Part shown: piece by piece, positions 1 through 64,000 of the stretch
How the letters are laid out: each line of letters opens with the position of its first letter
How positions within the stretch are numbered: the first letter of the stretch is position 1
Virus record (IMG/VR): IMGVR_UViG_3300035232_000745
Strand: one strand, 5' to 3'
Source of the DNA: a virus
DNA: 64,000 nucleotides
Translations under genes and position numbers: made by a program
The notes under the pieces: model-generated
Told to the model about the DNA's origin: nothing
Seen by the model: the letters and a program-made list of their open reading frames with translations, nothing else
Databases searched by the model: none

Positions 1-1022
1 ATTTTTGAAGGCATTAGATTAGCGATATCATACGCTGGAGGGATAAAGTTTGCAACGATATTAATACCGATAGTTGCTACGAAAAACATAATCGCTGCAA
101 CGACAGTCAATGGTAAAGAATCTACCATCGCAATAATATCAGTTGGACTTGTAACCGCTTCACCCCAGATTGCAATAGTACCTGAAGTAACGATAAGTGT
201 AATCAATGAAAAGAATGCAATATTCAATGGCAAACCAATCAAGTTACCTTTTTTCATTGCAGCTTGTGTTTTAACGTTACGTGAGAAGTCACCATAGTTA
301 ATTACAACTGCTGCGAAATAAGCGATCATTGTTCCTACAATAGCTACGAATGCTGAGAAAGATGTACCTACGTATTCGCCTGTACCTTCAAAGATTGTAC
401 CCATTTCTGTAGTAAGTCCTGAACCTGCTTTTACCCAAATAGTGAGAGCCAAAGCAATCATTACTGCGTAAACAAAAGGACCTGCGAAATTTAGGAATTT
501 AGTAATCCAAGGGATACCTTTCCAGAACAGATATACTTGAAATGCCCAAACGAATAGGAACGATACCCAATCGATTGTACTCATACCTAGCATTACTGCT
601 TCCCCATTTCCACCTGCTAATGCCGAAATTAATAGCGATACTGCGGTTGATGCGAAATAAGTTTGTGCACCATACCAAAAGATTGCTACAATTCCGCGGG
701 CCACAGCCGGGAAGTTAGCACCTCTTACCCCCATACTCGAACGAGCCATAACAGGGAATGGGATACCGTACTTAACGCTTGGCTCACCCATCAAATTGAC
801 TAACCACATTACAAAAAGACCGGCCAACATGATGGCAGCAAATACTGTCCAACCGTTTAAACCAAATGAGATGAATAGAGATGCTGCTAGCGTATAACCA
901 AACAAACTTTGAATGTCGTTAGACCATACGTTAAAAATCTCGAACGCACCCCATGTACGTTTCTTTTCTGGAATGGGAGCCAAGTCTTCATTATATAAAC
1001 TTGGGTCTTTGTTTTTTAACAT
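1..1022 (-). CDS. NCS1 family nucleobase:cation symporter (allantoin/uracil permease-like), 3' end outside the window
   Basis: Not in ORF track. Manual translation from ATG 1022 (RBS AAGGAG): MLKNKDPSLYNEDLAPIPEKKRTWGAFEIFNVWSNDIQSLFGY...KYGIPFPVMARSSMGVRGANFPAVARGIVAIFWYGAQTY, which carries typical NCS1 motifs. Confidence 0.9.
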   Translation of the reverse strand, partial: MLKNKDPSLYNEDLAPIPEKKRTWGAFEIFNVWSNDIQSLFGYTLAASLFISFGLNGWTVFAAIMLAGLFVMWLVNLMGEPSVKYGIPFPVMARSSMGVRGANFPAVARGIVAIFWYGAQTYFASTAVSLLISALAGGNGEAVMLGMSTIDWVSFLFVWAFQVYLFWKGIPWITKFLNFAGPFVYAVMIALALTIWVKAGSGLTTEMGTIFEGTGEYVGTSFSAFVAIVGTMIAYFAAVVINYGDFSRNVKTQAAMKKGNLIGLPLNIAFFSLITLIVTSGTIAIWGEAVTSPTDIIAMVDSLPLTVVAAIMFFVATIGINIVANFIPPAYDIANLMPSK

Positions 1023-1057
1023 TATATACTCCTTTTAATATGTTAATGCCCAATTAC

Positions 1058-1086
1058 TATTCTAACATAATTGGGCAAAATGTCAA
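1058..1086 (-). promoter_or_regulatory. sigma70-type promoter (TTGACA-N17-TAGAAT) for the NCS1 gene, overlapped by the inverted repeat TGCCCAATTA-N11-TAATTGGGCA (1047-1077)
   Basis: Minus strand reads gTTGACAtttttgcccaattatgtTAGAATag. Confidence 0.6.
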
Positions 1087-1096
1087 CCTTTTTTGA

Positions 1097-1960
1097 TTAT
1101 CCTGACGTTGCGTCAACAATCATTCTAATGTTCTGAGATATTTTAGCATTAAACTCAGCATCAGTTTGATTATGATTCAAACCTTCACTTAAAGCTCTAC
1201 TAAAACTTGCAGTGACATCATGATTCATCGATAATCTACGACACGCTTCAGCTGTTGCGTATCCTCCACTAAGAAACACAATACGGTTTACACTATGGTT
1301 TGCTGTAAGATTGTGATATAGGTTGGGTACTTCTGGAGGCGTCAGCTTTAAAATAACTTGGTAATCTTTTCCAATTAAGTATTTTTGTAACGCGTCGTAT
1401 AACTCGTGTTCTATTAATTCTTTTTCTTCGTGATCAATAGGAACTTCGGGTTCTACTATTGGCATAAGTCCGTATTCTTGGATTGTATGTGCCAAAGTAA
1501 ATTGCTGCTTTAGAATAGGCTCAACCATATCTATACTTTTAATAATGCTTCGCATCTTAGTTCCGTATATAGGTTCACCTAATCCGTCAGTAGCAAATTC
1601 TAATATTTGTTTTACAGGAAACTGTTTAAGCATCCCGCTTTCTTCACAGCCATCATCTATCTTTAAAAAGGAGTCGATACCTTTATTTGCGAGTTCATTA
1701 ACCATTCCTCGAGTAACTGTATCTTTATAAAGAATTGCGGCCCAAACATTTGTATCGTTGAAATCAGGAGAATTAACCATTCTCATTCTCATTTCGTGTA
1801 CACGATCCATCTTGTTTTCTTCGGTGTATTCACGACCATAACGTTCTAATACACCGCCAGTCGAACCACCGCTGTGGTCCATTGCCGCTATGAATCTTGC
1901 ATCATAGCGGGTTTGGCTTTCTAAAAAATCACCTGCTGTTGTGAATTTTAAATCGCTCAT
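1097..1960 (-). CDS. fructose-bisphosphate aldolase class I
   Basis: FIAAMDHSGGST, FLKIDDG, GTKMRS, PIVEPEV, VFLSGGY and ASFSRAL motifs of bacterial class I aldolase. Confidence 0.9.
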   Translation of the reverse strand: MSDLKFTTAGDFLESQTRYDARFIAAMDHSGGSTGGVLERYGREYTEENKMDRVHEMRMRMVNSPDFNDTNVWAAILYKDTVTRGMVNELANKGIDSFLKIDDGCEESGMLKQFPVKQILEFATDGLGEPIYGTKMRSIIKSIDMVEPILKQQFTLAHTIQEYGLMPIVEPEVPIDHEEKELIEHELYDALQKYLIGKDYQVILKLTPPEVPNLYHNLTANHSVNRIVFLSGGYATAEACRRLSMNHDVTASFSRALSEGLNHNQTDAEFNAKISQNIRMIVDATSG

Positions 1961-2130
1961 TTACCTAATCCAAAACATGGTAAAATATTTAAATTACAAT
2001 AACGGCCGTAATCTTCGAGACCAACCATTGCCATTAACATTAATACCGGTAAAACACCAATAATAAAGAATATGACTAAGAAAGCCCAACCAAGTCCTTT
2101 AGTTGTGCAATATTGTGTTTGTTCACTCAT
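1957..2130 (-). CDS. small membrane protein
   Basis: MSEQTQYCTTKGLGWAFLVIFF...; hydrophobic; tight packing with neighbours. Confidence 0.55.
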   Translation of the reverse strand: MSEQTQYCTTKGLGWAFLVIFFIIGVLPVLMLMAMVGLEDYGRYCNLNILPCFGLGK

Positions 2131-2419
2131 GCTCGCCACCATTTGCGCGACCACTGTAATTACCAAATATGTTTGGTTTACGTTGAGCAGTTTCAAATGT
2201 TGCTACTGTAATAGCAATAGCGCCTAATAACAACGTATGCAATATCATACTAAATACGCCGGCCCACATACTTCCTACAATAATTGCGAATACAATACAC
2301 CACATCCAAGCAAGAACTTGCATAATCATATGTCGTGTACTAAAATCTGGAATATTGCTTAATGGATTTTTTTCGTGATCCATTACTACATTCCAACAGT
2401 CTACAATCCATCTATTCAT
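2123..2419 (-). CDS. hypothetical membrane protein
   Basis: ORF with two hydrophobic segments, operon packing. Confidence 0.65.
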   Translation of the reverse strand: MNRWIVDCWNVVMDHEKNPLSNIPDFSTRHMIMQVLAWMWCIVFAIIVGSMWAGVFSMILHTLLLGAIAITVATFETAQRKPNIFGNYSGRANGGEHE

Positions 2420-2606
2420 AGTCTTTTACTCCGTGTTTATCAATATCGTTAAGAATCATTTGTATAGATTCTTTTATATCCTGAACCGAATCACCAGAAA
2501 TGTCAACAGGTTTTTCAGTCCAAGATCCTCCATCATCTGATGGATAAAATTCATGCACTGCATAATAACCATCATGCTTCATTAATTGGTAATGCCATTT
2601 ATTCAT
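2412..2606 (-). CDS. hypothetical protein
   Basis: MNKWHYQLMK...HEFY; operon packing. Confidence 0.55.
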   Translation of the reverse strand: MNKWHYQLMKHDGYYAVHEFYPSDDGGSWTEKPVDISGDSVQDIKESIQMILNDIDKHGVKDYE

Positions 2607-2937
2607 AGCTTTCGCCAGTTTCACGAAAGAAGTTTTCTGACCAAAAAGCTTTATCATCGATCCAAATATCGTAGTTTTCTTTTTCGCCTACGCTGAGTTC
2701 GTGATATTTCGCACCCCATTCAACGAGTTGATTATTAGTTAGTCTCCAATAATCTATACCGCTTACGCATCCGCGTGCAGTCATGTATTTAATAGTATGA
2801 CCTGCGTCGTATAAAGCATTTACTTTAGCAATTCGATCATACATCGGAATATGATTAGCATAATCCTTTTTACCACTTCCATCCATAAAATAGACTTCTT
2901 GGCATATAGTTCCGTCAATATCAATTATATATTTCAT
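2599..2937 (-). CDS. HAD-superfamily phosphatase
   Basis: DIDGT motif I, TARG motif II, IDDKA motif IV. Confidence 0.8.
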   Translation of the reverse strand: MKYIIDIDGTICQEVYFMDGSGKKDYANHIPMYDRIAKVNALYDAGHTIKYMTARGCVSGIDYWRLTNNQLVEWGAKYHELSVGEKENYDIWIDDKAFWSENFFRETGESYE

Positions 2938-2951
2938 TTTATCTCCATTAT

Positions 2952-2978
2952 AAAAAAGGGAGGCCAAGAAAGCCTCCC
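2952..2978 (-). terminator. rho-independent terminator after hsp20
   Basis: GGGAGGC-tttcttg-GCCTCCC followed by a T-run on the minus strand. Confidence 0.8.
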
Positions 2979-2995
2979 AATCACAGTAAAATAAG

Positions 2996-3439
2996 TTAAC
3001 CTTTTAGAAGTTCTGGTTCTCTTCGGTTAATTTCAATTGTACGTGGTTTCTTCTCGTCTGGAATTACATTCTCTAGATGCACGCTAAGAATGCCTGCATC
3101 AAGATCAGCGCCGTTCACTACGATAGTGTCCATTAAAGTAAACGTACGATTGAAAGATCGAGCTGAAATACCTTTATGAATGTAGTTCTTCTCGTCATCT
3201 GTATTTTGGTTACCCTCAATAGTCAAAGTTCCATCTTTCAAAGTAATGTCTAAATCGTCGTAATTAAAACCTGCGATAGCCAATTGTAATTCGTACTGGT
3301 CTTCGCCCGTTTTGATAATATTATAAGGTGGGTAATTTGCCTGGTTAGGCGTTGCTGTTCTCATTCTATCTACCATGCGGTCAAAACCGATGAAGAATGG
3401 ATCGTTAAGCATAGTCGTATCTAATCTGCGAGTATTCAT
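2996..3439 (-). CDS. hsp20: small heat shock protein Hsp20 (IbpA-like)
   Basis: NYPPYNI, LAIAGF, YIHKGISARSF, PRTIEI motifs. Confidence 0.95.
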   Translation of the reverse strand: MNTRRLDTTMLNDPFFIGFDRMVDRMRTATPNQANYPPYNIIKTGEDQYELQLAIAGFNYDDLDITLKDGTLTIEGNQNTDDEKNYIHKGISARSFNRTFTLMDTIVVNGADLDAGILSVHLENVIPDEKKPRTIEINRREPELLKG

Positions 3440-3496
3440 TTTGTTTCTCCTTAAATAAGCAAGATTAATGTAAGGAACCCATTATGGCATTCCTAC
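3440..3496 (-). promoter_or_regulatory. ROSE-like RNA thermometer in the hsp20 5' UTR
   Basis: UCUUGCUU-AUUU-AAGGAGA hairpin: the U(U/C)GCU ROSE motif pairs with the SD; an upstream hairpin GUAGGAAU...GUUCCUUAC is also present. Confidence 0.65.
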
Positions 3497-3499
3497 TAT

Positions 3500-3507
3500 T
3501 ATTTATA
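3500..3507 (-). promoter_or_regulatory. T4-type late promoter TATAAATA (hsp20)
   Basis: Exact gp55 consensus just upstream of the hsp20 leader. Confidence 0.7.
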
Positions 3508-3533
3508 CACCGTTTATGATCAAAAGTACAACT

Positions 3534-3842
3534 TTATTCTACATAAGGCTCAAAATCACTGCCGTTAGCTACCATACAAGCCCATCCATTTGGGAACAGC
3601 GAAACTAAAGTCCATGAGCCTGTATCTTGATTTGTCATAAAAACCATTTCAGTTTTAATCATTTGGCCGCTTATGTGCTGTTGTAAGATTTCACCTTTAA
3701 ACAAAATCTGTTCGTCATACTTTTTAGTTTGTTCTGCCATAAGGGCAAAAGTACCGCAAGATTGTGATGCTTGAAACGGCGGTACTTGTTGAGCAGCTAA
3801 AGGTGTAGCTGTTAATGATAGTGCTAGTAAATATTTAAACAT
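3534..3842 (-). CDS. hypothetical secreted protein
   Basis: N-terminal signal peptide, two Cys. Confidence 0.6.
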   Translation of the reverse strand: MFKYLLALSLTATPLAAQQVPPFQASQSCGTFALMAEQTKKYDEQILFKGEILQQHISGQMIKTEMVFMTNQDTGSWTLVSLFPNGWACMVANGSDFEPYVE

Positions 3843-3851
3843 TTTATTGTC

Positions 3852-4367
3852 CTATTCTCCAGTACTACCAAATCCTCCATCTCGATCTGTTTTCTGGTTA
3901 GGTTGAGTTTTGGTTTCAGATATTTTTACCTGTTGAGTTTTTTCTAATACACATTGTGCAAGACGTTCTCCGTCTGAAATAACTGCTAACGAATCTGTTT
4001 CGTTGTTTATCATAATATAAGTTTGTTCTACATAATCAGAATCTATAATTCCTGTACCATTTGCTAATACTAAACCTCTTTTTAACGCGACGCTTGACCT
4101 AATAAACATTTTAAGTACGTGCTTATCCGGTACATCAAAAATTAATCCAGTAGGAATAAGTATTCTTGTATCTGGTGGTAGCTGAAAAGAGTTTGGATTT
4201 TGACCTACACCCTTTACAGTGATGAATACTTCTTTATTCCAGTTATTATACGCTCGAAGTTTATCACCTCTTTTAAAACATGATTTAATATCAAAGGCTG
4301 CTGAACCTTCAGTTGCGTAAGTTGGTAATTCAGCGTTTTCATTCATTCTATAAATTTTCATTTTCAC
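3852..4367 (-). CDS. dut: trimeric dUTPase
   Basis: AAFDI, RSS, GIIDSDY, RLAQ and RDGGFGSTG motifs. Confidence 0.95.
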   Translation of the reverse strand: MKMKIYRMNENAELPTYATEGSAAFDIKSCFKRGDKLRAYNNWNKEVFITVKGVGQNPNSFQLPPDTRILIPTGLIFDVPDKHVLKMFIRSSVALKRGLVLANGTGIIDSDYVEQTYIMINNETDSLAVISDGERLAQCVLEKTQQVKISETKTQPNQKTDRDGGFGSTGE

Positions 4368-4777
4368 TTCTTTCCAATGTTATACTTTGCTTCCAGAATC
4401 CAATTTTGTTTTTCTTTATGAGATATAATCTTAATTTGATTAAGCTGAGCAATCGGTGATTGAGCTTTTTCAGTATTTACGACAGATAATAAATCCCATT
4501 CTTCTAGTAAATTAACTATAGTATTTCTTCTTGCTTCATCTTCTTCTACAAATGTATCTTTTTTACCGTCTAAAATAAACAATTCTTTAAAATGCAAAAT
4601 CGCATATTTACCTTGTTTATGTAGTATATGGCAAGTTTGGTAAAGCTTTTTCTCTTTACGAGACGAAATACCAATACGAGTAAGTGTTTCTTTTACTTTA
4701 AGGAAACTGTCTGGTGTTGGTAAAGAAATCTCTACTCCTACACCTTTAAAAATATCTTCTTCTGAGTTCATAACCAC
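4364..4777 (-). CDS. regA: translational repressor RegA
   Basis: DSFLKVKETLTRIGI, LYQTCHILHKQG, HFKELF. Confidence 0.95.
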   Translation of the reverse strand: MVMNSEEDIFKGVGVEISLPTPDSFLKVKETLTRIGISSRKEKKLYQTCHILHKQGKYAILHFKELFILDGKKDTFVEEDEARRNTIVNLLEEWDLLSVVNTEKAQSPIAQLNQIKIISHKEKQNWILEAKYNIGKK

Positions 4778-4858
4778 ATCGCCTTCTTTTTATTATTATT
4801 ATGTATGGTACGGCTTCAAATTGCTCAACCGTTGTAATTATTTATCAGAAGTAAGTAT

Positions 4859-5263
4859 TCACCTGGTAGACCCGCCAATCTCAAGGCGTGAATGAACTGA
4901 TTTAAGATCATCTGCGCTCAAGGCTTTTAAATATTGTTTAGCAACTGTTCTATTGCATTGGTAAACTTCTTGTATTGCATCGAGATCTTTACTCTTATCG
5001 GCCTTAGGCCATTTACTAAAGCGTTTACGTTTACGTAGCGCTGTTCTATAGTAATCAAATTGCGCTTTAGCTGGTAGATGAGATCTCATATTCATTTCAT
5101 TAGCATGTAGGATAGTATCTTCAAAGTTTGTAAAACCTCTATTTACGATATAAGCTGAGTACAAATTCTCTGCTATTTCAGGATTATCATTATTAGATAT
5201 GATATCGTCCTTAGAGAAAGACGCAGCATTCATAAAATCAAAGGGTGTTATTTCTTTGGGCAT
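4859..5263 (-). CDS. gp62: clamp loader small subunit gp62
   Basis: ANEMN and RKRKRFSKW motifs; sits between gp44 and regA. Confidence 0.9.
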   Translation of the reverse strand: MPKEITPFDFMNAASFSKDDIISNNDNPEIAENLYSAYIVNRGFTNFEDTILHANEMNMRSHLPAKAQFDYYRTALRKRKRFSKWPKADKSKDLDAIQEVYQCNRTVAKQYLKALSADDLKSVHSRLEIGGSTR

Positions 5264-5447
5264 CTAAATTCTCCTCTAAATCTTTCATCATATCATCAAA
5301 ATCACCAGAACAATCTTGACATAGCTTAAGATGTAACGGTCCTTCCATAGTGTCAACGTCTACACTATAAACTTGCTTCTTTGTGATATACTTGTTACAG
5401 TTAAAACACTCTTGCATACCAACTAACTTTTTAATCCAATCACTCAT
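5238..5447 (-). CDS. small Zn-finger-like protein
   Basis: CxxC...CxxC. Confidence 0.55.
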   Translation of the reverse strand: MSDWIKKLVGMQECFNCNKYITKKQVYSVDVDTMEGPLHLKLCQDCSGDFDDMMKDLEENLDAQRNNTL

Positions 5448-6397
5448 TTATACTCTGCTTCCATCATTACTTCTGTTAAGAAAGCAACCATGTTAACTTC
5501 TAAGTCAGCTACGAAGTTAGCTTTGTACATGTAATCAGCAAGAGTAACTACGAAACCTGGTAATGAACGCAATTCAATCTTTTCAGAAGCCATATCATAT
5601 ATACGCCTAAACATTTCATTCATATCTTGATCTGAATTGTTTGCAACCCATTTTCTCATGTTAGTAAAGTCTTTAGCTTTAAGTAGCCTGAATATTTCAT
5701 CCATTGAATCTTGTTTTAGATTAACAAATATGCCTTCATCAATACGACCTGAAGCTGCATATGATTGTAGCTCAGTAAGTACACGACGGAAATCAGGGAA
5801 GTGGCGCTCAATAACTTTAGCAACTACTTTTTTATCAAAATCTACCTGTTCTAACTCAAGTATTTGTAGCACGCGTTTATAGAATTGTGCTGCCATAGAT
5901 GGTCTATCAGTTGTTTCTATAGTGAAATCAACTTCACTCAAACGAGAGCGGAGAGGTGCAATGATACGGTTTTTAAAGTTACACGTAAATATAAATCCGC
6001 AATTAGATGAATATTCTTCGATAAAGTTACGTAAAGCTGGTTGAACATTTGCAGCGTTTAGGTAGTCAGCTTCATCAAAGATAACATATTTACGACCACC
6101 ACTAAGGGATACAGCCGAGGCATATGTTGAAATATCATAACGAAGAGTATCAATGTTAACATTCAATGAACCATTCTTTACAATATAATCACAACCCATT
6201 TCTTCAAGCATGGCTTTTGCGATAGTTGTTTTACCTACACCTGGACCACCAGACAACAATAAGTTTGGAATGCTATCATCAGCTACAAACTTTTTAAACA
6301 TTGCTTTGGTGTTTTCTGGTAGAATTGTATCGTTTATTTTTTGTGGTCGATACTTTTCAACCCACAGTACTTCATTTGCTTTAGCATCAATAGACAT
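5444..6397 (-). CDS. gp44: clamp loader large subunit gp44 (RFC-like AAA+)
   Basis: LWVEKYRP, GPGVGKT Walker A, DEAD, LRSR, FPDFRR. Confidence 0.97.
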   Translation of the reverse strand: MSIDAKANEVLWVEKYRPQKINDTILPENTKAMFKKFVADDSIPNLLLSGGPGVGKTTIAKAMLEEMGCDYIVKNGSLNVNIDTLRYDISTYASAVSLSGGRKYVIFDEADYLNAANVQPALRNFIEEYSSNCGFIFTCNFKNRIIAPLRSRLSEVDFTIETTDRPSMAAQFYKRVLQILELEQVDFDKKVVAKVIERHFPDFRRVLTELQSYAASGRIDEGIFVNLKQDSMDEIFRLLKAKDFTNMRKWVANNSDQDMNEMFRRIYDMASEKIELRSLPGFVVTLADYMYKANFVADLEVNMVAFLTEVMMEAEYK

Positions 6398-6459
6398 ATA
6401 ATCACCATTTCATAATATATAAATTGCAGGTTTATAACGAGAGCCTGCGTCGTTTAGTA

Positions 6460-6723
6460 TTACTGAACCTTGTCAGCAAGCGGTGCATCTTCAGGTACAG
6501 CTGCTGGTGCGTCTACCGGCATACTACCTTCTGGTGCTTCACCTTGCGGTGCATTTTGCTGCAAGAAAACTTCGAATTTATTACGAAGCATTCCAATGCC
6601 TGCAAGTTCTCGGCCTTCAATACCACCGCGGCGACTGACTACGTCAATCAATTGTACGACGGTTGCGATATCTTGAAGAGACAGATTTACTGGCTCTTGT
6701 TGTGGTTGTTCTTGATCGCTCAT
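6460..6723 (-). CDS. hypothetical protein
   Basis: ORF with RBS between gp45 and gp44. Confidence 0.6.
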   Translation of the reverse strand: MSDQEQPQQEPVNLSLQDIATVVQLIDVVSRRGGIEGRELAGIGMLRNKFEVFLQQNAPQGEAPEGSMPVDAPAAVPEDAPLADKVQ

Positions 6724-6726
6724 ATT

Positions 6727-7389
6727 TTATCCTTTCTGATAAGTCGACTTAGTATCAATTGCTACATAATAAGTAGCGGTTTCCCCTTTAAACTCAGAGA
6801 TACCCTTTGCGCAAAGGGTAACATGATAGTTCTGAGGTAGGAGCTTAAGATTATCAGTTTTGATAATAACCTTAAATTCGTCTTGTGTTGTGCCAATTTC
6901 AACACCATAATCATCGGCGCTTGTATCTGCGCTATTAATAGCTTTCAGGTATACTTTACCTTCACTACCAACAAATGCAACTTCATTAAACTGAAGAACA
7001 CCAGCAGCTTTGATTACAGATTGCATGTCGTCCCAAAGAACATCAACAATAACATCTGATGATGGCAATTCGATATCTTTTTCTGGGGCTGCATGTATCA
7101 TTGAAATATCGGCAAACGCGTATTTTGTACGTTGTTTACCTTCAGCAATAGTGAAGTATTTATCATGAAACTCAACGTCAGGGTCCTTATAAAGGCCTAA
7201 AATTGAAAGAAATCTTGATAAATCATATACACATGCTTCAGAAGGTAAGCTTTCAGAGATGGTTGCTTTAGCAACTAATGTTTTCTCTGGTGTGATTGTT
7301 TTAAGTGTATTGCCAGGTTTCAACAAGATAGACTTGTTGATAGTAGAGAAACTCTTAAGTATTGTAAGAGTATTTTCAGAAAATTTCAT
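6727..7389 (-). CDS. gp45: sliding clamp gp45
   Basis: MKFSENTLTILKSFSTINKSIL, YDLSRFL; core synteny. Confidence 0.95.
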   Translation of the reverse strand: MKFSENTLTILKSFSTINKSILLKPGNTLKTITPEKTLVAKATISESLPSEACVYDLSRFLSILGLYKDPDVEFHDKYFTIAEGKQRTKYAFADISMIHAAPEKDIELPSSDVIVDVLWDDMQSVIKAAGVLQFNEVAFVGSEGKVYLKAINSADTSADDYGVEIGTTQDEFKVIIKTDNLKLLPQNYHVTLCAKGISEFKGETATYYVAIDTKSTYQKG

Positions 7390-7446
7390 TATATAGTCTC
7401 CTATTGTATTATATAGATTGTATCTTACTTTAATATTGCGAAAATG

Positions 7447-8316
7447 TCAACTTTTTTTGTTTTTCTTGTAGCTTCGTTTAGAAGATGACTTATCTGCTGT
7501 CGCTGATACGCCAAGTGATCCTATAGCTCCCATATTTCCCTTGAAGATGTAAGTACCTATATGGTTTATCTTCATCCAAGGACACATCCAAACTTTCATT
7601 CCAGCTTTACGAGATTGTCTGCAAAAGAAGTAATCTTCACTTAGATATCTTTTTGATCCTGCATCAATAACACAATCGAAGTAAGCCATAATCTCATTCG
7701 TGCCGTCAAAGTTTTCAGTGCGGGCATGATCTGGTTTGTATGAATATTCTGGGTAAGCTTTTTTGTATGTTTCAAAAGTTTCTCTTGGAATACACATAAA
7801 TCCTGTACCGCCTTCACCGATTTCTAAAGGTTCTGCCATATTAAAACTTTTAAGTTTATTGACTGGATTAAACACATAATCAGCAGTGTATTGGTCAAGT
7901 TCAAAGGGCGATTCATCTGCTTTACCTTGATCTGCCGCGGCTTTTACTTTTTCCCAAGCTATAGTTTTCTTTGGATATGGTCCAGTAACAATATTATATT
8001 TTTTAGGATCTGCTACTTGTATGGCAAGCATGCCAAGAACATCTCTTGGATCAAAAGCAATATCGCTATCTATGAATATTAGATGCGTACAATCAGATCT
8101 CATAAATTCATCTACCACGTAATTTCTTGCTCTTTGAATTAAGCTTTCATTAAACAAATAATAAAACTTAATCGTAATGCCATTAGCAGCGCATATCATC
8201 GCTAAGTCTGTGCATGATTTAGTATAAGAACCAGTGCAATTACCACCGTACATTGGGGTACCTACAAATATCTTGTATTTTCTAAGTTCTTCCACTGAAA
8301 TTTGTAAATTAGCCAT
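7447..8316 (-). CDS. GT-A fold glycosyltransferase-like protein
   Basis: TPMYGG, ESLIQRARN, FIDSD (DxD), GTGFMCI, LSEDYFFC. Confidence 0.7.
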   Translation of the reverse strand: MANLQISVEELRKYKIFVGTPMYGGNCTGSYTKSCTDLAMICAANGITIKFYYLFNESLIQRARNYVVDEFMRSDCTHLIFIDSDIAFDPRDVLGMLAIQVADPKKYNIVTGPYPKKTIAWEKVKAAADQGKADESPFELDQYTADYVFNPVNKLKSFNMAEPLEIGEGGTGFMCIPRETFETYKKAYPEYSYKPDHARTENFDGTNEIMAYFDCVIDAGSKRYLSEDYFFCRQSRKAGMKVWMCPWMKINHIGTYIFKGNMGAIGSLGVSATADKSSSKRSYKKNKKS

Positions 8317-8947
8317 TAGGTAACTCCATATCTAATTCTGCTCGAGTGATTGCCTGTAATCTCATGATATCAGCCGCTACATCATGTTTTGCATCGTGAG
8401 CGTTAAATGTAATTTCCCATTTTTCTTCGTCAGGAAACGGACAAAATCCGTTGTTTCCTGGAAAGTTGAACTTTGCATCGATATAAGTTCTCGTATCTCT
8501 TACTTTCCAATAAGGCAAGTAAGCACTTAATTGGTTCTTTTTGTTTGAGATCTCTGCCATTCTATCGAGAATAATGGGATCGAATGTGTTTGACCTACTC
8601 CACCAATAAGAAATCTTATTAGAGCTTAATAAGTAGTCAAGTAGTTTTGCCATGAATTGATTTGGGTTTAAATCGTCTTCGCTTGGTTTTAAGTCAACTC
8701 TTAGTGCAGCAGGTTTATCAAGCCACCATTGCAAATCTGCGCTAGTATACTTACAACCGTGATTCTGCATCTGGTCTTTAATGTCAAGTTTAGATTTCTG
8801 CATTGTAGCTACTAACTCTTGGAAAGAGTAAGGGTTATCGGATTCAAACCTATCCCATTCAAATGTAGTGTAAGCACAATTAATAACTGGTATTACTTTT
8901 GCATCACTACCGATGGTTTCGAAATCTAAAATAAAATCTTTTCTCAT
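8309..8947 (-). CDS. dexA: 3'-5' exonuclease A (DexA-like, DEDD)
   Basis: ILDFET, FDPIIL, WKVRDTRTYID, HDAKHD. Confidence 0.85.
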   Translation of the reverse strand: MRKDFILDFETIGSDAKVIPVINCAYTTFEWDRFESDNPYSFQELVATMQKSKLDIKDQMQNHGCKYTSADLQWWLDKPAALRVDLKPSEDDLNPNQFMAKLLDYLLSSNKISYWWSRSNTFDPIILDRMAEISNKKNQLSAYLPYWKVRDTRTYIDAKFNFPGNNGFCPFPDEEKWEITFNAHDAKHDVAADIMRLQAITRAELDMELPNG

Positions 8948-8996
8948 ATTCTCACTTTCGTTACATAGTCGTATTGTATATTGTATTGATAAAATG

Positions 8997-10211
8997 TCAA
9001 CCGAAAAAGCTTTCGAGGTTATTTTCAGTTACATTCCATTGTTCTGTTGTTTCATCTATATTCGTTTGAAACAAAAAGTCTGTATCTGACCAAGGTCTAT
9101 TTCCTTCGAATACGTGTTTAATCTCAGTAGCCATATCCTTTGCTGTTTCGTAAGGAACGTTTTGGCAGATGTGATTGATAGAATTCTTTGGATCTAACAA
9201 CTCAAAGTCTTGAGGCAAACCCATAATAGTCATTGCTTCTCGAATAGTTATATATCTATCTTCGTATGGATGAGTTAACATTTTTGGGTAATGACCAACG
9301 AAAGCTCCAATATAATCTTTAGGAACCATTGTTCCTCTTCTCATAAGATTGCCTCCAGCCTGAAGCTTTTCATATTTACGTTCACATTTTGGAACTTCTC
9401 TATGATATCCGTTATCACCCATCCATTTAGCTATTCTTTTATAGTCATGACCTGCACGTTCAATCGCGCATTCAGCGTCATTTGCCCTTACGTTTTTTGT
9501 TACCATTATATCATGATATTCTCTATGAGTAATCCCACCATGAACTTCTTCTAAAAGGTAACGATAGTAAGGATCATCCTTAGAAGGAATTTTCTTATTG
9601 ATCACATCCATTTGAGTATTTGATGTTACACCGTTAATAATATCTTCTATTTTCTTGTGAGGTTTATTATAAAAGTGCAGAACAGGAGTTTTTTCACCGA
9701 ACATGTCTTTCTTCCAAAAGAAATAAAATGTACGCTTTCTGAACTGAGGAACACCATGTTTAATATTTTTAGTAAGATATAAAGACATCGAATAACCATT
9801 ATCTAATCCGATTTGTCTAAGCTTATTAAGCATAAACTCGCCTATCTTTCCAGATAGTGATGCAGCGTTCTCTCCCCAAAATACGTTTGGCTTTACGTTA
9901 GAAAGAATATACTCTGCGCTTAGCTCCATCCATTGGTTATTCTCGTTTGTTTCGCCGTGAGCATGATGCATAGTACTTAAACCTGCACACGGACAAACAC
10001 TTGATACAACATCTATTTTCTGGTTTAAGTCAGGAGATTGGCCCTTATCGAGAATATAATAAGGAACTTTATTTTCCCAATAATTCAAAAGATGTTGTTC
10101 ATTATCTTTAAATGCTTCATACGATAAAATATACTCTGGCTTTGAACCAAATACTTCTGTAGATGCAAGAGCTTCACCACCTATTAAGGGTATAATAGTG
10201 GCGTGCTTCAC
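8997..10211 (-). CDS. DNA cytosine-C5 methyltransferase homologue
   Basis: Motif IV PCAGLS, motif VI GENA, motif VIII GVPQFRKR, motif IX RYITIREA..IMGLPQDF; motif I (IPLIGG) and motif X (QNVP) are non-canonical. Confidence 0.75.
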   Translation of the reverse strand: MKHATIIPLIGGEALASTEVFGSKPEYILSYEAFKDNEQHLLNYWENKVPYYILDKGQSPDLNQKIDVVSSVCPCAGLSTMHHAHGETNENNQWMELSAEYILSNVKPNVFWGENAASLSGKIGEFMLNKLRQIGLDNGYSMSLYLTKNIKHGVPQFRKRTFYFFWKKDMFGEKTPVLHFYNKPHKKIEDIINGVTSNTQMDVINKKIPSKDDPYYRYLLEEVHGGITHREYHDIMVTKNVRANDAECAIERAGHDYKRIAKWMGDNGYHREVPKCERKYEKLQAGGNLMRRGTMVPKDYIGAFVGHYPKMLTHPYEDRYITIREAMTIMGLPQDFELLDPKNSINHICQNVPYETAKDMATEIKHVFEGNRPWSDTDFLFQTNIDETTEQWNVTENNLESFFG

Positions 10212-11314
10212 GAAAAGAAATCTTCTATAGTATTTTCTTCGATATCATTATATTCTTTGCCTTGCCAATGTGGATAAAACTCTCTAGAAAGATGGACAGA
10301 CTTTGGACTTTCCATTGCTTTAAAATCAAGTTCTCCTATGCCATTATAGAAATGTGGTGTAATCCATTCCTTAAATTGTACATCTGTTCCTTGAACCTTA
10401 CTCATAGCATATTCTTTAAAATATAAGCGTGCATCATTACGCTCAGCCCAAGAGCCGAAGAACTTTGTGCCTTTATACATGCCAGATTTTGGCAAGTTGC
10501 GGCGTTCATTTTCGATTGGTAATAACTCACAAATCACTTTACTTTCCATATCCAAAGAGTCTACAGCTTCAACATAACGGTCAACAAGAGTTCTTATCGC
10601 TTGTTTAGTATCGTCTTGTCTGCAAAGATGGTGTCTAATATCGATGTTACCAAAGTAACACTCAATATGTTTAACATTATCTCTATTTATGAAACTTTCA
10701 AGGCCCATTTCTAACGCACCATATAAAGTTTTAAATTGAACTGAATTGACATTGTAACCAGGTCTATACATTGAAATAGCATGACTATCTCCAATAACCA
10801 TTCGATCCCAAGTAGGATGTTGTGGTTTGATAGTGATAGCGTTCTTCTGCATTTCTCTTAGATTATCTAAATCTACTTCTCTAAACTCTGGAACTACAGA
10901 ATCAAGATTACCTTCTTTTGCTTTCATAGCGTTAAGCTTATATTCTAACATTGATGCATAATCTGGCATATCATATTCTAATGAATAGACTTGACCTTTA
11001 AATCTGGAAATATTACGAATGTTATATGCATGAGGAAAACCTTTTGTTCCTCCAAAGAAATTAATATCTGTTGCACCTTCTTTACGATCATTACCATGAT
11101 AGATATAAAGATTGTCGTATTGATTAAAATCTTCTTGTTTAGCTGCTTCTTTTGCGGCCGCACCCTGAACAGAAGATTTAGACATAATAATTTTCATTTC
11201 ACCAACATCAAGGTAATGACTAATCATATCCGCATAAATTACACCTTGCGCAGCTCTATGGTTTGGCAATTGAAAAGATATGGGAACAAAAGGCGATGCC
11301 ATTGCTGATTTCAT
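10208..11314 (-). CDS. hypothetical protein with C-terminal SGNH/GDSL-like domain
   Basis: VIGDSH block I, FGNID block III, SVHL block V. Confidence 0.55.
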   Translation of the reverse strand: MKSAMASPFVPISFQLPNHRAAQGVIYADMISHYLDVGEMKIIMSKSSVQGAAAKEAAKQEDFNQYDNLYIYHGNDRKEGATDINFFGGTKGFPHAYNIRNISRFKGQVYSLEYDMPDYASMLEYKLNAMKAKEGNLDSVVPEFREVDLDNLREMQKNAITIKPQHPTWDRMVIGDSHAISMYRPGYNVNSVQFKTLYGALEMGLESFINRDNVKHIECYFGNIDIRHHLCRQDDTKQAIRTLVDRYVEAVDSLDMESKVICELLPIENERRNLPKSGMYKGTKFFGSWAERNDARLYFKEYAMSKVQGTDVQFKEWITPHFYNGIGELDFKAMESPKSVHLSREFYPHWQGKEYNDIEENTIEDFFS

Positions 11315-11323
11315 AATATTCTC

Positions 11324-11959
11324 CTAAACAGTTTTTCTAAATTCTTCGTATTCATTTTCTAGAGTAACCCATTGCATTTTAGTAAGGCCCGACCAAGAAT
11401 GTCTTCTATCCCATACTATCCACATATAAGCAATCATACCACCTATCTGATCTTCTTTTTCGATAGGTTCTATATGATCTGAACTGAATTTAACTCTATC
11501 AGATAAAAAGATTATATCACTAGGAGGATTATTTGTAAACAATTTCTTTCTCTTCTTACCCTCTAAAAATGTAATACGTAAAAACATTGCAGTATAGTCA
11601 TATTCAGATATGAATTTCTCTGCTAGTTTTCTTGGTAAATCTTTGTGATAAGGAGGATTTGTCACAACACCATCTGCAAATTGCGGTTGCAGTTCCATTG
11701 CATCATAAGGTGTGTGGACTTCAGTCAAGCAATTATCATAAGAGTTTAAATCATAACTAGTTACGCTGTGACCCATTCTTTGAAGTTGCTTAGATATATT
11801 ACCACGGCCAGCACAAGGCTCAACAATATTTTTTGGCGGTTTACAATACTTTCCTAGAACGAATGTTGCCAAAGGAGGTGTTGGATAAAAATCATTCTGT
11901 CTTCTATTAGCATCGTCCTTTTTTACTCCGGTGTAAATATCAGTTAAATTAGTTGCCAT
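11324..11959 (-). CDS. amino-(N6A/N4C) DNA methyltransferase
   Basis: DFYPTP, EPCAGRG (SAM), VTNPPY catalytic motif. Confidence 0.85.
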   Translation of the reverse strand: MATNLTDIYTGVKKDDANRRQNDFYPTPPLATFVLGKYCKPPKNIVEPCAGRGNISKQLQRMGHSVTSYDLNSYDNCLTEVHTPYDAMELQPQFADGVVTNPPYHKDLPRKLAEKFISEYDYTAMFLRITFLEGKKRKKLFTNNPPSDIIFLSDRVKFSSDHIEPIEKEDQIGGMIAYMWIVWDRRHSWSGLTKMQWVTLENEYEEFRKTV

Positions 11960-11964
11960 CGATA

Positions 11965-12486
11965 CTACATTCTAATTTCAATAATGTCATTCCAAAACTC
12001 TTTCTTCTTTTTTCCGTGTATTATCAAATGCAATCTTTCTTCGTCAGATTTATTTTCGACCCAATGAGAATAGTGTACATTCAAAACAAATGCTGCACCT
12101 TTATGGTATGGTACTTCTTCTCCATTCAGAATGAACTTACTTCCATTAGGATATGAAATTGACATATTAAGAGTATCTAGCCAATTGTGTTCTGGAACAT
12201 CGCTGTGTTCAGCAATATATCCCTCAGGTTTTATAACTAAAAATCTAACGTCATCTAGTCTATCATATGGTAATGATTTGATGAACTCTACGGTCTTAGT
12301 ACATTTTAATCCTACCTCTGTAATATTGTCTTTAATGAATAAAGATGCTGCAAACCAGTCCTTATGACCATCTTGCGGTCTATTGATAACTAATTCTTCT
12401 TTGACTGATAGGTATTCTTGTTCTATATCGTAACAAGGAATATCGAAATTCATCTTTACCCATTGAGCATCGCTATTTCGGTGCAT
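11965..12486 (-). CDS. 2OG-Fe(II) oxygenase, aspartyl/asparaginyl beta-hydroxylase-like
   Basis: IAEHSD...H.VEN....R.H cupin motif. Confidence 0.7.
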   Translation of the reverse strand: MHRNSDAQWVKMNFDIPCYDIEQEYLSVKEELVINRPQDGHKDWFAASLFIKDNITEVGLKCTKTVEFIKSLPYDRLDDVRFLVIKPEGYIAEHSDVPEHNWLDTLNMSISYPNGSKFILNGEEVPYHKGAAFVLNVHYSHWVENKSDEERLHLIIHGKKKKEFWNDIIEIRM

Positions 12487-13031
12487 TAAACCAATTCTTC
12501 TTCTTTCAAGCCATAGATATCTACACCAGCTTCCATTAGCATCGGCCTAGATTGTTTATTCCACATATCAGTCCATGTTTCGGGGGTAGAGTCTGTAGGT
12601 AACATTATCCAGAGAGATTTTACACCAGCTTGAATAACACATTTAGTACAGTCTGAACAGACCGGTAATCCATAAACATAAAGAGTTGCTCCTTTTAATG
12701 ATACGCCATTATATAAAGCATTCATCAAAGCATTCATTTCTGCATGAACAATACGAGGATATTTCTCAGCTCTGTTATTTAATCTATCATCAGTATCAGC
12801 AATACCCTTTGGAAACCCGTTATATCCTGTCGCTAGAATATTTCTTTCATCGTTTACTGCTACAGCACCGATTTTACTAGAAGGGTCCTTACTCCACGTA
12901 GAAACCATTTTGGCCATATTCATGAAACGAATTGGCCATTTAGTTGTACTAGGATCTAAGAAACTATCTACGGGGTATTGTTTGTACATTCTTTTCATAT
13001 ATTGATCGTATGGTTCGTAATCATCAATCAT
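12486..13031 (-). CDS. cd: dCMP deaminase
   Basis: TGYNG, HAEMNA, PVCSDC Zn motif. Confidence 0.92.
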   Translation of the reverse strand: MIDDYEPYDQYMKRMYKQYPVDSFLDPSTTKWPIRFMNMAKMVSTWSKDPSSKIGAVAVNDERNILATGYNGFPKGIADTDDRLNNRAEKYPRIVHAEMNALMNALYNGVSLKGATLYVYGLPVCSDCTKCVIQAGVKSLWIMLPTDSTPETWTDMWNKQSRPMLMEAGVDIYGLKEEELV

Positions 13032-13242
13032 CGGATATCATCCTTGTTTCCATTTTTTCTTTTATATCGTAAACTTTTTCTTTCTCAATAATAGATATTA
13101 TGAGCTTTGTTAAGTCTAGGTCCTTTTGTAAGAACATCATTTTCTGTCGAATTTTTTTAATTTCACCTTCGTAAAATTCTATTTCTTTTTCTTTACGAAG
13201 TTTGGTTTCTAGTATGTCTGTAATTTTTATTAGTTTGCTCAC
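13024..13242 (-). CDS. hypothetical coiled-coil protein
   Basis: ORF with operon packing. Confidence 0.6.
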   Translation of the reverse strand: MSKLIKITDILETKLRKEKEIEFYEGEIKKIRQKMMFLQKDLDLTKLIISIIEKEKVYDIKEKMETRMISDD

Positions 13243-13244
13243 GT

Positions 13245-13922
13245 TTACTCCACTAAATTAAAGTGACGCTCGTACACGTGCAAGTTCATTACTTGCCAAG
13301 TAAGATCACCTTTTGTAAGGTTATGTCCTTCTTCATTTAGATTATCAATAGCTCTATCCATAAGGTGTTGAGCCCACGCATAATCATTCTTGTAACCAAA
13401 GACTACATCGTTTGAACGCATTTGTGATACCATATGCAACTTATTATCGCGAATATAGAACGTTTGCGCATTAGTACAAATGAAATCTGATTTACCATTC
13501 TCGTTGTATTCAACCCAAATAGATGGACGATTATAAACCATCTGAGCACGACGGCTATCTGGATTAGCAATCAACTCTTCAATTGCACTATAATATTGAT
13601 TATAAAACTTTGGAGAGTCTACAAGATGTCCGTAGTTTGAATTGATTTCACCGTTTTCATTAGCAGCATATTGCCAAGCAGCAGGCGGATCTTTATCTAA
13701 ACCATGAATATCCATAATATTAGTAGAACCGCTTTCATACCAAGCTAGCTCTGCATCAATATAAGATTTAACAGGTGTGCCAAAGATAGCTGGTTCATCA
13801 GCAATAAATGATGCACCTAACATTTCAATTGTTTTAGCACCGGTTTTGTCGATGGTAAAATTCTTATCGCTTAGTTCGTTAAAGAAGTATTCACGAATAT
13901 TACTTACATTATTTTGTTTCAT
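13245..13922 (-). CDS. gp42: dCMP hydroxymethylase (T4 gp42-like, thymidylate synthase fold)
   Basis: Close match, from memory, to T4 gp42: DKTG.KTIE..GASF.ADEP.IFG, GEINSNYG, NPDSRR, SDF.CTN, MRSNDVVFG..NDYAW, LHVY.RHF; the cytosine-specifying Asp (NDYAW) is kept. Confidence 0.9.
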   Translation of the reverse strand: MKQNNVSNIREYFFNELSDKNFTIDKTGAKTIEMLGASFIADEPAIFGTPVKSYIDAELAWYESGSTNIMDIHGLDKDPPAAWQYAANENGEINSNYGHLVDSPKFYNQYYSAIEELIANPDSRRAQMVYNRPSIWVEYNENGKSDFICTNAQTFYIRDNKLHMVSQMRSNDVVFGYKNDYAWAQHLMDRAIDNLNEEGHNLTKGDLTWQVMNLHVYERHFNLVE

Positions 13923-14217
13923 ATCTATCATCCATATCTTTGCCTTCATCATAAGCTACGCGAAGGATCATTAGCTGAGTTAATGCATGGTCTAAATGAA
14001 GAAGACCAGATTCTGGATCAATATCTTCTTTATCCCAATAGGCCATGAGGTGACGCTGAAGAGAAGAATAAGATCTGCCCCATTCAGTAGTATTAATATC
14101 ATCACGCCAATTGTTTTCAGAATATTTGGCTGCACCAAAAGCAAATACCTTAGCTGCAGCTTCAATAGCTACTGTAGGTACAAGATGAATTGGTGGTTTG
14201 TTATTGTCGTATTTCAT
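13909..14217 (-). CDS. dNTP diphosphohydrolase (DUF5664/dGTP_diPhyd-like)
   Basis: KYD..K, FGAAKY...NW, RHL..Y...EDIDPESGL.HL.HA. Confidence 0.8.
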   Translation of the reverse strand: MKYDNNKPPIHLVPTVAIEAAAKVFAFGAAKYSENNWRDDINTTEWGRSYSSLQRHLMAYWDKEDIDPESGLLHLDHALTQLMILRVAYDEGKDMDDRYETK

Positions 14218-14279
14218 TATATAAAGTCTCCGTGTGTATTACATTGATATATTCTATCATGTAATTCTTCAAATGTATA

Positions 14280-14369
14280 CTAAGTTTTTTCTTTTTGTGC
14301 TTTTAATGCTGCAAGAATATAACGTCTATGCTGTCTATATTCTAATACTATTTGTGCAAATGTTTTCAT
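14280..14369 (-). CDS. 29-aa microprotein
   Basis: MKTFAQIVLEYRQHRRYILAALKAQKEKT; ATGA overlap with upstream stop. Confidence 0.4.
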   Translation of the reverse strand: MKTFAQIVLEYRQHRRYILAALKAQKEKT

Positions 14370-15442
14370 GCTAGAAACTCCATTACTGAGTGTGAACTAC
14401 TTACTTTCTTTTCTAATGCAGCAGGCCTCCATATATCTGGATACATTGGCTTGTCGTCTTTATCCATCATATAATATCCAGAAGCATTTCTTAAGCCTCT
14501 GCCTGAGCGATCAAGATTATTTAAAAACCTTACGTAAATACATAAAGTATCTTCATGCGCAACAGCACTTGTACCAAGCTTTTCTGTAAGATCTGCAAGT
14601 GCTAAATCGTGATATTCTACTTGACTCATTCCTTTAGGTTTATGAAACATTTGTTCAATTGCTTGTCTTGCGTTATTACCACAATATAAACTAGAATTTG
14701 GATCAACGTATTCTGGGTGGTATGTAGCAATATCAGCAATCATTTGAGCATAAGGAAAGTTCCAACGACGAATACCTCTATCTATATTCTTCTGATTAAG
14801 TCTATCAGTTAATTCTTTCTGATCTAAAGGAGCACCATTATTCATAGCTAAATTTTCTTTTAGCCATTCAGTTAATTGTTTCATAAGATCTAAACCGAAG
14901 CTCGTAATGTGTTCTGGTAAATTCATTCCTTTTATCGGAGTTGGGTTTTGGTTACCAATAGTAGAAAACATTTTTCTATCAGCAGCTTTCCAAACCTTCA
15001 TTAGATCTGCCATTTCATCTGCAGTTTCTAATAAACCAAAATGAGATACAATAGAATGATGATATCCATGCCAATCCTTGCCGGCATAAAAACCAGAGCC
15101 AGTACTACGATGAACATAATAGGCGTAAACATATTCGAGTAAAGACCATTTGTCTGTTACATAATTTTTAACACGTTCTTGTACATCTACTGGTCTTTTC
15201 TTAAATACTATTTGGTTTGTTCCATAATTTATATCTTGATTAACATTATTAAAGCCTTCGTATGTACGAGACACACAATTATAAGCTGGAATATTTTGCA
15301 TTAATGGATCATTGATATTTTTATCGGCCTCGGGCCCAAGATAATCGAGATCACCGATTAAACAATTTTCTTCTAACCATTTAGATTTAGGCCAGAAGTA
15401 ATCTACGTAACAATCATAATTTGGTCTTGTTTCAAGTTGCAC
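14366..15442 (-). CDS. aGPT-Pplase1 / amino-acid:DNA transferase-like protein (HhH-glycosylase fold)
   Basis: NDPLM...N.VSR, F.YAQMIADI, LYCGNNA..AI and HEDTLC.Y.RF align with clade-1 motifs DPIL..N..R, F.A.Q...DL, GPGA..G and E..LCE..KY. Confidence 0.55.
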   Translation of the reverse strand: MQLETRPNYDCYVDYFWPKSKWLEENCLIGDLDYLGPEADKNINDPLMQNIPAYNCVSRTYEGFNNVNQDINYGTNQIVFKKRPVDVQERVKNYVTDKWSLLEYVYAYYVHRSTGSGFYAGKDWHGYHHSIVSHFGLLETADEMADLMKVWKAADRKMFSTIGNQNPTPIKGMNLPEHITSFGLDLMKQLTEWLKENLAMNNGAPLDQKELTDRLNQKNIDRGIRRWNFPYAQMIADIATYHPEYVDPNSSLYCGNNARQAIEQMFHKPKGMSQVEYHDLALADLTEKLGTSAVAHEDTLCIYVRFLNNLDRSGRGLRNASGYYMMDKDDKPMYPDIWRPAALEKKVSSSHSVMEFLA

Positions 15443-15453
15443 GTCTGACTCCT

Positions 15454-16065
15454 TTATAAGTTATGATTATATATACAACGGGTTTCTTTTCTGTGGTTAT
15501 AGAAGAATTTAAGTTTCTTAGATCCATCAACTTCTTCTGTCCAATTGTTATCGTAATCTGGATTACAAGGAGCAAGCGTTTCACGTATAGTATCAAAAGG
15601 TGCTACACATCTCCAACGTACATCATAAGTATTTTCTGCTACCTTTGAATAACAACCAAATATCACTACATCAACACATTCTGGATATAGCTTACGATTA
15701 CGTGCCAACTTATTACCCATATAATTAGACATAGTTAACCATTTCATTTCAAAACCTTCAGGCATTTTACCTGGATCTTGTGCATTCTTTACTTCACACC
15801 GCATACCATTCCACTCAACATCCCAATTATGTGAGTCTGGTATAGTATGATCAAATTCTGCTGTATTTTTTACTGCACCTTGACGTTCTAATGCGAACTC
15901 AAGTATAACACCTGCAGTCGTGTGTGCCATCACTGTTTCAAGAGTGCGGCCTCGTCTTTTTGCAGGGACATCATAAATGTCCTGTGCCATTGTTTTAATG
16001 TAAGAAAGCTCGTCATCGTTTAGTTCGATAACGAGCGCTTCAGGTAATTTTAAATTAGATATCAT
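15454..16065 (-). CDS. putative PD-(D/E)xK nuclease
   Basis: G...E...WDVEWNGMRCEVK motif. Confidence 0.45.
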   Translation of the reverse strand: MISNLKLPEALVIELNDDELSYIKTMAQDIYDVPAKRRGRTLETVMAHTTAGVILEFALERQGAVKNTAEFDHTIPDSHNWDVEWNGMRCEVKNAQDPGKMPEGFEMKWLTMSNYMGNKLARNRKLYPECVDVVIFGCYSKVAENTYDVRWRCVAPFDTIRETLAPCNPDYDNNWTEEVDGSKKLKFFYNHRKETRCIYNHNL

Positions 16066-16298
16066 GCTGTGTTATAATGCTTTTTCCAAGCGGAACCAAT
16101 CGTGCCGAGTCCTGTACCAGAAAGATAAACCTGCCACATAATGCGAGATACTTCAACTGAAGTCGGTGCATTTTGAATGTCCAACTTCAGTTGTTGTAAT
16201 ACTAAAGGTTTAGTCTTTTTACCTAGCATGGAAATTGCTACTTCGCGTGCTTGGTTGATTTCGAGCTTATCAAGTGTTTGGAGTTTTTCTAGATTCAT
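16062..16298 (-). CDS. hypothetical protein
   Basis: ORF downstream of a TTGACA-TAGAAT promoter. Confidence 0.6.
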   Translation of the reverse strand: MNLEKLQTLDKLEINQAREVAISMLGKKTKPLVLQQLKLDIQNAPTSVEVSRIMWQVYLSGTGLGTIGSAWKKHYNTA

Positions 16299-16359
16299 TA
16301 TACAATTCCTTTGTTTGATGATTCTATTCTAACACGTATAAGCTCAAATGTCAACCTTT

Positions 16360-16650
16360 TTATCGCGCGTACACGTACACATCTGCATGCGTAGCATAAG
16401 CTAATGGAAGAGAACAATCATAACCGCGACGATAACCTTTTACTTTTTCAGAGATATTTGCACGAGGTCCACGACCCTGAAGTTTAACTCGTTGAGGAGC
16501 ATCAGTGTCATATGCAAGATTACCCATCTTGACTACGAGCTTCAACCCATCAATAGCTGCCTGGTGTTCAGGTGCAACTTTACCGTTAATCATGTTAACA
16601 GTAAACTGATAAGCAGTTGATTGTCTTTCTGAATTGAATTGCGTTTTCAT
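16360..16650 (-). CDS. hypothetical early protein
   Basis: ORF with RBS AAGGA. Confidence 0.6.
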   Translation of the reverse strand: MKTQFNSERQSTAYQFTVNMINGKVAPEHQAAIDGLKLVVKMGNLAYDTDAPQRVKLQGRGPRANISEKVKGYRRGYDCSLPLAYATHADVYVYAR

Positions 16651-16686
16651 AATATTATTTCCTTTGTTAAAGTTGATGTAGTTGTT

Positions 16687-17049
16687 CTACACTGATTCTG
16701 TTAAAGTGTCAACAGTGTTTTGAAACACTTTTAAAGCTTCTTCAAATGAAGCATAAGAGTTACTTGATAAGCCTTCTAGGCTTTTTGGATATTGAACATA
16801 TTCGTTATCGTATTTTCCGATTTGATAATGTTGCTTTACACAGTCATCATCTTCGTATATATCGTTTACTAAAGAATAACCTTTATATTCCATTATAAAC
16901 TCGTCAAAATATGATTTGTGATAAACGTCTTTTATCTGATAAGTGCCTGTCGGTTCCTTATCATTTGCTGTTATCAGTGCTAAAGCATCTTCTATACGAG
17001 ATGCAATAGCTACTGACTCTCTGCCAATCGATCTAATAATTGTAAACAT
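16687..17049 (-). CDS. hypothetical protein
   Basis: ORF packing. Confidence 0.6.
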   Translation of the reverse strand: MFTIIRSIGRESVAIASRIEDALALITANDKEPTGTYQIKDVYHKSYFDEFIMEYKGYSLVNDIYEDDDCVKQHYQIGKYDNEYVQYPKSLEGLSSNSYASFEEALKVFQNTVDTLTESV

Positions 17050-17405
17050 TATGAGATTATTCCCTGTTCTTTAGCTGCAGCCATAACGATTGGTGTGAAA
17101 GCTTCTTCGATCAAATGCTCTACTTGATCCCAATTACCTTTGTTATAATATCCATAAGGTAAAGCTAAGTCACGCTTTTTAACGCCAAGAACTCTGCCGA
17201 TTTCTGAACCGCGATTACATAGAGCGTTATTGAATACATCATAGACAACATTCTGAGCTTTACGAAATTTCTCAAGAGCACGATTTTTACGAGGCGATTC
17301 AACTTGACCTTCGAATGGGACAAGTTCACCAAGCATATCTACGAGAGGCTTAGTTTCTGAAGTACATCCCCATGATGATTTATTTGGGTTCCACATGATT
17401 TTCAT
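17049..17405 (-). CDS. hypothetical early protein
   Basis: ORF downstream of a GTTTAC promoter (about 17452-17457). Confidence 0.6.
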   Translation of the reverse strand: MKIMWNPNKSSWGCTSETKPLVDMLGELVPFEGQVESPRKNRALEKFRKAQNVVYDVFNNALCNRGSEIGRVLGVKKRDLALPYGYYNKGNWDQVEHLIEEAFTPIVMAAAKEQGIIS

Positions 17406-17460
17406 TCCTTTTTTATATTATAGAATCAGTATAATATATATTTAAGGTGATGTAAACCCT

Positions 17461-17706
17461 TTAATCGTAACCTCTATGTGCAACGTAATATAGTTCTTCG
17501 TTTAGTACTTCTGCTTCGCGAGCTTTATATGCTTGTTCAAATCCAATCATACCATACTCACTTCTTTCTGTATTATTCCAAAGTCTTTTGAAGTAACTAT
17601 CATAAAGTTGTTCTACAGTCTTATCACTTTCGGATTTATTAATTAGCTGACCTTTAATTAACCAGTTAAGACGATTGGCTTCTTTACGTACAAACGGTGT
17701 GCACAT
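17461..17706 (-). CDS. hypothetical protein
   Basis: Strong RBS GGAGG; GATAAATA upstream. Confidence 0.6.
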   Translation of the reverse strand: MCTPFVRKEANRLNWLIKGQLINKSESDKTVEQLYDSYFKRLWNNTERSEYGMIGFEQAYKAREAEVLNEELYYVAHRGYD

Positions 17707-17785
17707 TGTGGGACCTCCTGTAAACTATACAAGAGTATTTATCTTGATAAAGCCAATTTGTCACACCCTGTATGGCGCTAACATG

Positions 17786-18196
17786 CTATACTGCCTTATT
17801 TAAATCTCCGTGATTACCATCGTGATTAGGTGCTTCCCAACCTTCAGGCTTAATAAGATCTGGTAATCCGAAAGGGTTCGGCCTACCTTCTTTAACACCG
17901 ACATCTTTCGATACATTAGCTTTGTATACACGATCCCATGCTTCGTTTGCATCTACGCCGAATACATCTAATGTACCAATAGCAAATACACACATATCAA
18001 TTAAGCCGTCTACGATTTCTTCTGGATCTTTTGCTTCAACTGCATCGAGTGTTTCATCAAGTTCTTCTTTACACATAGACAAACGAAACTTAAGGTACTT
18101 ATCCATCAAGTCTTTATTATCTTTGTTTTCATCAAACCATTTGCGTACACCAAACCGGTTATGCATCATATAGATGTCGTTTACCCAATCGCTCAT
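17786..18196 (-). CDS. MazG-like / PRA-PH nucleoside triphosphate pyrophosphohydrolase
   Basis: EELDE...EIVDGLID, V.KAN.SK, DLIKPEGW..P. Confidence 0.8.
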   Translation of the reverse strand: MSDWVNDIYMMHNRFGVRKWFDENKDNKDLMDKYLKFRLSMCKEELDETLDAVEAKDPEEIVDGLIDMCVFAIGTLDVFGVDANEAWDRVYKANVSKDVGVKEGRPNPFGLPDLIKPEGWEAPNHDGNHGDLNKAV

Positions 18197-18248
18197 AGTA
18201 TATTCCTTTCATAACTTATTAGTATTCTAACATGCGTAAGATCAAATG

Positions 18249-18419
18249 TCAATCATTTAGCTTATACAGATACTCTAACTCATCCTTAAGTTTTAGTTTA
18301 ACAATCTTAGCTTTTGTTATTGTTTCTTCTGGTGCTTTTTCGGCTTCTAATGTTTCAACAATAGAGTGCTGATGTTTGTGAGCCTTAGTAACTTCTTCTA
18401 TTCTGGTTTTGGTATTCAT
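18249..18419 (-). CDS. DUF465/YdcH-like small coiled-coil protein (56 aa)
   Basis: Not in track: MNTKTRIEEVTKAHKHQHSIVETLEAEKAPEETITKAKIVKLKLKDELEYLYKLND, RBS AGGAG. Confidence 0.6.
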   Translation of the reverse strand: MNTKTRIEEVTKAHKHQHSIVETLEAEKAPEETITKAKIVKLKLKDELEYLYKLND

Positions 18420-18427
18420 GATTACTC

Positions 18428-20968
18428 CTAAGCAAAAAAATCTTCTAACGTATTGACGTGTTCAGCATTCCAACCAACTGCTTCTAGAATAGCTTGCAAA
18501 GGGCTTAAGAATACTTTGTCGAATTGTTTTTCGTAATCGATATATTTGTTTAACCCAAGTTCTGGAGGTAAGACACCAGGGAAAGATATGATGTTCTCTC
18601 GTATTGGATTAGGCGTTTTTAGATATACGAACTTTATTTTGTCTCCACCTTTAATACTATCATACTTTTTATCTAAGCCGTTTTGTCTAAGATAGTGGTT
18701 ATAAAGTATCGAACCACGAACATGCATAGGACAGCCTTTTTTGTATAGAGATCCTGATCCTCTATCACGATATTTATCTATGTTGTCTGTGCCTGAATTC
18801 TTTGCAATGTCTTCAGCAGGAAGATTAAAGAACTTTGCTTTAAAGTCTGCGATAAATTCTTGAGTTTTTGTTTCACCTTCGTTCATAATAACCTTGAAAG
18901 ATTCTTTAAGTTTATCACGACATACTTCAGGCGTCGAAGACCTTACTGACTCTAAACCAGTAACTGATATCTTTGGCTCTTCATAGTGTACACCTTCTGA
19001 GTTAAGAGTATTCATAATGTAACGCTTCTTAGCGATGAAGACAGATTTATCAGTAATCTTTTCTCGTGCCATTTGCATAGCTTGACGATACGCACCCATC
19101 TTCTTTGCGAGTTCGATATAACCAGCTTCTAACACTGGTTCAATCTTCATCTGGCAAACTTTGTCAAGAAACTCTTCACCTTTCTTGCGGTCAACATCAA
19201 CAGTACCAAAGGCATTCTCTACGATTGGTGCCATATCAACATAGATAGAGTCTGTATCGATATAAACGATATAGTCTTTATCAGTCTTTAATATTTTATT
19301 TAGATAGTCATTAACTGCTTTCTGTCCATAACGAATAGACAATTGACCAGATGTAGTAATAGCTTCGGCCATGTCGTTAATATAGTATAGAAAGTAGATA
19401 TTTGCTGTAGCACCATACAAACTGTTCATAGCAATTTTGATAGCCATTTGAGAGTTATGTAATTGGTTTGCTTCACGCTTTAACAATTCTTTCTGTGCAG
19501 GATCAGTAGCATCTTCAAGATCTTGCTCTACTTTAAGCATTTTCTTCTTGATGATCTTACGATTACCGTAGTATTCATCAATGATGCTAGGAATTACACC
19601 TTGGAATTGATTAGTAAAACAAGCACCATTAGCACATACAGACATATCTTCTCTATTACTTTGGTACTGACCATTCAATACCATATCTTGTGTAACATGA
19701 TCTCGTTCTTCTGACAAATAAGTTTCGGGAGACATATTATATTGTAACATTAAGTGCGGATACAGAGAGTTAAGATCAAATGATACGATCCAAGGATGCA
19801 TACCTACACGTGGATCTTTAACATAACCACCTACAAGATCGCCAGCTCTTTGACCTGGGCCACCTTTGACTGGTGGAACACGGCCTTCGCTCATAAGTTT
19901 GCGATATAAAGTTGTTTCCCAAATACCAACTGTACCAAACGCATCGTTATAGTTTACACCACCGCCATATGCGACAGTCATAACGAGTTGGAGTAATGAG
20001 GTTTCATCTTCAAATCTTTGGATTAACCACGTGTCTTTAAGGTTATAGTCAAGATATAGTTGTGGATTTTGTTCGTATAACGCGTTAAGGTTACCATACT
20101 CAGAGTAATCTAATTTCTTTTCACCTAATACAACGTTAGCAATATGATCAAGCTTCCAAGACTCTTGCGGACCATACTTATAGCCAAACTTCTTAAAGCA
20201 ATCCATATAGTCAATGATAGAGACACCAGAAATCTCATATGTGTTTTGCATTTTACCATAGAACTCTCGGCCTGTTGGTCTAATGCTACGCCAAGGTGAT
20301 AGATCTTTTACCCATTCTTCACCGAATAAGTTCTTCATGCGAGTTATAAGATATTGTATATCAAAGTATTCTACGTTCCAACCAGTAACGATATCAGGAT
20401 AATTATTGATCCACAACTCTTTGAAGCGCTTAAGTAAAGCATGCTCAGTATCAAATTCCATGAAATGAATGTTATCTGGATCAAGATCTAGTAAAGTCTT
20501 ACTTTTGTCATAACCCTTGCGGCCAAGCAAGTGGTAATCAGAAGACTTCGAAGATTTGTAAGCTATAGATGTAATTTCTTTGTCAGCAGTATTAACATCT
20601 GGGTATCCTGTAGCGATATCAACCTCAATATCAAATGATACGATATTGATCAATGAAGGATCATATTTGATTTCACCTGGGTAATTTTCTTGAATAAACT
20701 GAGCTACATAGTTACTAGACCCTGCTATTTCAAAACCATGCACATCTTTATATTGTTCAATGTAATCCTTTGCATCACGCATCGAGTCCATCTTAGTGGG
20801 CTCTAGATATTTTCCAGAACTAAGAGACTTGTATTTAGTATCGTGCCTTACTCCTGTAAATAGTGTTGGTTGATACTTAACTCTGCGAGAAAAGCTTTTG
20901 CCATTCTCATAACCTCGCCAAAGGATATTGTTGCCGAAACGTTCGACTGATGTGTAAAATTTAGACAT
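18428..20968 (-). CDS. gp43: DNA polymerase gp43 (family B)
   Basis: FDIE exo [19 protein letters not shown]...NSLYG, YIDTDS. Confidence 0.98.
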
Positions 20969-21027
20969 GGGATTCCTTATTCATAATATAGAATGATAGT
21001 ACCATTAAAGCACGAGTTTGTAAACAA

Positions 21028-21249
21028 TTACTTCTTGTATTCCATCTCTGTAATGATTTCGTCGCCCTCTTTATCATTTGCGATACTTAGGGCCATAGCT
21101 TGTATGTCTTCTATCAATGCATTACAAGCTGCGTGGTCGTATTCTTTATAAGAAATCTCAGCAAATTCGTTTCTAACACGGTGTAACAGTATTGCTTTGT
21201 CTTTCATTACACCTATTCTTTTAATTAGATCTTCGATAGAATGACGCAT
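21028..21249 (-). CDS. hypothetical protein
   Basis: RBS GGAG, ORF. Confidence 0.6.
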   Translation of the reverse strand: MRHSIEDLIKRIGVMKDKAILLHRVRNEFAEISYKEYDHAACNALIEDIQAMALSIANDKEGDEIITEMEYKK

Positions 21250-21257
21250 TTTTTCTC

Positions 21258-22970
21258 CTAGCTTGATATCTCACTAAAGTTCTTAACCTTTTTGAAGTTA
21301 AGGTGATGATCAAATTTGTCACCGAACTGATCACCTCTATGTGATATTACAAAAATATTATCATCTGAATTTAGGTTATGTAATGTATCTATAAGATTTT
21401 CAATACCCACACCATCCAATGCACCATCTAAAGTTTCATCTAACAATAATAAATTTGTCGCTACAGAATTACGAAGCTTTGCAACTGCTCTCCATGCTAA
21501 CATGATTGATAATGAAATTCTAAGTTTCTCTCCTTCTGAGAATGATGCATAAGAAAAAGTGTCACGAAATCTAGACTTAATCGTTTCATTGAAGTTTTCA
21601 TCTAATTGGAAATCAACAAACAAGTCAAAAGCACCGAGGTACTTATTGATTAACTTATTCATTACGGGTATATATTGACGAATAATACGTGTTTTAATAC
21701 CACCATCTTTCAACATAGCAGATACAACAGTTAAGATCTCTTTATGATTAAACAATTCTTGTTGGTCTACTTCAAATTTCTTAAGATTAGTAGCATGAGT
21801 TTCAATTGTAGAAGCATCTACTGCTTGAACTTCTTCTTCAGCTTTATCTAGTTCATTCTTATATGAAACTAAAGCATTCTTAGCAACCTTGATTGTCGCA
21901 CGTTGGTCACCGATAGCAAGATTAATATCTCTCATTTGATCTTCAAGTACCGATATAGACTCGAGACGATCATCATAAGTCTTTGCTTTTGCAGCAAGCT
22001 TTTCTAATCCTTCTTCTAATTCAATAATTTTCTCATCCTTCTCAACAATGATACTAGCTTTAAAAGAATGTTCAATACCTTGTTTACATGTAGGACAATC
22101 ATCATTATCGTGGTAGAATGATACTTCTTTTTTATGAGAACGAATTTGGCTTTCAATATCTCTACGTAATGATTTAGCTTTTTCGGATTTTGCTTTCATT
22201 TCGGGTTTATCTTCAATGTCATCTAAAATGATATCTAAAGTAGCGTTTTGAGCTTTCATAATAGTTTTTGCTTTTTCAATAGCATCAATATGTACAGACA
22301 TTTTTTCTTTAATCTTATCAACCTCTTCGGTCTTAATAGCACGAATAGACTTGTTATGTTCTTTTGCAGACTCAAGCTTAGATTCCGTAAGATCCATCTG
22401 ATAACTATTTTCGTTAATTGAGTCCTTATTACTAGATACTCTATCTTTAAGTAATGTATTCATTGTACTAAAGACTTGAATGTCAAGCAGGTCTTCAATG
22501 ATATCTCGTCTTGTTCCAGTTGGTAATTCCATAAAAGGTACATAAGTTGCAGAACCGAGAATAACAATCTGGTTAAAAGATTTAAAGTTTAAGTTAAGAA
22601 TGTTTTGTTCAAGATAAGCTTGATAATCCTTTGAAGCTGCATCTTGATTTAAGAGTTCTCCATTCTTCCATATCTCAAATACGTTTGGTTTAATGCCTCG
22701 ACGTATCATGAAAGTATTTTTACCTATCTTAAAGTTAACTTCAACTAAGGTTTCTTTTGCGTTTATCGTATTAATCAACTGGTTCTTATTAACCTTACGA
22801 AATGCTTTACCGTAAAGGGCAAATACTATGGCATCTAAAAGAGTAGATTTACCACTGCCATTAGTACCGGAAATAAGAGTTGTTCTATTCTTATCAAGTT
22901 CAACCTTTGTCCAAGCATTGCCAGAAGATAACAGGTTTTTATACTTAATATTTTGAAATAATATTTTCAT
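21258..22970 (-). CDS. gp46: recombination ATPase gp46 (Rad50-like)
   Basis: GTNGSGKS, CPTC Zn hook, FSEGE signature, LLLDE, ISH. Confidence 0.97.
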   Translation of the reverse strand: MKILFQNIKYKNLLSSGNAWTKVELDKNRTTLISGTNGSGKSTLLDAIVFALYGKAFRKVNKNQLINTINAKETLVEVNFKIGKNTFMIRRGIKPNVFEIWKNGELLNQDAASKDYQAYLEQNILNLNFKSFNQIVILGSATYVPFMELPTGTRRDIIEDLLDIQVFSTMNTLLKDRVSSNKDSINENSYQMDLTESKLESAKEHNKSIRAIKTEEVDKIKEKMSVHIDAIEKAKTIMKAQNATLDIILDDIEDKPEMKAKSEKAKSLRRDIESQIRSHKKEVSFYHDNDDCPTCKQGIEHSFKASIIVEKDEKIIELEEGLEKLAAKAKTYDDRLESISVLEDQMRDINLAIGDQRATIKVAKNALVSYKNELDKAEEEVQAVDASTIETHATNLKKFEVDQQELFNHKEILTVVSAMLKDGGIKTRIIRQYIPVMNKLINKYLGAFDLFVDFQLDENFNETIKSRFRDTFSYASFSEGEKLRISLSIMLAWRAVAKLRNSVATNLLLLDETLDGALDGVGIENLIDTLHNLNSDDNIFVISHRGDQFGDKFDHHLNFKKVKNFSEISS

Positions 22971-24031
22971 TAGATATTTTGTGCTTCCGAATATAGTTCA
23001 TCAATCAATTCTTTGATCCTTACTTTGTCTGCTTTAGTGTCTATCGATCTAACATAATCATGTAGAATATCTTTGGTATCTTTAGTTTCATCCAAGATAT
23101 CATCTACACCACTATCTTCTAAATCTAACGAATCGTCAACAGATTTTACGTCTGCAGCACCTCCGTCTGTTAACTTATTAATGAACAAATCATATATGTA
23201 AGGATTAGTTCTATTTTTAACTATGACTTTGATATAAGCATCTTTGATGTTAGTCATATCAAGATTAGCTATATCTTCGATAGTCATGTCCTTATCGTCA
23301 TAATCAATCTTATGATATATCGCAAATGGATTTAGAACCCAATTAAGATTGCGAGTTTCAGTATCAAGAACTCTAAACCCACGTTTACCTTGATAATCTG
23401 ACCATGTCATTTCATAAGGTGCACCTAAATAATTAATATTACCATATTCAGATGGGTGATGGAAGTGTCCAGAATAAACTTGTTCATAAGAAGTAAACAA
23501 CTCTTTAGATAAGCCGTGATCACATATAGCACCTTTCAACATTTCAAATCCAACGATATCAAAGTGGCCCATACATATATGAGCGTTAGAATTTCGTATA
23601 GCTTCCAAAGATGTTTCTGAGTTTGTTTTCGTGATCCACGGTACCATAATAACATTAGTTGATCCAAATGTCAATTCTACTGGTTCATCTCTGTATATAT
23701 TAAAGTTTTCATACTCTTGAAGTAGTAAATCCATTGAGTTTACTTCATTTGTGTTCGTATAATAAACTGAGTGATTACCTACTACAGCATGATATTCTAT
23801 ACCCCGTGATTGAAGCTGATCAAAGAAAAACTTCTTTGCTCTTCCGAGTGTTACGTAGTTAATATACTTTCTTCTATCAAATGTATCTCCTAGATCTAAC
23901 ACCGTATCGATTTCGTGTTTATCTAAATACGGAAAGAATATCTCATTAAAGAAACGTTCTTGATGATCTAAGAATATCTTTGAATCACCTCTTACTCCGA
24001 GGTGCATATCTGTGATGATAGCTATCTTCAT
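22970..24031 (-). CDS. gp47: recombination endonuclease gp47 (Mre11-like)
   Basis: TDMHLG, LGDTFD, GNH, SGHFH. Confidence 0.97.
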   Translation of the reverse strand: MKIAIITDMHLGVRGDSKIFLDHQERFFNEIFFPYLDKHEIDTVLDLGDTFDRRKYINYVTLGRAKKFFFDQLQSRGIEYHAVVGNHSVYYTNTNEVNSMDLLLQEYENFNIYRDEPVELTFGSTNVIMVPWITKTNSETSLEAIRNSNAHICMGHFDIVGFEMLKGAICDHGLSKELFTSYEQVYSGHFHHPSEYGNINYLGAPYEMTWSDYQGKRGFRVLDTETRNLNWVLNPFAIYHKIDYDDKDMTIEDIANLDMTNIKDAYIKVIVKNRTNPYIYDLFINKLTDGGAADVKSVDDSLDLEDSGVDDILDETKDTKDILHDYVRSIDTKADKVRIKELIDELYSEAQNI

Positions 24032-24588
24032 TTTTCATCGATCTCGTCAATTACTTCTTGAATATCAACTTCTTCATCTGCATTCTTTTTCTTTGCTTTA
24101 TCTCTTGCAATCTTATCTTCATAATCTTGAACAAAGGAATTCATATAATCTGCAGAAGTTGTTAAGTTAAGAGTAACGTCTTCTCCACCAGCATAAGTTC
24201 CACCAGTTGCAATCATCTGTTGCGAAGATTTAAAACGAATATACATTTGTTTCTTTTCTTTTTGAATGCGACGTAAGAAAGCAAACCAAATAATTTGTGT
24301 AAAATACGCAAAAGGATTTTGAGATTTTTCAGGATTAAAGTTACCCATATATAATAGGCAATTTTCAATTCCGTCTGATATCATATCATCTTTATATGAG
24401 TAACCACTGAAATTTGGTTTTGTTGCAAGTCTTGTTGCAATCTGATAGATGCACTTACCAATGTAGTCAGGACATCTTGGTTTCTCGTCACCAGCATCTT
24501 CTGCTTCAACGCATAATTTTTTGTATTGTATTAATGCTTCAAGAAAGTCTGCATTATTAACATAGTTCTTCTTCGCTCTTTTAGCCAT
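24028..24588 (-). CDS. gp55: late transcription sigma factor gp55
   Basis: YVNN..F, PNFSGYSY.DDMISDGIENC, NPFAYFTQI...AFLRRI.KEK. Confidence 0.95.
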   Translation of the reverse strand: MAKRAKKNYVNNADFLEALIQYKKLCVEAEDAGDEKPRCPDYIGKCIYQIATRLATKPNFSGYSYKDDMISDGIENCLLYMGNFNPEKSQNPFAYFTQIIWFAFLRRIQKEKKQMYIRFKSSQQMIATGGTYAGGEDVTLNLTTSADYMNSFVQDYEDKIARDKAKKKNADEEVDIQEVIDEIDEK

Positions 24589-24675
24589 TTTAGAACACTA
24601 GCCTCCTCCGTATATTTGGGTTGTTATATAAAATGTACAGCGAAATTGTTAATTTGTACACTTTTTATTTTTTTG

Positions 24676-24703
24676 TTGACATTTTTGGAATGCCGAGTAT
24701 AAT
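24676..24703 (+). promoter_or_regulatory. consensus sigma70 promoter pointing antisense into uvsW
   Basis: TTGACA-N16-TATAAT on the + strand with no + strand ORF downstream. Confidence 0.6.
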
Positions 24704-24727
24704 AGGCTTATCGCCTTTAAAATAATA

Positions 24728-26218
24728 TTATATATCTATGGTATAGATCTTCATTGCGAATTGCTCTTGGCCGTAAATCTCAACTCTTTTTCTAAAGTGT
24801 GTTAAGGTATAGTTAGAATATGCTCCAACGCTAAGATCGTCGGCAATATCGTATAGAGTTGCTTTATCAGCATCATTACCCTTTCTCAAGGTTCTTCCTA
24901 TCGATTGCAAAACCTTAACTTCAGATTTAGATCCTGAAGCAAAGATAACATTATCAAGCTTTTTTAAGTTTACACCAGTCGAAAACACACCATAAGATGC
25001 AAGAATATCGTGTTGTTTAATAGGATCATTTTCTATTAAATGACGTATACGTTCTCTTTCGTCGCCCTTAGTTGCACCATATATGAAGTGTAATTGACGA
25101 TCATCTTTGCGAAGCATAGGTTCAAGTATTTTACCATGCTTTTCTACTAAATCAAATAATACTAAATTATTCTGATCTTTTAAAGACCAAAGAAGATTAC
25201 GAATGAATAAGTTTCTCTTCTCGTGGTTTACCAAATATTCGCGCTCTGCCGGATATTTCTTACTAGCACTATCTATCTTAGATATAGCTTTCTTAAATGC
25301 TTTACGATTTTCTGCACTATGAGATAATACAATTGCTTTAATATTAAAGTCGGCAACAGTACCAGCATCCATTAAATCTTTAGTTGTAACATGTTTTCTT
25401 ACAGAACCAAAACAACCTTCAAGAACTAATCTATGAGTTTTACTCTCTTCTGATTTAAGAGTACCAGTAAATCCATGTCTATAATAACATTCGTCTAACG
25501 ATTCCATAATTTTTTGTAATGATTTTGCTTGGAATAGATGCGCCTCATCTCCTAATACAACTTTAAACTGAGAGAACCAATCTTTATTTAGTTTTATCAA
25601 TGATTGCCAAGTGCTAATAACGATAGGAGCATCAGTATTCTTATCAATTCCACCTTGGATTTTATACATCATTGATGGATCACATCCATAATCAACGAAA
25701 TCGCCATACATCTGATGTACCAATCCAATCGTTGGAACAATAATAAGAGTTCTATGGTCGTAATTTCTAAAGTAATGTTGTTGTATTAAGTAGATTATAA
25801 GTGATTTACCAGAAGAAGTAGGAGATAAAGAAAGCGATCTACTATCTCTTAACGCATCTACAATATATTTGTTTTGATAATCTCTTGGTTCAAATTTGCA
25901 ATTTATTTCTTTTGCAATTTCATATCCATAATTTTCTGGTATATCTTCGCCAAAAAGTAAATGATCAGAAGCCCGCAATTCGTAACCTCTATCTTCACAG
26001 AATTTTTTTAATTTATGAAATAATCCTACATATAGAATAGGTTTCATGGCATTGAATATTCTTATCCAACCATCCCAAACTCTATTCTTAAATGCAGGTG
26101 AGAACTGATAATTATTAGGTTGAAATCTGAAATACTGCTCAAGCTCCATCTTAATACCTGAGTCGGCAGTAATCCGAAGATGAACAGCATTAATCTGTTC
26201 TACATTCACAATTTCCAT
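24728..26218 (-). CDS. uvsW: UvsW RNA-DNA/DNA-DNA helicase
   Basis: RDYQ, PTSSGKS, DEAH, TGT, QSIGR.LR. Confidence 0.96.
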   Translation of the reverse strand: MEIVNVEQINAVHLRITADSGIKMELEQYFRFQPNNYQFSPAFKNRVWDGWIRIFNAMKPILYVGLFHKLKKFCEDRGYELRASDHLLFGEDIPENYGYEIAKEINCKFEPRDYQNKYIVDALRDSRSLSLSPTSSGKSLIIYLIQQHYFRNYDHRTLIIVPTIGLVHQMYGDFVDYGCDPSMMYKIQGGIDKNTDAPIVISTWQSLIKLNKDWFSQFKVVLGDEAHLFQAKSLQKIMESLDECYYRHGFTGTLKSEESKTHRLVLEGCFGSVRKHVTTKDLMDAGTVADFNIKAIVLSHSAENRKAFKKAISKIDSASKKYPAEREYLVNHEKRNLFIRNLLWSLKDQNNLVLFDLVEKHGKILEPMLRKDDRQLHFIYGATKGDERERIRHLIENDPIKQHDILASYGVFSTGVNLKKLDNVIFASGSKSEVKVLQSIGRTLRKGNDADKATLYDIADDLSVGAYSNYTLTHFRKRVEIYGQEQFAMKIYTIDI

Positions 26219-26279
26219 AATAAAAAATCTCCAATTCGTATACTATAGTCCTATTTATGTGTATACGCCAGGCTGGAAA

Positions 26280-26543
26280 TTAAACCTCGATATCTACAAA
26301 CTCACCTTCTGAATAAGCAACATCAACAGCATTGCCGTTAGGATCATAGCGTAAAACTGCTTGTTGTCTTAATGTGTTTATTTCTTCGATACGTTCTTCA
26401 ATTTCCTTGACTTGATTAAGTCTTATTTCTGCACGAGTAGCTTGTTCAACCACACGAATTCGTGCTTTCTCCATAGGAGGTTTAATAAATTCAGAGTTAG
26501 GATATACCATAGGATGTCCATATATGTTATTTACTTCTGTCAT
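26280..26543 (-). CDS. hypothetical protein
   Basis: ORF packing. Confidence 0.6.
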   Translation of the reverse strand: MTEVNNIYGHPMVYPNSEFIKPPMEKARIRVVEQATRAEIRLNQVKEIEERIEEINTLRQQAVLRYDPNGNAVDVAYSEGEFVDIEV

Positions 26544-26980
26544 TAGTATTCTCCTGCTTGAAACTTCATAATATCAATCATAGATTTGATTATAAAGTTA
26601 CGACCATGAATAGTCTTAACGATGTCTTCTAAAAACTTTGCTCTTTCAGTATGATAGTCTATCTTGAGACTAATTCGTATAATATCTTTATCTGCCTGGA
26701 TATACTTGTCCATATCTTGGCGCATTACTTTCTTTTGATAAGGTTTCCAACCACGTTCGCGCAAATCCTCTTCGGCCATATCGCCGTTAAACCATTCACG
26801 CTTATCGTATTCCATTTCTTTGTAATCGTATTTTAATTTCTTTACAGTAAGAGCTTCTCTGTAATACATATTATAATACTTAGAATGTAGTTGTGGAATT
26901 TTCTTAGCTTCATTACCCAAGTTAGTTTCGTCAATGACTGCGTCTGCAGCCCAAACTTCGCTAATATCATCAGTGCTCAT
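26543..26980 (-). CDS. uvsY: recombination mediator UvsY
   Basis: W..D..ID, IP.LHSKY, YIQAD.D, R.F.IK..I...KF.AG. Confidence 0.92.
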   Translation of the reverse strand: MSTDDISEVWAADAVIDETNLGNEAKKIPQLHSKYYNMYYREALTVKKLKYDYKEMEYDKREWFNGDMAEEDLRERGWKPYQKKVMRQDMDKYIQADKDIIRISLKIDYHTERAKFLEDIVKTIHGRNFIIKSMIDIMKFQAGEY

Positions 26981-27041
26981 AGATAAACCTTCTCAAATCA
27001 GAATCATATAAGAGTTATTCTACACTGTTATGAAGAAAATG

Positions 27042-27530
27042 TCAACCTAATTTTTCGAACTTAAATCTATCGTATCTAAAAGTCATCGATGCTTCTGGAT
27101 ATATGACGTCATCTGCAGCAGCATCCAAATTAACTCCAGTTAAGTTTGTAGGGAAGCAATTTAAGAACGTAAACTTTATATTAGGGTTCTTATGCGAGTT
27201 AAGTATTGTAATCGTAATATCTGATACAATACCATCATCAGATTTAGCTAGTCTAGAAAATTGTGCTAGGTCTTCTGTTGAAGTAAGACTTTCCATCCAT
27301 GATAGACACTCATAATAATTAGCCATCGATTCATCAACTATAAAAGAAAGATCTAATTCTTGGTATAAAAGTCTATCGCTTGTATTATAATAATTAGAAA
27401 GTGGTGTCGGTGTTTCAATTGTACCAGATGAAACTCCAGGTATCAATACCCTTTGAGTAAAGAACTCTACGTTAGGCAAACGCTTCACATTGATTTTAAA
27501 CCCAACGGGCGACAAGTAATTTGTAATCAT
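27042..27530 (-). CDS. gp3: tail completion/sheath stabilizer gp3
   Basis: NYLSP.GF, F.VDE...NY, SD.T.TILNS, FP..L; adjacent to uvsY. Confidence 0.85.
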   Translation of the reverse strand: MITNYLSPVGFKINVKRLPNVEFFTQRVLIPGVSSGTIETPTPLSNYYNTSDRLLYQELDLSFIVDESMANYYECLSWMESLTSTEDLAQFSRLAKSDDGIVSDITITILNSHKNPNIKFTFLNCFPTNLTGVNLDAAADDVIYPEASMTFRYDRFKFEKLG

Positions 27531-27569
27531 GATTATTTTCCTGTGTACAGTAATGATTTAGTATGATAG

Positions 27570-27605
27570 TATTTATCAGAATGTGGTATTTTGATTCTAT
27601 AAATA
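27570..27605. promoter_or_regulatory. divergent late promoters (GATAAATA on -, TATAAATA on +)
   Basis: tatttatc at 27570-27577; tataaata at 27598-27605; strand switch point. Confidence 0.6.
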
Positions 27606-27634
27606 TGCCACCTACAACAATAAGGACGATCCTA

Positions 27635-27685
27635 ATGATCGACGACCCATGTGACGATTGCTCACACTGGCTTGGTAAAATATAA
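27635..27685 (+). CDS. 16-aa micropeptide MIDDPCDDCSHWLGKI
   Basis: RBS TAAGGA, directly downstream of a late promoter. Confidence 0.4.
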   Translation: MIDDPCDDCSHWLGKI

Positions 27686-27697
27686 TGGAGTTTTGAA

Positions 27698-29518
27698 ATG
27701 GCAAACGACTTTCGAATTTTAACAGCAAGACAACACGTGAGAGAACGTATAGGAATGTACCTTGGTTCAAGCTCGCAAGAAGTTGTTGAACGCTTTGTTA
27801 AGGGAGAATGGAAAACAGCACAGTATGTTCCTGCGCTTTCTAAAATGATTGACGAAATACTCGACAACTCTATTGATGAAGCTATAAGAACTAACTTTAA
27901 ACATGCCAATAAGATTGATGTCTCTATTAATCTAGACCAAGTTACAGTAACTGATAATGGTAGAGGTATTCCTCAAGATGAAATTTACGATGAAACTAGT
28001 AAAGAAAAAATACTACGCCCTGTTGCTGCATGGACTCGCGTAAATGCTGGTACTAGCTTTGACGACGAGAGAGTAACAATTGGTACAAACGGTGTCGGTT
28101 CATCTGCTACTAATTTCTTATCATCTAAATTCGTTGGTAAAACTTGGTCAAATGGGAATATGATTTCTGTTACTTGTAAAAACGGTGGCGAAGAAATTAA
28201 AGTTAGCACCAGGGATAAAGAAGGATCAGGCACAGAGGTTTCATTTGTAGCAGACTTCGATTGCTTTGAAACAAATTCATTATCAAACCTAGATACGATT
28301 GAGTTATTAGAAGATCGTTTAATGAGTTTGCAAATGGCTTTCCCTGAAATACGTTTCTCTTTTAATAAAAGAAAGATACAAGTTTCTGATCTTAAAAAAT
28401 ATTCTGCTTTATTTAATGATACAGTAGTAATAGAAAAATCAGAAAATGTGTCGTTTTTCTTTACATCATCTGAAGATGGTTTCAGAACTAACTCTTTTGT
28501 TAACGGTGTTAATACACGTATGGGTGGTACTTATGTAGACTACATCGTAAATAATATTGTAGACGAATTGATGGTTATGATTAAGCGCAAATTTAAAGTA
28601 GAGGTAGCGAAGAACACAATTAAAGGTGGACTCACTTTCGTATTGTTTGCACGTAATTTTGTTAATCCTAAATTCGACTCACAAACCAAAGAGCGTTTAA
28701 CTAATCCTATGAGTAATGTGCGTGAGCATTTTGAAACAGCGGAATGTAAAGACTTTGCAACTTACGCTCGTAAGATTATCAATACACCAGATCTTATTGA
28801 TCCAATTATTGAAGCACAATTAGCAAAGAAGATTGCCGCTGATAAACGTGCAGCTACTCTTGCTCAGAAAAATCTTCGTAAAGTAAAGGTCGCAAAGCAC
28901 ATCGCTGCTTCTCGTCAAGATGCAACTCTCAAGATTGTTGAAGGTGACTCAGCTATGGGTTTCTTACTTAAAGTAAGAGATGCTCAAAAGGTTGGAGCAT
29001 ATCCATTGCGAGGTGTTATTATGAATACTTGGGATATGAAACCAGCTGATGTTCTTAAGAATAAAGAATTATCAGAACTCGTAGCTGTTCTTGGTTTAGA
29101 TATTAATAATCCTAATTCTGTAGACAACGCTACGTATGATAACATAGCTACACTTACAGATGCAGATCACGATGGCATTGGTCATATTAGTCCATTGCTA
29201 ATTGCATTCTTCTATAAATTCTGGCCACGTCTTTTAAGTGAAAAACGCGTTAAGATTACACGTACACCGATTATGATTTCTCGTAGTGGTGATAAAGTTA
29301 AGTGGTTCTACACATATGAAGAAGCATCTGCTTTTAAATCAAATCAATCTGGTTGGAAGCATCGCTACATTAAAGGTTTAGGATCGTTGACTGAAGAGGA
29401 ATACGATGTGATTATTAATCAACCTCAGTATGATACTGTAACTGTTGATGATGCATCTATGTTTCAGATGATGTTTGGTAAAGAAAGTCAACTTCGTAAA
29501 GATTATATGTTTGCATGA
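27698..29518 (+). CDS. gp39: DNA topoisomerase II large subunit (gp39+gp60 fused)
   Basis: GHKL EILDNSIDE, DNGRGIP, GTNGVG; TOPRIM EGDSA, PLRG, DADHDG, YIKGLG. Confidence 0.97.
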   Translation: MANDFRILTARQHVRERIGMYLGSSSQEVVERFVKGEWKTAQYVPALSKMIDEILDNSIDEAIRTNFKHANKIDVSINLDQVTVTDNGRGIPQDEIYDETSKEKILRPVAAWTRVNAGTSFDDERVTIGTNGVGSSATNFLSSKFVGKTWSNGNMISVTCKNGGEEIKVSTRDKEGSGTEVSFVADFDCFETNSLSNLDTIELLEDRLMSLQMAFPEIRFSFNKRKIQVSDLKKYSALFNDTVVIEKSENVSFFFTSSEDGFRTNSFVNGVNTRMGGTYVDYIVNNIVDELMVMIKRKFKVEVAKNTIKGGLTFVLFARNFVNPKFDSQTKERLTNPMSNVREHFETAECKDFATYARKIINTPDLIDPIIEAQLAKKIAADKRAATLAQKNLRKVKVAKHIAASRQDATLKIVEGDSAMGFLLKVRDAQKVGAYPLRGVIMNTWDMKPADVLKNKELSELVAVLGLDINNPNSVDNATYDNIATLTDADHDGIGHISPLLIAFFYKFWPRLLSEKRVKITRTPIMISRSGDKVKWFYTYEEASAFKSNQSGWKHRYIKGLGSLTEEEYDVIINQPQYDTVTVDDASMFQMMFGKESQLRKDYMFA

Positions 29519-29582
29519 TGGTTTACATTTTATGAAAATCGTGGTATTATGTATAGAATCATAAAGATGGGAATTATTATAA

Positions 29583-30926
29583 ATGAGCGTACTTGAATTT
29601 ACAAAAGAAGACGGAACTAGAGATTATCCAATCTCTGCTGTGGCTAAAAACGAATGGTTAAGCTTTGCCATGTATACAGTCGAGTCACGTGCCATTCCAA
29701 ACATGATCGATGGTTTGAAGCCAGTGCAGAGATTTTATCTATACTCTTCTCTCCTCAATTCAAAGAAAGACTTTAAGAAAGTATCTGCTGTAGCTGGTAT
29801 CATTTCAGATTACGGTTACAATCACGGTGAAACATCAGCTGCTGGTGCTGGCCAACTTATGGCCGCAACATGGAATAACAACGTTTGTTTAGTTGAAGGT
29901 CGTGGATCATTTGGTACTCGTTTAGTACAAGAACCAGGTGCAGCTCGTTACGTATATACAAGAGTTCATTCGAACTTTGAAAAGTACGTTAAAGATACTG
30001 ATCTTTCTCCAGTACACGATGATCCAGAGCATCAGCCTCCAATGTTTTATCTACCAGTTATTCCTTTGGTATTAGCCAACGGAACTAAGGGTATTGCTAC
30101 TGGATTTGCTACAAACATACTTCCTCGTTCCGAAGAAGCGCTCTCTGATGCTGTTCGTGAATATTTAACGAGTGGTACTATATCGCAAAGACTCCAGGTT
30201 AAGTTCCCAGAGTTTAATGGTACAGTTACTTACGATAATGAAGAAGAACGTTATAGTGTTAAAGGTATATTTGAACGTACAAGTAAAACAGTTGTTACGA
30301 TTACTGAAGTACCTTATGGCTATGATCGTGAAGCATACGTAAAAGTATTAGATGCTCTTGAAGATAATAACGATATAGTATCATACGAAGATCTTTGCGA
30401 CAAACAAGGTTTTAGGTTTGAAGTTAAGTTAAAGCTTGCGTCAGCTAATGCATGGACTGATGAGCGTATTATGCGTAAGTTCAAACTTAGCAAACCGTTA
30501 AGTGAAAACCTTACTGTGATCGATCATAAAGGTAAGCTCCGTCAATATAAAGATGAGCGCGAACTGATTAAGGATTTCTGTGAATTCAGACTTACAGTTC
30601 TTGATAAGCGTATTGCTCTACGTAAAGTAGAAGCACACGAAGCTATTCGTTGGTTGAGAGTTAAGATGGAATTTATTCAATCTGTACTTGACGATAAGAT
30701 CGTATTCAAAAATCGTAAGAAGAAAGATGTAGCTAGTCAAATTCTTAGTGGTACATCAGCATTACAAGAAGATACTGATAGGTTACTTAGAATTAACATC
30801 ATGAGTTTGACAGACGAGATGGTTAAGGAACTTGCTAAAGATATTAAGTCTGCAGAAAAAGATGTACGTTATTGGGAGTCAACTACTCCTAAGAAACAAT
30901 TCATTCTAGATCTCGAAGGGATTTAA
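29583..30926 (+). CDS. gp52: DNA topoisomerase II medium subunit gp52
   Basis: RAIP..IDGLKPVQR, YNHGE, AARY catalytic Tyr, NG..GIATGF. Confidence 0.97.
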   Translation: MSVLEFTKEDGTRDYPISAVAKNEWLSFAMYTVESRAIPNMIDGLKPVQRFYLYSSLLNSKKDFKKVSAVAGIISDYGYNHGETSAAGAGQLMAATWNNNVCLVEGRGSFGTRLVQEPGAARYVYTRVHSNFEKYVKDTDLSPVHDDPEHQPPMFYLPVIPLVLANGTKGIATGFATNILPRSEEALSDAVREYLTSGTISQRLQVKFPEFNGTVTYDNEEERYSVKGIFERTSKTVVTITEVPYGYDREAYVKVLDALEDNNDIVSYEDLCDKQGFRFEVKLKLASANAWTDERIMRKFKLSKPLSENLTVIDHKGKLRQYKDERELIKDFCEFRLTVLDKRIALRKVEAHEAIRWLRVKMEFIQSVLDDKIVFKNRKKKDVASQILSGTSALQEDTDRLLRINIMSLTDEMVKELAKDIKSAEKDVRYWESTTPKKQFILDLEGI

Positions 30927-30978
30927 CGGTGTACATACATCTTGAATCAGTATAGATGTATGTTAAAGGAGATTACTA

Positions 30979-31398
30979 ATGTACTACTCAACTTATGGCA
31001 AACCTTCAAAAGTATCAAATCCATTAATGGATAAGATGGTTATATTTGCTTCAGATTTCTTAGAGATTGACGAGACAATTGAAATTGATTTTGAAGATCA
31101 CGAAGATGGAACTTGTGGCTTTTGTGATTACGACTCTGAAGAAGGTATTACGATTGGTATTAATCCAAAGTTAAGTAGAACAGAAATCTGCAAAACTTTA
31201 TTCCACGAAATGGTACACGCAAAGCAGTATATCAGAGGTGAACTTATTTCTGGAGTAGGAAAAGCTCCATCACGTTGGTTAGGTAAAGAAGTCACTGGTA
31301 ATTATATGGATTTACCATGGGAACGTGAAGCGTATGATACTGAAGCAGCAATGTGGGCAATATTCTCAACTGAAATTTTAAAGAAGCCTCTAAAATGA
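30979..31398 (+). CDS. HExxH metallopeptidase-like protein
   Basis: TLFHEMVHAKQY...PWEREA. Confidence 0.7.
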   Translation: MYYSTYGKPSKVSNPLMDKMVIFASDFLEIDETIEIDFEDHEDGTCGFCDYDSEEGITIGINPKLSRTEICKTLFHEMVHAKQYIRGELISGVGKAPSRWLGKEVTGNYMDLPWEREAYDTEAAMWAIFSTEILKKPLK

Positions 31399-31784
31399 TT
31401 ATCGATGTGCATATAGACGAAGACGATCAGTTGAATGCTTTAGCTGAAAAGTTTATTAAATTTATATGTAAAGAATATGGTATACTTCCTAGAAAGATAT
31501 CGGTTGAAGCACACGATATAGTTGGCAACAACGGCATGTGTTTCGATGAACCAGATGGACAATATACTATTCTTATAAAAGATAACAGAGATTTGGGTCA
31601 CATATTCACAACGTTAGCTCATGAAATGATACACGTCAAACAATATATGACTCAAAATTTAGGTACTCTATTGGACGATAATAGAGAACTACCTTATATG
31701 GAAAGATGGTGGGAAGAAGAAGCATTTAGTGATGCTATACCGCTTGTTGAAAAGTTTGCAAAACAAATAAACATTAATTACTAA
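31395..31784 (+). CDS. HExxH metallopeptidase-like protein (paralogue)
   Basis: TLAHEMIHVKQY...WWEEEA. Confidence 0.7.
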   Translation: MIIDVHIDEDDQLNALAEKFIKFICKEYGILPRKISVEAHDIVGNNGMCFDEPDGQYTILIKDNRDLGHIFTTLAHEMIHVKQYMTQNLGTLLDDNRELPYMERWWEEEAFSDAIPLVEKFAKQININY

Positions 31785-31852
31785 TTAACCGTTTACTTGC
31801 CTAAAGAATCACTGTAGGTTATTCTTACAAACAAAAAAAGAAAGAAATAAAA

Positions 31853-32059
31853 ATGTCGTTCAAAGTATATCAAGTTTACGGTTCAGAAGATGGAACAACT
31901 GGAATTTTTTCATCTAAAAAAAGAGCAATGGCTTCTGCTATCGATTATGTTAAAAACGCAGGTGATGAAACTCCAGAAGTAGATGACTCTATGGATTGGA
32001 TTACATTCATAACAGGTAATTCTGTTGAAGCTAAAGTTGAAACATGGATTGTAGAATAA
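31853..32059 (+). CDS. hypothetical early protein
   Basis: Downstream of a GTTTAC promoter at 31791. Confidence 0.6.
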   Translation: MSFKVYQVYGSEDGTTGIFSSKKRAMASAIDYVKNAGDETPEVDDSMDWITFITGNSVEAKVETWIVE

Positions 32060-32286
32060 TGAGCGATACTATTAGTTTTTTCGAAACTCTACAAGATCAA
32101 AAAGATATTTGTAAATTTGGTCGTAGAATGGTGCACTTCTCTGAAAGTGGCATAAATATGAACGTACCTATCGAGATATTAAATGCTATGACTCGTGTTG
32201 GTGATTTAATGGCTGAAACCGGATCATTGTCTAAATTAAGTAAGACAGATAAAATGGTCGTAAAATACGCTAAGAAAGTTATGTAA
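32059..32286 (+). CDS. hypothetical protein
   Basis: TAATG coupling. Confidence 0.55.
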   Translation: MSDTISFFETLQDQKDICKFGRRMVHFSESGINMNVPIEILNAMTRVGDLMAETGSLSKLSKTDKMVVKYAKKVM

Positions 32287-32759
32287 TGAAAAATTCAATT
32301 AAAAATATTCTTATATCGACCGCACTGGTCGTATCTTCAACTCATGCTATGGCAGGAACACCTGAAAAAGTAAAGGTGTTCGATCATACTAAGACCATAG
32401 TTACGCAAGTACCTATCAACCAACAGACTTGTTCTGAGGTAAAGGTTCCGATTTATTCATCTGTCACTACGCAAGGTGACGCAGGTGGTGGAGCATTGTT
32501 AGGCATGATTCTCGGCGGTATCCTTGGGAAAGGTGTTACCGGCGATGACGGTGGAGCTGCGGCCGGTGCGGTTATCGGAGGAATTGTTGGTGCTAATGAA
32601 GCTCAGACTTCTACAAATCAACAAGTCGTTGGATACGAATACGAAACACGTTGTAGCATGCAAACTGGATATCGCGAAGAAACGATTGAAGCATATTCTC
32701 ATTCTACAATCAGATTCCACTTAGACGGTAAACGTTACGTTTTAAAGTTTAAGAAATAA
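32286..32759 (+). CDS. glycine-zipper 2TM secreted/outer-membrane protein (YcfJ-like)
   Basis: Signal peptide; GALLGMILGGILGKG...GAVIGGIVG. Confidence 0.75.
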   Translation: MKNSIKNILISTALVVSSTHAMAGTPEKVKVFDHTKTIVTQVPINQQTCSEVKVPIYSSVTTQGDAGGGALLGMILGGILGKGVTGDDGGAAAGAVIGGIVGANEAQTSTNQQVVGYEYETRCSMQTGYREETIEAYSHSTIRFHLDGKRYVLKFKK

Positions 32760-32857
32760 TGGATATACTAATCGCGAACCTAATATTCTGGCCGTTATGG
32801 ATTGGATTTGGTTCTATCCCCTACATCATGATGCAGAAGGCAATTAACGAAATATGA
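32759..32857 (+). CDS. 32-aa membrane microprotein
   Basis: MDILIANLIFWPLWIGFGSIPYIMMQKAINEI; TAATG and ATGA coupling on both sides. Confidence 0.5.
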   Translation: MDILIANLIFWPLWIGFGSIPYIMMQKAINEI

Positions 32858-33039
32858 AATACACATTATTGCGTGATGGTTTAACAGTACGTCAAATCGT
32901 AATGGTTGGACCAACTACCGACAATAACAGATCTTCTAAAATAGTAGATCTTGAATTCGAAACATATGAAGCTGCACTAGAAGTCGCAACAGTTTTAAAG
33001 GCTGAAGTTGTCGATAATAGTATTAAGAAAGCAGCATAA
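32854..33039 (+). CDS. hypothetical protein
   Basis: ORF packing. Confidence 0.55.
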   Translation: MKYTLLRDGLTVRQIVMVGPTTDNNRSSKIVDLEFETYEAALEVATVLKAEVVDNSIKKAA

Positions 33040-33046
33040 AGTTAAC

Positions 33047-33124
33047 GGTCTCTTAGCTCAGCTGGATTAGAGCAAGTGCCTTCTAAGCACTAGGTCGTAG
33101 GTTCGAGTCCTACAGAGATCACCA
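33047..33124 (+). tRNA. tRNA-Arg(TCT)
   Basis: Cloverleaf, anticodon loop CT-TCT-AA, GTTCGAG T-loop, CCA end. Confidence 0.95.
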
Positions 33125-33126
33125 TT

Positions 33127-33211
33127 GCTCGCATGTTGGAATTGGTAGACAATGAAGACTTAAAATCTTTTGCCTTAGGGCGTACCGGTTCGAGTCCGGT
33201 TGCGAGTACCA
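33127..33211 (+). tRNA. tRNA-Leu(TAA)
   Basis: Anticodon loop CT-TAA-AA, long variable arm, CCA end. Confidence 0.95.
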
Positions 33212-33217
33212 AACATC

Positions 33218-33294
33218 ATTCCTCTAGCTCAATTGGTTAGAGCTGAGCGCTCATAACGCTTAGGTTGGGGGTTCGAGTCCCTCGGGGAATACCA
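33218..33294 (+). tRNA. tRNA with CAT anticodon (Met or Ile2)
   Basis: Anticodon loop CT-CAT-AA, T-loop, CCA end. Confidence 0.9.
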
Positions 33295-33310
33295 AATAAA
33301 AGGAAACAAA

Positions 33311-33454
33311 ATGCAGACTCTTTATAACAAAGATGATAAAACTCTCGCCGAACTAACAAAAATATTCACTGATAACGATATAGAATATTTTATTAAAAAG
33401 AAACACGGTTGTATTGTTAAAGTGCATTTTATAGTTAAAGATGACGAAGAATGA
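33311..33454 (+). CDS. 47-aa hypothetical protein
   Basis: RBS AAGGA; ATGA overlap with galE. Confidence 0.5.
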   Translation: MQTLYNKDDKTLAELTKIFTDNDIEYFIKKKHGCIVKVHFIVKDDEE

Positions 33455-34314
33455 AAGTCCTAGTAACAGGCTGTACAGGATATGTTGGAAGTCATTTATG
33501 TAAAAAATTAAAAGAGCATGGGCACGAGGTTCATGGCTTTGATGTTAACTTTCATGGAGAACACAACGACGTAAGTTTTATCGATAAATTCTGGATACAA
33601 GATTTAAATGATAGGTATCTACACGGTTGGGGAGATGCTGTTGTACATCTCGCAGGAAGAAGCGTAGTGCCACAAAGTCTTAAAGAACCTAGTAATTATT
33701 ATCGCGTTAATACTATGGGAACTAAAAACGCTGTTGAAAAACTTCGTACAGACAACTTTATTTTTGCTAGTACAAGTTCAGCGTTTGAGATGAGATCTCC
33801 TTATGCGCGAAGTAAAGTAGGCGCAGAGGATATCATTAAGGAGAAGGCAAATGGGTACACTATTTTTCGTTTTTTTAACGTCTCTGGTACTGATGGGATA
33901 CATCGCCAGCTCGGTACTCCCTCTCATCTTATTCGCGTGGCTGCTATGGCTGCTGCTGGGAATATTCCCGATATTAAAGTCTTTGGCAATGATTATGATA
34001 CTAGGGACGGTACTTGTATACGGGATTATATACATGTGTGTGATATTAGTGATGCTATAGTAAGGGCAATTGAAAAAGGTCCTGCAAATACAGATTACGA
34101 ATGCTTAGGAAGTAATACTGGTTATAGCGTTTTTGATGTTATTAAAACAATGGAAAATGTGTCTAACACCACCATTACAAAAACATTAGCACCTCGTAGA
34201 GAAGGTGACGCGCATTCTTGTATAGTTGAAAACTTATCAGAATTTTGCGATTTAAAATATACTTTAGAAGATATGTGCTACGATCAATATAAACTTGAAA
34301 TTAAACGCATTTAA
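33451..34314 (+). CDS. galE: UDP-glucose 4-epimerase-like NAD-dependent epimerase
   Basis: TGCTGYVG, HLAG, YxxxK (YARSK), RFFNV.G, DGTCIRDYIHV. Confidence 0.9.
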   Translation: MKVLVTGCTGYVGSHLCKKLKEHGHEVHGFDVNFHGEHNDVSFIDKFWIQDLNDRYLHGWGDAVVHLAGRSVVPQSLKEPSNYYRVNTMGTKNAVEKLRTDNFIFASTSSAFEMRSPYARSKVGAEDIIKEKANGYTIFRFFNVSGTDGIHRQLGTPSHLIRVAAMAAAGNIPDIKVFGNDYDTRDGTCIRDYIHVCDISDAIVRAIEKGPANTDYECLGSNTGYSVFDVIKTMENVSNTTITKTLAPRREGDAHSCIVENLSEFCDLKYTLEDMCYDQYKLEIKRI

Positions 34315-34349
34315 CTGTTTACATACCTATAGAATCAGTGTAGGTTGTA

Positions 34350-34526
34350 TGTAGGTGAAACAAGACACTGCCTGACAATAACGTCGAAGAGGTCTAAGAA
34401 AGCCTAAGCGTGTTGGATCCGCATTGTTTAGGTGGGTATGAATATCTGGTACCGAAGGAAACCCAGGCGTTGCTACGAGCGAGACAAGTAGATAAGGGGA
34501 GGGACACTCGAGAAAGTCCCTCCCAC
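34350..34526 (+). ncRNA. candidate structured non-coding RNA
   Basis: Follows a GTTTAC promoter (34317); GC-richer; no credible ORF; hairpins CCTAAGCG..TGTTTAGG and GGGAGGGAC..GTCCCTCCC. Confidence 0.4.
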
Positions 34527-34537
34527 GAAAATAAAAG

Positions 34538-34653
34538 TCTTTTTAATTATGGCCGGATGACAGGAATTCATAGGTTACGTTATTGCAGTAACAGGCCTAA
34601 CCGCTGCAACGGTTTCCGAGGTTCAATTCCTCGGTCGGTTATAATTAAAAAGA
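34538..34653 (+). ncRNA. atypical tRNA-Cys-like RNA with extended terminal stem, no CCA
   Basis: GGCCGG start, T-arm CCGAGG-TTCAATT-CCTCGG, two GCA-loop hairpins, 13-bp perfect flanking inverted repeat. Confidence 0.5.
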
Positions 34654-34658
34654 TTTAT

Positions 34659-34732
34659 TAGGGTGTAGTATAATGGCAGTACAACGGATTCCAAACCCGT
34701 TGGCGTGGGTTCGATTCCTACCACCCTTGCCA
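34659..34732 (+). tRNA. tRNA-Trp(CCA)
   Basis: Anticodon loop TT-CCA-AA, GTTCGAT T-loop, GCCA end. Confidence 0.88.
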
Positions 34733-34745
34733 AACGGGAATCGTA

Positions 34746-35423
34746 ATGTCTGAATTAACTAAATCATTATATTATGATACACCGATAGAAGAGTGGAAGC
34801 AAATATTAAACGATAATATGGACTACCACTATTGTAATCCGATGTTTAACAGCGACGTTTTTTCTAATGTAAAAACTGTCCTTGACATCGGCTGTGGATG
34901 GGGAGGGTTGGCGCGCGAGTTACGAAATAAATTTAATTTAGATGTAACTTGTTTGAGCAACTCTCCCCAACAGATAGATTATATTGGATCTGACTTTAAA
35001 ACAATTCTTGCAGATGCTGATACTTTTAAAACAGATATACATTACGATCTTATTTTATATGTGGAATCTATCGGACATATAAAAGACATAACTCTTCAAA
35101 ACATTTCAAATAATACTGATAAGATTATGATACACGATTTTGTTTCAAATCGAGAACGAAACTATCCGCATTTCGCAATTAAAATACGAACACGAGATCA
35201 GTATAAAAAGTTATTGAATGATGCTGGTTTTGAAATGACGAGATTTCATGAACATCCATACGAGCAATGGATTAAAGAATCAGAATTTTGGCTAAACAAT
35301 ATTACACCAAATATGAGTTATCAAATGAGAGTTCTTAAACAATTTACTGCTAATATAGTAAACGGTACTTACAGGAAACATAACGTAAATTGTTGCTCTA
35401 TTATAGCAAATAAAATGAAATAA
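34746..35423 (+). CDS. class I SAM-dependent methyltransferase (CFA synthase/sterol MTase-like)
   Basis: VLDIGCGWGG, SNSPQQ, ESIGH. Confidence 0.75.
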   Translation: MSELTKSLYYDTPIEEWKQILNDNMDYHYCNPMFNSDVFSNVKTVLDIGCGWGGLARELRNKFNLDVTCLSNSPQQIDYIGSDFKTILADADTFKTDIHYDLILYVESIGHIKDITLQNISNNTDKIMIHDFVSNRERNYPHFAIKIRTRDQYKKLLNDAGFEMTRFHEHPYEQWIKESEFWLNNITPNMSYQMRVLKQFTANIVNGTYRKHNVNCCSIIANKMK

Positions 35424-35427
35424 AATG

Positions 35428-35491
35428 AAATTAACTGTTTACATGACTATCATGATTCTGTATAAAGGTTATAGAAACAAACACAGAGAGA
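35428..35491 (+). repeat. early promoter + leader cassette, copy 1
   Basis: AAATTAACTGTTTACAT plus an identical 40-nt ATGATTCTGTATAAAGGTTATAGAAACAAACACAGAGAGA shared with 48036-48099. Confidence 0.85.
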
Positions 35492-35498
35492 TAAAACG

Positions 35499-35753
35499 AT
35501 GAAACTAGTTAAAGTACAACGCGAAATTCTTACAAACGCAGCAGATTCTTTTGCAAAGCACGGTGTTGAAAAGCCAATTCACGTAATGTCAGTTAACTCA
35601 AAAAATGATATCGATAACTTTCCTAAATCTTATGCTACATATTGCAAAAAGATGGAACTACTAATCGAAGCTGGTTTGATTTCTCGTGAAATTAATAATG
35701 ACGGTTACGCTTATATGACTCAAAAAGGTTATGAGTTTACAGCTACTATCTAA
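35499..35753 (+). CDS. hypothetical early protein
   Basis: Follows the promoter cassette. Confidence 0.6.
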   Translation: MKLVKVQREILTNAADSFAKHGVEKPIHVMSVNSKNDIDNFPKSYATYCKKMELLIEAGLISREINNDGYAYMTQKGYEFTATI

Positions 35754-36034
35754 ACCGCGAAACTTTCTCCGCAACCGCACGAAGCTGTTGCATTTGGATT
35801 GACTACTTTGAGGTAACTTCCTCCCAGTTCCTCGACGTAGTCAATCGTACATCCAAAAATAAACATTTCTGCCATAGGATCAAGCCACAGATTTGCCACG
35901 TGTGGTTCTTTTTCTGTTGTTCCCCACTCATATTGAAATCCAGAACAACCACCGCCTTTTACATTAAGCGATACGTTCGGCTTGCCAGCTTTTTTTAAGT
36001 AAGCTTTTGCGTTATCTGTGACTTGAATTTTCAT
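35750..36034 (-). CDS. iscA: Fe-S cluster assembly A-type carrier (IscA/HesB)
   Basis: GGGCSGFQY, IDY, NPNA..SCGCGESF. Confidence 0.92.
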   Translation of the reverse strand: MKIQVTDNAKAYLKKAGKPNVSLNVKGGGCSGFQYEWGTTEKEPHVANLWLDPMAEMFIFGCTIDYVEELGGSYLKVVNPNATASCGCGESFAV

Positions 36035-36193
36035 TTACTCAGACTTCCAAATAGTCCAAGCACCCCAAGCGATAGCAACTCCTGCCGCAATCTTAGCTAA
36101 TGGTGCCATGAATAAAACCATGAGGCCAAGAGCAACTAATGCTCCGCCATCCCACGTTGTTCTTTCTTTAAGTCTGTTTTTAATCCAGTTCAT
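36035..36193 (-). CDS. 52-aa membrane protein (holin-like)
   Basis: MNWIKNRLKERTTWDGGALVALGLMVLF...; coupled to neighbours. Confidence 0.55.
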   Translation of the reverse strand: MNWIKNRLKERTTWDGGALVALGLMVLFMAPLAKIAAGVAIAWGAWTIWKSE

Positions 36194-36501
36194 TTTTCTT
36201 TCCCTCCCAGGATCTTTACGCCGGCTTTTGCTTCGACGGCATTCAATCGACGTTCTAAATCGTCGATCTTTTTGGTTATTTTGGGATATTTTTTACGCCA
36301 AGCATCTTCAGGCTGTTCTAGCCAAGTAAGACCCCAACGTTCAACCAAATAATCAACAGCGTTGTCGATCTTTGCATATCCCCATAAACCAATACGGGTG
36401 GTACTTAGATAAGCTAAACAAATAGCACCTAAAATACTACCACCAATACTAGTATAAATCCAAAGACGATTAGTCGCCATATCAGTAATTATTTCAATCA
36501 T
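36190..36501 (-). CDS. hypothetical membrane protein
   Basis: One TM segment; operon packing. Confidence 0.6.
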   Translation of the reverse strand: MIEIITDMATNRLWIYTSIGGSILGAICLAYLSTTRIGLWGYAKIDNAVDYLVERWGLTWLEQPEDAWRKKYPKITKKIDDLERRLNAVEAKAGVKILGGKEK

Positions 36502-37228
36502 GTTCGTTCTCCCTAGTGTATTTGCAATAGTGAGTCATACTATGATCATAAGCACCGTCGAAAGGCATTCCTTTTTTCAAGGCTCTCCAGCGACCGCGCC
36601 ACTTATCTTTAATACGCTGCCATCTTGTGCACTTTCTAATGTTTCCGTAGTAATTGATATATCTCGGAGAACTGTGGTGTCTGTATCCCAACAGAGCGAA
36701 AGGTACGCAAGTGACCATGTCATTATTATTAACATGCCTATAATGGGCAGTTTTAATTGAGTTAACAAATTTCTTAGTCCCTGTTCTTGGTGATCCGTAA
36801 GTGTAAAGTGCATCAACCTTATCTTGCATTCTACTCGTTGCAATAGTAGCCATTGCTGCACCTAATGAATGTCCACATACGAAAAACGATTTACCGTCTA
36901 ATTTCATTTTATTGAGAGCAACATTAAGTTGTTCCCATATTTTATTTACTTCTTCCTGAAATCCGTTATGCACAAGTCCTGACCCATTATGGGCTCTGTC
37001 TGGCAATGCGTTTAGATCAGCTTTAATATCAGATAATTCTTTAGGTTCTGTTCCCCTAAAACATAATACAACTTCTTCTTTATTTGAAACGATATGCATT
37101 TGTGCACCATCGTGTTCAATAAATTTGTGCGATGTGTAACCAAGCTTCTTATAATGCGGTTTAGCTTCTTTCGCATCCATGTAAGCTATTTGTGCACACT
37201 GTGCCATTATACTACATTTATTTATCAT
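36494..37228 (-). CDS. lipase class 3
   Basis: FRGT, VHNGF, GHSLG nucleophile elbow, YGSPR.G, D.V..VP, DHSM..Y. Confidence 0.9.
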   Translation of the reverse strand: MINKCSIMAQCAQIAYMDAKEAKPHYKKLGYTSHKFIEHDGAQMHIVSNKEEVVLCFRGTEPKELSDIKADLNALPDRAHNGSGLVHNGFQEEVNKIWEQLNVALNKMKLDGKSFFVCGHSLGAAMATIATSRMQDKVDALYTYGSPRTGTKKFVNSIKTAHYRHVNNNDMVTCVPFALLGYRHHSSPRYINYYGNIRKCTRWQRIKDKWRGRWRALKKGMPFDGAYDHSMTHYCKYTRENEHD

Positions 37229-37421
37229 TTTTCCTATCCTTTAAAATATCTTTCATTACATTAGAAGCAGTATTCGTAAATAATCTTGGAGCTAAGCCAT
37301 GTATTAATAATACAGGAACTAATAATTGTAATCTTGCAGCGGTTTTAAAAGCATAACACATATGCTCTAAACCTGTCTCTCCAGCTTTTTCTAAGTGTAA
37401 TTTGCACTCTTTACTTAACAT
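37218..37421 (-). CDS. hypothetical protein (DUF6356-like)
   Basis: HL...GET...H...A...IH...P.LF..TAS. Confidence 0.55.
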   Translation of the reverse strand: MLSKECKLHLEKAGETGLEHMCYAFKTAARLQLLVPVLLIHGLAPRLFTNTASNVMKDILKDRKNDK

Positions 37422-37733
37422 TTATTTTCCTTTCATAGAATTCAGTTTTGCTTTTAACGCGTCAGCGCTTCCCGCCTTTTTGGCCTGTAGTTCGGATTTG
37501 GAGTTATCCCGTCGTAACTTACTACTGAGCAATACTTTACCTTCTTGCGAACTATTATCGGAATCGTAGGCAGTCTTAGCACTAACCTGTTTTCTAAGTT
37601 CTGTTGTTCTTTCTGAAAGCTCTCTAATTCTTGTTGCGAAATATCTTTCAACCATATTCTCCTTAAAACGTCGGTCGACTTCATTTTCAATGTATTCTTT
37701 ACATAACCAGTCAAATAAAAATCGTTTTATCAT
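37422..37733 (-). CDS. hypothetical protein
   Basis: ATGA coupling to the cyclase. Confidence 0.55.
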   Translation of the reverse strand: MIKRFLFDWLCKEYIENEVDRRFKENMVERYFATRIRELSERTTELRKQVSAKTAYDSDNSSQEGKVLLSSKLRRDNSKSELQAKKAGSADALKAKLNSMKGK

Positions 37734-39775
37734 TTGCTTGTAGCTATAAACACACCATTCCAATCTTTAGGAAGGTTTTGAGTTTTCATAAATTTACAGC
37801 GCTCTTTCCACATATCGTAATATCCATCCATTTTATTATCAAAGTGCCCTTGCAATATTTCACATAGTGCTATTGCATCATCAAATTTCTGAGCTTGATA
37901 AGCTTCATACATTTCTTCGTGTTTTTCTTTAGGTTTTTTCCAAACATCTCTTACATCATCTAGTGCTGTGTAAATACTTAAACCAACACTCTTACCTTTA
38001 ACTTGTAAATCATCAATTTTAAGATAAAAGAAATCGTTCTTAGTAAGTTCGTAAGTTGCTTCTCCTATTAGAAGAACTTGCCCGTATTCTTTACATTTTG
38101 ATTCGACTCTAGCTGCGGTGCTGACGCTGTCCCCCAACACATCATAGCTATGTCTTTTTGTTGATCCCATTTCTCCAATGTAACCAAGTCCGGTATTAAT
38201 ACCCGCGCCCATACCGACGGGAGGTCTTCCTTCAGGAATGATAATATCTTCATTAAATTTCTCCACTGCTTTAAGCATTTTAAATGCTGTCGTTACTGAG
38301 GTAAAGGCATGATTTTCATCATCAATCGGAGCATTATGTATGTGCATTGAAGCATCACCGATATATTTAATTATCATACCATTAGCATCTAATACAGGTT
38401 CTGTAATAGCATCCATATAACCGTTCATTATTCTAGTCAATCCTTTAACGTCATCTCCGAAACTTTCACCTAAAGGAGTAAAGCCTCGCAAATCACTAAA
38501 AACGATTGATACGTCTCTTTTAACGCCTTCTTTAATTAATGATGGATTTTCCTGTAACATCTTAACAACTGTTGGTGATGCATAACCAGCAAATTGTTTT
38601 TTGATTTCTTGTTTCTGTAAAAATTCGTCTACAAATTTTACAATATACCGTAAACTGCCAACGAAGAATAACATAACAGAAATAGTAAGGCCGTCAACAA
38701 GAATATTTGAAGTTTGAAATACATAGATTGATCCTCCTATAAATCCGCCTATTGTTAATACGAATGCTCCGATACCTATAAAAGTCCAATAAGATAAGCC
38801 TATTATTAATAATCCTGCTATAAGTAATGCAGCTAACTCTCCCCAAGCTTTTGCATCGGCGTGACGCGTAATGTTTGACTCATTAAATACAGTACCTAAC
38901 ATTGCTGCTTGCATTTGATGTGGAAATACCGATCCCATAGCTGTAGCAATTGGTTGTGTAATACCAGCTGCTGTTGGGCCAACAAAAACTATCGATCCAT
39001 CTAAATTGTCTGGTAAATCAGTAATGCTATATTCCATATAACCTTGTGACCAATCAACCCAAACTTCTCCTGCTTCGTTTGTTGGTATGATACCAAATTG
39101 TGGTATTCTTAATTTATCAACACCAAGAGGTGAAAGTTTAATTTGGAAACTCGGATCTCCAGATAATACACGAAGTACTTCCATTGTAACGTTTGGATAT
39201 AGAGTACCACCGCTTTCAAAGACTAAAGGTGCACGTCTTGTAACACCGTCTATTTCTGGAAAGGTGTTGATGATTCCTGACCCCATTGCATTATTTTCAA
39301 GGCTTGGTACGTTAGCGATGATCCCAGGTATACTTGGAATAAGAGACATATAATCGCTATTAATAATAGAGGCTCCCGGATTAATTGGTTCATTTTTGTT
39401 CTCCTCAGAGCCTAACATTGTTAAAATTACTGGTACTTGCTGCATAGTAAGAGCAAGGTCTTGATCTTCACCAGATCTATCTTCTTCACTCATTAATACA
39501 TTGAATACCACGAGGCCTGCGCCTCTGTTATATAAATCTATAATAAAATCTGAATATGTAGCACGCGGAAATGGCCATTGACCGTATTTTTCTAAAGCTG
39601 ATCTGTCTATGTTTACGGTATAAATGTTATTTTGAACTGGTTCTTGATTTACAATTAACTGATCAAAATATCTTAATCTTAGACTTTCTATTAAGGCTGG
39701 ATTACTTGCGTGCAACCATGCGAATAAGCATAATAATATTATACTCCATGCTGGAGAGAATAACAGTTTTTTCAT
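37730..39775 (-). CDS. CHASE2-domain class III adenylate/guanylate cyclase
   Basis: CHASE2 (ID...L..YGQWPFPR, DGV.RR.PL), 3 TM segments, FSDLRGFT, KYIGDA, GINTG...GEMGS..R..Y.VLGD.V..AAR.E; Lys/Asp pair suggests ATP specificity. Confidence 0.92.
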   Translation of the reverse strand: MKKLLFSPAWSIILLCLFAWLHASNPALIESLRLRYFDQLIVNQEPVQNNIYTVNIDRSALEKYGQWPFPRATYSDFIIDLYNRGAGLVVFNVLMSEEDRSGEDQDLALTMQQVPVILTMLGSEENKNEPINPGASIINSDYMSLIPSIPGIIANVPSLENNAMGSGIINTFPEIDGVTRRAPLVFESGGTLYPNVTMEVLRVLSGDPSFQIKLSPLGVDKLRIPQFGIIPTNEAGEVWVDWSQGYMEYSITDLPDNLDGSIVFVGPTAAGITQPIATAMGSVFPHQMQAAMLGTVFNESNITRHADAKAWGELAALLIAGLLIIGLSYWTFIGIGAFVLTIGGFIGGSIYVFQTSNILVDGLTISVMLFFVGSLRYIVKFVDEFLQKQEIKKQFAGYASPTVVKMLQENPSLIKEGVKRDVSIVFSDLRGFTPLGESFGDDVKGLTRIMNGYMDAITEPVLDANGMIIKYIGDASMHIHNAPIDDENHAFTSVTTAFKMLKAVEKFNEDIIIPEGRPPVGMGAGINTGLGYIGEMGSTKRHSYDVLGDSVSTAARVESKCKEYGQVLLIGEATYELTKNDFFYLKIDDLQVKGKSVGLSIYTALDDVRDVWKKPKEKHEEMYEAYQAQKFDDAIALCEILQGHFDNKMDGYYDMWKERCKFMKTQNLPKDWNGVFIATSK

Positions 39776-39900
39776 TTTTTAGCCTCATCCTCTTTACAAT
39801 CACATCTATAACAGACGTCATTAACACACTCTTGGCAGGACGAAGCATAACAATGGCATCCGTGACCACATTTTTGGCATGTTCTTTTCGGTCCTTGCAC
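39772..39900 (-). CDS. 42-aa Cys-rich metallothionein-like microprotein
   Basis: GTG start, RBS GGAG, ATGA overlap with the cyclase; MQGPKRTCQKCGHGCHCYASSCQECVNDVCYRCDCKEDEAKK. Confidence 0.6.
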   Translation of the reverse strand: MQGPKRTCQKCGHGCHCYASSCQECVNDVCYRCDCKEDEAKK

Positions 39901-39913
39901 TTTTATAACTCCG

Positions 39914-39945
39914 TATAAATAATACATATTCTTAAACTATTTATA
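39914..39945. promoter_or_regulatory. pair of opposite late promoters (TATAAATA on + at 39914, on - at 39938-39945)
   Basis: Exact consensus on both strands. Confidence 0.65.
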
Positions 39946-40087
39946 ATGAAACGCTTTGGATTAGGATTAGATCATAGAACATATCGAAGATATCTATTCT
40001 GGATGTGAGCCAGTAGGTAGAGCAGAACCTTCACGATCACACATCGTAAGATTTTGCTTCGGTACTTCACATGCGCATTGTACATTA

Positions 40088-40747
40088 ATGTGTTTATTAT
40101 CTGAAGCATTTATTAAAGCACAATTATTAGCTGAAGCAGGAGATGTTGAACCTTACCACATTTCTATTGTTTGGCAGTTAGAATTAGATTTCAAAAGAAA
40201 AGAAGAAAACGCAGAGTCTGCTTACGAAATTATGAAATTTTTTGTAAATAATATGCTTCCTCCTAAGAATGGAGCTATAATTAGCATATATAAAACTAAA
40301 CCTTCTTTTATTCAAACAGCGTGGAAATTAACTCAAGTCTGGCCGTTCAAAAAACAATGGACGGGAGGCGGTGGTTTTGTGACAGTACACAAATCAGAAG
40401 CTTTAATGTCTAAGACTAGATATCCAGGTATTTTAACAACTGAAGAAAATATAATTCCAGAAATAGAAACAAAGTACGATACGAAATTTATAGATTATAC
40501 AGTACCTATTAAAACTGTTTATGATTTATTATTATTAACAGATAAGCACTATAGTTACAGCGGAGGAACAGCTTATACCTCAGCTATGACTGGAACTCCT
40601 ACTGAGATTTGGACGCATGATCCTAATGATCCCAACACACCTTGGGGTTATATGGGTATATCGCCAAATAAAATTACACAATATAATAAAGGGATCTATC
40701 AAGGTCCTATTGAATATATTAAATTATATGGAGACAACAATGATTGA
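40088..40747 (+). CDS. putative GT-B (GT9-like) glycosyltransferase; frame is open back to 39971
   Basis: C-terminal YSGG.AY.SA..GTPT resembles the GT9 motif; next to sugar-nucleotide genes. Confidence 0.4.
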   Translation: MCLLSEAFIKAQLLAEAGDVEPYHISIVWQLELDFKRKEENAESAYEIMKFFVNNMLPPKNGAIISIYKTKPSFIQTAWKLTQVWPFKKQWTGGGGFVTVHKSEALMSKTRYPGILTTEENIIPEIETKYDTKFIDYTVPIKTVYDLLLLTDKHYSYSGGTAYTSAMTGTPTEIWTHDPNDPNTPWGYMGISPNKITQYNKGIYQGPIEYIKLYGDNND

Positions 40748-41426
40748 TTGTATTATACCAGCGAGATTGGAATCTACAAGATTTCCAAGTAAAGTATTAG
40801 CCGAAGTTAAAGGTAAGTCTGTATTACAGCATTGTGTTGATAACGCAAATAGCGCAAAGGATATTAGACGCGTTTGGATTGCTTCGAACTGCGTATCGTT
40901 ATTAGACCCAGAAGGAGGATTACTTACTGGTGATCATCATGAAACGTGCACATCACGAGTATCACAGGCTGCGTGGGATGTAAAAGCTGATTATATTGTT
41001 AATTTGCAAAGCGACGAACCTTGTGTTACTGGTGATATGATAGACGACATGATTAAATATATGTTTCAGAAAAATGCAAGAGTGGTTCAATGTTGTTATC
41101 CATTGACAGATGAAGAAAGAGGCAATATAAACGTAGTTAAGGCTGTTATCAGTAATGGCAAAATCATTTACTTAACACGAACACCTGATCGTGAATTAAT
41201 GCATAGTCCAAACCTTGTTGGAATTAACGGTTTATATTGTTATGATATTTCTACAATAAGATCGTTTAATTCTTACGATCAGGAATTAACTACGCGACAC
41301 AAAGGATTAGATACTTTGGCATTCATAGGTATTGTAGACGTGTATCCCTTCATGATCGAAGAGAGAACACCAGCAGTAGACATTCCTTCTGATATAGAAT
41401 TAGTGGAGAAATATCTTGATAGATGA
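40740..41426 (+). CDS. kdsB: CMP-KDO synthetase-like cytidylyltransferase
   Basis: IIPARLESTRFPSK, T.R, VNLQSDEP, VKAV, AVD.P.D. Confidence 0.85.
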   Translation: MIDCIIPARLESTRFPSKVLAEVKGKSVLQHCVDNANSAKDIRRVWIASNCVSLLDPEGGLLTGDHHETCTSRVSQAAWDVKADYIVNLQSDEPCVTGDMIDDMIKYMFQKNARVVQCCYPLTDEERGNINVVKAVISNGKIIYLTRTPDRELMHSPNLVGINGLYCYDISTIRSFNSYDQELTTRHKGLDTLAFIGIVDVYPFMIEERTPAVDIPSDIELVEKYLDR

Positions 41427-41859
41427 TAGAATAATTAAATACATATCGCATGCTCCAAGAGTCGCGTTTATTGGTAATGGCGGAAATCTTGCTATAGCAC
41501 AACACGGAGCTTCTGATATGACAAGACACTTAAATAAGCATTGTTTTGCTCCAGATTCTGTTCACTTAACTGCTCTTGGAGGTGATAGTAATTGGCATGA
41601 AAAATGGATTAATCAATACGCAATATTTTCTGATTGTATAATCGGTATTACTACTCGTAAAGACTCTCCTATTATCAAAGGTCTTAGAGAACTTGGAGGA
41701 ATTTTACCCAATAGAGTAGTAATAGCACCGAAAAAAATTAGAGGCATTGATACTATTGTTGTTAATGAAACGACTTATCACGAATTTGAAATACAAGCTT
41801 TAAGCACAATTTATAAAATTATTGAACAGTGCGGAGCCAAATTACCTAGTATTGATTGA
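41416..41859 (+). CDS. SIS-domain sugar-phosphate isomerase (GmhA-like)
   Basis: IGNGGN.A.A.H...D, LTA...D. Confidence 0.7.
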   Translation: MIDDRIIKYISHAPRVAFIGNGGNLAIAQHGASDMTRHLNKHCFAPDSVHLTALGGDSNWHEKWINQYAIFSDCIIGITTRKDSPIIKGLRELGGILPNRVVIAPKKIRGIDTIVVNETTYHEFEIQALSTIYKIIEQCGAKLPSID

Positions 41860-42183
41860 TCCGAGCGGTATATCTATTCCAATTACAATACCACCGCCAT
41901 TGCCTTCTTGACCGTATGTTAAATAGTATTTGTCTTTGTATAAAAGTCTTGCAGCAGGAATAACTGGGCCATACACATAACCAGAAACGATTACTGTTTC
42001 TAAAGTTAGATTTTCAGTTAAATCTGATGATCTTCCAAAATAAAAGCTAGGCTTCTTAATTGAGTTGTAATAAACGCCCATTGTTAAATTTTCATAATTC
42101 GCAGTAAATTTTGGGTGGTAATTACTATAATCATTTTCAAAGCCGACATGCAGAGATAAAGCTAAACCTAATACAAATTCCAT
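41842..42183 (-). CDS. hypothetical outer-membrane beta-barrel-like protein
   Basis: Alternating aromatic strands, GVYYNS...S.Y.G...SGY. Confidence 0.45.
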   Translation of the reverse strand: MEFVLGLALSLHVGFENDYSNYHPKFTANYENLTMGVYYNSIKKPSFYFGRSSDLTENLTLETVIVSGYVYGPVIPAARLLYKDKYYLTYGQEGNGGGIVIGIDIPLGSINTR

Positions 42184-43056
42184 TTAATTATGTTGCTCAA
42201 CACTTACAACACAACCGTTTGGGTTTGTGCAAACGCCAGATAGAGTAAATGATTTAGAAGAGGTGTCGGTTTGTTGACTAACTGTTACATTATAGGCAGG
42301 ACCGTATATGCTTTCTACACTAATGCTTGCTGAGGCAGAATTCATTCCACGTTGGTTTAAATCAATTACATTATAATTTCCTGACAACTCAATATCAGCA
42401 GTTTTTTGTCCGCCATTACCACGCTGATAAGTTGTAACATCATTCCCAGTACCTGAAATATCAAGGTCTAAAATATGCTTTTGATTTCCTCTTTGAGTCA
42501 TTTCAACATCATTACTATTACCAGAAATTTCTGCAGTTAATTCATGCCTACCATAACCTGTACTTTGTTGATCTGTCTGTGCTGATTTAATATCGTTATA
42601 ATTTCCGCTAATTGTAATTGTTGCGGTATGGTCACCACCTTCTGATAAATCAGTTGTACCATCAGAATGTTTACCTTGCCATACCGTTAAGTCGTTATTA
42701 TCACCTGTTACCATTGCAGTAATCATTCCGCTGTCACCGCCACCGCCTTGATAGAAATCTATGTTGTTGTTATCTCCATCTAACATTCCTGCAATACCAT
42801 GATACTGACCGATCTGCACCATATCAACTGTATTACTATCACCTTCAATACCTGTAGTCTGTCCACTTATACCAGTAATATAATTCTGACTACCATCTTG
42901 TGTGATAGTCAACGTAAAATTATCGCCTGATTGATACATATAAACTTCATTTGGTCCACTATTTGATTTGGATGATGTCAATAGTATTATTACCAACGCC
43001 AAGACGATAATCCCAAACATATTCGTCTTGTTGTTGAATATTAATCGTATATCCAT
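42184..43056 (-). CDS. curlin-repeat (CsgA/CsgB-like) beta-solenoid protein
   Basis: Signal peptide; repeated G-x-x-N...Q-x-G units rich in Q, G, N and D. Confidence 0.75.
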   Translation of the reverse strand: MDIRLIFNNKTNMFGIIVLALVIILLTSSKSNSGPNEVYMYQSGDNFTLTITQDGSQNYITGISGQTTGIEGDSNTVDMVQIGQYHGIAGMLDGDNNNIDFYQGGGGDSGMITAMVTGDNNDLTVWQGKHSDGTTDLSEGGDHTATITISGNYNDIKSAQTDQQSTGYGRHELTAEISGNSNDVEMTQRGNQKHILDLDISGTGNDVTTYQRGNGGQKTADIELSGNYNVIDLNQRGMNSASASISVESIYGPAYNVTVSQQTDTSSKSFTLSGVCTNPNGCVVSVEQHN

Positions 43057-44089
43057 ATTGTTGCTCCACATATATTCTTAAATGATGGTAATAACCGGTG
43101 TCGTCTCTTTCAAAAACCCAACTAGGGTCTTCTCTATTTAAAGTAATTCTTGTTTGAGGATCATAACCCTCTTCAACAAAATTAAAAAACTCTTTATTCT
43201 GAGCATCTAATTCTGACATTAATCTGCGCATTAGCGCAATGTTTAATTGTTCAATCATATCATGTAACAGTTCGCCAAGATAATAATCACTATCTCTTAA
43301 ATCAAATTCTGTTAACCATATATCTTTAATACTCTCTTCTAATATGTCCATATTCAAACCGTCAAAATTTAAGAAATCTATATCTAGGAAATCTGTCATT
43401 TGTTCCAATGGTTGGCCATCTTCTTCAAATAAAGGTTTTTTCTTTCTTAAAATCAAAAGGTTCGTTATATCGCTTTCATCAAGCGCTAAGAACATTGGTT
43501 TAGTTGGTTTTGACCACCTGCTTTTTATTATTGTTGCCTGAAATGCTTTGTTCATAATAACGAAACCTGTATCAGACTCAACTGAAATTTCACCAGTTAC
43601 ACAATTTGTTTTTCCAAGTTGGTCAATGGAACAAGAAGGTAACAGCGTTACCATAGTCCCACCTGCTTCATCAACGACCATAACAAAATCAGTACCTAGT
43701 ACACCTATCGTTGCTGACGGTGTTTTGATACTGACGTTTCTTCGGCTATTCTTCGCGATTGCTCCAGATGCATAACGTATTGTTCCCAATGTCGCACGTA
43801 ATCCCAACTTCCCAGTCCCGGCATTTGGGTCATAAACAAAATCATCAATTACTAACCTCGCATGCTCAGTGATGTCGACTCGTGTTTCATCAACAAAGTC
43901 GATACGCATTCTGCCTTTTGCGGTGACGGCGGTATCCATGGGTTGCACCCCAATACCTTCCCCGCCGTCAATAACATTTCTACCACGCTCAAGTACGCCA
44001 GATCCCGAAAAAGACCCTATTTCACCTGCATCGCCAAAGCATAAGCTCGGTGTCAACAGAATGGCAATGAAGCCAATAATATTCCACAT
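42959..44089 (-). CDS. secreted FecR-domain protein
   Basis: Signal peptide; D...T..G...I.F.D.T, G..R..SG.I, TPSATIGV.GT.F. Confidence 0.8.
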   Translation of the reverse strand: MWNIIGFIAILLTPSLCFGDAGEIGSFSGSGVLERGRNVIDGGEGIGVQPMDTAVTAKGRMRIDFVDETRVDITEHARLVIDDFVYDPNAGTGKLGLRATLGTIRYASGAIAKNSRRNVSIKTPSATIGVLGTDFVMVVDEAGGTMVTLLPSCSIDQLGKTNCVTGEISVESDTGFVIMNKAFQATIIKSRWSKPTKPMFLALDESDITNLLILRKKKPLFEEDGQPLEQMTDFLDIDFLNFDGLNMDILEESIKDIWLTEFDLRDSDYYLGELLHDMIEQLNIALMRRLMSELDAQNKEFFNFVEEGYDPQTRITLNREDPSWVFERDDTGYYHHLRIYVEQQYGYTINIQQQDEYVWDYRLGVGNNTIDIIQIK

Positions 44090-44091
44090 TT

Positions 44092-44835
44092 TTAATCAGA
44101 TTGTGTAATTTGAACATTTTGACTATCTCCTGAAAAAGTAGCATCTACTTTGTTATCGTATATGCCGCTTTGTATTATAATATAATCTGACCCGCCACCA
44201 GTAATTGTTAAGTCAACAGTATGACCTGCGACATCACCATTTCCTGTGCTGTCAATTGCAATCAAGTTACCTTCTGAGTCAGCTTGAACATCGTATGTTA
44301 AATGCGTACGATTTCCTGCTCCTGCTGTAACACCAGTGCTTGAGTTATTTGATACAACTGTAATATTAGCATCTGTACCGTCTATATCAGCATAAACTCC
44401 TGAACTGTTACCAGTGATTGTAAAATTAGCAACTAAATCTTCTGTATCAGCACTTTCACCGATATAGATTTTAAAGTTGTTGTCATCACCTGAAACACCT
44501 ATGTTTAAAGTAACATCTTCACAATTTACTCCACTCGTAGAATCACAAGTTAAGTCAACTGTGTTGTCATCACCCGTAAATGTCCAAGTACCAGTGTAGG
44601 TATTACCTTTAATGATAGCGTCAATTTGGTTATAATCACCAGTTTGAGTGATGTTAAACGTCATTGCGTCACCATCTAATGTGGCATCAGTAGTACTGTC
44701 ACCAAATTCGTTGTCTTGTCCGTCTTGGACTATATCTAAATCTAATGTATCACCAGATTGTGTAATATAAATGTCGTTTGCAAGTGTAGGCGATGCAAAC
44801 AACAGTGCCATAACAAAGAGAATAATCTGTTTCAT
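44092..44835 (-). CDS. curlin-like secreted protein
   Basis: Signal peptide; NDIYITQSG, Q.G..N repeats. Confidence 0.7.
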   Translation of the reverse strand: MKQIILFVMALLFASPTLANDIYITQSGDTLDLDIVQDGQDNEFGDSTTDATLDGDAMTFNITQTGDYNQIDAIIKGNTYTGTWTFTGDDNTVDLTCDSTSGVNCEDVTLNIGVSGDDNNFKIYIGESADTEDLVANFTITGNSSGVYADIDGTDANITVVSNNSSTGVTAGAGNRTHLTYDVQADSEGNLIAIDSTGNGDVAGHTVDLTITGGGSDYIIIQSGIYDNKVDATFSGDSQNVQITQSD

Positions 44836-44847
44836 TCCCTATCTCCG

Positions 44848-45651
44848 TTAATTGATTTCTTTAAAATTCCATAATTCCCTCTTGACTCCTTCTGTCACTA
44901 ATTCAATAACCCCTTGTTCAATAGCTGCTCTTACAGCATAATTTACGGGCTCATTTACAGAATAGCCGTTTTCAATCTCTACATTTTCACGACCTAAATC
45001 TATAAATTTAAATATATCAGCCGATGAACGATAACTCGCTATAGATTTCTCTGTAGCAATACTCATTAAAACTTTTCCACTGCTAACGCTTACTAGTCTC
45101 ATAACTATCGTAACAGTGTCTACTCGATACTCAGTTGAGGCGCCTACACCCAGGAACCTTGCTCCAGCACCGCCAGCTGCGGTATCAGAGTCGTAACCAA
45201 CAACTCCACCTTCTAACAATAACCCTGCAAATAACATAGGTTGTAATGGAGTTGGACCGCTTTCTTCTCCTTTTTCATAAACTTCTCTTGTTTGTCTTAT
45301 AAGTTGACGTTCTTTAATTAAATTATCGATACCAACTCTTTCAACTACTTCAAACCAAGATCCGTTACCGACATCTTGCAATGCTTTAATCACCCATACC
45401 TCTGCGCCTTGCGTAACAGCAGAAGATAAAGATGAATTTGAACTTGATTTTCTTTGTCCTGTTTTATCATTAAAAGCGTATACCGCAATAGTTATTTTAG
45501 GACCGCCTAACTCTGGTACAGCAAGCAGTCTTTCATCAATAGGACTTACTGATAAAGTTGGCGAATCATCAAGCCCGCGTAATACACTTATACTTCCAGG
45601 AGCTGCACAAGCACCTAATAAAAGAAATAAAAATAAAGGCAGTAATCTCAT
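44848..45651 (-). CDS. csgG: curli secretion channel lipoprotein CsgG
   Basis: Lipobox LGAC; VY.F.DKTGQ.K, S.AVTQGA, WF.VVER....L..ERQ.IR, EGGVVGYD, NEPV. Confidence 0.95.
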   Translation of the reverse strand: MRLLPLFLFLLLGACAAPGSISVLRGLDDSPTLSVSPIDERLLAVPELGGPKITIAVYAFNDKTGQRKSSSNSSLSSAVTQGAEVWVIKALQDVGNGSWFEVVERVGIDNLIKERQLIRQTREVYEKGEESGPTPLQPMLFAGLLLEGGVVGYDSDTAAGGAGARFLGVGASTEYRVDTVTIVMRLVSVSSGKVLMSIATEKSIASYRSSADIFKFIDLGRENVEIENGYSVNEPVNYAVRAAIEQGVIELVTEGVKRELWNFKEIN

Positions 45652-46115
45652 TAAAAATTGAACTCCCCAGCACCAGGTATTGTGATTTCAGTCACACTAC
45701 CATCTTCTTCAGTAACAGTTAACGTAATAGAACCTGTTACTGGATCTCTTAACCAAGCAATTGTATTATCTTCAAGTGATGTTGACCCACTATTCGAACA
45801 CGCATCACCGCAATCAGCAAACATGGAGTCAACCATTTGCTTTGATAGTGTTGCATAAATTCTTGATTCTACGTTACGAAGAAATTTTGCTAGAGTAGTA
45901 TTTTCTGCTTCTCTTTCAAGTTCTTCTGCAATTCGCTTTTGCTCATCTCTGTAATCTTCTTTGCGATTATGAGAAAGTTGTTCAATGGATAAAACGTGCG
46001 TTGAATACCCATTTCCATAGTGAAACGCCGGAGATTTAAATCCCCATACTAATTCACTCGCCGCGCTGTTGTTTGTCAGGAACAGTATCGCCATCGCTAG
46101 CATTAAATGTTTCAT
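45651..46115 (-). CDS. csgF: curli assembly protein CsgF
   Basis: Signal peptide; ELV..FKSP.F..G; immediately upstream of csgG. Confidence 0.8.
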   Translation of the reverse strand: MKHLMLAMAILFLTNNSAASELVWGFKSPAFHYGNGYSTHVLSIEQLSHNRKEDYRDEQKRIAEELEREAENTTLAKFLRNVESRIYATLSKQMVDSMFADCGDACSNSGSTSLEDNTIAWLRDPVTGSITLTVTEEDGSVTEITIPGAGEFNF

Positions 46116-46437
46116 TATCTTCTCCGGTTGAGTTAAACGCTTTATTTCCCGATTGATATTCAGCAACTAATCTATGTAATTCATCAGTACGTTTCGGATT
46201 TAGTTTAGATCTATATTCCAAAACCATTGATAGTTTGCTATTTAGTCTAATCAGATCATTATCTAACATTCTAACGCGATCAACTAGTTTAATTAAAGTA
46301 AACATAGCTTCACCCAGGACCGGATCAATTACCTCCGTAACCCATTTCCATATAAAGAATATGAAGTAGCCCATACCAACTGCTGATACGATAGGAAAAC
46401 CGTATTCACTTATTGCACCGGCTATATCTAATTCCAT
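46054..46437 (-). CDS. small membrane protein (YvrJ/holin-like), paralogue A'
   Basis: YGFPI...RV.MLDNDL.R. Confidence 0.6.
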   Translation of the reverse strand: MELDIAGAISEYGFPIVSAVGMGYFIFFIWKWVTEVIDPVLGEAMFTLIKLVDRVRMLDNDLIRLNSKLSMVLEYRSKLNPKRTDELHRLVAEYQSGNKAFNSTGEDNETFNASDGDTVPDKQQRGE

Positions 46438-46455
46438 TTTTATTCCTTTTAATTT

Positions 46456-46635
46456 CTAATCAGAAATTTTTACTAACCAACCTTTATCGTCTACGCGAAA
46501 GGTATCGCCAGGTTTATAAAGCCAATGATCTTTTGGCGAGCCGTCCTTTTGGACGCCCATGACTTCACCTGGCCAATCTCCTTCAACTCTAAAGTTTGTT
46601 CCAGCTTGGCTTATATTGTAATCCATCCAAATCAT
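46456..46635 (-). CDS. 59-aa hypothetical protein, paralogue B'
   Basis: Not in track: MIWMDYNISQ...YKPGDTFRVDDKGWLVKISD. Confidence 0.55.
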   Translation of the reverse strand: MIWMDYNISQAGTNFRVEGDWPGEVMGVQKDGSPKDHWLYKPGDTFRVDDKGWLVKISD

Positions 46636-46841
46636 TAAGCTATTTCCTCTTTTACGAAATTCTCAATTAATTTGTTAGGATTTCCAATATGTTCAAAGTA
46701 ACCATTGGGACCTACTCTAAATTCGTCTCCGATATTTAGTTTCACGTCATCAATAACGAAAAACTTATCATCTAAGTTCTTTTCATTGAGAATGCGAAAA
46801 CCATTCTTAAATTTTGTTAATACTAAATCTTTCCAAAACAT
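46635..46841 (-). CDS. hypothetical protein, paralogue B
   Basis: MFWKD...GDEFRVGPNGYF. Confidence 0.55.
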   Translation of the reverse strand: MFWKDLVLTKFKNGFRILNEKNLDDKFFVIDDVKLNIGDEFRVGPNGYFEHIGNPNKLIENFVKEEIA

Positions 46842-47119
46842 TAATCTCTCCTTGCATCATCTTTACCCTCATTTGCAGCAATACGATCTATATTTGGTCT
46901 AACATTTAAAGCATAGCTCAATAAGGCATCAATTTTCACTAAATCATTATTCATAGTTTGAACTCTGTTGTCCAAACCTGTCATTATATTTTTAAGAGAA
47001 TTTACGGTGTCTGTAACACTAGCTAATATAAACTTTAGTGTAATAAATACAAAAACGCCAGCAGCTAAAGCGCCAGCTATAGGAAAGCCTACATCACCAA
47101 TTAAAGATAAAAACTCCAT
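46841..47119 (-). CDS. small membrane protein (YvrJ/holin-like), paralogue A
   Basis: VGFPI...RV.TMNNDL.K...DARRD. Confidence 0.6.
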   Translation of the reverse strand: MEFLSLIGDVGFPIAGALAAGVFVFITLKFILASVTDTVNSLKNIMTGLDNRVQTMNNDLVKIDALLSYALNVRPNIDRIAANEGKDDARRD

Positions 47120-47136
47120 ACATTCTCCTCACAGTT

Positions 47137-47151
47137 TATTTATAATAAATA
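47137..47151. promoter_or_regulatory. overlapping back-to-back late promoters
   Basis: TATTTATAATAAATA = TATAAATA (-) plus AATAAATA (+). Confidence 0.6.
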
Positions 47152-47197
47152 GAAATGAAAACAGAATTTATTTCATAATTACGTAGAGGAAACTAAA

Positions 47198-47668
47198 ATG
47201 TATGAATATAGAGCAACAATTAACAGAGTAATTGACGGTGATACAGTAGATTGTGACATTGATCTAGGTTTCGGTGTAGTTTTAGCTGATGAAAGAGTAA
47301 GAATTATGGGTATTGATACTCCTGAGTCACGAACAAGTGATAAAGTTGAGAAAGTATTCGGACTTGCAGCTAAAAAAAGATTAAAAGAATTACTAGGAAA
47401 ACAGTGTATTCTTAAAACACAAATCGCTAAAAACGGAGAAGATATGAAGGGCAAATTTGGTCGTATTCTAGGTGACTTTATGTCAGAAGACGATAGAATG
47501 GTTACTCATATTATGGAAGAAGAAGGACATTGTGTTCCTTATTTTGGTGGATCTAAAGAAGATACACAAGCTCAACACACAGCTAATAGAGAAAGACTCT
47601 TAAAAGAAGGAGTCGTGAGCAAAGCTGAATACGATAAAGCTGTTGCAATTATGGAGAAAAAGAAATAA
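47198..47668 (+). CDS. thermonuclease (SNase-like)
   Basis: RVIDGDT, R..GIDTPE, GKFGRILG. Confidence 0.88.
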   Translation: MYEYRATINRVIDGDTVDCDIDLGFGVVLADERVRIMGIDTPESRTSDKVEKVFGLAAKKRLKELLGKQCILKTQIAKNGEDMKGKFGRILGDFMSEDDRMVTHIMEEEGHCVPYFGGSKEDTQAQHTANRERLLKEGVVSKAEYDKAVAIMEKKK

Positions 47669-48021
47669 TGGAAAATTTTACTTTAGAAGAATTAAACACG
47701 ATGGCTACGAACGCTAGCATGACATTCGCTGTAACTGCATGTAATTTTCATCAAATTAATGCTTCAGACGAAGCATGTTATAATATTACGACGGATAATG
47801 ATTTGATTGGATTAGTATACATCAGAGATACAGGAAAAGAAGGTTCAGCGTTTAGATACAGAGCTTCATTTGATTCTTTACAAACTCAAGCTCATCTTGA
47901 TGCTGCACAAGCTGCACGTCCTAATTTAGATGACGGTGATCCATCTCATGGTGTCAGTGTTGGAAATACTCAATCTGGTATGAGTCAAGCACCAGGTTTA
48001 ACTCCTGCAACTCAAGATTAA
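47668..48021 (+). CDS. hypothetical protein
   Basis: TAATG coupling. Confidence 0.55.
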   Translation: MENFTLEELNTMATNASMTFAVTACNFHQINASDEACYNITTDNDLIGLVYIRDTGKEGSAFRYRASFDSLQTQAHLDAAQAARPNLDDGDPSHGVSVGNTQSGMSQAPGLTPATQD

Positions 48022-48035
48022 TTTCATTTAATTAC

Positions 48036-48099
48036 AAATTAACTGTTTACATCAGTGTAATGATTCTGTATAAAGGTTATAGAAACAAACACAGAGAGA
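48036..48099 (+). repeat. early promoter + leader cassette, copy 2
   Basis: Matches 35428-35491. Confidence 0.85.
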
Positions 48100-48105
48100 A
48101 ACAAA

Positions 48106-48486
48106 ATGAAATATCAAATTTTTCAAATCCGCACTACAGACGCAGAAATCGCAGCTTTTAACAAAACTGAAGATTATGCTTCAGCTCCTAAACTAAAAGC
48201 ACGTCGCGATATGCAGTTTCCTACTCTTGTTAACTCAACAGTACAAGATCTTGCAGCAGACGCTTTCTTCGGCGGTTTATACACTCACGTTGCAAATATC
48301 ACTGCATCAGATCTTGAGCATGTATTTGAAATTTCAAACATTGGTCCAGAAACTGCTATCGAGCGCCTTGATCGTAAACATTCACTTTCAGTGGGTGACA
48401 TTGTAATCGACGAAAACAATATCGTTTGGGTAGTAGCTGACTTCGGTTTCGAAGAAGTTACTGAATTACAAGTTGTAGCAGCTTAA
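48106..48486 (+). CDS. YodL-like early protein
   Basis: LE.VF...N, HSLSVGDIV, V...GF. Confidence 0.6.
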   Translation: MKYQIFQIRTTDAEIAAFNKTEDYASAPKLKARRDMQFPTLVNSTVQDLAADAFFGGLYTHVANITASDLEHVFEISNIGPETAIERLDRKHSLSVGDIVIDENNIVWVVADFGFEEVTELQVVAA

Positions 48487-48545
48487 CTAGCTGTTTACAA
48501 CTCCCCAATAATCCGTTATACTGATTCTTAGATAAACAAAGGAAA

Positions 48546-48959
48546 ATGAAAATGGCATATGATTATTCAGACGACTGTATCTCAGACTTCCACAAAGAAG
48601 TTTATGGATTTCGCCCAACTCAAGCTTACATGGAAGAGTGGAATACACTTTCTCCAAATCAAAAGCAAAAAGTTTGGGACGAGTATGCGCGTGTTAATGA
48701 AATTCAAATGATCGAATCAAAAGCTCAAGAAGAGCGTGATATCGTAAAATTCGAAGATCGTATCACAGACGTTATGAATATCGGTGCAGGTGATCGTAAA
48801 ACAGCTTTACGTTGGATCTCTGATCAAGAAACATTCTACCACGAACAAGATGTTGAGCATTTTGTTTGGCAGCAGGGAGTTTTATTTACTTCTTACGGTA
48901 GACAATTAATTAAAGATTTGTTAGCTATCGTCAAGTACGAAAGCTGCGAATACGCATAG
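48546..48959 (+). CDS. hypothetical early protein
   Basis: SD.HKEVYGFRP motif; own GTTTAC promoter. Confidence 0.6.
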   Translation: MKMAYDYSDDCISDFHKEVYGFRPTQAYMEEWNTLSPNQKQKVWDEYARVNEIQMIESKAQEERDIVKFEDRITDVMNIGAGDRKTALRWISDQETFYHEQDVEHFVWQQGVLFTSYGRQLIKDLLAIVKYESCEYA

Positions 48960-49012
48960 TGTAGCGTGGAGAGGTGTAACACACAGCCAAAGCACTAACT
49001 AGAAGGTGGAGT

Positions 49013-49050
49013 AATAGGGAGGTTATTAAGTTAGCCTCCCTATTTTTTTT
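49013..49050 (+). terminator. rho-independent terminator between convergent genes
   Basis: AATAGGGAGGTTA-loop-TAGCCTCCCTATT plus T-run. Confidence 0.8.
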
Positions 49051-49375
49051 ATTTTTTCTTCAAAGCATCAGCACCAAAAAATGCTGCGACTAATGCAGAA
49101 ATAGCTACAAAATATGTGGGTGCAATATCACCGACAATATTTGCAGCTTGATCTAATTCTAAGTAAGACGTAAGAACAATTGCAAACGGGTATAATAACA
49201 TTCCCATTAAAGCAAACCAAGTCATTTTACGCATAGCATCGCGTTGAGCGTCTTGATCTTCCATTTCTTTACGTTTAAATTCTAAATGCATTTCCATTTC
49301 TGCTTTAGAAATGTTTCCGTCTCCGTTGACGTCCATTCCTTCTGCGGCATCTGCATCGATAGTTTTCTTCGCCAT
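49049..49375 (-). CDS. EF-hand-loop membrane protein (holin-like)
   Basis: DVNGDGNISKAE plus two TM helices. Confidence 0.6.
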   Translation of the reverse strand: MAKKTIDADAAEGMDVNGDGNISKAEMEMHLEFKRKEMEDQDAQRDAMRKMTWFALMGMLLYPFAIVLTSYLELDQAANIVGDIAPTYFVAISALVAAFFGADALKKK

Positions 49376-49424
49376 TGGTTTCTCCTATAACAATTAACAA
49401 ACATAACAAAGACTTCAATACACT

Positions 49425-49439
49425 TATTTATTATAAATA
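49425..49439. promoter_or_regulatory. overlapping back-to-back late promoters
   Basis: TATTTATTATAAATA = AATAAATA (-) plus TATAAATA (+). Confidence 0.6.
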
Positions 49440-49469
49440 TAACAAGGCCTAGTCAAATTAGAAAAGGAG

Positions 49470-49658
49470 ATGAACATGGCAATTAAAGTAAGCACTACAG
49501 TTGTGATTACCAACGCTTTAGAACTGCAAAACATTGCAACGGTTGATGGTACAACAGAATCAACAATCCAAGCAGCAGTTAGAGCAAACGACCACAAATT
49601 AATCATACGGGATTCAGCAGGAACAGAAACCTTTAGGCTTCACGGCGTTACAGCGTAA
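49470..49658 (+). CDS. small late (virion-like) protein
   Basis: MAIKV..T.VI N-terminus of the kind seen in fibre proteins; late promoter. Confidence 0.5.
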   Translation: MNMAIKVSTTVVITNALELQNIATVDGTTESTIQAAVRANDHKLIIRDSAGTETFRLHGVTA

Positions 49659-50653
49659 TGGCAGGCTGGTTACTACAAGGCAACTTAACTGGAAGTGGCG
49701 TTTCTCTAGATATGCCAAACCCAGCGCTTGATCCATATGAAAATCAAGTCTTGAGAAGAATCGCTTATCTGTATTCACTTAATACTACTGTCGAGTTAAG
49801 CGTAGTTGCTTCTGGTGGAAACTTGGGTACTATTTCAGAAATTAGACAACAAGCCGGTGCAAGTACATCACAAACTTCTGCTCAAGGCGGTTTTGCTTCT
49901 GCTGCGAATACACCAAATATTTCTAGCATAAGTACAAACTATGCTCGCATTAGTCAAACAGTAAGCAGTTCACCGCCTGCATTACCTACTGATACTGACC
50001 TCCACAGATTTCCGCTTAAAATGAATGCTACTTCTGGAGACCTTCAATCTATGAATTTTCAAGACTGCATGGATTATTTTATTGAACCAGCAATTGCATA
50101 TATAACAAGCGGATCACCTACTGTTCAAGCAGGTGGAGCTTATCATATATCCACATCAAGCAGTGTCTCTGGCTCTACTTTAGTATCAGCAACTCCGGTG
50201 TTTATCGATACAAGAGCAGATGCTGCTGCTTACACTGCAGGCGGAATTGGAGAAACTCAAGACCAACCTACAACTATTAATAGCTATTACTTACATAAAG
50301 TTACACCAGCGTCTAATACTCCTGACTTTATGCCAGTATATTGGGATTATACAAATGGCGATATAAGAGAAATGTCTTTATCTATGTTTGATGATATATT
50401 TGGACCAATGATACAAAACTATGTAGTTAACGGAAGTGGCGAAGTAGGACAAAATCTAAAAATAAGATATAATATCAATGGCTCTGGCACTACAATGGGT
50501 ACTGTTATGGCAGACACATATTTAAGTGGATCGTCAGCTTCTGGATATACACAAAGATTTGTAAGTGCATCAGATTATCGAACGCAAGAATTTCCAAATG
50601 GTACACCAGCAACAAACGCATCTCACACATTGAAGAGTTTATTATCTAACTAA
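49658..50653 (+). CDS. putative virion structural protein
   Basis: S/T/G-rich; late operon; YRTQEFPNG. Confidence 0.55.
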   Translation: MAGWLLQGNLTGSGVSLDMPNPALDPYENQVLRRIAYLYSLNTTVELSVVASGGNLGTISEIRQQAGASTSQTSAQGGFASAANTPNISSISTNYARISQTVSSSPPALPTDTDLHRFPLKMNATSGDLQSMNFQDCMDYFIEPAIAYITSGSPTVQAGGAYHISTSSSVSGSTLVSATPVFIDTRADAAAYTAGGIGETQDQPTTINSYYLHKVTPASNTPDFMPVYWDYTNGDIREMSLSMFDDIFGPMIQNYVVNGSGEVGQNLKIRYNINGSGTTMGTVMADTYLSGSSASGYTQRFVSASDYRTQEFPNGTPATNASHTLKSLLSN

Positions 50654-50663
50654 GGAATATATT

Positions 50664-51221
50664 ATGGCAGAATTTAGTGGCAACGTCAACGCGGCGTATT
50701 ATATGAATGAAGAATGCAGTTTAATTGAAATTGTATATACGTCTTACGACAGTGATCCAGACGGTGAAAAACTTAAATACATGGTTGAAGTAGATGATAA
50801 TGATGCAAACTATAAAGCTTTGATTGCAGAAGGTTATGATGCAGAAAAGCTTGCTGAGCAAACTTCTGAATATAAAAGAGCTCATAGTAGGCAGTTTAAT
50901 CATCTAGTTAATACTCTTGCAGAAGAACTTGCAGAAGAACTTTCTGGCTCGCCTTTATTGGAACGAAAGAAAATAGAACTAGAAAAACAAATCGAAGAAC
51001 TGAACGAGAAGAAAAAGCTTAAAGTCTATAGCATGGATAATGAAATGTTTGATTTTATTGATACAAATGAAGACTCTTCCAGCCTATTTAAATTTAAACT
51101 TTGGGCTTTAGATAATGAAAAGTACAAAGGCATGACAAAAGAAAACAAAAAGCAAATAAGAAAAGCTAAATCCCTCGTAGAGGGATTTTCAATATTACAT
51201 TCAGTATCAATATCTGAATAA
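50664..51221 (+). CDS. hypothetical protein
   Basis: ORF with RBS. Confidence 0.6.
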   Translation: MAEFSGNVNAAYYMNEECSLIEIVYTSYDSDPDGEKLKYMVEVDDNDANYKALIAEGYDAEKLAEQTSEYKRAHSRQFNHLVNTLAEELAEELSGSPLLERKKIELEKQIEELNEKKKLKVYSMDNEMFDFIDTNEDSSSLFKFKLWALDNEKYKGMTKENKKQIRKAKSLVEGFSILHSVSISE

Positions 51222-52276
51222 TGTTATGGAACCCAAGCGATATCAAGGTATTTCTTGATATCAGCACTTTTTGTAATGCAGGCTGTCCTCAATGTCATAG
51301 AACCAATTCTAACGGTTTAGGTAAAGTCGATTGGCTTCCTTTAGTACAATGGGATCTTGCAACATTTCAAAAAGCGTTTTCACCAGAAGATTTAAAGTAT
51401 ATTAATACATTTAAGTTTTGCGGAACTTTTGGTGATCCTGTTATGTGCAAAGAACTTGATAAGATATTCAAATACATTATAGATAATTCCGAAACAACAA
51501 TATCAGTAGACACTAATGGCAGTATTCGAAATGAAGATTGGTGGTGGAATGTAGGAGTAATGTGCAGTAATAGACTTGAAGTTGTTTTTGCTGTTGACGG
51601 CATAGACCAAGAAATGCATAGCAAGTATCGCAGATTTACAGATCTAGAAAAAGTTCTATCTAACATGGAAACTTTATCTATGACTAATGCTATAGTACAT
51701 TCTCAATCTGTTTTGTTTAAACACAATCAAGAATACAAGGATGAATTAACTGCTTTAGTTAAAAAGAACGGATCTGTCAGACATACGTTTGTAATATCTG
51801 ACAGATTTGATAGAGTTGACAACGGAAAAGACGTGTTTATTGATGAGAATGGTAAAGAAGATTATTTCGAAAGAGCTGATCATGAAATTTTACCAAAAGG
51901 TTATGTTGCAGGAACAAAAAACAATATTCTTAGCAATGAAATAATTTGTCGTTGGGCAAAACCTCGTAATGAAATAGTCGTAAATCCAGACGGTCAAATA
52001 ATGCCATGCTGTTACCATGCTAATGCGCATTATATGCATCGACAAGGAATAACAAATGAAATGAATAAACACGACGTATATTCTAAGGGTTATAACAAAG
52101 ATTTAAAAAAGTATAACTTGTTTCATTCAAATCTAACTGATATACTTAATAGCGAATGGTTTACAAAAACTTTACCGCAAAGTATTAATAGCGATAAACC
52201 AATAAAACAATGTGAAAAACAATGCAGTTCTAGAACAAAAAAACTTCATCAAATAAGAGAATATCATGACACCTGA
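51221..52276 (+). CDS. radical SAM protein with SPASM/twitch domain
   Basis: CNAGCPQC, TNG, C..DGQIMPCC...C...C. Confidence 0.9.
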   Translation: MLWNPSDIKVFLDISTFCNAGCPQCHRTNSNGLGKVDWLPLVQWDLATFQKAFSPEDLKYINTFKFCGTFGDPVMCKELDKIFKYIIDNSETTISVDTNGSIRNEDWWWNVGVMCSNRLEVVFAVDGIDQEMHSKYRRFTDLEKVLSNMETLSMTNAIVHSQSVLFKHNQEYKDELTALVKKNGSVRHTFVISDRFDRVDNGKDVFIDENGKEDYFERADHEILPKGYVAGTKNNILSNEIICRWAKPRNEIVVNPDGQIMPCCYHANAHYMHRQGITNEMNKHDVYSKGYNKDLKKYNLFHSNLTDILNSEWFTKTLPQSINSDKPIKQCEKQCSSRTKKLHQIREYHDT

Positions 52277-52877
52277 AAATATTATTTTTGTAAAACACGG
52301 CGATAAGTATAACGCCGAACATGTGAATAGATTAAGAGATCAATTAATGGTATACTTTCCATCTTCGCAATATCTCTGTTATACAGAAGATCATTTAGGA
52401 GTTGAAATAGAATGCATTCCGTGTTTTAAAAAACCACAATTAAGATTTTGGTGGAATAAACTCGCTATGTTTAGTTCAGACTTTCCTGTCAGAGGTAAAT
52501 GTTTATTCTTCGATTTAGATATGGATATTAAAGAAGATCCAACTTCCTATTTAAAATGGGATGGATTAACTGTACTTAATTCGTATTGGAAACAAGATAT
52601 GTATATGGCAAAACACGCTTACGACGTGACAATAAATAGTTCAATAATCACATGGACTGCTGGCGAACAAACCCATATATGGGATCACTTGTTAACTAAT
52701 AAAGATTATTATACTCGTAAATATAAAGGTATTGATAGATTTTTAATTCATGAAGGTTTTGATATAAACAGATTTGATGATGGAATTGTAAACAGTGTAG
52801 CAAATCCTTATGAAGGTACTGCACCGATTAATATGTATAATGGAATAAATTATGAACTACAAAGAACTGCTTTATAA
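52266..52877 (+). CDS. glycosyltransferase-like protein (GT-A)
   Basis: KHGDKY, WWNKL..F, FDLD, NSS. Confidence 0.65.
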   Translation: MTPENIIFVKHGDKYNAEHVNRLRDQLMVYFPSSQYLCYTEDHLGVEIECIPCFKKPQLRFWWNKLAMFSSDFPVRGKCLFFDLDMDIKEDPTSYLKWDGLTVLNSYWKQDMYMAKHAYDVTINSSIITWTAGEQTHIWDHLLTNKDYYTRKYKGIDRFLIHEGFDINRFDDGIVNSVANPYEGTAPINMYNGINYELQRTAL

Positions 52878-53490
52878 AAACGCTTTAAAAGAAATTGAAG
52901 AAATCTATACTCAATCAAAGTATGATCCTGATGTAGATTTGTATAGAAGTTTCGATATTATAAACTCAGTAAATGAAAACCAATTTAAAAGTAAAGAATG
53001 GCTTATTAAAGAAGTATTACCTTATTTAAGCGGCGTTAAACATATTTGTATAATGGGTTCGTGGTACGGTCTAATAAGTTTACTTATTAGAAGATACGTG
53101 TCAGATAACGTAGTAATTCATAATATAGATACAGATCCTTTATCTAAAAAATTTGCTTTAAGTTTAACCGATGGTATAAGGCATAAGAATACGCACTTTG
53201 TTGTGGAAGATGCTGCAGATTTTGCGATTTCTAATATCGAATGGTTTGATCTAATTATAAACACAAGTACAGAACATATGGAACAGGAAGATATAAAGAT
53301 GATGACTATGCTTAAAAAGAAAAAGGCGATCGTTTGTTTTCAGGGTAATAATTATAACGAAATACAATCGCACATTAATACTCACGATACGTTGGAAGAG
53401 TTTCTTGAATCGTTAGAGTTAAATAAAGTGTTTTTTAAGGAGTCACTTGCTACTGAAAGATATAATAGATATATGGTAATAGGCCGATGA
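52852..53490 (+). CDS. SAM-dependent methyltransferase-like protein
   Basis: MGSWYG, D.D, INTS.EH, RYMVIG. Confidence 0.65.
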   Translation: MNYKELLYKNALKEIEEIYTQSKYDPDVDLYRSFDIINSVNENQFKSKEWLIKEVLPYLSGVKHICIMGSWYGLISLLIRRYVSDNVVIHNIDTDPLSKKFALSLTDGIRHKNTHFVVEDAADFAISNIEWFDLIINTSTEHMEQEDIKMMTMLKKKKAIVCFQGNNYNEIQSHINTHDTLEEFLESLELNKVFFKESLATERYNRYMVIGR

Positions 53491-55229
53491 AAAGACTTAT
53501 TTTTACAATACACGACGATATTGATAATACCAACGCATCTTCCAATAATAAAGAATTAATGGGCTTTGATCAGTTCGAAGTAATAAAGACTAGCCATTCA
53601 GATAACGCTAAAAGGGCTTTATTAAAAAAATACTTTAATGATCTTATCGACAATAAGAGAGAATACGCAGATAAAATCGGCGTAGATTTTAAATTTTTTC
53701 ATAATGAAATGAAAGATTTTGATGTAGATACTTCACTCGAATTCACTAAAGTTAATCTATACAAACATCATTTATACGCAAAGATGGCTGAAGAGTATGA
53801 CGAAGTTTTATATGTTGATACAGACGTGTTGTTTAATACTGATGAAAATATTTTTGACGCACACGATTTAAGCAAAGGTATTCATGTTAAAGACCAAGAT
53901 GAAAAGATAATTTCAAGAGAAAAGTCTGAGGTATTATTAAGTTTTGTTGGATTAAGAAGTCCTATTTTAAAGTACTTTATTACTAAAGATTTATTAGACG
54001 GTAAAGAATGTCATGTAATTAATACGGGTATTATGTTAGGCAGATCTGAAGATATTTTAAATATTAAATTTATTGAGAGAATGAAAGAAGCAATTGAAAA
54101 GATAAATGTTCTTAAGACAAAAAAGAATCTTATCAATGCACTTTATTATCCAAATAACGAGTCTATATTCTCTTACATACTTGAAAAATACAATGTACCG
54201 TATGCTATATTAGAAGATGAGTGGCATAACATTTATGACGGATTTGGTGCAGATCCTATCAAAGGAAAGTGTGTACACATTATTCATAAACAGTTTGACC
54301 ACTTTTTTAATAAAAGAACAAAGGCTATATTCTCTTTACATATTGACATACACGAAGATAATCTAGATCATCCAAAGAGTTATAGTGATACAGAAGAAAA
54401 CAAAAGCGCATCAACCAAACGTTTATTAAATCAATATAGAGATAAACTACTTGATAACCACAAAGACTATGCCGACAAAATTGGTGTAGAGTATATTCAT
54501 TATTCAAGAGACGACAATTATGAAGAGTTTAAAAGTAGATTTCCAGACTTATCAGAATACGATGTAGTTAATCTATATAAAGTTTGGTTGCTAGATAAAC
54601 TTACAAAAGATTACGACACAGTAATGTATGTAGATTTTGATACTACATTTATTAATTACGACTCGCCATTTAATACTATGCCAGCAGACTTTGCTTTTTG
54701 TTGTATTATGGATGATAAGAAGCTATTACATATTGATGAAACAAATGATTACTTGAATAATTATAAAAAAGACTTTAGAAACCCTGAAGCTAAATACTGG
54801 AATGCTCATGCTCTTTTACAAGAGGATGATGAACCAGGAGACAATATAGTATTCAATACCGGAGTTATGCTTGCTTCTAAAGAAGTAATGAAAAAGATCG
54901 ATTATTTTTCTGATATTGATAGCGTAATAGAAACTATGAAAGAGCTAAAAGAAGACGAGTTCAGTATGTATCCTCAAAACATAAGGGCTTCGTTTGGATA
55001 TGACAATGAAACTATTATGTCTTATAAGACTAGAATTAACGACGTACCGTTATTTTATCTTGGGTATAAATGGCACACAAGACATTTCTATGGAAATAAG
55101 CATGAGTTTATTGAAGGTACACCAGAAAGAAAAAGAGCTTTGCTAAAATTAAAAGGCTCTATAAAGGAAGAAAACACTACTATAATTCATTTCATATCTA
55201 AGAATTTTGGTTTATATTTCGATGAATGA
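53487..55229 (+). CDS. tandem two-domain glycosyltransferase (GT8/GT34-like)
   Basis: Internal duplication of YADKIGV, VNLYK, YVD.D, NTG.ML and NE. Confidence 0.7.
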   Translation: MKRLIFTIHDDIDNTNASSNNKELMGFDQFEVIKTSHSDNAKRALLKKYFNDLIDNKREYADKIGVDFKFFHNEMKDFDVDTSLEFTKVNLYKHHLYAKMAEEYDEVLYVDTDVLFNTDENIFDAHDLSKGIHVKDQDEKIISREKSEVLLSFVGLRSPILKYFITKDLLDGKECHVINTGIMLGRSEDILNIKFIERMKEAIEKINVLKTKKNLINALYYPNNESIFSYILEKYNVPYAILEDEWHNIYDGFGADPIKGKCVHIIHKQFDHFFNKRTKAIFSLHIDIHEDNLDHPKSYSDTEENKSASTKRLLNQYRDKLLDNHKDYADKIGVEYIHYSRDDNYEEFKSRFPDLSEYDVVNLYKVWLLDKLTKDYDTVMYVDFDTTFINYDSPFNTMPADFAFCCIMDDKKLLHIDETNDYLNNYKKDFRNPEAKYWNAHALLQEDDEPGDNIVFNTGVMLASKEVMKKIDYFSDIDSVIETMKELKEDEFSMYPQNIRASFGYDNETIMSYKTRINDVPLFYLGYKWHTRHFYGNKHEFIEGTPERKRALLKLKGSIKEENTTIIHFISKNFGLYFDE

Positions 55230-55842
55230 AAGAAATAAAAGAGGAATAGTAATAGATGCTTCACATAAATGCATGCTTAAATGTCATAAATGTGAAAGAG
55301 CTTGGTACGTAAAGAATAGACAAAAAGTTCCAGGTAACGATTTAACGGTAGATCAGTTCAAAAAAATAGCTAGGTATTATACAAACTTTATAGAATTTTG
55401 CGGACAAAGAGGTGACGTAGTAATGAATCCAGATTTGGCAAAGTTTTTAGAAATTACTTATGAAGCAGGTATCGATACAAAAGTAAATACTGCTGCTGGT
55501 TATAGAGATATGAATTGGTATATAGAATGTTTTAAAGCAAATCCAAATTGCGATTGGACATTTGGAATAGATGGATTACCAGAGCAAAGTCATATATATC
55601 GCAAAAATCAAGATGGAGTAAAGCTATTTAATATTATGGTTGAAGCAACAAAGCATTTAAACAAAAAACCTGTTTGGCAATATATAGCTTTTAATTATAA
55701 CGAAGATAATATAGAATTAGCAAAAGAAATGGCACGAGATAATAATATTATATTTGAACTTAATGTTTCTGCCAGATTCGATGGACCAAACGATCCTTAT
55801 ATACCGGAAGGAAAAAATCTTGCAACGTCCTTTATATCCTAA
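55222..55842 (+). CDS. radical SAM protein (core only)
   Basis: CMLKCHKC, FCG..GD, FGIDG; paralogue of 51221. Confidence 0.85.
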   Translation: MNERNKRGIVIDASHKCMLKCHKCERAWYVKNRQKVPGNDLTVDQFKKIARYYTNFIEFCGQRGDVVMNPDLAKFLEITYEAGIDTKVNTAAGYRDMNWYIECFKANPNCDWTFGIDGLPEQSHIYRKNQDGVKLFNIMVEATKHLNKKPVWQYIAFNYNEDNIELAKEMARDNNIIFELNVSARFDGPNDPYIPEGKNLATSFIS

Positions 55843-56134
55843 ATGTATGAACGGTACAAGAACCAGAGCATTGACTGCAGACGGATATATAGTACCGTGT
55901 TGCTGGACAGATAGCTACAAAAGTAGACAGCATAAAATATACAAACAATTATTTGATCCGGCATTGCATATAAATAACTTTGAAAATGTAGAGGATATTG
56001 AAGACTCTATCATTTGGAATAAAATTGAAGTGATGATAGATTATGGGCACGAAGACTTAGATATATGCCACAGAATGTGTGGTAGACCTAACGAAAAAGA
56101 TACTCCCTTCAGACAAAAAATACGCTCGGAATGA
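55820..56134 (+). CDS. stand-alone SPASM/twitch domain
   Basis: PKC...ADGYIVPCCW...C...C; TTG start after GGAAGGA, in the +1 frame. Confidence 0.65.
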   Translation: MQRPLYPKCMNGTRTRALTADGYIVPCCWTDSYKSRQHKIYKQLFDPALHINNFENVEDIEDSIIWNKIEVMIDYGHEDLDICHRMCGRPNEKDTPFRQKIRSE

Positions 56135-56216
56135 ATTTATTGACATTTCGTGATTAACAATGTACTATAACATTATCTCTATGAGATAAACACATCATAA
56201 AAGGAGAAACAATATT

Positions 56217-56987
56217 ATGATTAAGAACTTTATTATTGCCGCAGCTTTTGTTGCGACTTCAGCATCAGCAGAAACAACAGTTGTAAATACTGGATCAGAC
56301 TCAGGCGGCTTTAATGCGGTTATGAGTATGGTTGCAGAACAGATTGGAACAAACGTTGTACAAGCTGGAAACCCGGTTATCGCTGCTTCTTATTTCGATA
56401 ACGGTGATGTTGTGACTATGTGGTCTACTGAATGGCCTGCAGATGATAGTCTACCAAAACCTGCTATTGATGGTGATACTATCGTAGCATTGCAAACCTA
56501 CGAAACAATTTTATGTTCTCGTGAATATACATCGCTTTCTTCAATGGCTGGCGAAACTGTAAAGATTGCTACATGGGGAGAATCTCCTGCAGTAAATAAA
56601 TTCTTAGATGAATTGGGCGCTGATAACCAAGTAACTTTTGAGGTAGTACCTTACGAAGGTTCTGGCGGAACAACGCGCGGTTATTTGGGTGGAGATGCTG
56701 ATACAATCTTTACTATTCAAACACGCCAATCAAAAGTAGAAGCAGACGGAACGTGTTTTGCATTTAGTGCAGATGGTGGTTTAGATTTCGCTTTTGTTGA
56801 TATGATTTTGGCAGTGAATGCATCTGGTGATACAGTTACTGAACTACGAAATGCAGTTACTGAGTTAGCAGCTACAGAAGCATGGCAGACTTCTTTTGAA
56901 GGTACAGTTACTTACGTTGTAGATGATTCTAACAAAGAAGCAATCGTAGCTAAAACAAATGCAGCAATTTTGTTGAACACTAACTAA
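56217..56987 (+). CDS. TctC/Bug-like periplasmic solute-binding protein
   Basis: Signal peptide; SGG; VPYEGSG....YLGGDAD resembles Bug VPYKG.G.....LGG..D. Confidence 0.65.
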   Translation: MIKNFIIAAAFVATSASAETTVVNTGSDSGGFNAVMSMVAEQIGTNVVQAGNPVIAASYFDNGDVVTMWSTEWPADDSLPKPAIDGDTIVALQTYETILCSREYTSLSSMAGETVKIATWGESPAVNKFLDELGADNQVTFEVVPYEGSGGTTRGYLGGDADTIFTIQTRQSKVEADGTCFAFSADGGLDFAFVDMILAVNASGDTVTELRNAVTELAATEAWQTSFEGTVTYVVDDSNKEAIVAKTNAAILLNTN

Positions 56988-58144
56988 TAGTATTCGATAG
57001 AATTTTGTAGTTCTTCTTTAACGGCCTGATATGTTTTTTGCATATCAGGCTTTTTTGTGCCTAGTACAATTATGCTCATATTAAAAATGCTGTCTGATGC
57101 GTTAGTTTGTTCTGCGATTACTTTACCTTCATGTAACTCATGAGAAGTTTCACTAATATATTCTTTTAGGTGCGAATAATCTTTAACCCTTTTGATTGTG
57201 CCGGGTTTTAAATCAGCCTGTCTCCAAATAAAGTGTTTATTATATTGTATTTTCTTATTCGATATAATGTCAGGTATGACAGTAAACCCCATTGCTTTAT
57301 CCATAAGAGTATTACCAGTACCAATTCTGGGATTGCAATCTATCATTTTAGTTATGCCGTCATAAACATAAAAGTCAGGACCAGAAATAAACATATTTCT
57401 AACTCCCAACACGTCTGCTATACTCTCGTAAAATATTTCAGATGATTCTTTTACGATATCTGGTACTTCATCCTCATCAATACTTTGAATAACGTAAGGA
57501 TGATTGTAATATTTTGAGTTGCCGTAACGAATAAGCTTTGTATCAAGTTTTACACAAAATTGTCTATGCACGTTTCCATCCATATCGATATAAGCATAAT
57601 AGCCATAAACTTCAGAATACGTAGGTAACATTTCTTGAACCATATAATAACTTTGTACGTTATTAAATTTAGGGTCAGTAAATCCTTTCTTATTTGTTTC
57701 AAAGAAATTATCTGGTATATTGTTTAGTAATTCTTCTTTACTGTGATATGAAGTATAAGAAAATCCATCTAATTTAGTACCAGAACCCACAGTAGGTTTA
57801 ACTATAAGATCTCCATCGAACAAATCTTCTTCGCACGTTGGTATCACGCTTTTAGGTATCATATCTCCTAATCCTATAGCTATACAAAAATCGTCAAACT
57901 TCTTTTTGTCAGTCAGCACTTCAGCAGCTGAAACAGAAAGGTTTTTTAAACCTAACTTAATTTCTAACTGCGCTTGAACTGGTAATAGACTTTCTGATAA
58001 AGTCCATATCCTATCATAAGAGCCTTCTATTGTATCAAAGTTATCAGTTTTTATATCTACAGTTTGGCCTAAACTTTCAATAGCTTTCTTCATGCAACCT
58101 ATTCTATGATGAGCTCTGGCGTATGATAATATAAGATTTTTCAT
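56984..58144 (-). CDS. ATP-grasp ligase
   Basis: DK..F, IVKP..GSG, VQE.L, PDF....IDCNPR.G. Confidence 0.75.
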   Translation of the reverse strand: MKNLILSYARAHHRIGCMKKAIESLGQTVDIKTDNFDTIEGSYDRIWTLSESLLPVQAQLEIKLGLKNLSVSAAEVLTDKKKFDDFCIAIGLGDMIPKSVIPTCEEDLFDGDLIVKPTVGSGTKLDGFSYTSYHSKEELLNNIPDNFFETNKKGFTDPKFNNVQSYYMVQEMLPTYSEVYGYYAYIDMDGNVHRQFCVKLDTKLIRYGNSKYYNHPYVIQSIDEDEVPDIVKESSEIFYESIADVLGVRNMFISGPDFYVYDGITKMIDCNPRIGTGNTLMDKAMGFTVIPDIISNKKIQYNKHFIWRQADLKPGTIKRVKDYSHLKEYISETSHELHEGKVIAEQTNASDSIFNMSIIVLGTKKPDMQKTYQAVKEELQNSIEYY

Positions 58145-59400
58145 GAGTATATCGCGATCACTCTCATTAAGTTATTCCAAAATAGATCTGTTAAAAAGAA
58201 ACCGTATAATATAGGAAATGTATCCCACTTTCTTATAAAATAACCCAAAACAGATAGTGCTAGTAATGATATTAATAACCATTCTTTTACAGGATATATA
58301 TGTAAACTCATTATAGAAATGAATACAACTATTAACGTCGTAATTATATGTTTGTGTTGTTTTATATATTTGGCTATAATACCTAACTGATTAAAACAAA
58401 CCCAAGATAGAAATAAACATATGACAAGAATAAGAGGAATATAATAAAGTATATCCTTAAATATGTGTAACGTTTCAATATCAAATGTAAATCCTCTCGA
58501 TAATACCAAATAATATATCAAGACTTCACTACTCACAATAGGAATTCCTAATATTATTAATGGCAGTAACGAGCTTAATGCTCCACTATTATTCGCAGAT
58601 TCAGCCGCAGCAATCTTGTTGATATCTGTCTTAACTACGTTAGCGCTTAAATAACCACCTAATATGTTTGTTACTCCTGGAATTAATCCTGCCCAAAAAC
58701 CAATGAATGCTCCTATTATAGTAGAAGGCACGGTTTTAATATCATAACCAAACTTAGATATTTTATTATTATCTTTAAATTCTTTATCTTTAAATTTCAG
58801 TATTTCTGGTATGATATACAAACCAATCATTACAGAACTAAAGGGTATTCCCAAAGTTAAGTAATCAATACCAAAAGTTCCCCATGTTTCATAAGATATA
58901 TTATCAAAACCTATCTTTGCGAGCACACCACCAAATACGAAAAGAATAATAGATTTCCATTTAGCCTGCTCTGATAGAAATATTAAAAGAATGATTGCTA
59001 TTGATATGACTACTACTTGTATTGTGCTATTATAGAATTTAAATAAGCCAAATAAGTTTGATGCAAAGGCCAAAAATAAACCTACAGCAAAGATAGATCC
59101 TATTGTGCTTGAGACAGCATTAGAGCTTACTGCGTAATGACCCTTTCCTTCTAGGAACAGTTTATGCCCGTATCTTGCAGTTGTAACCGCAGCAGCGTCT
59201 CCTGGTATCCCGTATAGTATGCCAGTTACAGAATTGGTATAATTTGATGTGATGATTAACGCTACATAAAAGATTAGAATATTAAACGGATCTAAAAACG
59301 CTAATAGAGGATAGAAAGTTGCGACAGCGAGAAATGCTCCTGCTCCTGGAATAATTCCAAATATCACACCAGCAAATATGCCGAGTAAACACCAAATCAT
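58141..59400 (-). CDS. TctA-family tripartite tricarboxylate transporter permease
   Basis: GIIPG.G, IL.GIPG..A..T...G..L...G, G.IPG, AESANN, LPL..LGIP. Confidence 0.8.
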   Translation of the reverse strand: MIWCLLGIFAGVIFGIIPGAGAFLAVATFYPLLAFLDPFNILIFYVALIITSNYTNSVTGILYGIPGDAAAVTTARYGHKLFLEGKGHYAVSSNAVSSTIGSIFAVGLFLAFASNLFGLFKFYNSTIQVVVISIAIILLIFLSEQAKWKSIILFVFGGVLAKIGFDNISYETWGTFGIDYLTLGIPFSSVMIGLYIIPEILKFKDKEFKDNNKISKFGYDIKTVPSTIIGAFIGFWAGLIPGVTNILGGYLSANVVKTDINKIAAAESANNSGALSSLLPLIILGIPIVSSEVLIYYLVLSRGFTFDIETLHIFKDILYYIPLILVICLFLSWVCFNQLGIIAKYIKQHKHIITTLIVVFISIMSLHIYPVKEWLLISLLALSVLGYFIRKWDTFPILYGFFLTDLFWNNLMRVIAIYS

Positions 59401-60044
59401 TAGCTACATATACCGTTATCTAACATATAATGAAATAAATCTTTATCCCAATGCAAGCATATTACTATTATAATCATATCATCTTTAGTTGAAAATACGC
59501 AATGCCTTTTGTTTCCATTGAAATACCATAGTGATCCGTTATTGCATTTAACAATCTTATCATCGTATAACCATTTAAAATGATATTCGTTTACGTTCAC
59601 AAAAGCTGTCAATCTTATTTCATCATAAGAAGAATCGTGTTTGTTGATATCGAAATGATCTGGAAAGAAACCTCCTCTATCCATTCTTAAAAAGTGGCAG
59701 CGCGTTATCCAACGTTCCCACGGCAATAATAATCTAGAAAGTTCTTCGCTTTGTGTCCACACTTTTGTTGGAACTACAATGTCTTGATTGTTTACTACGA
59801 TTCCAGTTTCTTGTTCGTAGTTTTTTAAACTAGTTAAGTCAGGAATTCCGCTTAATCCGCCGTCGATTGATGTAACACTGAGGCCCCATCTATTGTTCGG
59901 TTTATTGGGATTATATCGTTTCCAATCGTCTTTGAAAGGTTCTATTTCTTTCATAACTTTACGAGCATCAAAACCTTGGAATTCTTGCCAATCAGACATC
60001 ATGCCTAATCGCGTTAATGCTTGAGCGTCTTCGTCCCACTTCAT
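59400..60044 (-). CDS. 2OG-Fe(II)/cupin hydroxylase-like protein
   Basis: GGFFPDHFD...FN..KRH; late promoter at 60076-60083. Confidence 0.55.
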   Translation of the reverse strand: MKWDEDAQALTRLGMMSDWQEFQGFDARKVMKEIEPFKDDWKRYNPNKPNNRWGLSVTSIDGGLSGIPDLTSLKNYEQETGIVVNNQDIVVPTKVWTQSEELSRLLLPWERWITRCHFLRMDRGGFFPDHFDINKHDSSYDEIRLTAFVNVNEYHFKWLYDDKIVKCNNGSLWYFNGNKRHCVFSTKDDMIIIVICLHWDKDLFHYMLDNGICS

Positions 60045-60089
60045 AATAATAACCTCATATTTAATAGTATAGAAGTATTTATAATACGG

Positions 60090-60117
60090 TTGACATTTTT
60101 CTAAGTCACGGTATAAT
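60090..60117 (+). promoter_or_regulatory. consensus sigma70 promoter
   Basis: TTGACA-N16-TATAAT upstream of the 60209 gene. Confidence 0.7.
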
Positions 60118-60208
60118 AGTCTTATAGCTAAACAATAAATAGCTTCGTTATCAATAATGGTAACTTTTGTGAGCGACGGGGTAAAGCCGTCAAACAAAGG
60201 AGAAATAT

Positions 60209-61174
60209 ATGGAACTACTCACAGTGTGGAGCCTTGTCGGCTTCCTGCTAGCTGCTTATGCGGTAATAGCGAATGATTCAGTACAGACTCTCGGTACATG
60301 GATGGCATCAAACAATGAGAGATTTAGTTATAAAACATTATGGGCTGCAGCATCTGCCGTCTTATTAGCTACACTATGGTATGGTTGGAGCGTCAATGGT
60401 GGCGATATTAGTTATGGTCGTTTAAATAAGATTCCATGGCAAGAAGTACAATGGTATCATGCCGCGGCACCAGCAATATTAGTTGCATTAACTCGTATTG
60501 GTGTACCAGTATCAACATCATTTTTAGTTTTATCTGTATTCGCTTCAACGTTCGTGTTGGAAAAAATGCTAATGAAATCTATTATGGGTTATGGTGTAGC
60601 GGCTGCGTTTGCTTATCTTGTATGGTTTGCAATTCATAAGTATTTCGGTAGATGGTATGATGAAACTCAGCCAGTAAGCGAAAGTAATAAGAACTATTGG
60701 CGTGTTGCTCAATGGGTTGCTACAGGTGGTTTATGGTACACATGGCTATCACATGATATTGCTAACATAGCAGTATTTTTACCACGTCAAGTACCGGTAG
60801 ACTTAATGATACTTATATCATTTGTATTTGTCGGTGGATTGTTCTTTATGTTTAGAGAACGGGGTGGTAAGATCCAGCAAATCGTATTAGAGAAACATAA
60901 CACTCGATACGTACGATCGGCCACATTGATTGATTTATTCTATTGGTTGTGTCTATACTTCTTTAAAGAACTAAATGATATTCCTATGAGTACAACATGG
61001 GTTTTCGTTGGTTTACTTGCAGGTCGAGAACTTGCAATGGCTACATACTTTGGTAAAAAGAAAACAAAATCAGTATTTCCATTAGTTGCTAAAGACTTTG
61101 GAAAAATGATGGTTGGTCTTGGTGCTTCAGTAGCATTAGTATTACTTATTCATACTGTGATTAATCCAGTGTAA
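60209..61174 (+). CDS. multi-pass membrane transporter, PiT (inorganic phosphate)-like
   Basis: ANDS.QT and HDIAN repeats; PVSTS and PMSTT repeats typical of the PiT inverted-repeat fold. Confidence 0.6.
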   Translation: MELLTVWSLVGFLLAAYAVIANDSVQTLGTWMASNNERFSYKTLWAAASAVLLATLWYGWSVNGGDISYGRLNKIPWQEVQWYHAAAPAILVALTRIGVPVSTSFLVLSVFASTFVLEKMLMKSIMGYGVAAAFAYLVWFAIHKYFGRWYDETQPVSESNKNYWRVAQWVATGGLWYTWLSHDIANIAVFLPRQVPVDLMILISFVFVGGLFFMFRERGGKIQQIVLEKHNTRYVRSATLIDLFYWLCLYFFKELNDIPMSTTWVFVGLLAGRELAMATYFGKKKTKSVFPLVAKDFGKMMVGLGASVALVLLIHTVINPV

Positions 61175-61247
61175 TATTTTTATCACATATTACTTTTAAT
61201 GGGCCTCTTGTATTTACATTTGGCCCATTTTACATTATATATACTTA

Positions 61248-61500
61248 GTGAACGTTGAAGTGACGTGAATACGGATCGGACCGCGGGGCAGTACCGCGCA
61301 TCTCCACCACAAGCGCATTATGTGTGTTTTTGATGGGGATGAACTAGGATCGACGGACGGGATAGCTAAGTGGAGTTCATCGGGTGATCGCGTATAGATC
61401 AATTAAACTAAATGCAAATGAAAATTTCGCACCATCTGGTTATGCTCTAGCAGCATAAACACAGGGGGTTGGCAACTTACCTAGCAACAGAAAAGTTCGC
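61248..61500 (+). ncRNA. ssrA: two-piece (circularly permuted) tmRNA, alphaproteobacterial type; tag ANENFAPSGYALAA
   Basis: 3' acceptor half CGCGG-GGCAGTA-CCGCG-CATCTCC-A-CCA (ends 61309) precedes the 5' half GGGGATG...GGATCGAC (starts 61335); G3.U70 pair; tag ORF 61414-61458. Outer ends are approximate. Confidence 0.92.
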
Positions 61501-61535
61501 ATACATACAAACTATTAGAAAAGGAAAGAAGTAGT

Positions 61536-62336
61536 ATGAATAAATTTTTAACAACAACAGCTTTAGTATTTTTAGGAACGTCAGCATTCGCAGAGGAAGC
61601 TGCTCCAGAAGCACCAGCGGCAGTCACACTCGGTGGCTCAATCGAAACAGTAATCGCAGAAGGTGCAAACGATAAGTACGGCGCTACTACTTCGTTCGAA
61701 CTTAATGGTAATCTTGCTAACGGCTTAGCAACAGGCTCAATGGATTTCGTAGTAGGTTCTTCAGATGAACTTAAATTAGACGAATGGTCAATGGGCACAA
61801 CAGTAGCAGGCATGGGTTTATCTTTCGGAGATCAAGGTAATGCATGGATCTCAACTGAAGCAGGTTCAACAATCGAAGAGCCAACTATGAATGAAAGCTT
61901 ACAAATTTCAGGTTTAGGCGCAACAGTAGCTCTTGGATTTACAAGTGTATCTACAGACGTAACAGATATTTCTAATGTTCAAGCAACATACGGTATGGAT
62001 CTTTCAATCCTCGAAATATCAACAGCTGGTGACTATAACATTGATTCACAAGACTGGGTAATTGCAGGTCGTGCAGATACAGCAGGAATGATTGACGGAG
62101 TTCGTTTAGGCGGTGCAATGTCTTACGGTTCAGCATCTGAAAATATTGGTTTTGAAGCTGACGCAACAGTAATGGGCGTAACTGCTTACTTATCTGGTGA
62201 TCAAGACGATATGGCTCAGCATGTAGGTGGTTCATATACATACAATCTAAAAGGTTTAGATCTTGAAGGTGCAGTAGATTATGACATCGATGCAGAAGCA
62301 TACACACCAAAAGCGACTTTAAGCTTTAACTTCTAA
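61536..62336 (+). CDS. outer membrane porin (alphaproteobacterial type)
   Basis: Signal peptide, acidic amphipathic beta strands, C-terminal F-x-F. Confidence 0.75.
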   Translation: MNKFLTTTALVFLGTSAFAEEAAPEAPAAVTLGGSIETVIAEGANDKYGATTSFELNGNLANGLATGSMDFVVGSSDELKLDEWSMGTTVAGMGLSFGDQGNAWISTEAGSTIEEPTMNESLQISGLGATVALGFTSVSTDVTDISNVQATYGMDLSILEISTAGDYNIDSQDWVIAGRADTAGMIDGVRLGGAMSYGSASENIGFEADATVMGVTAYLSGDQDDMAQHVGGSYTYNLKGLDLEGAVDYDIDAEAYTPKATLSFNF

Positions 62337-62381
62337 ACTTACTCTACACAGTAAATTGCATTAACTTACTCTACACAGTAA
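62336..62381 (+). repeat. two 19-nt direct repeats AACTTACTCTACACAGTAA, each a hairpin
   Basis: Copies at 62336-62354 and 62363-62381. Confidence 0.8.
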
Positions 62382-62390
62382 GTTACATTT

Positions 62391-62414
62391 AAGGGAGCTT
62401 CGGCTCCCTTTTTT
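62391..62414 (+). terminator. rho-independent terminator (UUCG tetraloop)
   Basis: AAGGGAGC-TTCG-GCTCCCTT-TTTT. Confidence 0.92.
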
Positions 62415-62459
62415 GTTGTTATAAATAATATTACATCATTATAGAGAGGCGTTTACATT

Positions 62460-63002
62460 ATGACAAACAAATTAAAGCAACTCACTTGGGCACATCACCA
62501 AGCCGCAGAACGCAGAAAGTTTGCTAAGCAATTAATAAGCGGTGGTATTGATCCATTCGTATATTATAAATTTCTTAATTGCCAATATCTAGTCTACAAG
62601 TTATTAGAAGATATTGTAATTATTCCCCCACATCTTGCAACAATTTATAGGGCACCACGTATACTTCAAGATATTGAAGAACTTGGTGAGATCTACGGGT
62701 TTGATGATATTGATCATTATCCAGAATCTGTAGGCCGTTGTATGTCACACATGCAAGGTTTAGCTGATGCAGATGATAATGATGGTTTACTGTCTCATAT
62801 GTATGTAAGACACTTTGGTGAATTACACGGCGGACAAATCATTAAAGCTAAAACACCTGGGAAAGGTGTAATGTATGAATTTGAAGGTGATACTAAAGTT
62901 CTTATTGAAGAATTCAGAAAACTTTTACACGATGGCATGGAAGTAGAAGCTAAACGTTGTTTCGACTTTGCTTCAGAACTGTTTGACGAATTATCTAAAT
63001 AA
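62460..63002 (+). CDS. heme oxygenase
   Basis: LK..T...H..AE proximal His; H.YVRH.G.L.GGQ.I; EA...F; late promoter at 62420. Confidence 0.85.
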   Translation: MTNKLKQLTWAHHQAAERRKFAKQLISGGIDPFVYYKFLNCQYLVYKLLEDIVIIPPHLATIYRAPRILQDIEELGEIYGFDDIDHYPESVGRCMSHMQGLADADDNDGLLSHMYVRHFGELHGGQIIKAKTPGKGVMYEFEGDTKVLIEEFRKLLHDGMEVEAKRCFDFASELFDELSK

Positions 63003-63064
63003 ACGTTTACATATACGTAAAAATATGGTATTATAAATTAATAATCTATACAAGGAGGAATACA

Positions 63065-63232
63065 ATGCATAATGAAGCATTAGAAGAAGTTAACCTCAAG
63101 CCAAAGCCTCGTGCTTTAAGGATGTTGCGAAGTAGAGCAGCACGAACCAGGCGAAGACTTCAGAAATCAATATCTGAAACTAGATTAGTAAATGAATATA
63201 ATAAATTAAGAAGGCTACGTAAAAAGAAATGA
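63065..63232 (+). CDS. 55-aa highly basic protein
   Basis: RBS AGGAGG; R/K-rich; ATGA coupling. Confidence 0.55.
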   Translation: MHNEALEEVNLKPKPRALRMLRSRAARTRRRLQKSISETRLVNEYNKLRRLRKKK

Positions 63233-63957
63233 TTTTCCATAGAAGGAAAAAAATAACGGTAGATGCTTTTACAGATCAGGAAAATATTGCAAAATATCCA
63301 ATAGAAAGATCTAATAAGCATTTACCGAGTTGGTTTACTGACATGAAAACCGTAATAAAAAAGAAAAGCACTCAAGGATTAGTAGGAAAAACTGCTACGT
63401 TTAAAATGTGTCAAGGCTTTCAAGATAATATTAATAATAGCTTTACTATTTCATTATGGGCAGATTTGATGTTTAGAGTAGAAGTAGATGGAACGTTTTC
63501 ATACCAATACCCAAATAAACTTTGCAACTTTGGAATGGAATCTCATAATAGTCCTGAAGCAACTCCAATGGGTGAATTTGCACCGCTTAAGCATTTAAAG
63601 ATATTTTCGCCCTGGGTTTTAAGAGAAAAAACTGGTGTAAACTTCTATTGGTCTCAAGCTTTTTGGTCTTATGGCGCAGCTGCATCAGATATGCTTATTC
63701 CGCCTGGTGTCGTTAATTACAAATATCAGAATGGAACACATATTAATTTAATGATACAGGCTGGAAAACAATTAGATTTAGACGCAGGTCAACCTCTCGT
63801 TTATCTACATCCTTTAACTGAAAACAAAGTAGAAATCAAAACTCATGTAGTAGATACAAAAGAGTATGAAAAATTAAAGCATGCAACAGTCTATAACAAG
63901 TTTGTAGGCGGATATAAAACACATAAGAAGAACTCAAAATGCACCCACTCTGGATAA
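63229..63957 (+). CDS. hypothetical protein
   Basis: P.WF, T.K.C.G, K..SPW, PGV, G.PL motifs. Confidence 0.6.
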   Translation: MIFHRRKKITVDAFTDQENIAKYPIERSNKHLPSWFTDMKTVIKKKSTQGLVGKTATFKMCQGFQDNINNSFTISLWADLMFRVEVDGTFSYQYPNKLCNFGMESHNSPEATPMGEFAPLKHLKIFSPWVLREKTGVNFYWSQAFWSYGAAASDMLIPPGVVNYKYQNGTHINLMIQAGKQLDLDAGQPLVYLHPLTENKVEIKTHVVDTKEYEKLKHATVYNKFVGGYKTHKKNSKCTHSG

Positions 63958-64000
63958 GACTAAACGAATATGCTGATCATCTTACACAATGCTTTGATCA

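Follow-up and report, generated by a model that had tools for sequence, protein, structure and literature searches.

The cytosine-C5 methyltransferases (C5-MTases) M.HaeIII, M.HhaI and Dcm, together with the catalytic domain of DNMT1, share a single fold and a common motif order, in which motif X reads G-N-A-V-P. Canonical C5-MTases given hmC are known to release its hydroxymethyl group as formaldehyde (PMC11347137), and phages have put the same fold to uses of their own. CmoX of Synechococcus phage S-B43 (PDB 8YF3) is a DNA cytosine C5-carboxymethyltransferase with an SPPC motif, a carboxyl-binding Arg and a partner gene, cmoA (PMC12783734), while the TET-associated phage C5-MTs (Burke 2021, PMC8256090) methylate with SAM, feed TET, and are encoded in cytosine hypermodification clusters that include glycosyltransferases. 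At the level of nucleotide synthesis, an Asp at the position of E. coli N177 marks those enzymes of the thymidylate synthase (TS) fold that modify dCMP (PMC8670742). Here we describe a family, named PLIGG/QNVP after its motifs, that makes up a conserved and seemingly uncharacterised branch of the C5-MTase fold. Our literature search, of incomplete coverage, returned no paper on it, and an earlier mention is possible.

The window, by which we mean the whole 64,000-nucleotide stretch from IMG/VR record IMGVR_UViG_3300035232_000745, covers part of the genome of a marine T4-like phage (gp43, gp44, gp45, gp46/47 and gp55). An identical gene is present on a 69.5-kb contig binned in a Rhodobacteraceae genome assembly. 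One Rhodobacteraceae assembly, FZLS01, holds three different phage contigs with family members (L332, L333, L335). Positions 49658-63957 of the window carry a gene set that looks host-like by sequence (radical SAM, glycosyltransferase-like, TRAP/tripartite transporter-like, porin-like and heme oxygenase-like). The gene under study, encoding 404 amino acids, closes a co-oriented run of a gp42-like gene, a dCMP deaminase, an adenine-MTase-like gene, a 2OG-Fe oxygenase and a 368-aa ORF, the stop of which overlaps its start by 4 nt. The genes of this neighbourhood are:

8997..10211, minus strand: C5-methyltransferase-fold gene of the PLIGG/QNVP family, GTG start, 404 aa
10208..11314, minus strand: SGNH-fold protein, 368 aa; S177, G222-N223 and H341 invariant; LESFF-like tail
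11324..12486, minus strand: N6-adenine-MTase-like and Asp/Asn beta-hydroxylase-like 2OG-Fe genes, variable and outside the conserved core
12486..13031, minus strand: dCMP deaminase-like gene, by sequence; conserved beside gp42 in the module
13245..13952, minus strand: gp42-like dCMP hydroxymethylase, with Asp at the N177 site and CT at the catalytic site
14366..15442, minus strand: 358-aa protein, possibly AADT-like, with a clamp-like tail; its family lies upstream of SGNH in related cassettes
17786..18196, minus strand: PRA-PH/MazG-type pyrophosphohydrolase (PF01503, E=1.4e-10), a candidate dCTPase

The earlier note had placed an hmC synthase next to the C5-MTase homologue; a gp42-like gene, 48% identical to T4 gp42, is indeed present, but it is located about 3 kb upstream with four genes between. 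The 358-aa protein has no Pfam match, and a profile comparison with the HMUDK_hel cluster gave no tie to AADT. In related loci, the region upstream of SGNH holds its homologues along with a paralogue and what may be a PLP-type enzyme.

The relationship of the 404-aa protein to canonical C5-MTases is clear from its structure. Its match to PF00145 (Pfam, E=4.5e-20) does not start until position 45 of the profile, leaving motifs I-II unaligned. The AF2 model (pLDDT 92) matches M.HaeIII and M.HhaI along its full length (Z 24.4, rmsd 3.3, 279 aligned), with model residues 1-368 superposing on M.HaeIII 1-324 (Z 24.4) and motifs I-X in order, despite an identity to canonical enzymes of 11-19%. We found 1954 homologues, and a profile search at E<=1e-30 gave 373 clusters when grouped at 50% identity. 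Two loci carry two family members each (L152:10001-12426, in tandem, and L244:1234-9996). Conservation was counted over 151 family sequences, nearly all of them representatives of 50% clusters:

10176..10193, minus strand: rebuilt motif I, IPLIGG, residues 7-12 (P8 140/141, L9 139/141, G11 141/141)
10098..10124, minus strand: rebuilt motif II region, S30-Y31-x-x-F34-x-x-N37-E38 (S30 126/144, F34 132/143, N37 135/144)
9987..9992, minus strand: motif IV, P74-C75, with the catalytic cysteine (C75 143/144)
9867..9872, minus strand: motif VI, E114-N115 (E114 149/149)
9732..9746, minus strand: motif VIII, Q156-x-R158-x-R160 (R160 150/150, R158 149/150)
9153..9164, minus strand: rebuilt motif X, QNVP, residues 350-353 (Q350 142/145, N351 138/145)

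The PC, EN and QxRxR motifs, which the earlier note had called intact, can thus be read directly, and motif IX is likewise shared with canonical enzymes. Its reading of motifs I and X as IPLIGG and QNVP also agrees with ours. The FxGxG of SAM-binding motif I is absent, Leu presumably replacing its Gly, in the register of the canonical motif, in 139/141 sequences, and motif X takes the family form [C/A/T]QNVP in place of GN[A/S]V, the 404-aa protein reading C-Q-N-V-P in register. Ser30 stands at what we take to be the site of the canonical ribose-binding Glu, and no conserved acid occurs at residues 30-32, where position 32 is variable; this register is taken from the M.HaeIII motifs. Other residues are newly conserved in the family (S30, F34, N37, N92 and N384, the last on an extra C-terminal strand that canonical enzymes lack), and G12 is likewise kept. 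The cofactor region does retain an aromatic at position 31 as well as D55 (104/144), and may for this reason still accommodate an adenosine ligand.

Where the SAM motifs had been described as degenerate, our counts point the other way: P8, L9, G11, Q350 and N351 are near-invariant alongside invariant catalytic residues, and by this pattern of conservation PLIGG and QNVP are motifs rebuilt under selection. Decay of a pseudogene is ruled out by the invariance of the replaced residues across 151 sequences. The motifs also bear out the view that this is no ordinary Dcm. By its SAM motifs the family lies outside the canonical methylases, yet it would work like them up to the C6 adduct, and we infer from the altered residues that the rebuilt pocket may act without SAM.

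Likeness to CmoX is nearly as strong in structure (Z 23.8 to the model, at 16-18% identity), and both are cases of a phage C5-MTase fold in a modification cluster, repurposed in CmoX for another group transfer. However, the family has [C/P]PC, Q350-N351 and an Asp-type synthase as partner; the SPPC motif and carboxyl-binding Arg of CmoX are replaced in the 404-aa protein by VCPC and by Q350-N351 in motif X, and cmoA was not recognised among the recurring neighbour clusters, to which this comparison was confined. The parallel with the TET-associated enzymes is one of genomic setting, whereas here a gp42-type synthase would give hmC, in which C5 is already occupied. No TET/JBP gene occurs within five genes of the 404-aa gene, the nearby oxygenase being solely of the Asp_Arg_Hydrox type, which is not common to related loci.

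The first recurrent feature is the association of the family with synthases of the Asp (cytosine) type, to phages with which it is almost confined, in contrast to canonical C5-MTases. Among 330 loci, viral or binned, that contain a family member, the TS-fold genes within 10 kb comprise 191 with Asp, in 44 sequence clusters, and 0 with Asn at the N177 site, although such loci counts overstate independence, since many loci come from related T4-like phages. The link nevertheless spans T4-like, jumbo, TIM5-like and DnaE-type phages. Where a clade has no synthase close by, an Asp-type one was found elsewhere in 19/27 whole records, and in 4/4 of those that are near-complete (at least 90% complete). 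A preponderance of homologues in phages without gp42, which the earlier note had named as telling against its idea, is therefore not what we observe, with 191/191 nearby TS-fold genes being Asp-type. Among relatives collected on gp45, an independent anchor, the family gene and gp42 are either both present or, in a single lineage whose contigs run from gp43 to gp45 (L443, L445, L447; partial contigs), both missing from that interval. The dependence runs one way: of 966 cultured records with a gp42-like gene almost none has a family member, and about 960 of these, T2 and T6 among them, are without it. Besides the family member, 12/12 viral records hold no PF00145 gene, and the same goes for S-TIM5, G and XG4. 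The record behind L199 (L354) has a synthase match with 5 in-frame TGA codons, which suggests TGA reassignment in that phage.

Cultured members are gp080 of cyanophage S-TIM5, one in Pseudoalteromonas phage XG4, and Bacillus phage G gp301, and each of these phages possesses an Asp-type synthase and glycosyltransferase-like genes. The S-TIM5 and XG4 proteins have PL[IV]GG and QNVP like the 404-aa protein, at about 30% identity, whereas phage G gp301 is more distant (FIFGG, QGVP). Phage G carries its Asp-type gene as a second synthase, together with two alpha-GT-like genes; XG4 has gp42, gp56 and glycosyltransferase-like genes; S-TIM5 has ThyX for dTMP, an Asp-type ThyA and an alpha-GT-like gene. 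The S-TIM5 synthase, gp076 (L029:6766-7602), is annotated as a thymidylate synthase, yet given its Asp at the N177 site and the presence of ThyX in the genome it probably modifies dCMP. It differs from the gp42 type in being a long ThyA-like form that keeps PCH, and by sequence this TIM5-type synthase looks more like a dCMP methylase that may make 5mC.

The second recurrent feature is found at the C-terminus:

9003..9017, minus strand: C-terminal LESFF, a putative sliding-clamp-binding peptide resembling the LEDFF tail of the DNA polymerase of the same phage

The 404-aa protein ends LESFFG and the polymerase of the same phage LEDFFA; tails of this kind bind the gp45 clamp in T4-like phages. 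The pattern occurs in 94/103 close homologues against a background of 78/1574 (5% of other ORFs), and in 110/116 SGNH, 16/17 AADT-like and 13/13 TAGT proteins, but in only 1/56 gp42 proteins; the S-TIM5 clade is without it (0/7), a further difference from the 404-aa protein. Judged by this peptide, the enzyme probably rides the replication clamp and acts on newly made phage DNA, and the resemblance to the polymerase tail argues for nascent phage DNA, rather than host DNA, as the substrate.

The slot directly upstream of the family gene is variable, being occupied by an alpha-GT (PF11440), a TAGT (PF20691), another GT-B or an SGNH gene, the last accompanied by HMUDK_hel (AADT-like) genes and often by an inositol-phosphate synthase. 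Since the family gene co-occurs with every decoration type, its reaction would be independent of the final decoration. A further group of members appears eukaryote-like: these are proteins of 598-1465 aa carrying low-complexity tails, C2H2-like fingers or a CXXC domain, from marine metagenomes, encoded as single long ORFs on gene-poor contigs. They form one clade (support 1.0) nested among the phage sequences and keep all of the rebuilt motifs (P0281, P0298, P0316, P0334 and P0398-P0410; L117, L118, L456 and L459-L461).

Taken together, these features suggest a base-flipping cytosine-C5 enzyme with a cysteine nucleophile that would close a cytosine-modification cassette. gp42 would make hm-dCMP, which would be incorporated and then decorated by transferases, and the gp45 clamp would load the 404-aa enzyme along with these transferases onto newly replicated phage DNA. 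There, C75 would add to C6 of a flipped cytosine, and the rebuilt pocket, free of SAM, would most likely allow a reversible exchange of hmC for C and formaldehyde, by which the enzyme could strip the hydroxymethyl groups left bare by the transferase or, in reverse, fill gaps. hmC left bare is open to modification-dependent restriction. Our tentatively favoured reading, at somewhat under an even chance, is a reversible reaction that takes hydroxymethyl off undecorated cytosines or puts it on, without SAM; we prefer it because the family needs a 5-substituted-cytosine pathway, is indifferent to decoration, keeps the attack on C6 and has lost its SAM contacts, and because the reaction has a precedent in canonical enzymes (PMC11347137). 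In all of this we infer clamp binding, the loss of SAM use, the substrate, the reaction and its direction. Several points weigh against an eraser: the family gene is missing from those roughly 960 cultured gp42-like records, the TIM5-type synthase may yield 5mC, which this reaction cannot remove, and a clamp-bound eraser would compete with the transferases.

Several alternative hypotheses may explain the same pattern. The best of these, which we regard as doubtful but worth serious attention, is that the family consists of low-specificity C5 transferases with an unusual but functional pocket, dependent on SAM or a SAM analogue, that modify the cytosines escaping hmC substitution. For example, gp56, the T4-type dCTPase, is present in 0/10 near-complete carriers and was found only in XG4, and since most carriers are without it, plain methylation may find free C to act on. 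Simple replacement of gp56 by the family gene is not strict, XG4 carrying both. A PRA-PH/MazG-type gene occurs in 6/10 near-complete records and may supply the dCTPase activity, which would weaken this argument. The retention of G11-G12, Y31 and D55 is consistent with a methylase, as is the resemblance of the clamp tail and the CXXC fusion to maintenance writers; conversely, the replacement of the FxGxG Gly by Leu and of the ribose-binding acid by Ser, in the register given above, speaks against it. S-TIM5 has no other C5-MTase gene in its genome, and work by Sabehi in 2012 is reported to have found S-TIM5 DNA methylated at all cytosines following purines. This would favour a methylase, yet the result also fits erasure after pyrimidines, if it was bisulfite-based. 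Dinucleotide bias, taken as a trace of target context, gave no consistent signal, and the 44RR control was similar. CmoX offers a precedent for a phage C5-MTase that uses a SAM analogue (PMC12783734). However, a self-sufficient enzyme would be expected in phages without an Asp-type synthase too, and none was found among the near-complete records.

The earlier note had itself proposed an enzyme that activates or conjugates hmC together with the overlapping SGNH-like ORF: the C6 adduct would activate hmC, and a nucleophile (a thiol, amino acid or inositol) would be joined to the exocyclic carbon with the help of the SGNH and AADT-like proteins. The SGNH assignment agrees with the fold (Z 13, residues 163-351), although the DxxH acid of the catalytic triad is replaced by K-S-V-H at 338-341, so that a catalytic dyad or another acid is possible on this sequence. 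The wider link to hypermodification also stands, since all 8/8 members from SGNH cassettes fall in one clade (support 0.996) despite scattered gp45 genes, and an 889-aa protein (P0411) fuses an AADT-like (HMUDK_hel) domain to a family member. This fusion, on a contig of a DnaE-type phage (L458:4802-13686, ENA ERZ25072740), has for company an Asp-type synthase, an SGNH homologue (E=1e-69) and an inositol-1-phosphate synthase; the contig further holds an FkbM-type MTase and a small phosphatase-like gene. Additionally, we noticed nothing resembling an hmU kinase among the recurring clusters of the cassette, which is in line with conjugation. A cassette of inositol-1-phosphate synthase, small phosphatase-like, HMUDK_hel and SGNH genes can be seen upstream of the family gene in L002-L007 and L043-L057, and at L031:6408-10388. 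By its gene content, the inositol-synthase/HMUDK_hel/SGNH cassette may serve to modify hmC with inositol or a sugar.

As the general job of the family, SGNH-linked conjugation is nonetheless unlikely: SGNH is present in only 43/330 loci, most members lie beside glycosyltransferases that use the free hydroxyl and need no activated hmC, and Aeromonas phage 44RR, which has gp42 and gp56, encodes an SGNH homologue fused to an AADT-like domain without any PF00145 gene. An obligate partnership with SGNH is ruled out by these loci and by 44RR, the fusion in which argues that SGNH partners the AADT-like protein first; the SGNH gene is co-inherited with the family gene and not required. In 44RR this fusion adjoins a sodium:solute symporter. 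Cassette type changes 9 times on the family-gene tree, compared with 12 on the gp45 tree and 14 when shuffled, but linkage between neighbouring genes may by itself explain such co-inheritance.

Least probable, and in our view a poor prospect, are a covalent shield or sensor that would occupy hmC for a time before its decoration, and a weapon directed at the unmodified cytosine of the host, which it would trap or deaminate, phage DNA being immune: either would explain the dependence on Asp-type synthases and a cofactor-free pocket, and canonical enzymes do form covalent complexes with hmC DNA (PMC11347137), but a weapon sits poorly with a clamp-like tail that points to phage DNA, with the fusion to a DNA-modifying domain and with eukaryote-like members bearing chromatin-type tails.

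In its broadest form our still tentative proposal, that of a cofactor-free DNA (de)hydroxymethylase or hmC-conjugating enzyme, describes a clamp-loaded editor that would set which phage cytosines stay modified. It would have spread across unrelated phage lineages and entered a marine lineage of eukaryote-like character, in which zinc-finger and CXXC fusions could turn it into an enzyme that erases 5hmC directly. The cultured carriers S-TIM5, XG4 and phage G, together with T4gt DNA, make the question directly testable. If the family does act on hmC without SAM, what has been a test-tube side reaction of methyltransferases would become a natural step of DNA editing; this would explain a context-specific modification pattern in a phage with a pre-replicative pathway, and would offer epigenetics a direct 5hmC eraser or labelling enzyme. 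Even as a methylase, the family would represent a new SAM-pocket architecture in thousands of proteins currently annotated as ordinary methylases.

Follow-up and report, generated by a model that had tools for sequence, protein, structure and literature searches.

In eukaryotes and archaea, the PIP box has the form Q-x-x-[LIM]-x-x-[FY]-[FY], and DNMT1 binds PCNA for replication-coupled methylation. In phage T4, the clamp-interacting peptide of the gp43 DNA polymerase is 892-SLDFLF-897, which occupies a hydrophobic pocket of gp45 (PMC12746103), and the C-terminal clamp motifs of gp33 and gp55 are interchangeable (PMC2988020). T4 alpha-glucosyltransferase has been reported to bind gp45 (reference 20 in bioRxiv 10.64898/2025.12.06.692756); as cited there, that report holds the same idea as the one considered here, namely a DNA-modifying phage enzyme that travels with the clamp and modifies DNA as replication proceeds. 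The 2025 preprint that cites it, in which the enzymes were C-terminally His tagged, did not reproduce the interaction in vitro or in vivo. This disputed case is the nearest precedent and the sole proposal of clamp tethering in print, and a literature search found no paper describing clamp-tethered, replication-coupled DNA modification by tails of the kind reported below. Thymidine hypermodification pathways combine 5-HMUDK with aGPT-Pplase/AADT (Lee et al., NAR, PMC8989533), in an account that makes no mention of the replisome, the replication fork, "sliding clamp" or "clamp-binding".

The DNA analyzed here is a 64-kb stretch (the window; IMG/VR record IMGVR_UViG_3300035232_000745) of an uncultured T4-like marine phage, in which clamp-tethered, replication-coupled DNA modification is the reading that we consider probable with good confidence. 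A preliminary description of the window, starting from the T4 gp43 peptide, a premise that holds, had proposed that modification enzymes with polymerase-like C termini dock on the clamp and act during replication. The results support this reading, with gp45 binding itself putative. Features are listed in Table 1.

Table 1. Clamp, polymerase, tailed enzymes and untailed enzymes of the window
Feature	Coordinates	Strand	Tail (coding positions)	Pfam match or remark
gp45 sliding clamp (220 aa), proposed docking platform	6727..7389	-		gp45-slide_C, E 2.7e-16
Glycosyltransferase-like protein	7447-8316			DNA-level enzyme
C5-cytosine-DNA-methyltransferase-like (Dcm-like) enzyme (404 aa)	8997..10211	-	NNLESFFG (9000-9023)	PF00145, E 4.5e-20
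368-aa enzyme, C-terminal SGNH-hydrolase-fold domain	10208..11314	-	NTIEDFFS (10211-10234)	
NPPY methyltransferase	11324-11959			DNA-level enzyme
dCMP deaminase	12486..13031	-		PF00383, E 5e-19; acts on nucleotides
Thymidylate-synthase-family enzyme, candidate dNMP hydroxymethylase	13245..13952	-		PF00303, E 7e-16; acts on nucleotides
358-aa all-helical enzyme, HhH-GPD DNA-glycosylase-like fold (aGPT-Pplase/AADT-like)	14366..15442	-	HSVMEFLA (14369-14392)	
gp43 family-B DNA polymerase (846 aa)	18428..20968	-	NTLEDFFA (18431-18454)	

A polymerase-type tail at four C termini

The phage encodes its own gp45-type clamp, as clients with T4-type clamp peptides require: besides the Pfam match, a profile built from 19 homologues matched RB69 gp45 (1b77/1b8h) and T4 gp45 (1czd) over the full length at E ~1e-44. 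The polymerase matched T4 and RB69 gp43 structures at E 1e-118 (phmmer), and in the alignment its tail pairs residue by residue with T4 ASLDFLFG. This tail ([ST]L[ED][DEA]FF) was present in 10/10 gp43 proteins of related loci and in 8/8 in G001. The motif is thus the phage's own polymerase tail type, homologous to T4 SLDFLF, as expected of clamp clients.

All four C termini read exactly as first described: gp43 ends TLEDFFA, compared with TIEDFFS in the SGNH-like protein, NLESFFG in the Dcm-like protein and SVMEFLA in the aGPT-like protein. No fifth such C terminus occurs among the ~91 to 108 genes of the window. Chance resemblance, DNA-level repeats or overlapping translation signals at gene ends could in principle produce such likeness, and some sequence constraint does exist at 10208-10211, where the SGNH-like stop and the Dcm-like start share bases. 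Against this, only 4.5e-5 ends of the form [LI]E[DS]FF[AGS]-COOH are expected among the window's genes, giving P(>=3) = 1.5e-14, and a looser pattern that takes in the aGPT-like tail still gives P(>=4) = 2.5e-7. Synonymous codons vary among the tails (TTA/ATA/CTC; TTT TTT / TTC TTT / TTT TTC), which argues that the likeness is not a DNA repeat and that selection acts on the peptide; in addition, the peptide persists in hundreds of diverged homologues whose downstream genes differ. With a P of ~1e-14, differing codons and conservation on this scale, an origin by chance, repeat or overlap is refuted and its probability is negligible.

The preliminary description let its reading hang on conservation of the tails in homologues, and they are conserved: the peptide is kept in 114/120 SGNH-like proteins (44-100% identity), in 114/120 Dcm-like proteins (55-100% identity) and, as [ST]-[LI]-x-[ED]-F-[LMF]-x, in 16/21 aGPT-like proteins. 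The conserved pattern, [ST]-L-[ED]-x-F-[FLIM], lies at the extreme C terminus after a variable linker and is followed by 0-2 residues, with 3.5-3.9 bits of information at L and F versus ~1 bit in the preceding linker. Linker and tail are predicted to be disordered (pLDDT <50) in both AlphaFold2 (AF2) models, at residues 356-368 of the SGNH-like protein and 338-358 of the aGPT-like protein, which fits the expectation for linear motifs. Each tail is therefore an extreme C-terminal peptide on a flexible, poorly conserved linker.

The peptides of T4/RB69 gp43, gp33 and gp55 (RB69 structure 1B8H) occupy the same extreme C-terminal site after a variable linker and share both the pattern [ST]-L-x-x-hydrophobic-F and an acidic/hydrophobic character. 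The clients differ, being polymerase and transcription factors in T4/RB69 but DNA modification enzymes here (C5-methyltransferase-like, SGNH, HhH-glycosylase, 5-hmdU-kinase-helical-domain [HMUDK_hel] and alpha-glucosyltransferase homologue), for which gp45 binding is predicted. The consensus here, LE[DSA]F[FLIM], is nearer to the PIP-box core L-x-x-F-F than is T4's LDFLF; LEDFF, IEDFF and LESFF fit that core, and VMEFL of the aGPT-like protein fits it in part. The PIP-box Q, three residues ahead of the aliphatic anchor, is replaced by V (gp43), E (SGNH-like and Dcm-like) or H (aGPT-like) and is present only in some homologues, such as Dcm-like proteins with the PIP-box-like ends QATLEAFI and QNTLEAFL.

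Enzymes that carry the tail

The SGNH-like protein was modeled with an overall pLDDT of 83.5, and Foldseek matched the model to PAF-AH, GDSL lipases and PatB (probability 1.0, E 8e-6 to 1e-3). Residues G175-D176-S177-H178 and G222-N223 are invariant among 24 homologues, and block III reads GN(I)D, so that fold, block I GDS(H) and block III G-x-N together identify an SGNH/GDSL hydrolase fold. The tail marks this protein as a DNA-acting enzyme, which is unexpected for an SGNH fold.

In the Dcm-like protein, the Pfam domain scores 72.8 bits against a cutoff of 22 and stops at residue 365 of 404. The translation contains CPCAGLS, WGENA and QFRKRTF, corresponding to the catalytic PC, ENV-type and QxRxR motifs of C5-methyltransferases. 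SAM motif I is unusual (IPLIGG), so that methyl transfer itself is putative.

For the third enzyme, the name aGPT-like given in the preliminary description has support at the level of fold and none at the level of sequence. The AF2 model (pLDDT 89) had HhH-GPD-type proteins in all of its best 21 VIA rows, with a tie at the top (Z 8.2-8.5) between AGOG/Ogg glycosylases and 8z2m, the 5-PmdU glycinyltransferase gp46. The 8z2m alignment covers 213 residues at Z 8.2 and an rmsd of 4.5 A, in a range (Z <~13) that is not decisive for helical proteins, and the best Foldseek match reached only E 0.04. Neither this protein nor 23 family members matched any Pfam family at E 0.01, those of aGPT-Pplase included, and the family profile found nothing relevant among PDB sequences, so that sequence-profile membership fails. 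At the L/I position of the other tails, its own tail has V; it is placed in the same motif class because close homologues end SIMDFLS, TLAEFLI and SLEEFFV. Remoter family members (23 in the loci surveyed) mostly lack any tail.

As in thymidine hypermodification, the genes here suggest that a hydroxymethyl-pyrimidine is modified on the DNA polymer after replication: the window has a transferase with an HhH-glycosylase-like fold and, upstream, thymidylate synthase-like and dCMP deaminase genes, and HMUDK_hel proteins occur in related operons. The differences are that no P-loop kinase was seen in the window, that the 358-aa protein matches none of the aGPT Pfam families in sequence, and that the conserved SGNH-like and Dcm-like pair lies outside the published pathways.

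Distribution of the tail in related phages

Together with 80 related IMG/VR viral loci, the window gave 81 loci with 1354 ORFs in 316 families. Across these 81 loci, the strict tail occurred at 179 true C termini versus 1 pseudo-terminus and was confined to 4/316 families, the conservation and specificity expected of a clamp client. The carriers were the SGNH-like (69/80), Dcm-like (58/65), HMUDK_hel (41/47) and gp43 (10/10) families, and on a 71-kb contig (C105), clean tails were found only on members of these four. None of gp45, gp44, gp62, the thymidylate synthase-like protein, dCMP deaminase, MazG, exonuclease or gp46/47 carried the tail in the 81 loci, which leaves clamp-loader proteins and nucleotide-pool enzymes free of it; for the thymidylate synthase-like and dCMP deaminase families, the counts were 0/42 and 0/39, respectively, and the window's two enzymes have no tail. 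Two DNA-level enzymes of the window, the NPPY methyltransferase and the glycosyltransferase-like protein, are also without it.

The same motif class appears at the end of gp55, an independent known clamp client, in related phages (KLELFMV, DLGDFIK, GLEVFIDDEEE) and is absent from the window's own gp55. The gp33 homologues of relatives end otherwise (KLPI, LTKLC; T4 gp33 ends NTLDFLL). Since the window's gp55 lacks the motif and the gp33 homologues differ, the motif is not the sole route to gp45 in this clade. An alpha-glucosyltransferase homologue (PF11440) of a related marine phage ends ATLEGFF, as do its 29 homologues, whereas T4 alpha-glucosyltransferase ends KEQFDIITK without a gp43-type tail; judged from such termini, the motif moves between protein families. 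The cultured Aeromonas phage 44RR2.8t has an SGNH-plus-HMUDK_hel fusion, ORF233c, ending SLDGLFAI, beside gp43B (NLFDMFDI), gp33 (NTLDFLM) and gp55 (NLDNFY...). In a second clade, the polymerase tail is TTSLF and the enzyme tails are correspondingly different (KSVF, KKLF, NSTF).

This distribution bears on whether the tail could be a general C-terminal signal, such as a degron or a tag for stability or timing, for proteins that are removed or limited together. Short hydrophobic C termini can act as protease tags. However, the tail is found only on the polymerase, the relatives' late sigma factor and DNA-acting enzymes, is missing from the coexpressed nucleotide-pool enzymes of the same operon, belongs to a peptide class whose clamp binding in T4 is proven, and changes in the enzymes along with the polymerase in the second clade, all of which makes such a signal very improbable. 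The tails are present, conserved and positionally homologous to the T4 peptide, and they are restricted to gp43, the gp55 of relatives and DNA-level enzymes.

Proposed docking on gp45 and implications

Co-folding of the tails with gp45, a check named in the preliminary description, was run on the SGNH-like tail. Three copies of gp45 with residues 329-368 scored 0.53, versus 0.00 for the best of 3 controls with an unrelated partner or a replaced clamp. In calibration, the mark was reached by 58/80 solved complexes and 2/110 mismatches, and scores of <=0.60 among passes came from only 7 of those 80 complexes and from both passing mismatches. The runs shared >=39% of contacts, with a partner pLDDT of 40-46. 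The check gives weak support to docking. The modeled complex resembles solved ones, and the pass may reflect the predictor's memory of RB69 1B8H or of the T4 holoenzyme.

Given this level of co-fold support, and because gp33 homologues and the window's gp55, both expected gp45 binders, lack the motif in the closest clade, the shared tail might instead dock on another hub, such as a different replisome protein or a chaperone, and colocalize its carriers without the clamp. We consider this unlikely: in position, the gp43 tail is homologous to the T4 peptide observed inside the gp45 pocket, the relatives' gp55 has the motif at the clamp-epitope site of T4 gp55, and exchanging the partner for an unrelated one or replacing the clamp brought the co-fold score to 0.00.

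Docking on gp45 is our preferred reading, in which the C-terminal heptapeptide [ST]-[LIV]-[ED/x]-x-F-[FLIM]-x would be this clade's version of T4 SLDFLF. The polymerase would hold the gp45 trimer through its tail, and the SGNH-fold, C5-methyltransferase-like and HhH-glycosylase-fold enzymes would present the same peptide on a flexible linker. Because the three enzymes share gp43's peptide, we propose that they occupy the hydrophobic gp45 pocket that gp43 uses. The trimer has three pockets, and clamps, which stay on DNA behind the fork, could concentrate post-replicative modification enzymes on new phage DNA (a "tool-belt" model). Untailed pool enzymes (thymidylate synthase-like, dCMP deaminase and MazG-type) would supply a precursor base, gp43 would incorporate it, and finishing would then occur on the polymer. 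We infer gp45 binding by the enzyme tails, timing at or behind the fork, and the modification chemistry. Since T4-type polymerases grip the clamp with the same peptide, modification is probably tied to DNA that has just been copied.

The resemblance to DNMT1 and PCNA, in which a DNA methyltransferase is tethered to a clamp so that new DNA gets modified, is an apparent convergence. It differs in that the clamp is gp45 and that the peptide is found on several enzymes of one hypermodification pathway, versus a single maintenance methylase.

On a wider scale, we lean toward the view that marine T4-like phages, together with cultured Aeromonas phages of the 44RR2.8t group, run whole hypermodification pathways as a clamp-bound tool-belt, with at least five unrelated enzyme families having independently acquired the polymerase peptide and with the peptide coevolving with each clade's clamp and polymerase. 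The families concerned are the C5-methyltransferase-like, SGNH-fold, HMUDK-helical, HhH-glycosylase-fold and alpha-glucosyltransferase-like families. Because ORF233c of a cultured phage, 44RR2.8t, has the same tail, bench experiments on the idea are already feasible.

These findings bear on two questions about post-replicative base hypermodification: how it keeps up with the synthesis of phage DNA and how it avoids host DNA. A conserved polymerase-type peptide shared by several unrelated modification enzymes supplies a mechanism that is both concrete and testable, in which the enzymes would dock on gp45 that stays behind on new DNA. The tail is also a simple sequence marker by which orphan phage proteins that work on replicating DNA could be predicted and, if the wider view holds, a polymerase-type C-terminal tail would be a general signature, of use in the search for unknown enzymes acting on replicating phage DNA.

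Polymerase-type tails on four window proteins

The proposal that modification enzymes of this phage dock on its sliding clamp rested on the C-terminal clamp peptide of T4-type DNA polymerase (gp43), a premise that holds. In T4 this peptide is 892-SLDFLF-897, which occupies, in each gp45 monomer, a hydrophobic pocket between the two domains (PMC12746103), and the C-terminal motifs of T4 gp33 and gp55 are interchangeable (PMC2988020). T4 gp33 ends NTLDFLL. The window gp43 aligns with T4 gp43 end to end, its final residues NTLEDFFA corresponding to ASLDFLFG, and the window gp45 is homologous to RB69 and T4 gp45 over its full length (E ~1e-44). The pattern common to T4, RB69, 44RR2.8t, and the window phage is [ST]-L-x-x-hydrophobic-F.

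The window derives from an uncultured T4-like myophage with a G+C content of ~35%, whose gp43 is 44% identical to that of its nearest database phages, Synechococcus myophages. Four of its proteins end as the preliminary description had quoted: gp43 (NTLEDFFA), a 368-aa SGNH-like protein (NTIEDFFS), a methyltransferase-like protein (NNLESFFG), and a 358-aa aGPT-like protein (SVMEFLA). No other window gene (of roughly 91 to 108) has such an end. Given the amino acid composition of the window, the probability of three [LI]E[DS]FF[AGS] ends is 1.5e-14, and that of four ends matching a looser pattern is 2.5e-7. Because synonymous codons of the tails differ from one another, the resemblance is one preserved in protein sequence, and a DNA-level repeat or shared 3' cassette is ruled out as their source.

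Features of the window in the region of the tailed genes, in order
Feature	Coordinates	Strand	Remarks
gp62, gp44		-	start of region as read, before gp45
gp45	6727-7389	-	
Glycosyltransferase-like protein	7447-8316	-	adjoins gp45
DexA-like exonuclease		-	between glycosyltransferase-like and C5-DNA-methyltransferase-like genes
C5-DNA-methyltransferase-like protein	8997-10211	-	PF00145, E 4.5e-20
368-aa protein (SGNH-like)	10208-11314	-	
NPPY methyltransferase (phrog_799) and cupin/Asp-Arg-hydroxylase-like protein (PF05118)	11324-12486	-	
dCMP deaminase, then thymidylate-synthase-family enzyme		-	after cupin-like gene
dGTP-diphosphohydrolase N-domain protein, 102 aa	13909-14217	-	PF18909, E 2e-28
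358-aa protein (aGPT-like)	14366-15442	-	
Several small ORFs, then MazG-like protein	17786-18196 (MazG-like)	-	
gp43	18428-20968	-	then gp46, gp47, gp55
gp55 late sigma factor	24028-24588	-	

Related loci share the order thymidylate synthase (TS)-like enzyme, deaminase, variable module, SGNH-like protein, Dcm-like methyltransferase, and then gp45, gp44, and gp62. Between the deaminase and SGNH-like genes the window carries the NPPY methyltransferase and cupin-like genes, whose families have two members and one member across 81 loci, making them near-singletons; relatives have at that site a module with the 5-hmdU DNA kinase helical domain (HMUDK_hel), or an aGPT-like module plus two other families, instead. 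The match of the 102-aa protein is limited to the N-terminal domain of dATP/dGTP diphosphohydrolase, and both this protein and the MazG-like protein may serve to clean the dNTP pool of a phage whose genome contains modified bases.

The model of the 368-aa protein is confident (pLDDT 83.5), with the last 13 residues disordered and an SGNH hydrolase fold in the C-terminal half (Foldseek E 8e-6 to PAF-AH, GDSL, and PatB); GDSH and GN(I)D are invariant. The model of the 358-aa protein consists of helices throughout (pLDDT 89), apart from a disordered tail. The closest structures are HhH-GPD DNA glycosylases, and level with them at the top is 8z2m (Z 8.2), which is gp46 of phage PaMx11, a 5-PmdU glycinyltransferase; an HhH-GPD-type fold is the published prediction for aGPT-Pplases (PMC8989533). 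Pfam, PHROG, and PDB sequences gave no match, and since no sequence profile ties the protein to aGPT-Pplase, the name "aGPT-like" refers to the fold only.

Conservation and distribution of the tail

Conservation of the tails in homologues, named beforehand as a refuting check, was borne out. Among database homologues, the motif is retained in 114 of the top 120 for the 368-aa protein (identity 44-100%), in 114/120 for the methyltransferase-like protein (identity 55-100%), and in 16/21 for the 358-aa protein. In anchored logos, positions -1 to +4 are T/S, L, E, variable, F, and F/L/I/M, with 0-2 residues after them; L and F carry 3.5-3.9 bits of information, compared to ~1 bit over the eight residues preceding the motif. 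The window aGPT-like tail, with V at the L/I position, is in register with those of its relatives (SIMDFLS, TLAEFLI, and SLEEFFV), and some methyltransferase-like homologues end in a textbook PIP-like box (QATLEAFI). Within one genome, gp43 and SGNH-like tails have last residues that pair as V/V, G/G, or A/S in several loci, few of them independent.

The specificity of the tail was assessed in 80 IMG/VR loci, each surrounding a homologue of the 368-aa protein, from which 1354 ORFs were called and clustered into 316 families. A strict form of the tail occurred at 179 true C-termini versus 1 control pseudo-terminus and was confined to four families: the 368-aa protein (69/80, or 79/80 with a looser pattern), the methyltransferase-like protein (58/65), gp43 (10/10), and a family of 360-390-aa proteins, with no member in the window, that matches the 5-hmdU DNA kinase helical domain (PF18723; 41/47). 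On a related 71-kb contig with 112 ORFs, only proteins of those four families had clean tails. In the related loci the tail was absent from the TS-like enzyme (0/42), dCMP deaminase (0/39), gp45, gp44, gp62, MazG, the exonuclease, gp46, and gp47. The pattern across families therefore separates enzymes acting on polymer DNA from those acting on nucleotides. The glycosyltransferase-like protein encoded beside gp45 also lacked a clamp tail (0/44); it ended in a lysine-rich stretch in every case (KRSYKKNKKS, SKLGEKKK, VGKLNKKK), which may be a non-specific DNA-binding tail.

Tails in more distant phages

In distant methyltransferase-like representatives (31-45% identity) an LExFF tail is often missing, and 34/135 end in [LIVM][FY]-COOH (e.g., KSKVLF, KAKELF, and IQLSLF), compared to 1.7% of a background set. 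Exact look-up of the "xLF" Dcm-like proteins returned contigs of 2 to 5 kb only, with uninformative gene context. A second clade was compiled as 80 loci (L171-L250; e.g., L185 10001-13529), in which a split T4-type polymerase has a C-terminal half ending LIYTTSLF in 51/60 cases, methyltransferase-like proteins end KVKSII, KVNSTF, or SKKLF, and two unannotated families of 164 and 336 aa end KRKIRKLF (45/45) and KSVF (32/32). Among other families with at least 20 members, 14/16 lack such ends, and two (56 and 24 members) partially match loose patterns. The enzyme tails thus switch along with the polymerase tail, a joint change that a shared partner predicts. This is suggestive only, since the search for the clade's clamp gave no gp45-like match; a 249-aa neighbor was rejected for that role, with no detectable gp45 likeness (hhalign probability 1.5%) and no PHROG match. 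Sugar-nucleotide genes (DegT aminotransferase, NAD epimerase, and GT1) flank the second-clade genes.

Further relatives came from G001, a 3.6-Mb set of 270 contigs used solely for this purpose; its gp43 genes of T4 type, at least eight of them distinct, and its eight gp55 genes mark it as a bin of numerous T4-like phages, not one organism. In its more distant phages, gp55 ends KLELFMV, DLGDFIK, GLEVFIDDEEESEDK, GLELVMEYA, or GLEVFIDDEEE, which are of the same motif class and lie at the site of the T4 gp55 clamp epitope. The window gp55 ends EVIDEIDEK, without a hydrophobic clamp epitope, and late transcription may be coupled to the clamp differently in the window clade. As an independent positive control, gp33 was rejected: its G001 homologues (L022-L027) lack the polymerase-type motif and end GNKLPI, GARLPI, NTLPVDL, or LTKLC. 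One aGPT-like homologue (contig C93; L020 1393-2430) ends NNTLPI, like these gp33 proteins, and such LPI ends may be a second docking motif.

A 474-aa protein on G001 contig C76 (L133:10914-12338, minus strand) matches the DNA alpha-glucosyltransferase (alpha-GT) family PF11440 (27.8 bits versus a cut-off of 25) and ends GATLEGFF, an end kept as [ST][LI]E[GE]FF in 29/29 IMG/VR homologues (L135-L167). T4 alpha-GT ends QFDIITK and has no gp43-type tail. In the cultured Aeromonas phage 44RR2.8t, the 795-aa ORF233c (L116:5001-7388, plus strand), a fusion of SGNH-like and HMUDK_hel-like parts (phrog_17781), ends CSLDGLFAI; gp43B ends NNLFDMFDI, gp33 NTLDFLM, and gp55 NLDNFYEDEPET. Pattern matches among the 258 ORFs of this phage were gp43B, ORF233c, and one 88-aa ORF (ITVFFRID) of no evident relevance. 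ORF233c, annotated as hypothetical in its record, adjoins a sodium:solute symporter-like gene.

gp45 as a putative shared partner

For co-folding with the gp45 trimer (alignment A2), the SGNH-like protein was represented by its residues 329-368 (alignment A1), and three controls were run alongside. The score was 0.53, compared to 0.00 for the best control, with contact agreement of at least 39% and partner pLDDT of at least 40 across runs. In calibration the mark was reached by 58/80 solved complexes and 2/110 mismatched pairs; at scores of 0.60 or under lay 7 of the 80 solved complexes and both passing mismatches. Because RB69 and T4 clamp-peptide complexes are solved, the score may stem from resemblance to them and not from binding, and the suggested co-folding check gives docking weak support.

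The most economical reading is that the tailed enzymes are clients of gp45. Full-text literature searches found no paper on clamp-binding peptides of phage DNA-modification enzymes and none linking aGPT-Pplase or 5-HMUDK to clamp-binding motifs. Conceptual precedents are the proposed binding of T4 alpha-GT to gp45 and the binding of DNMT1 to PCNA. Points that limit or count against a role as gp45 clients include the weak co-fold. In addition, the aGPT-like tail is divergent and is absent from distant family members, some DNA-level proteins have no tail, none occurs on gp33 or gp55 in the closest clade, and the T4 alpha-GT-gp45 interaction was not reproduced in a study with C-terminally His-tagged enzymes (bioRxiv 10.64898/2025.12.06.692756); T4 alpha-GT itself has no such tail.

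If the tailed enzymes are gp45 clients, untailed pool enzymes would supply the precursor nucleotide. The gp45 trimer has three pockets and stays on DNA behind the fork, so that modification enzymes could be concentrated on new phage DNA.
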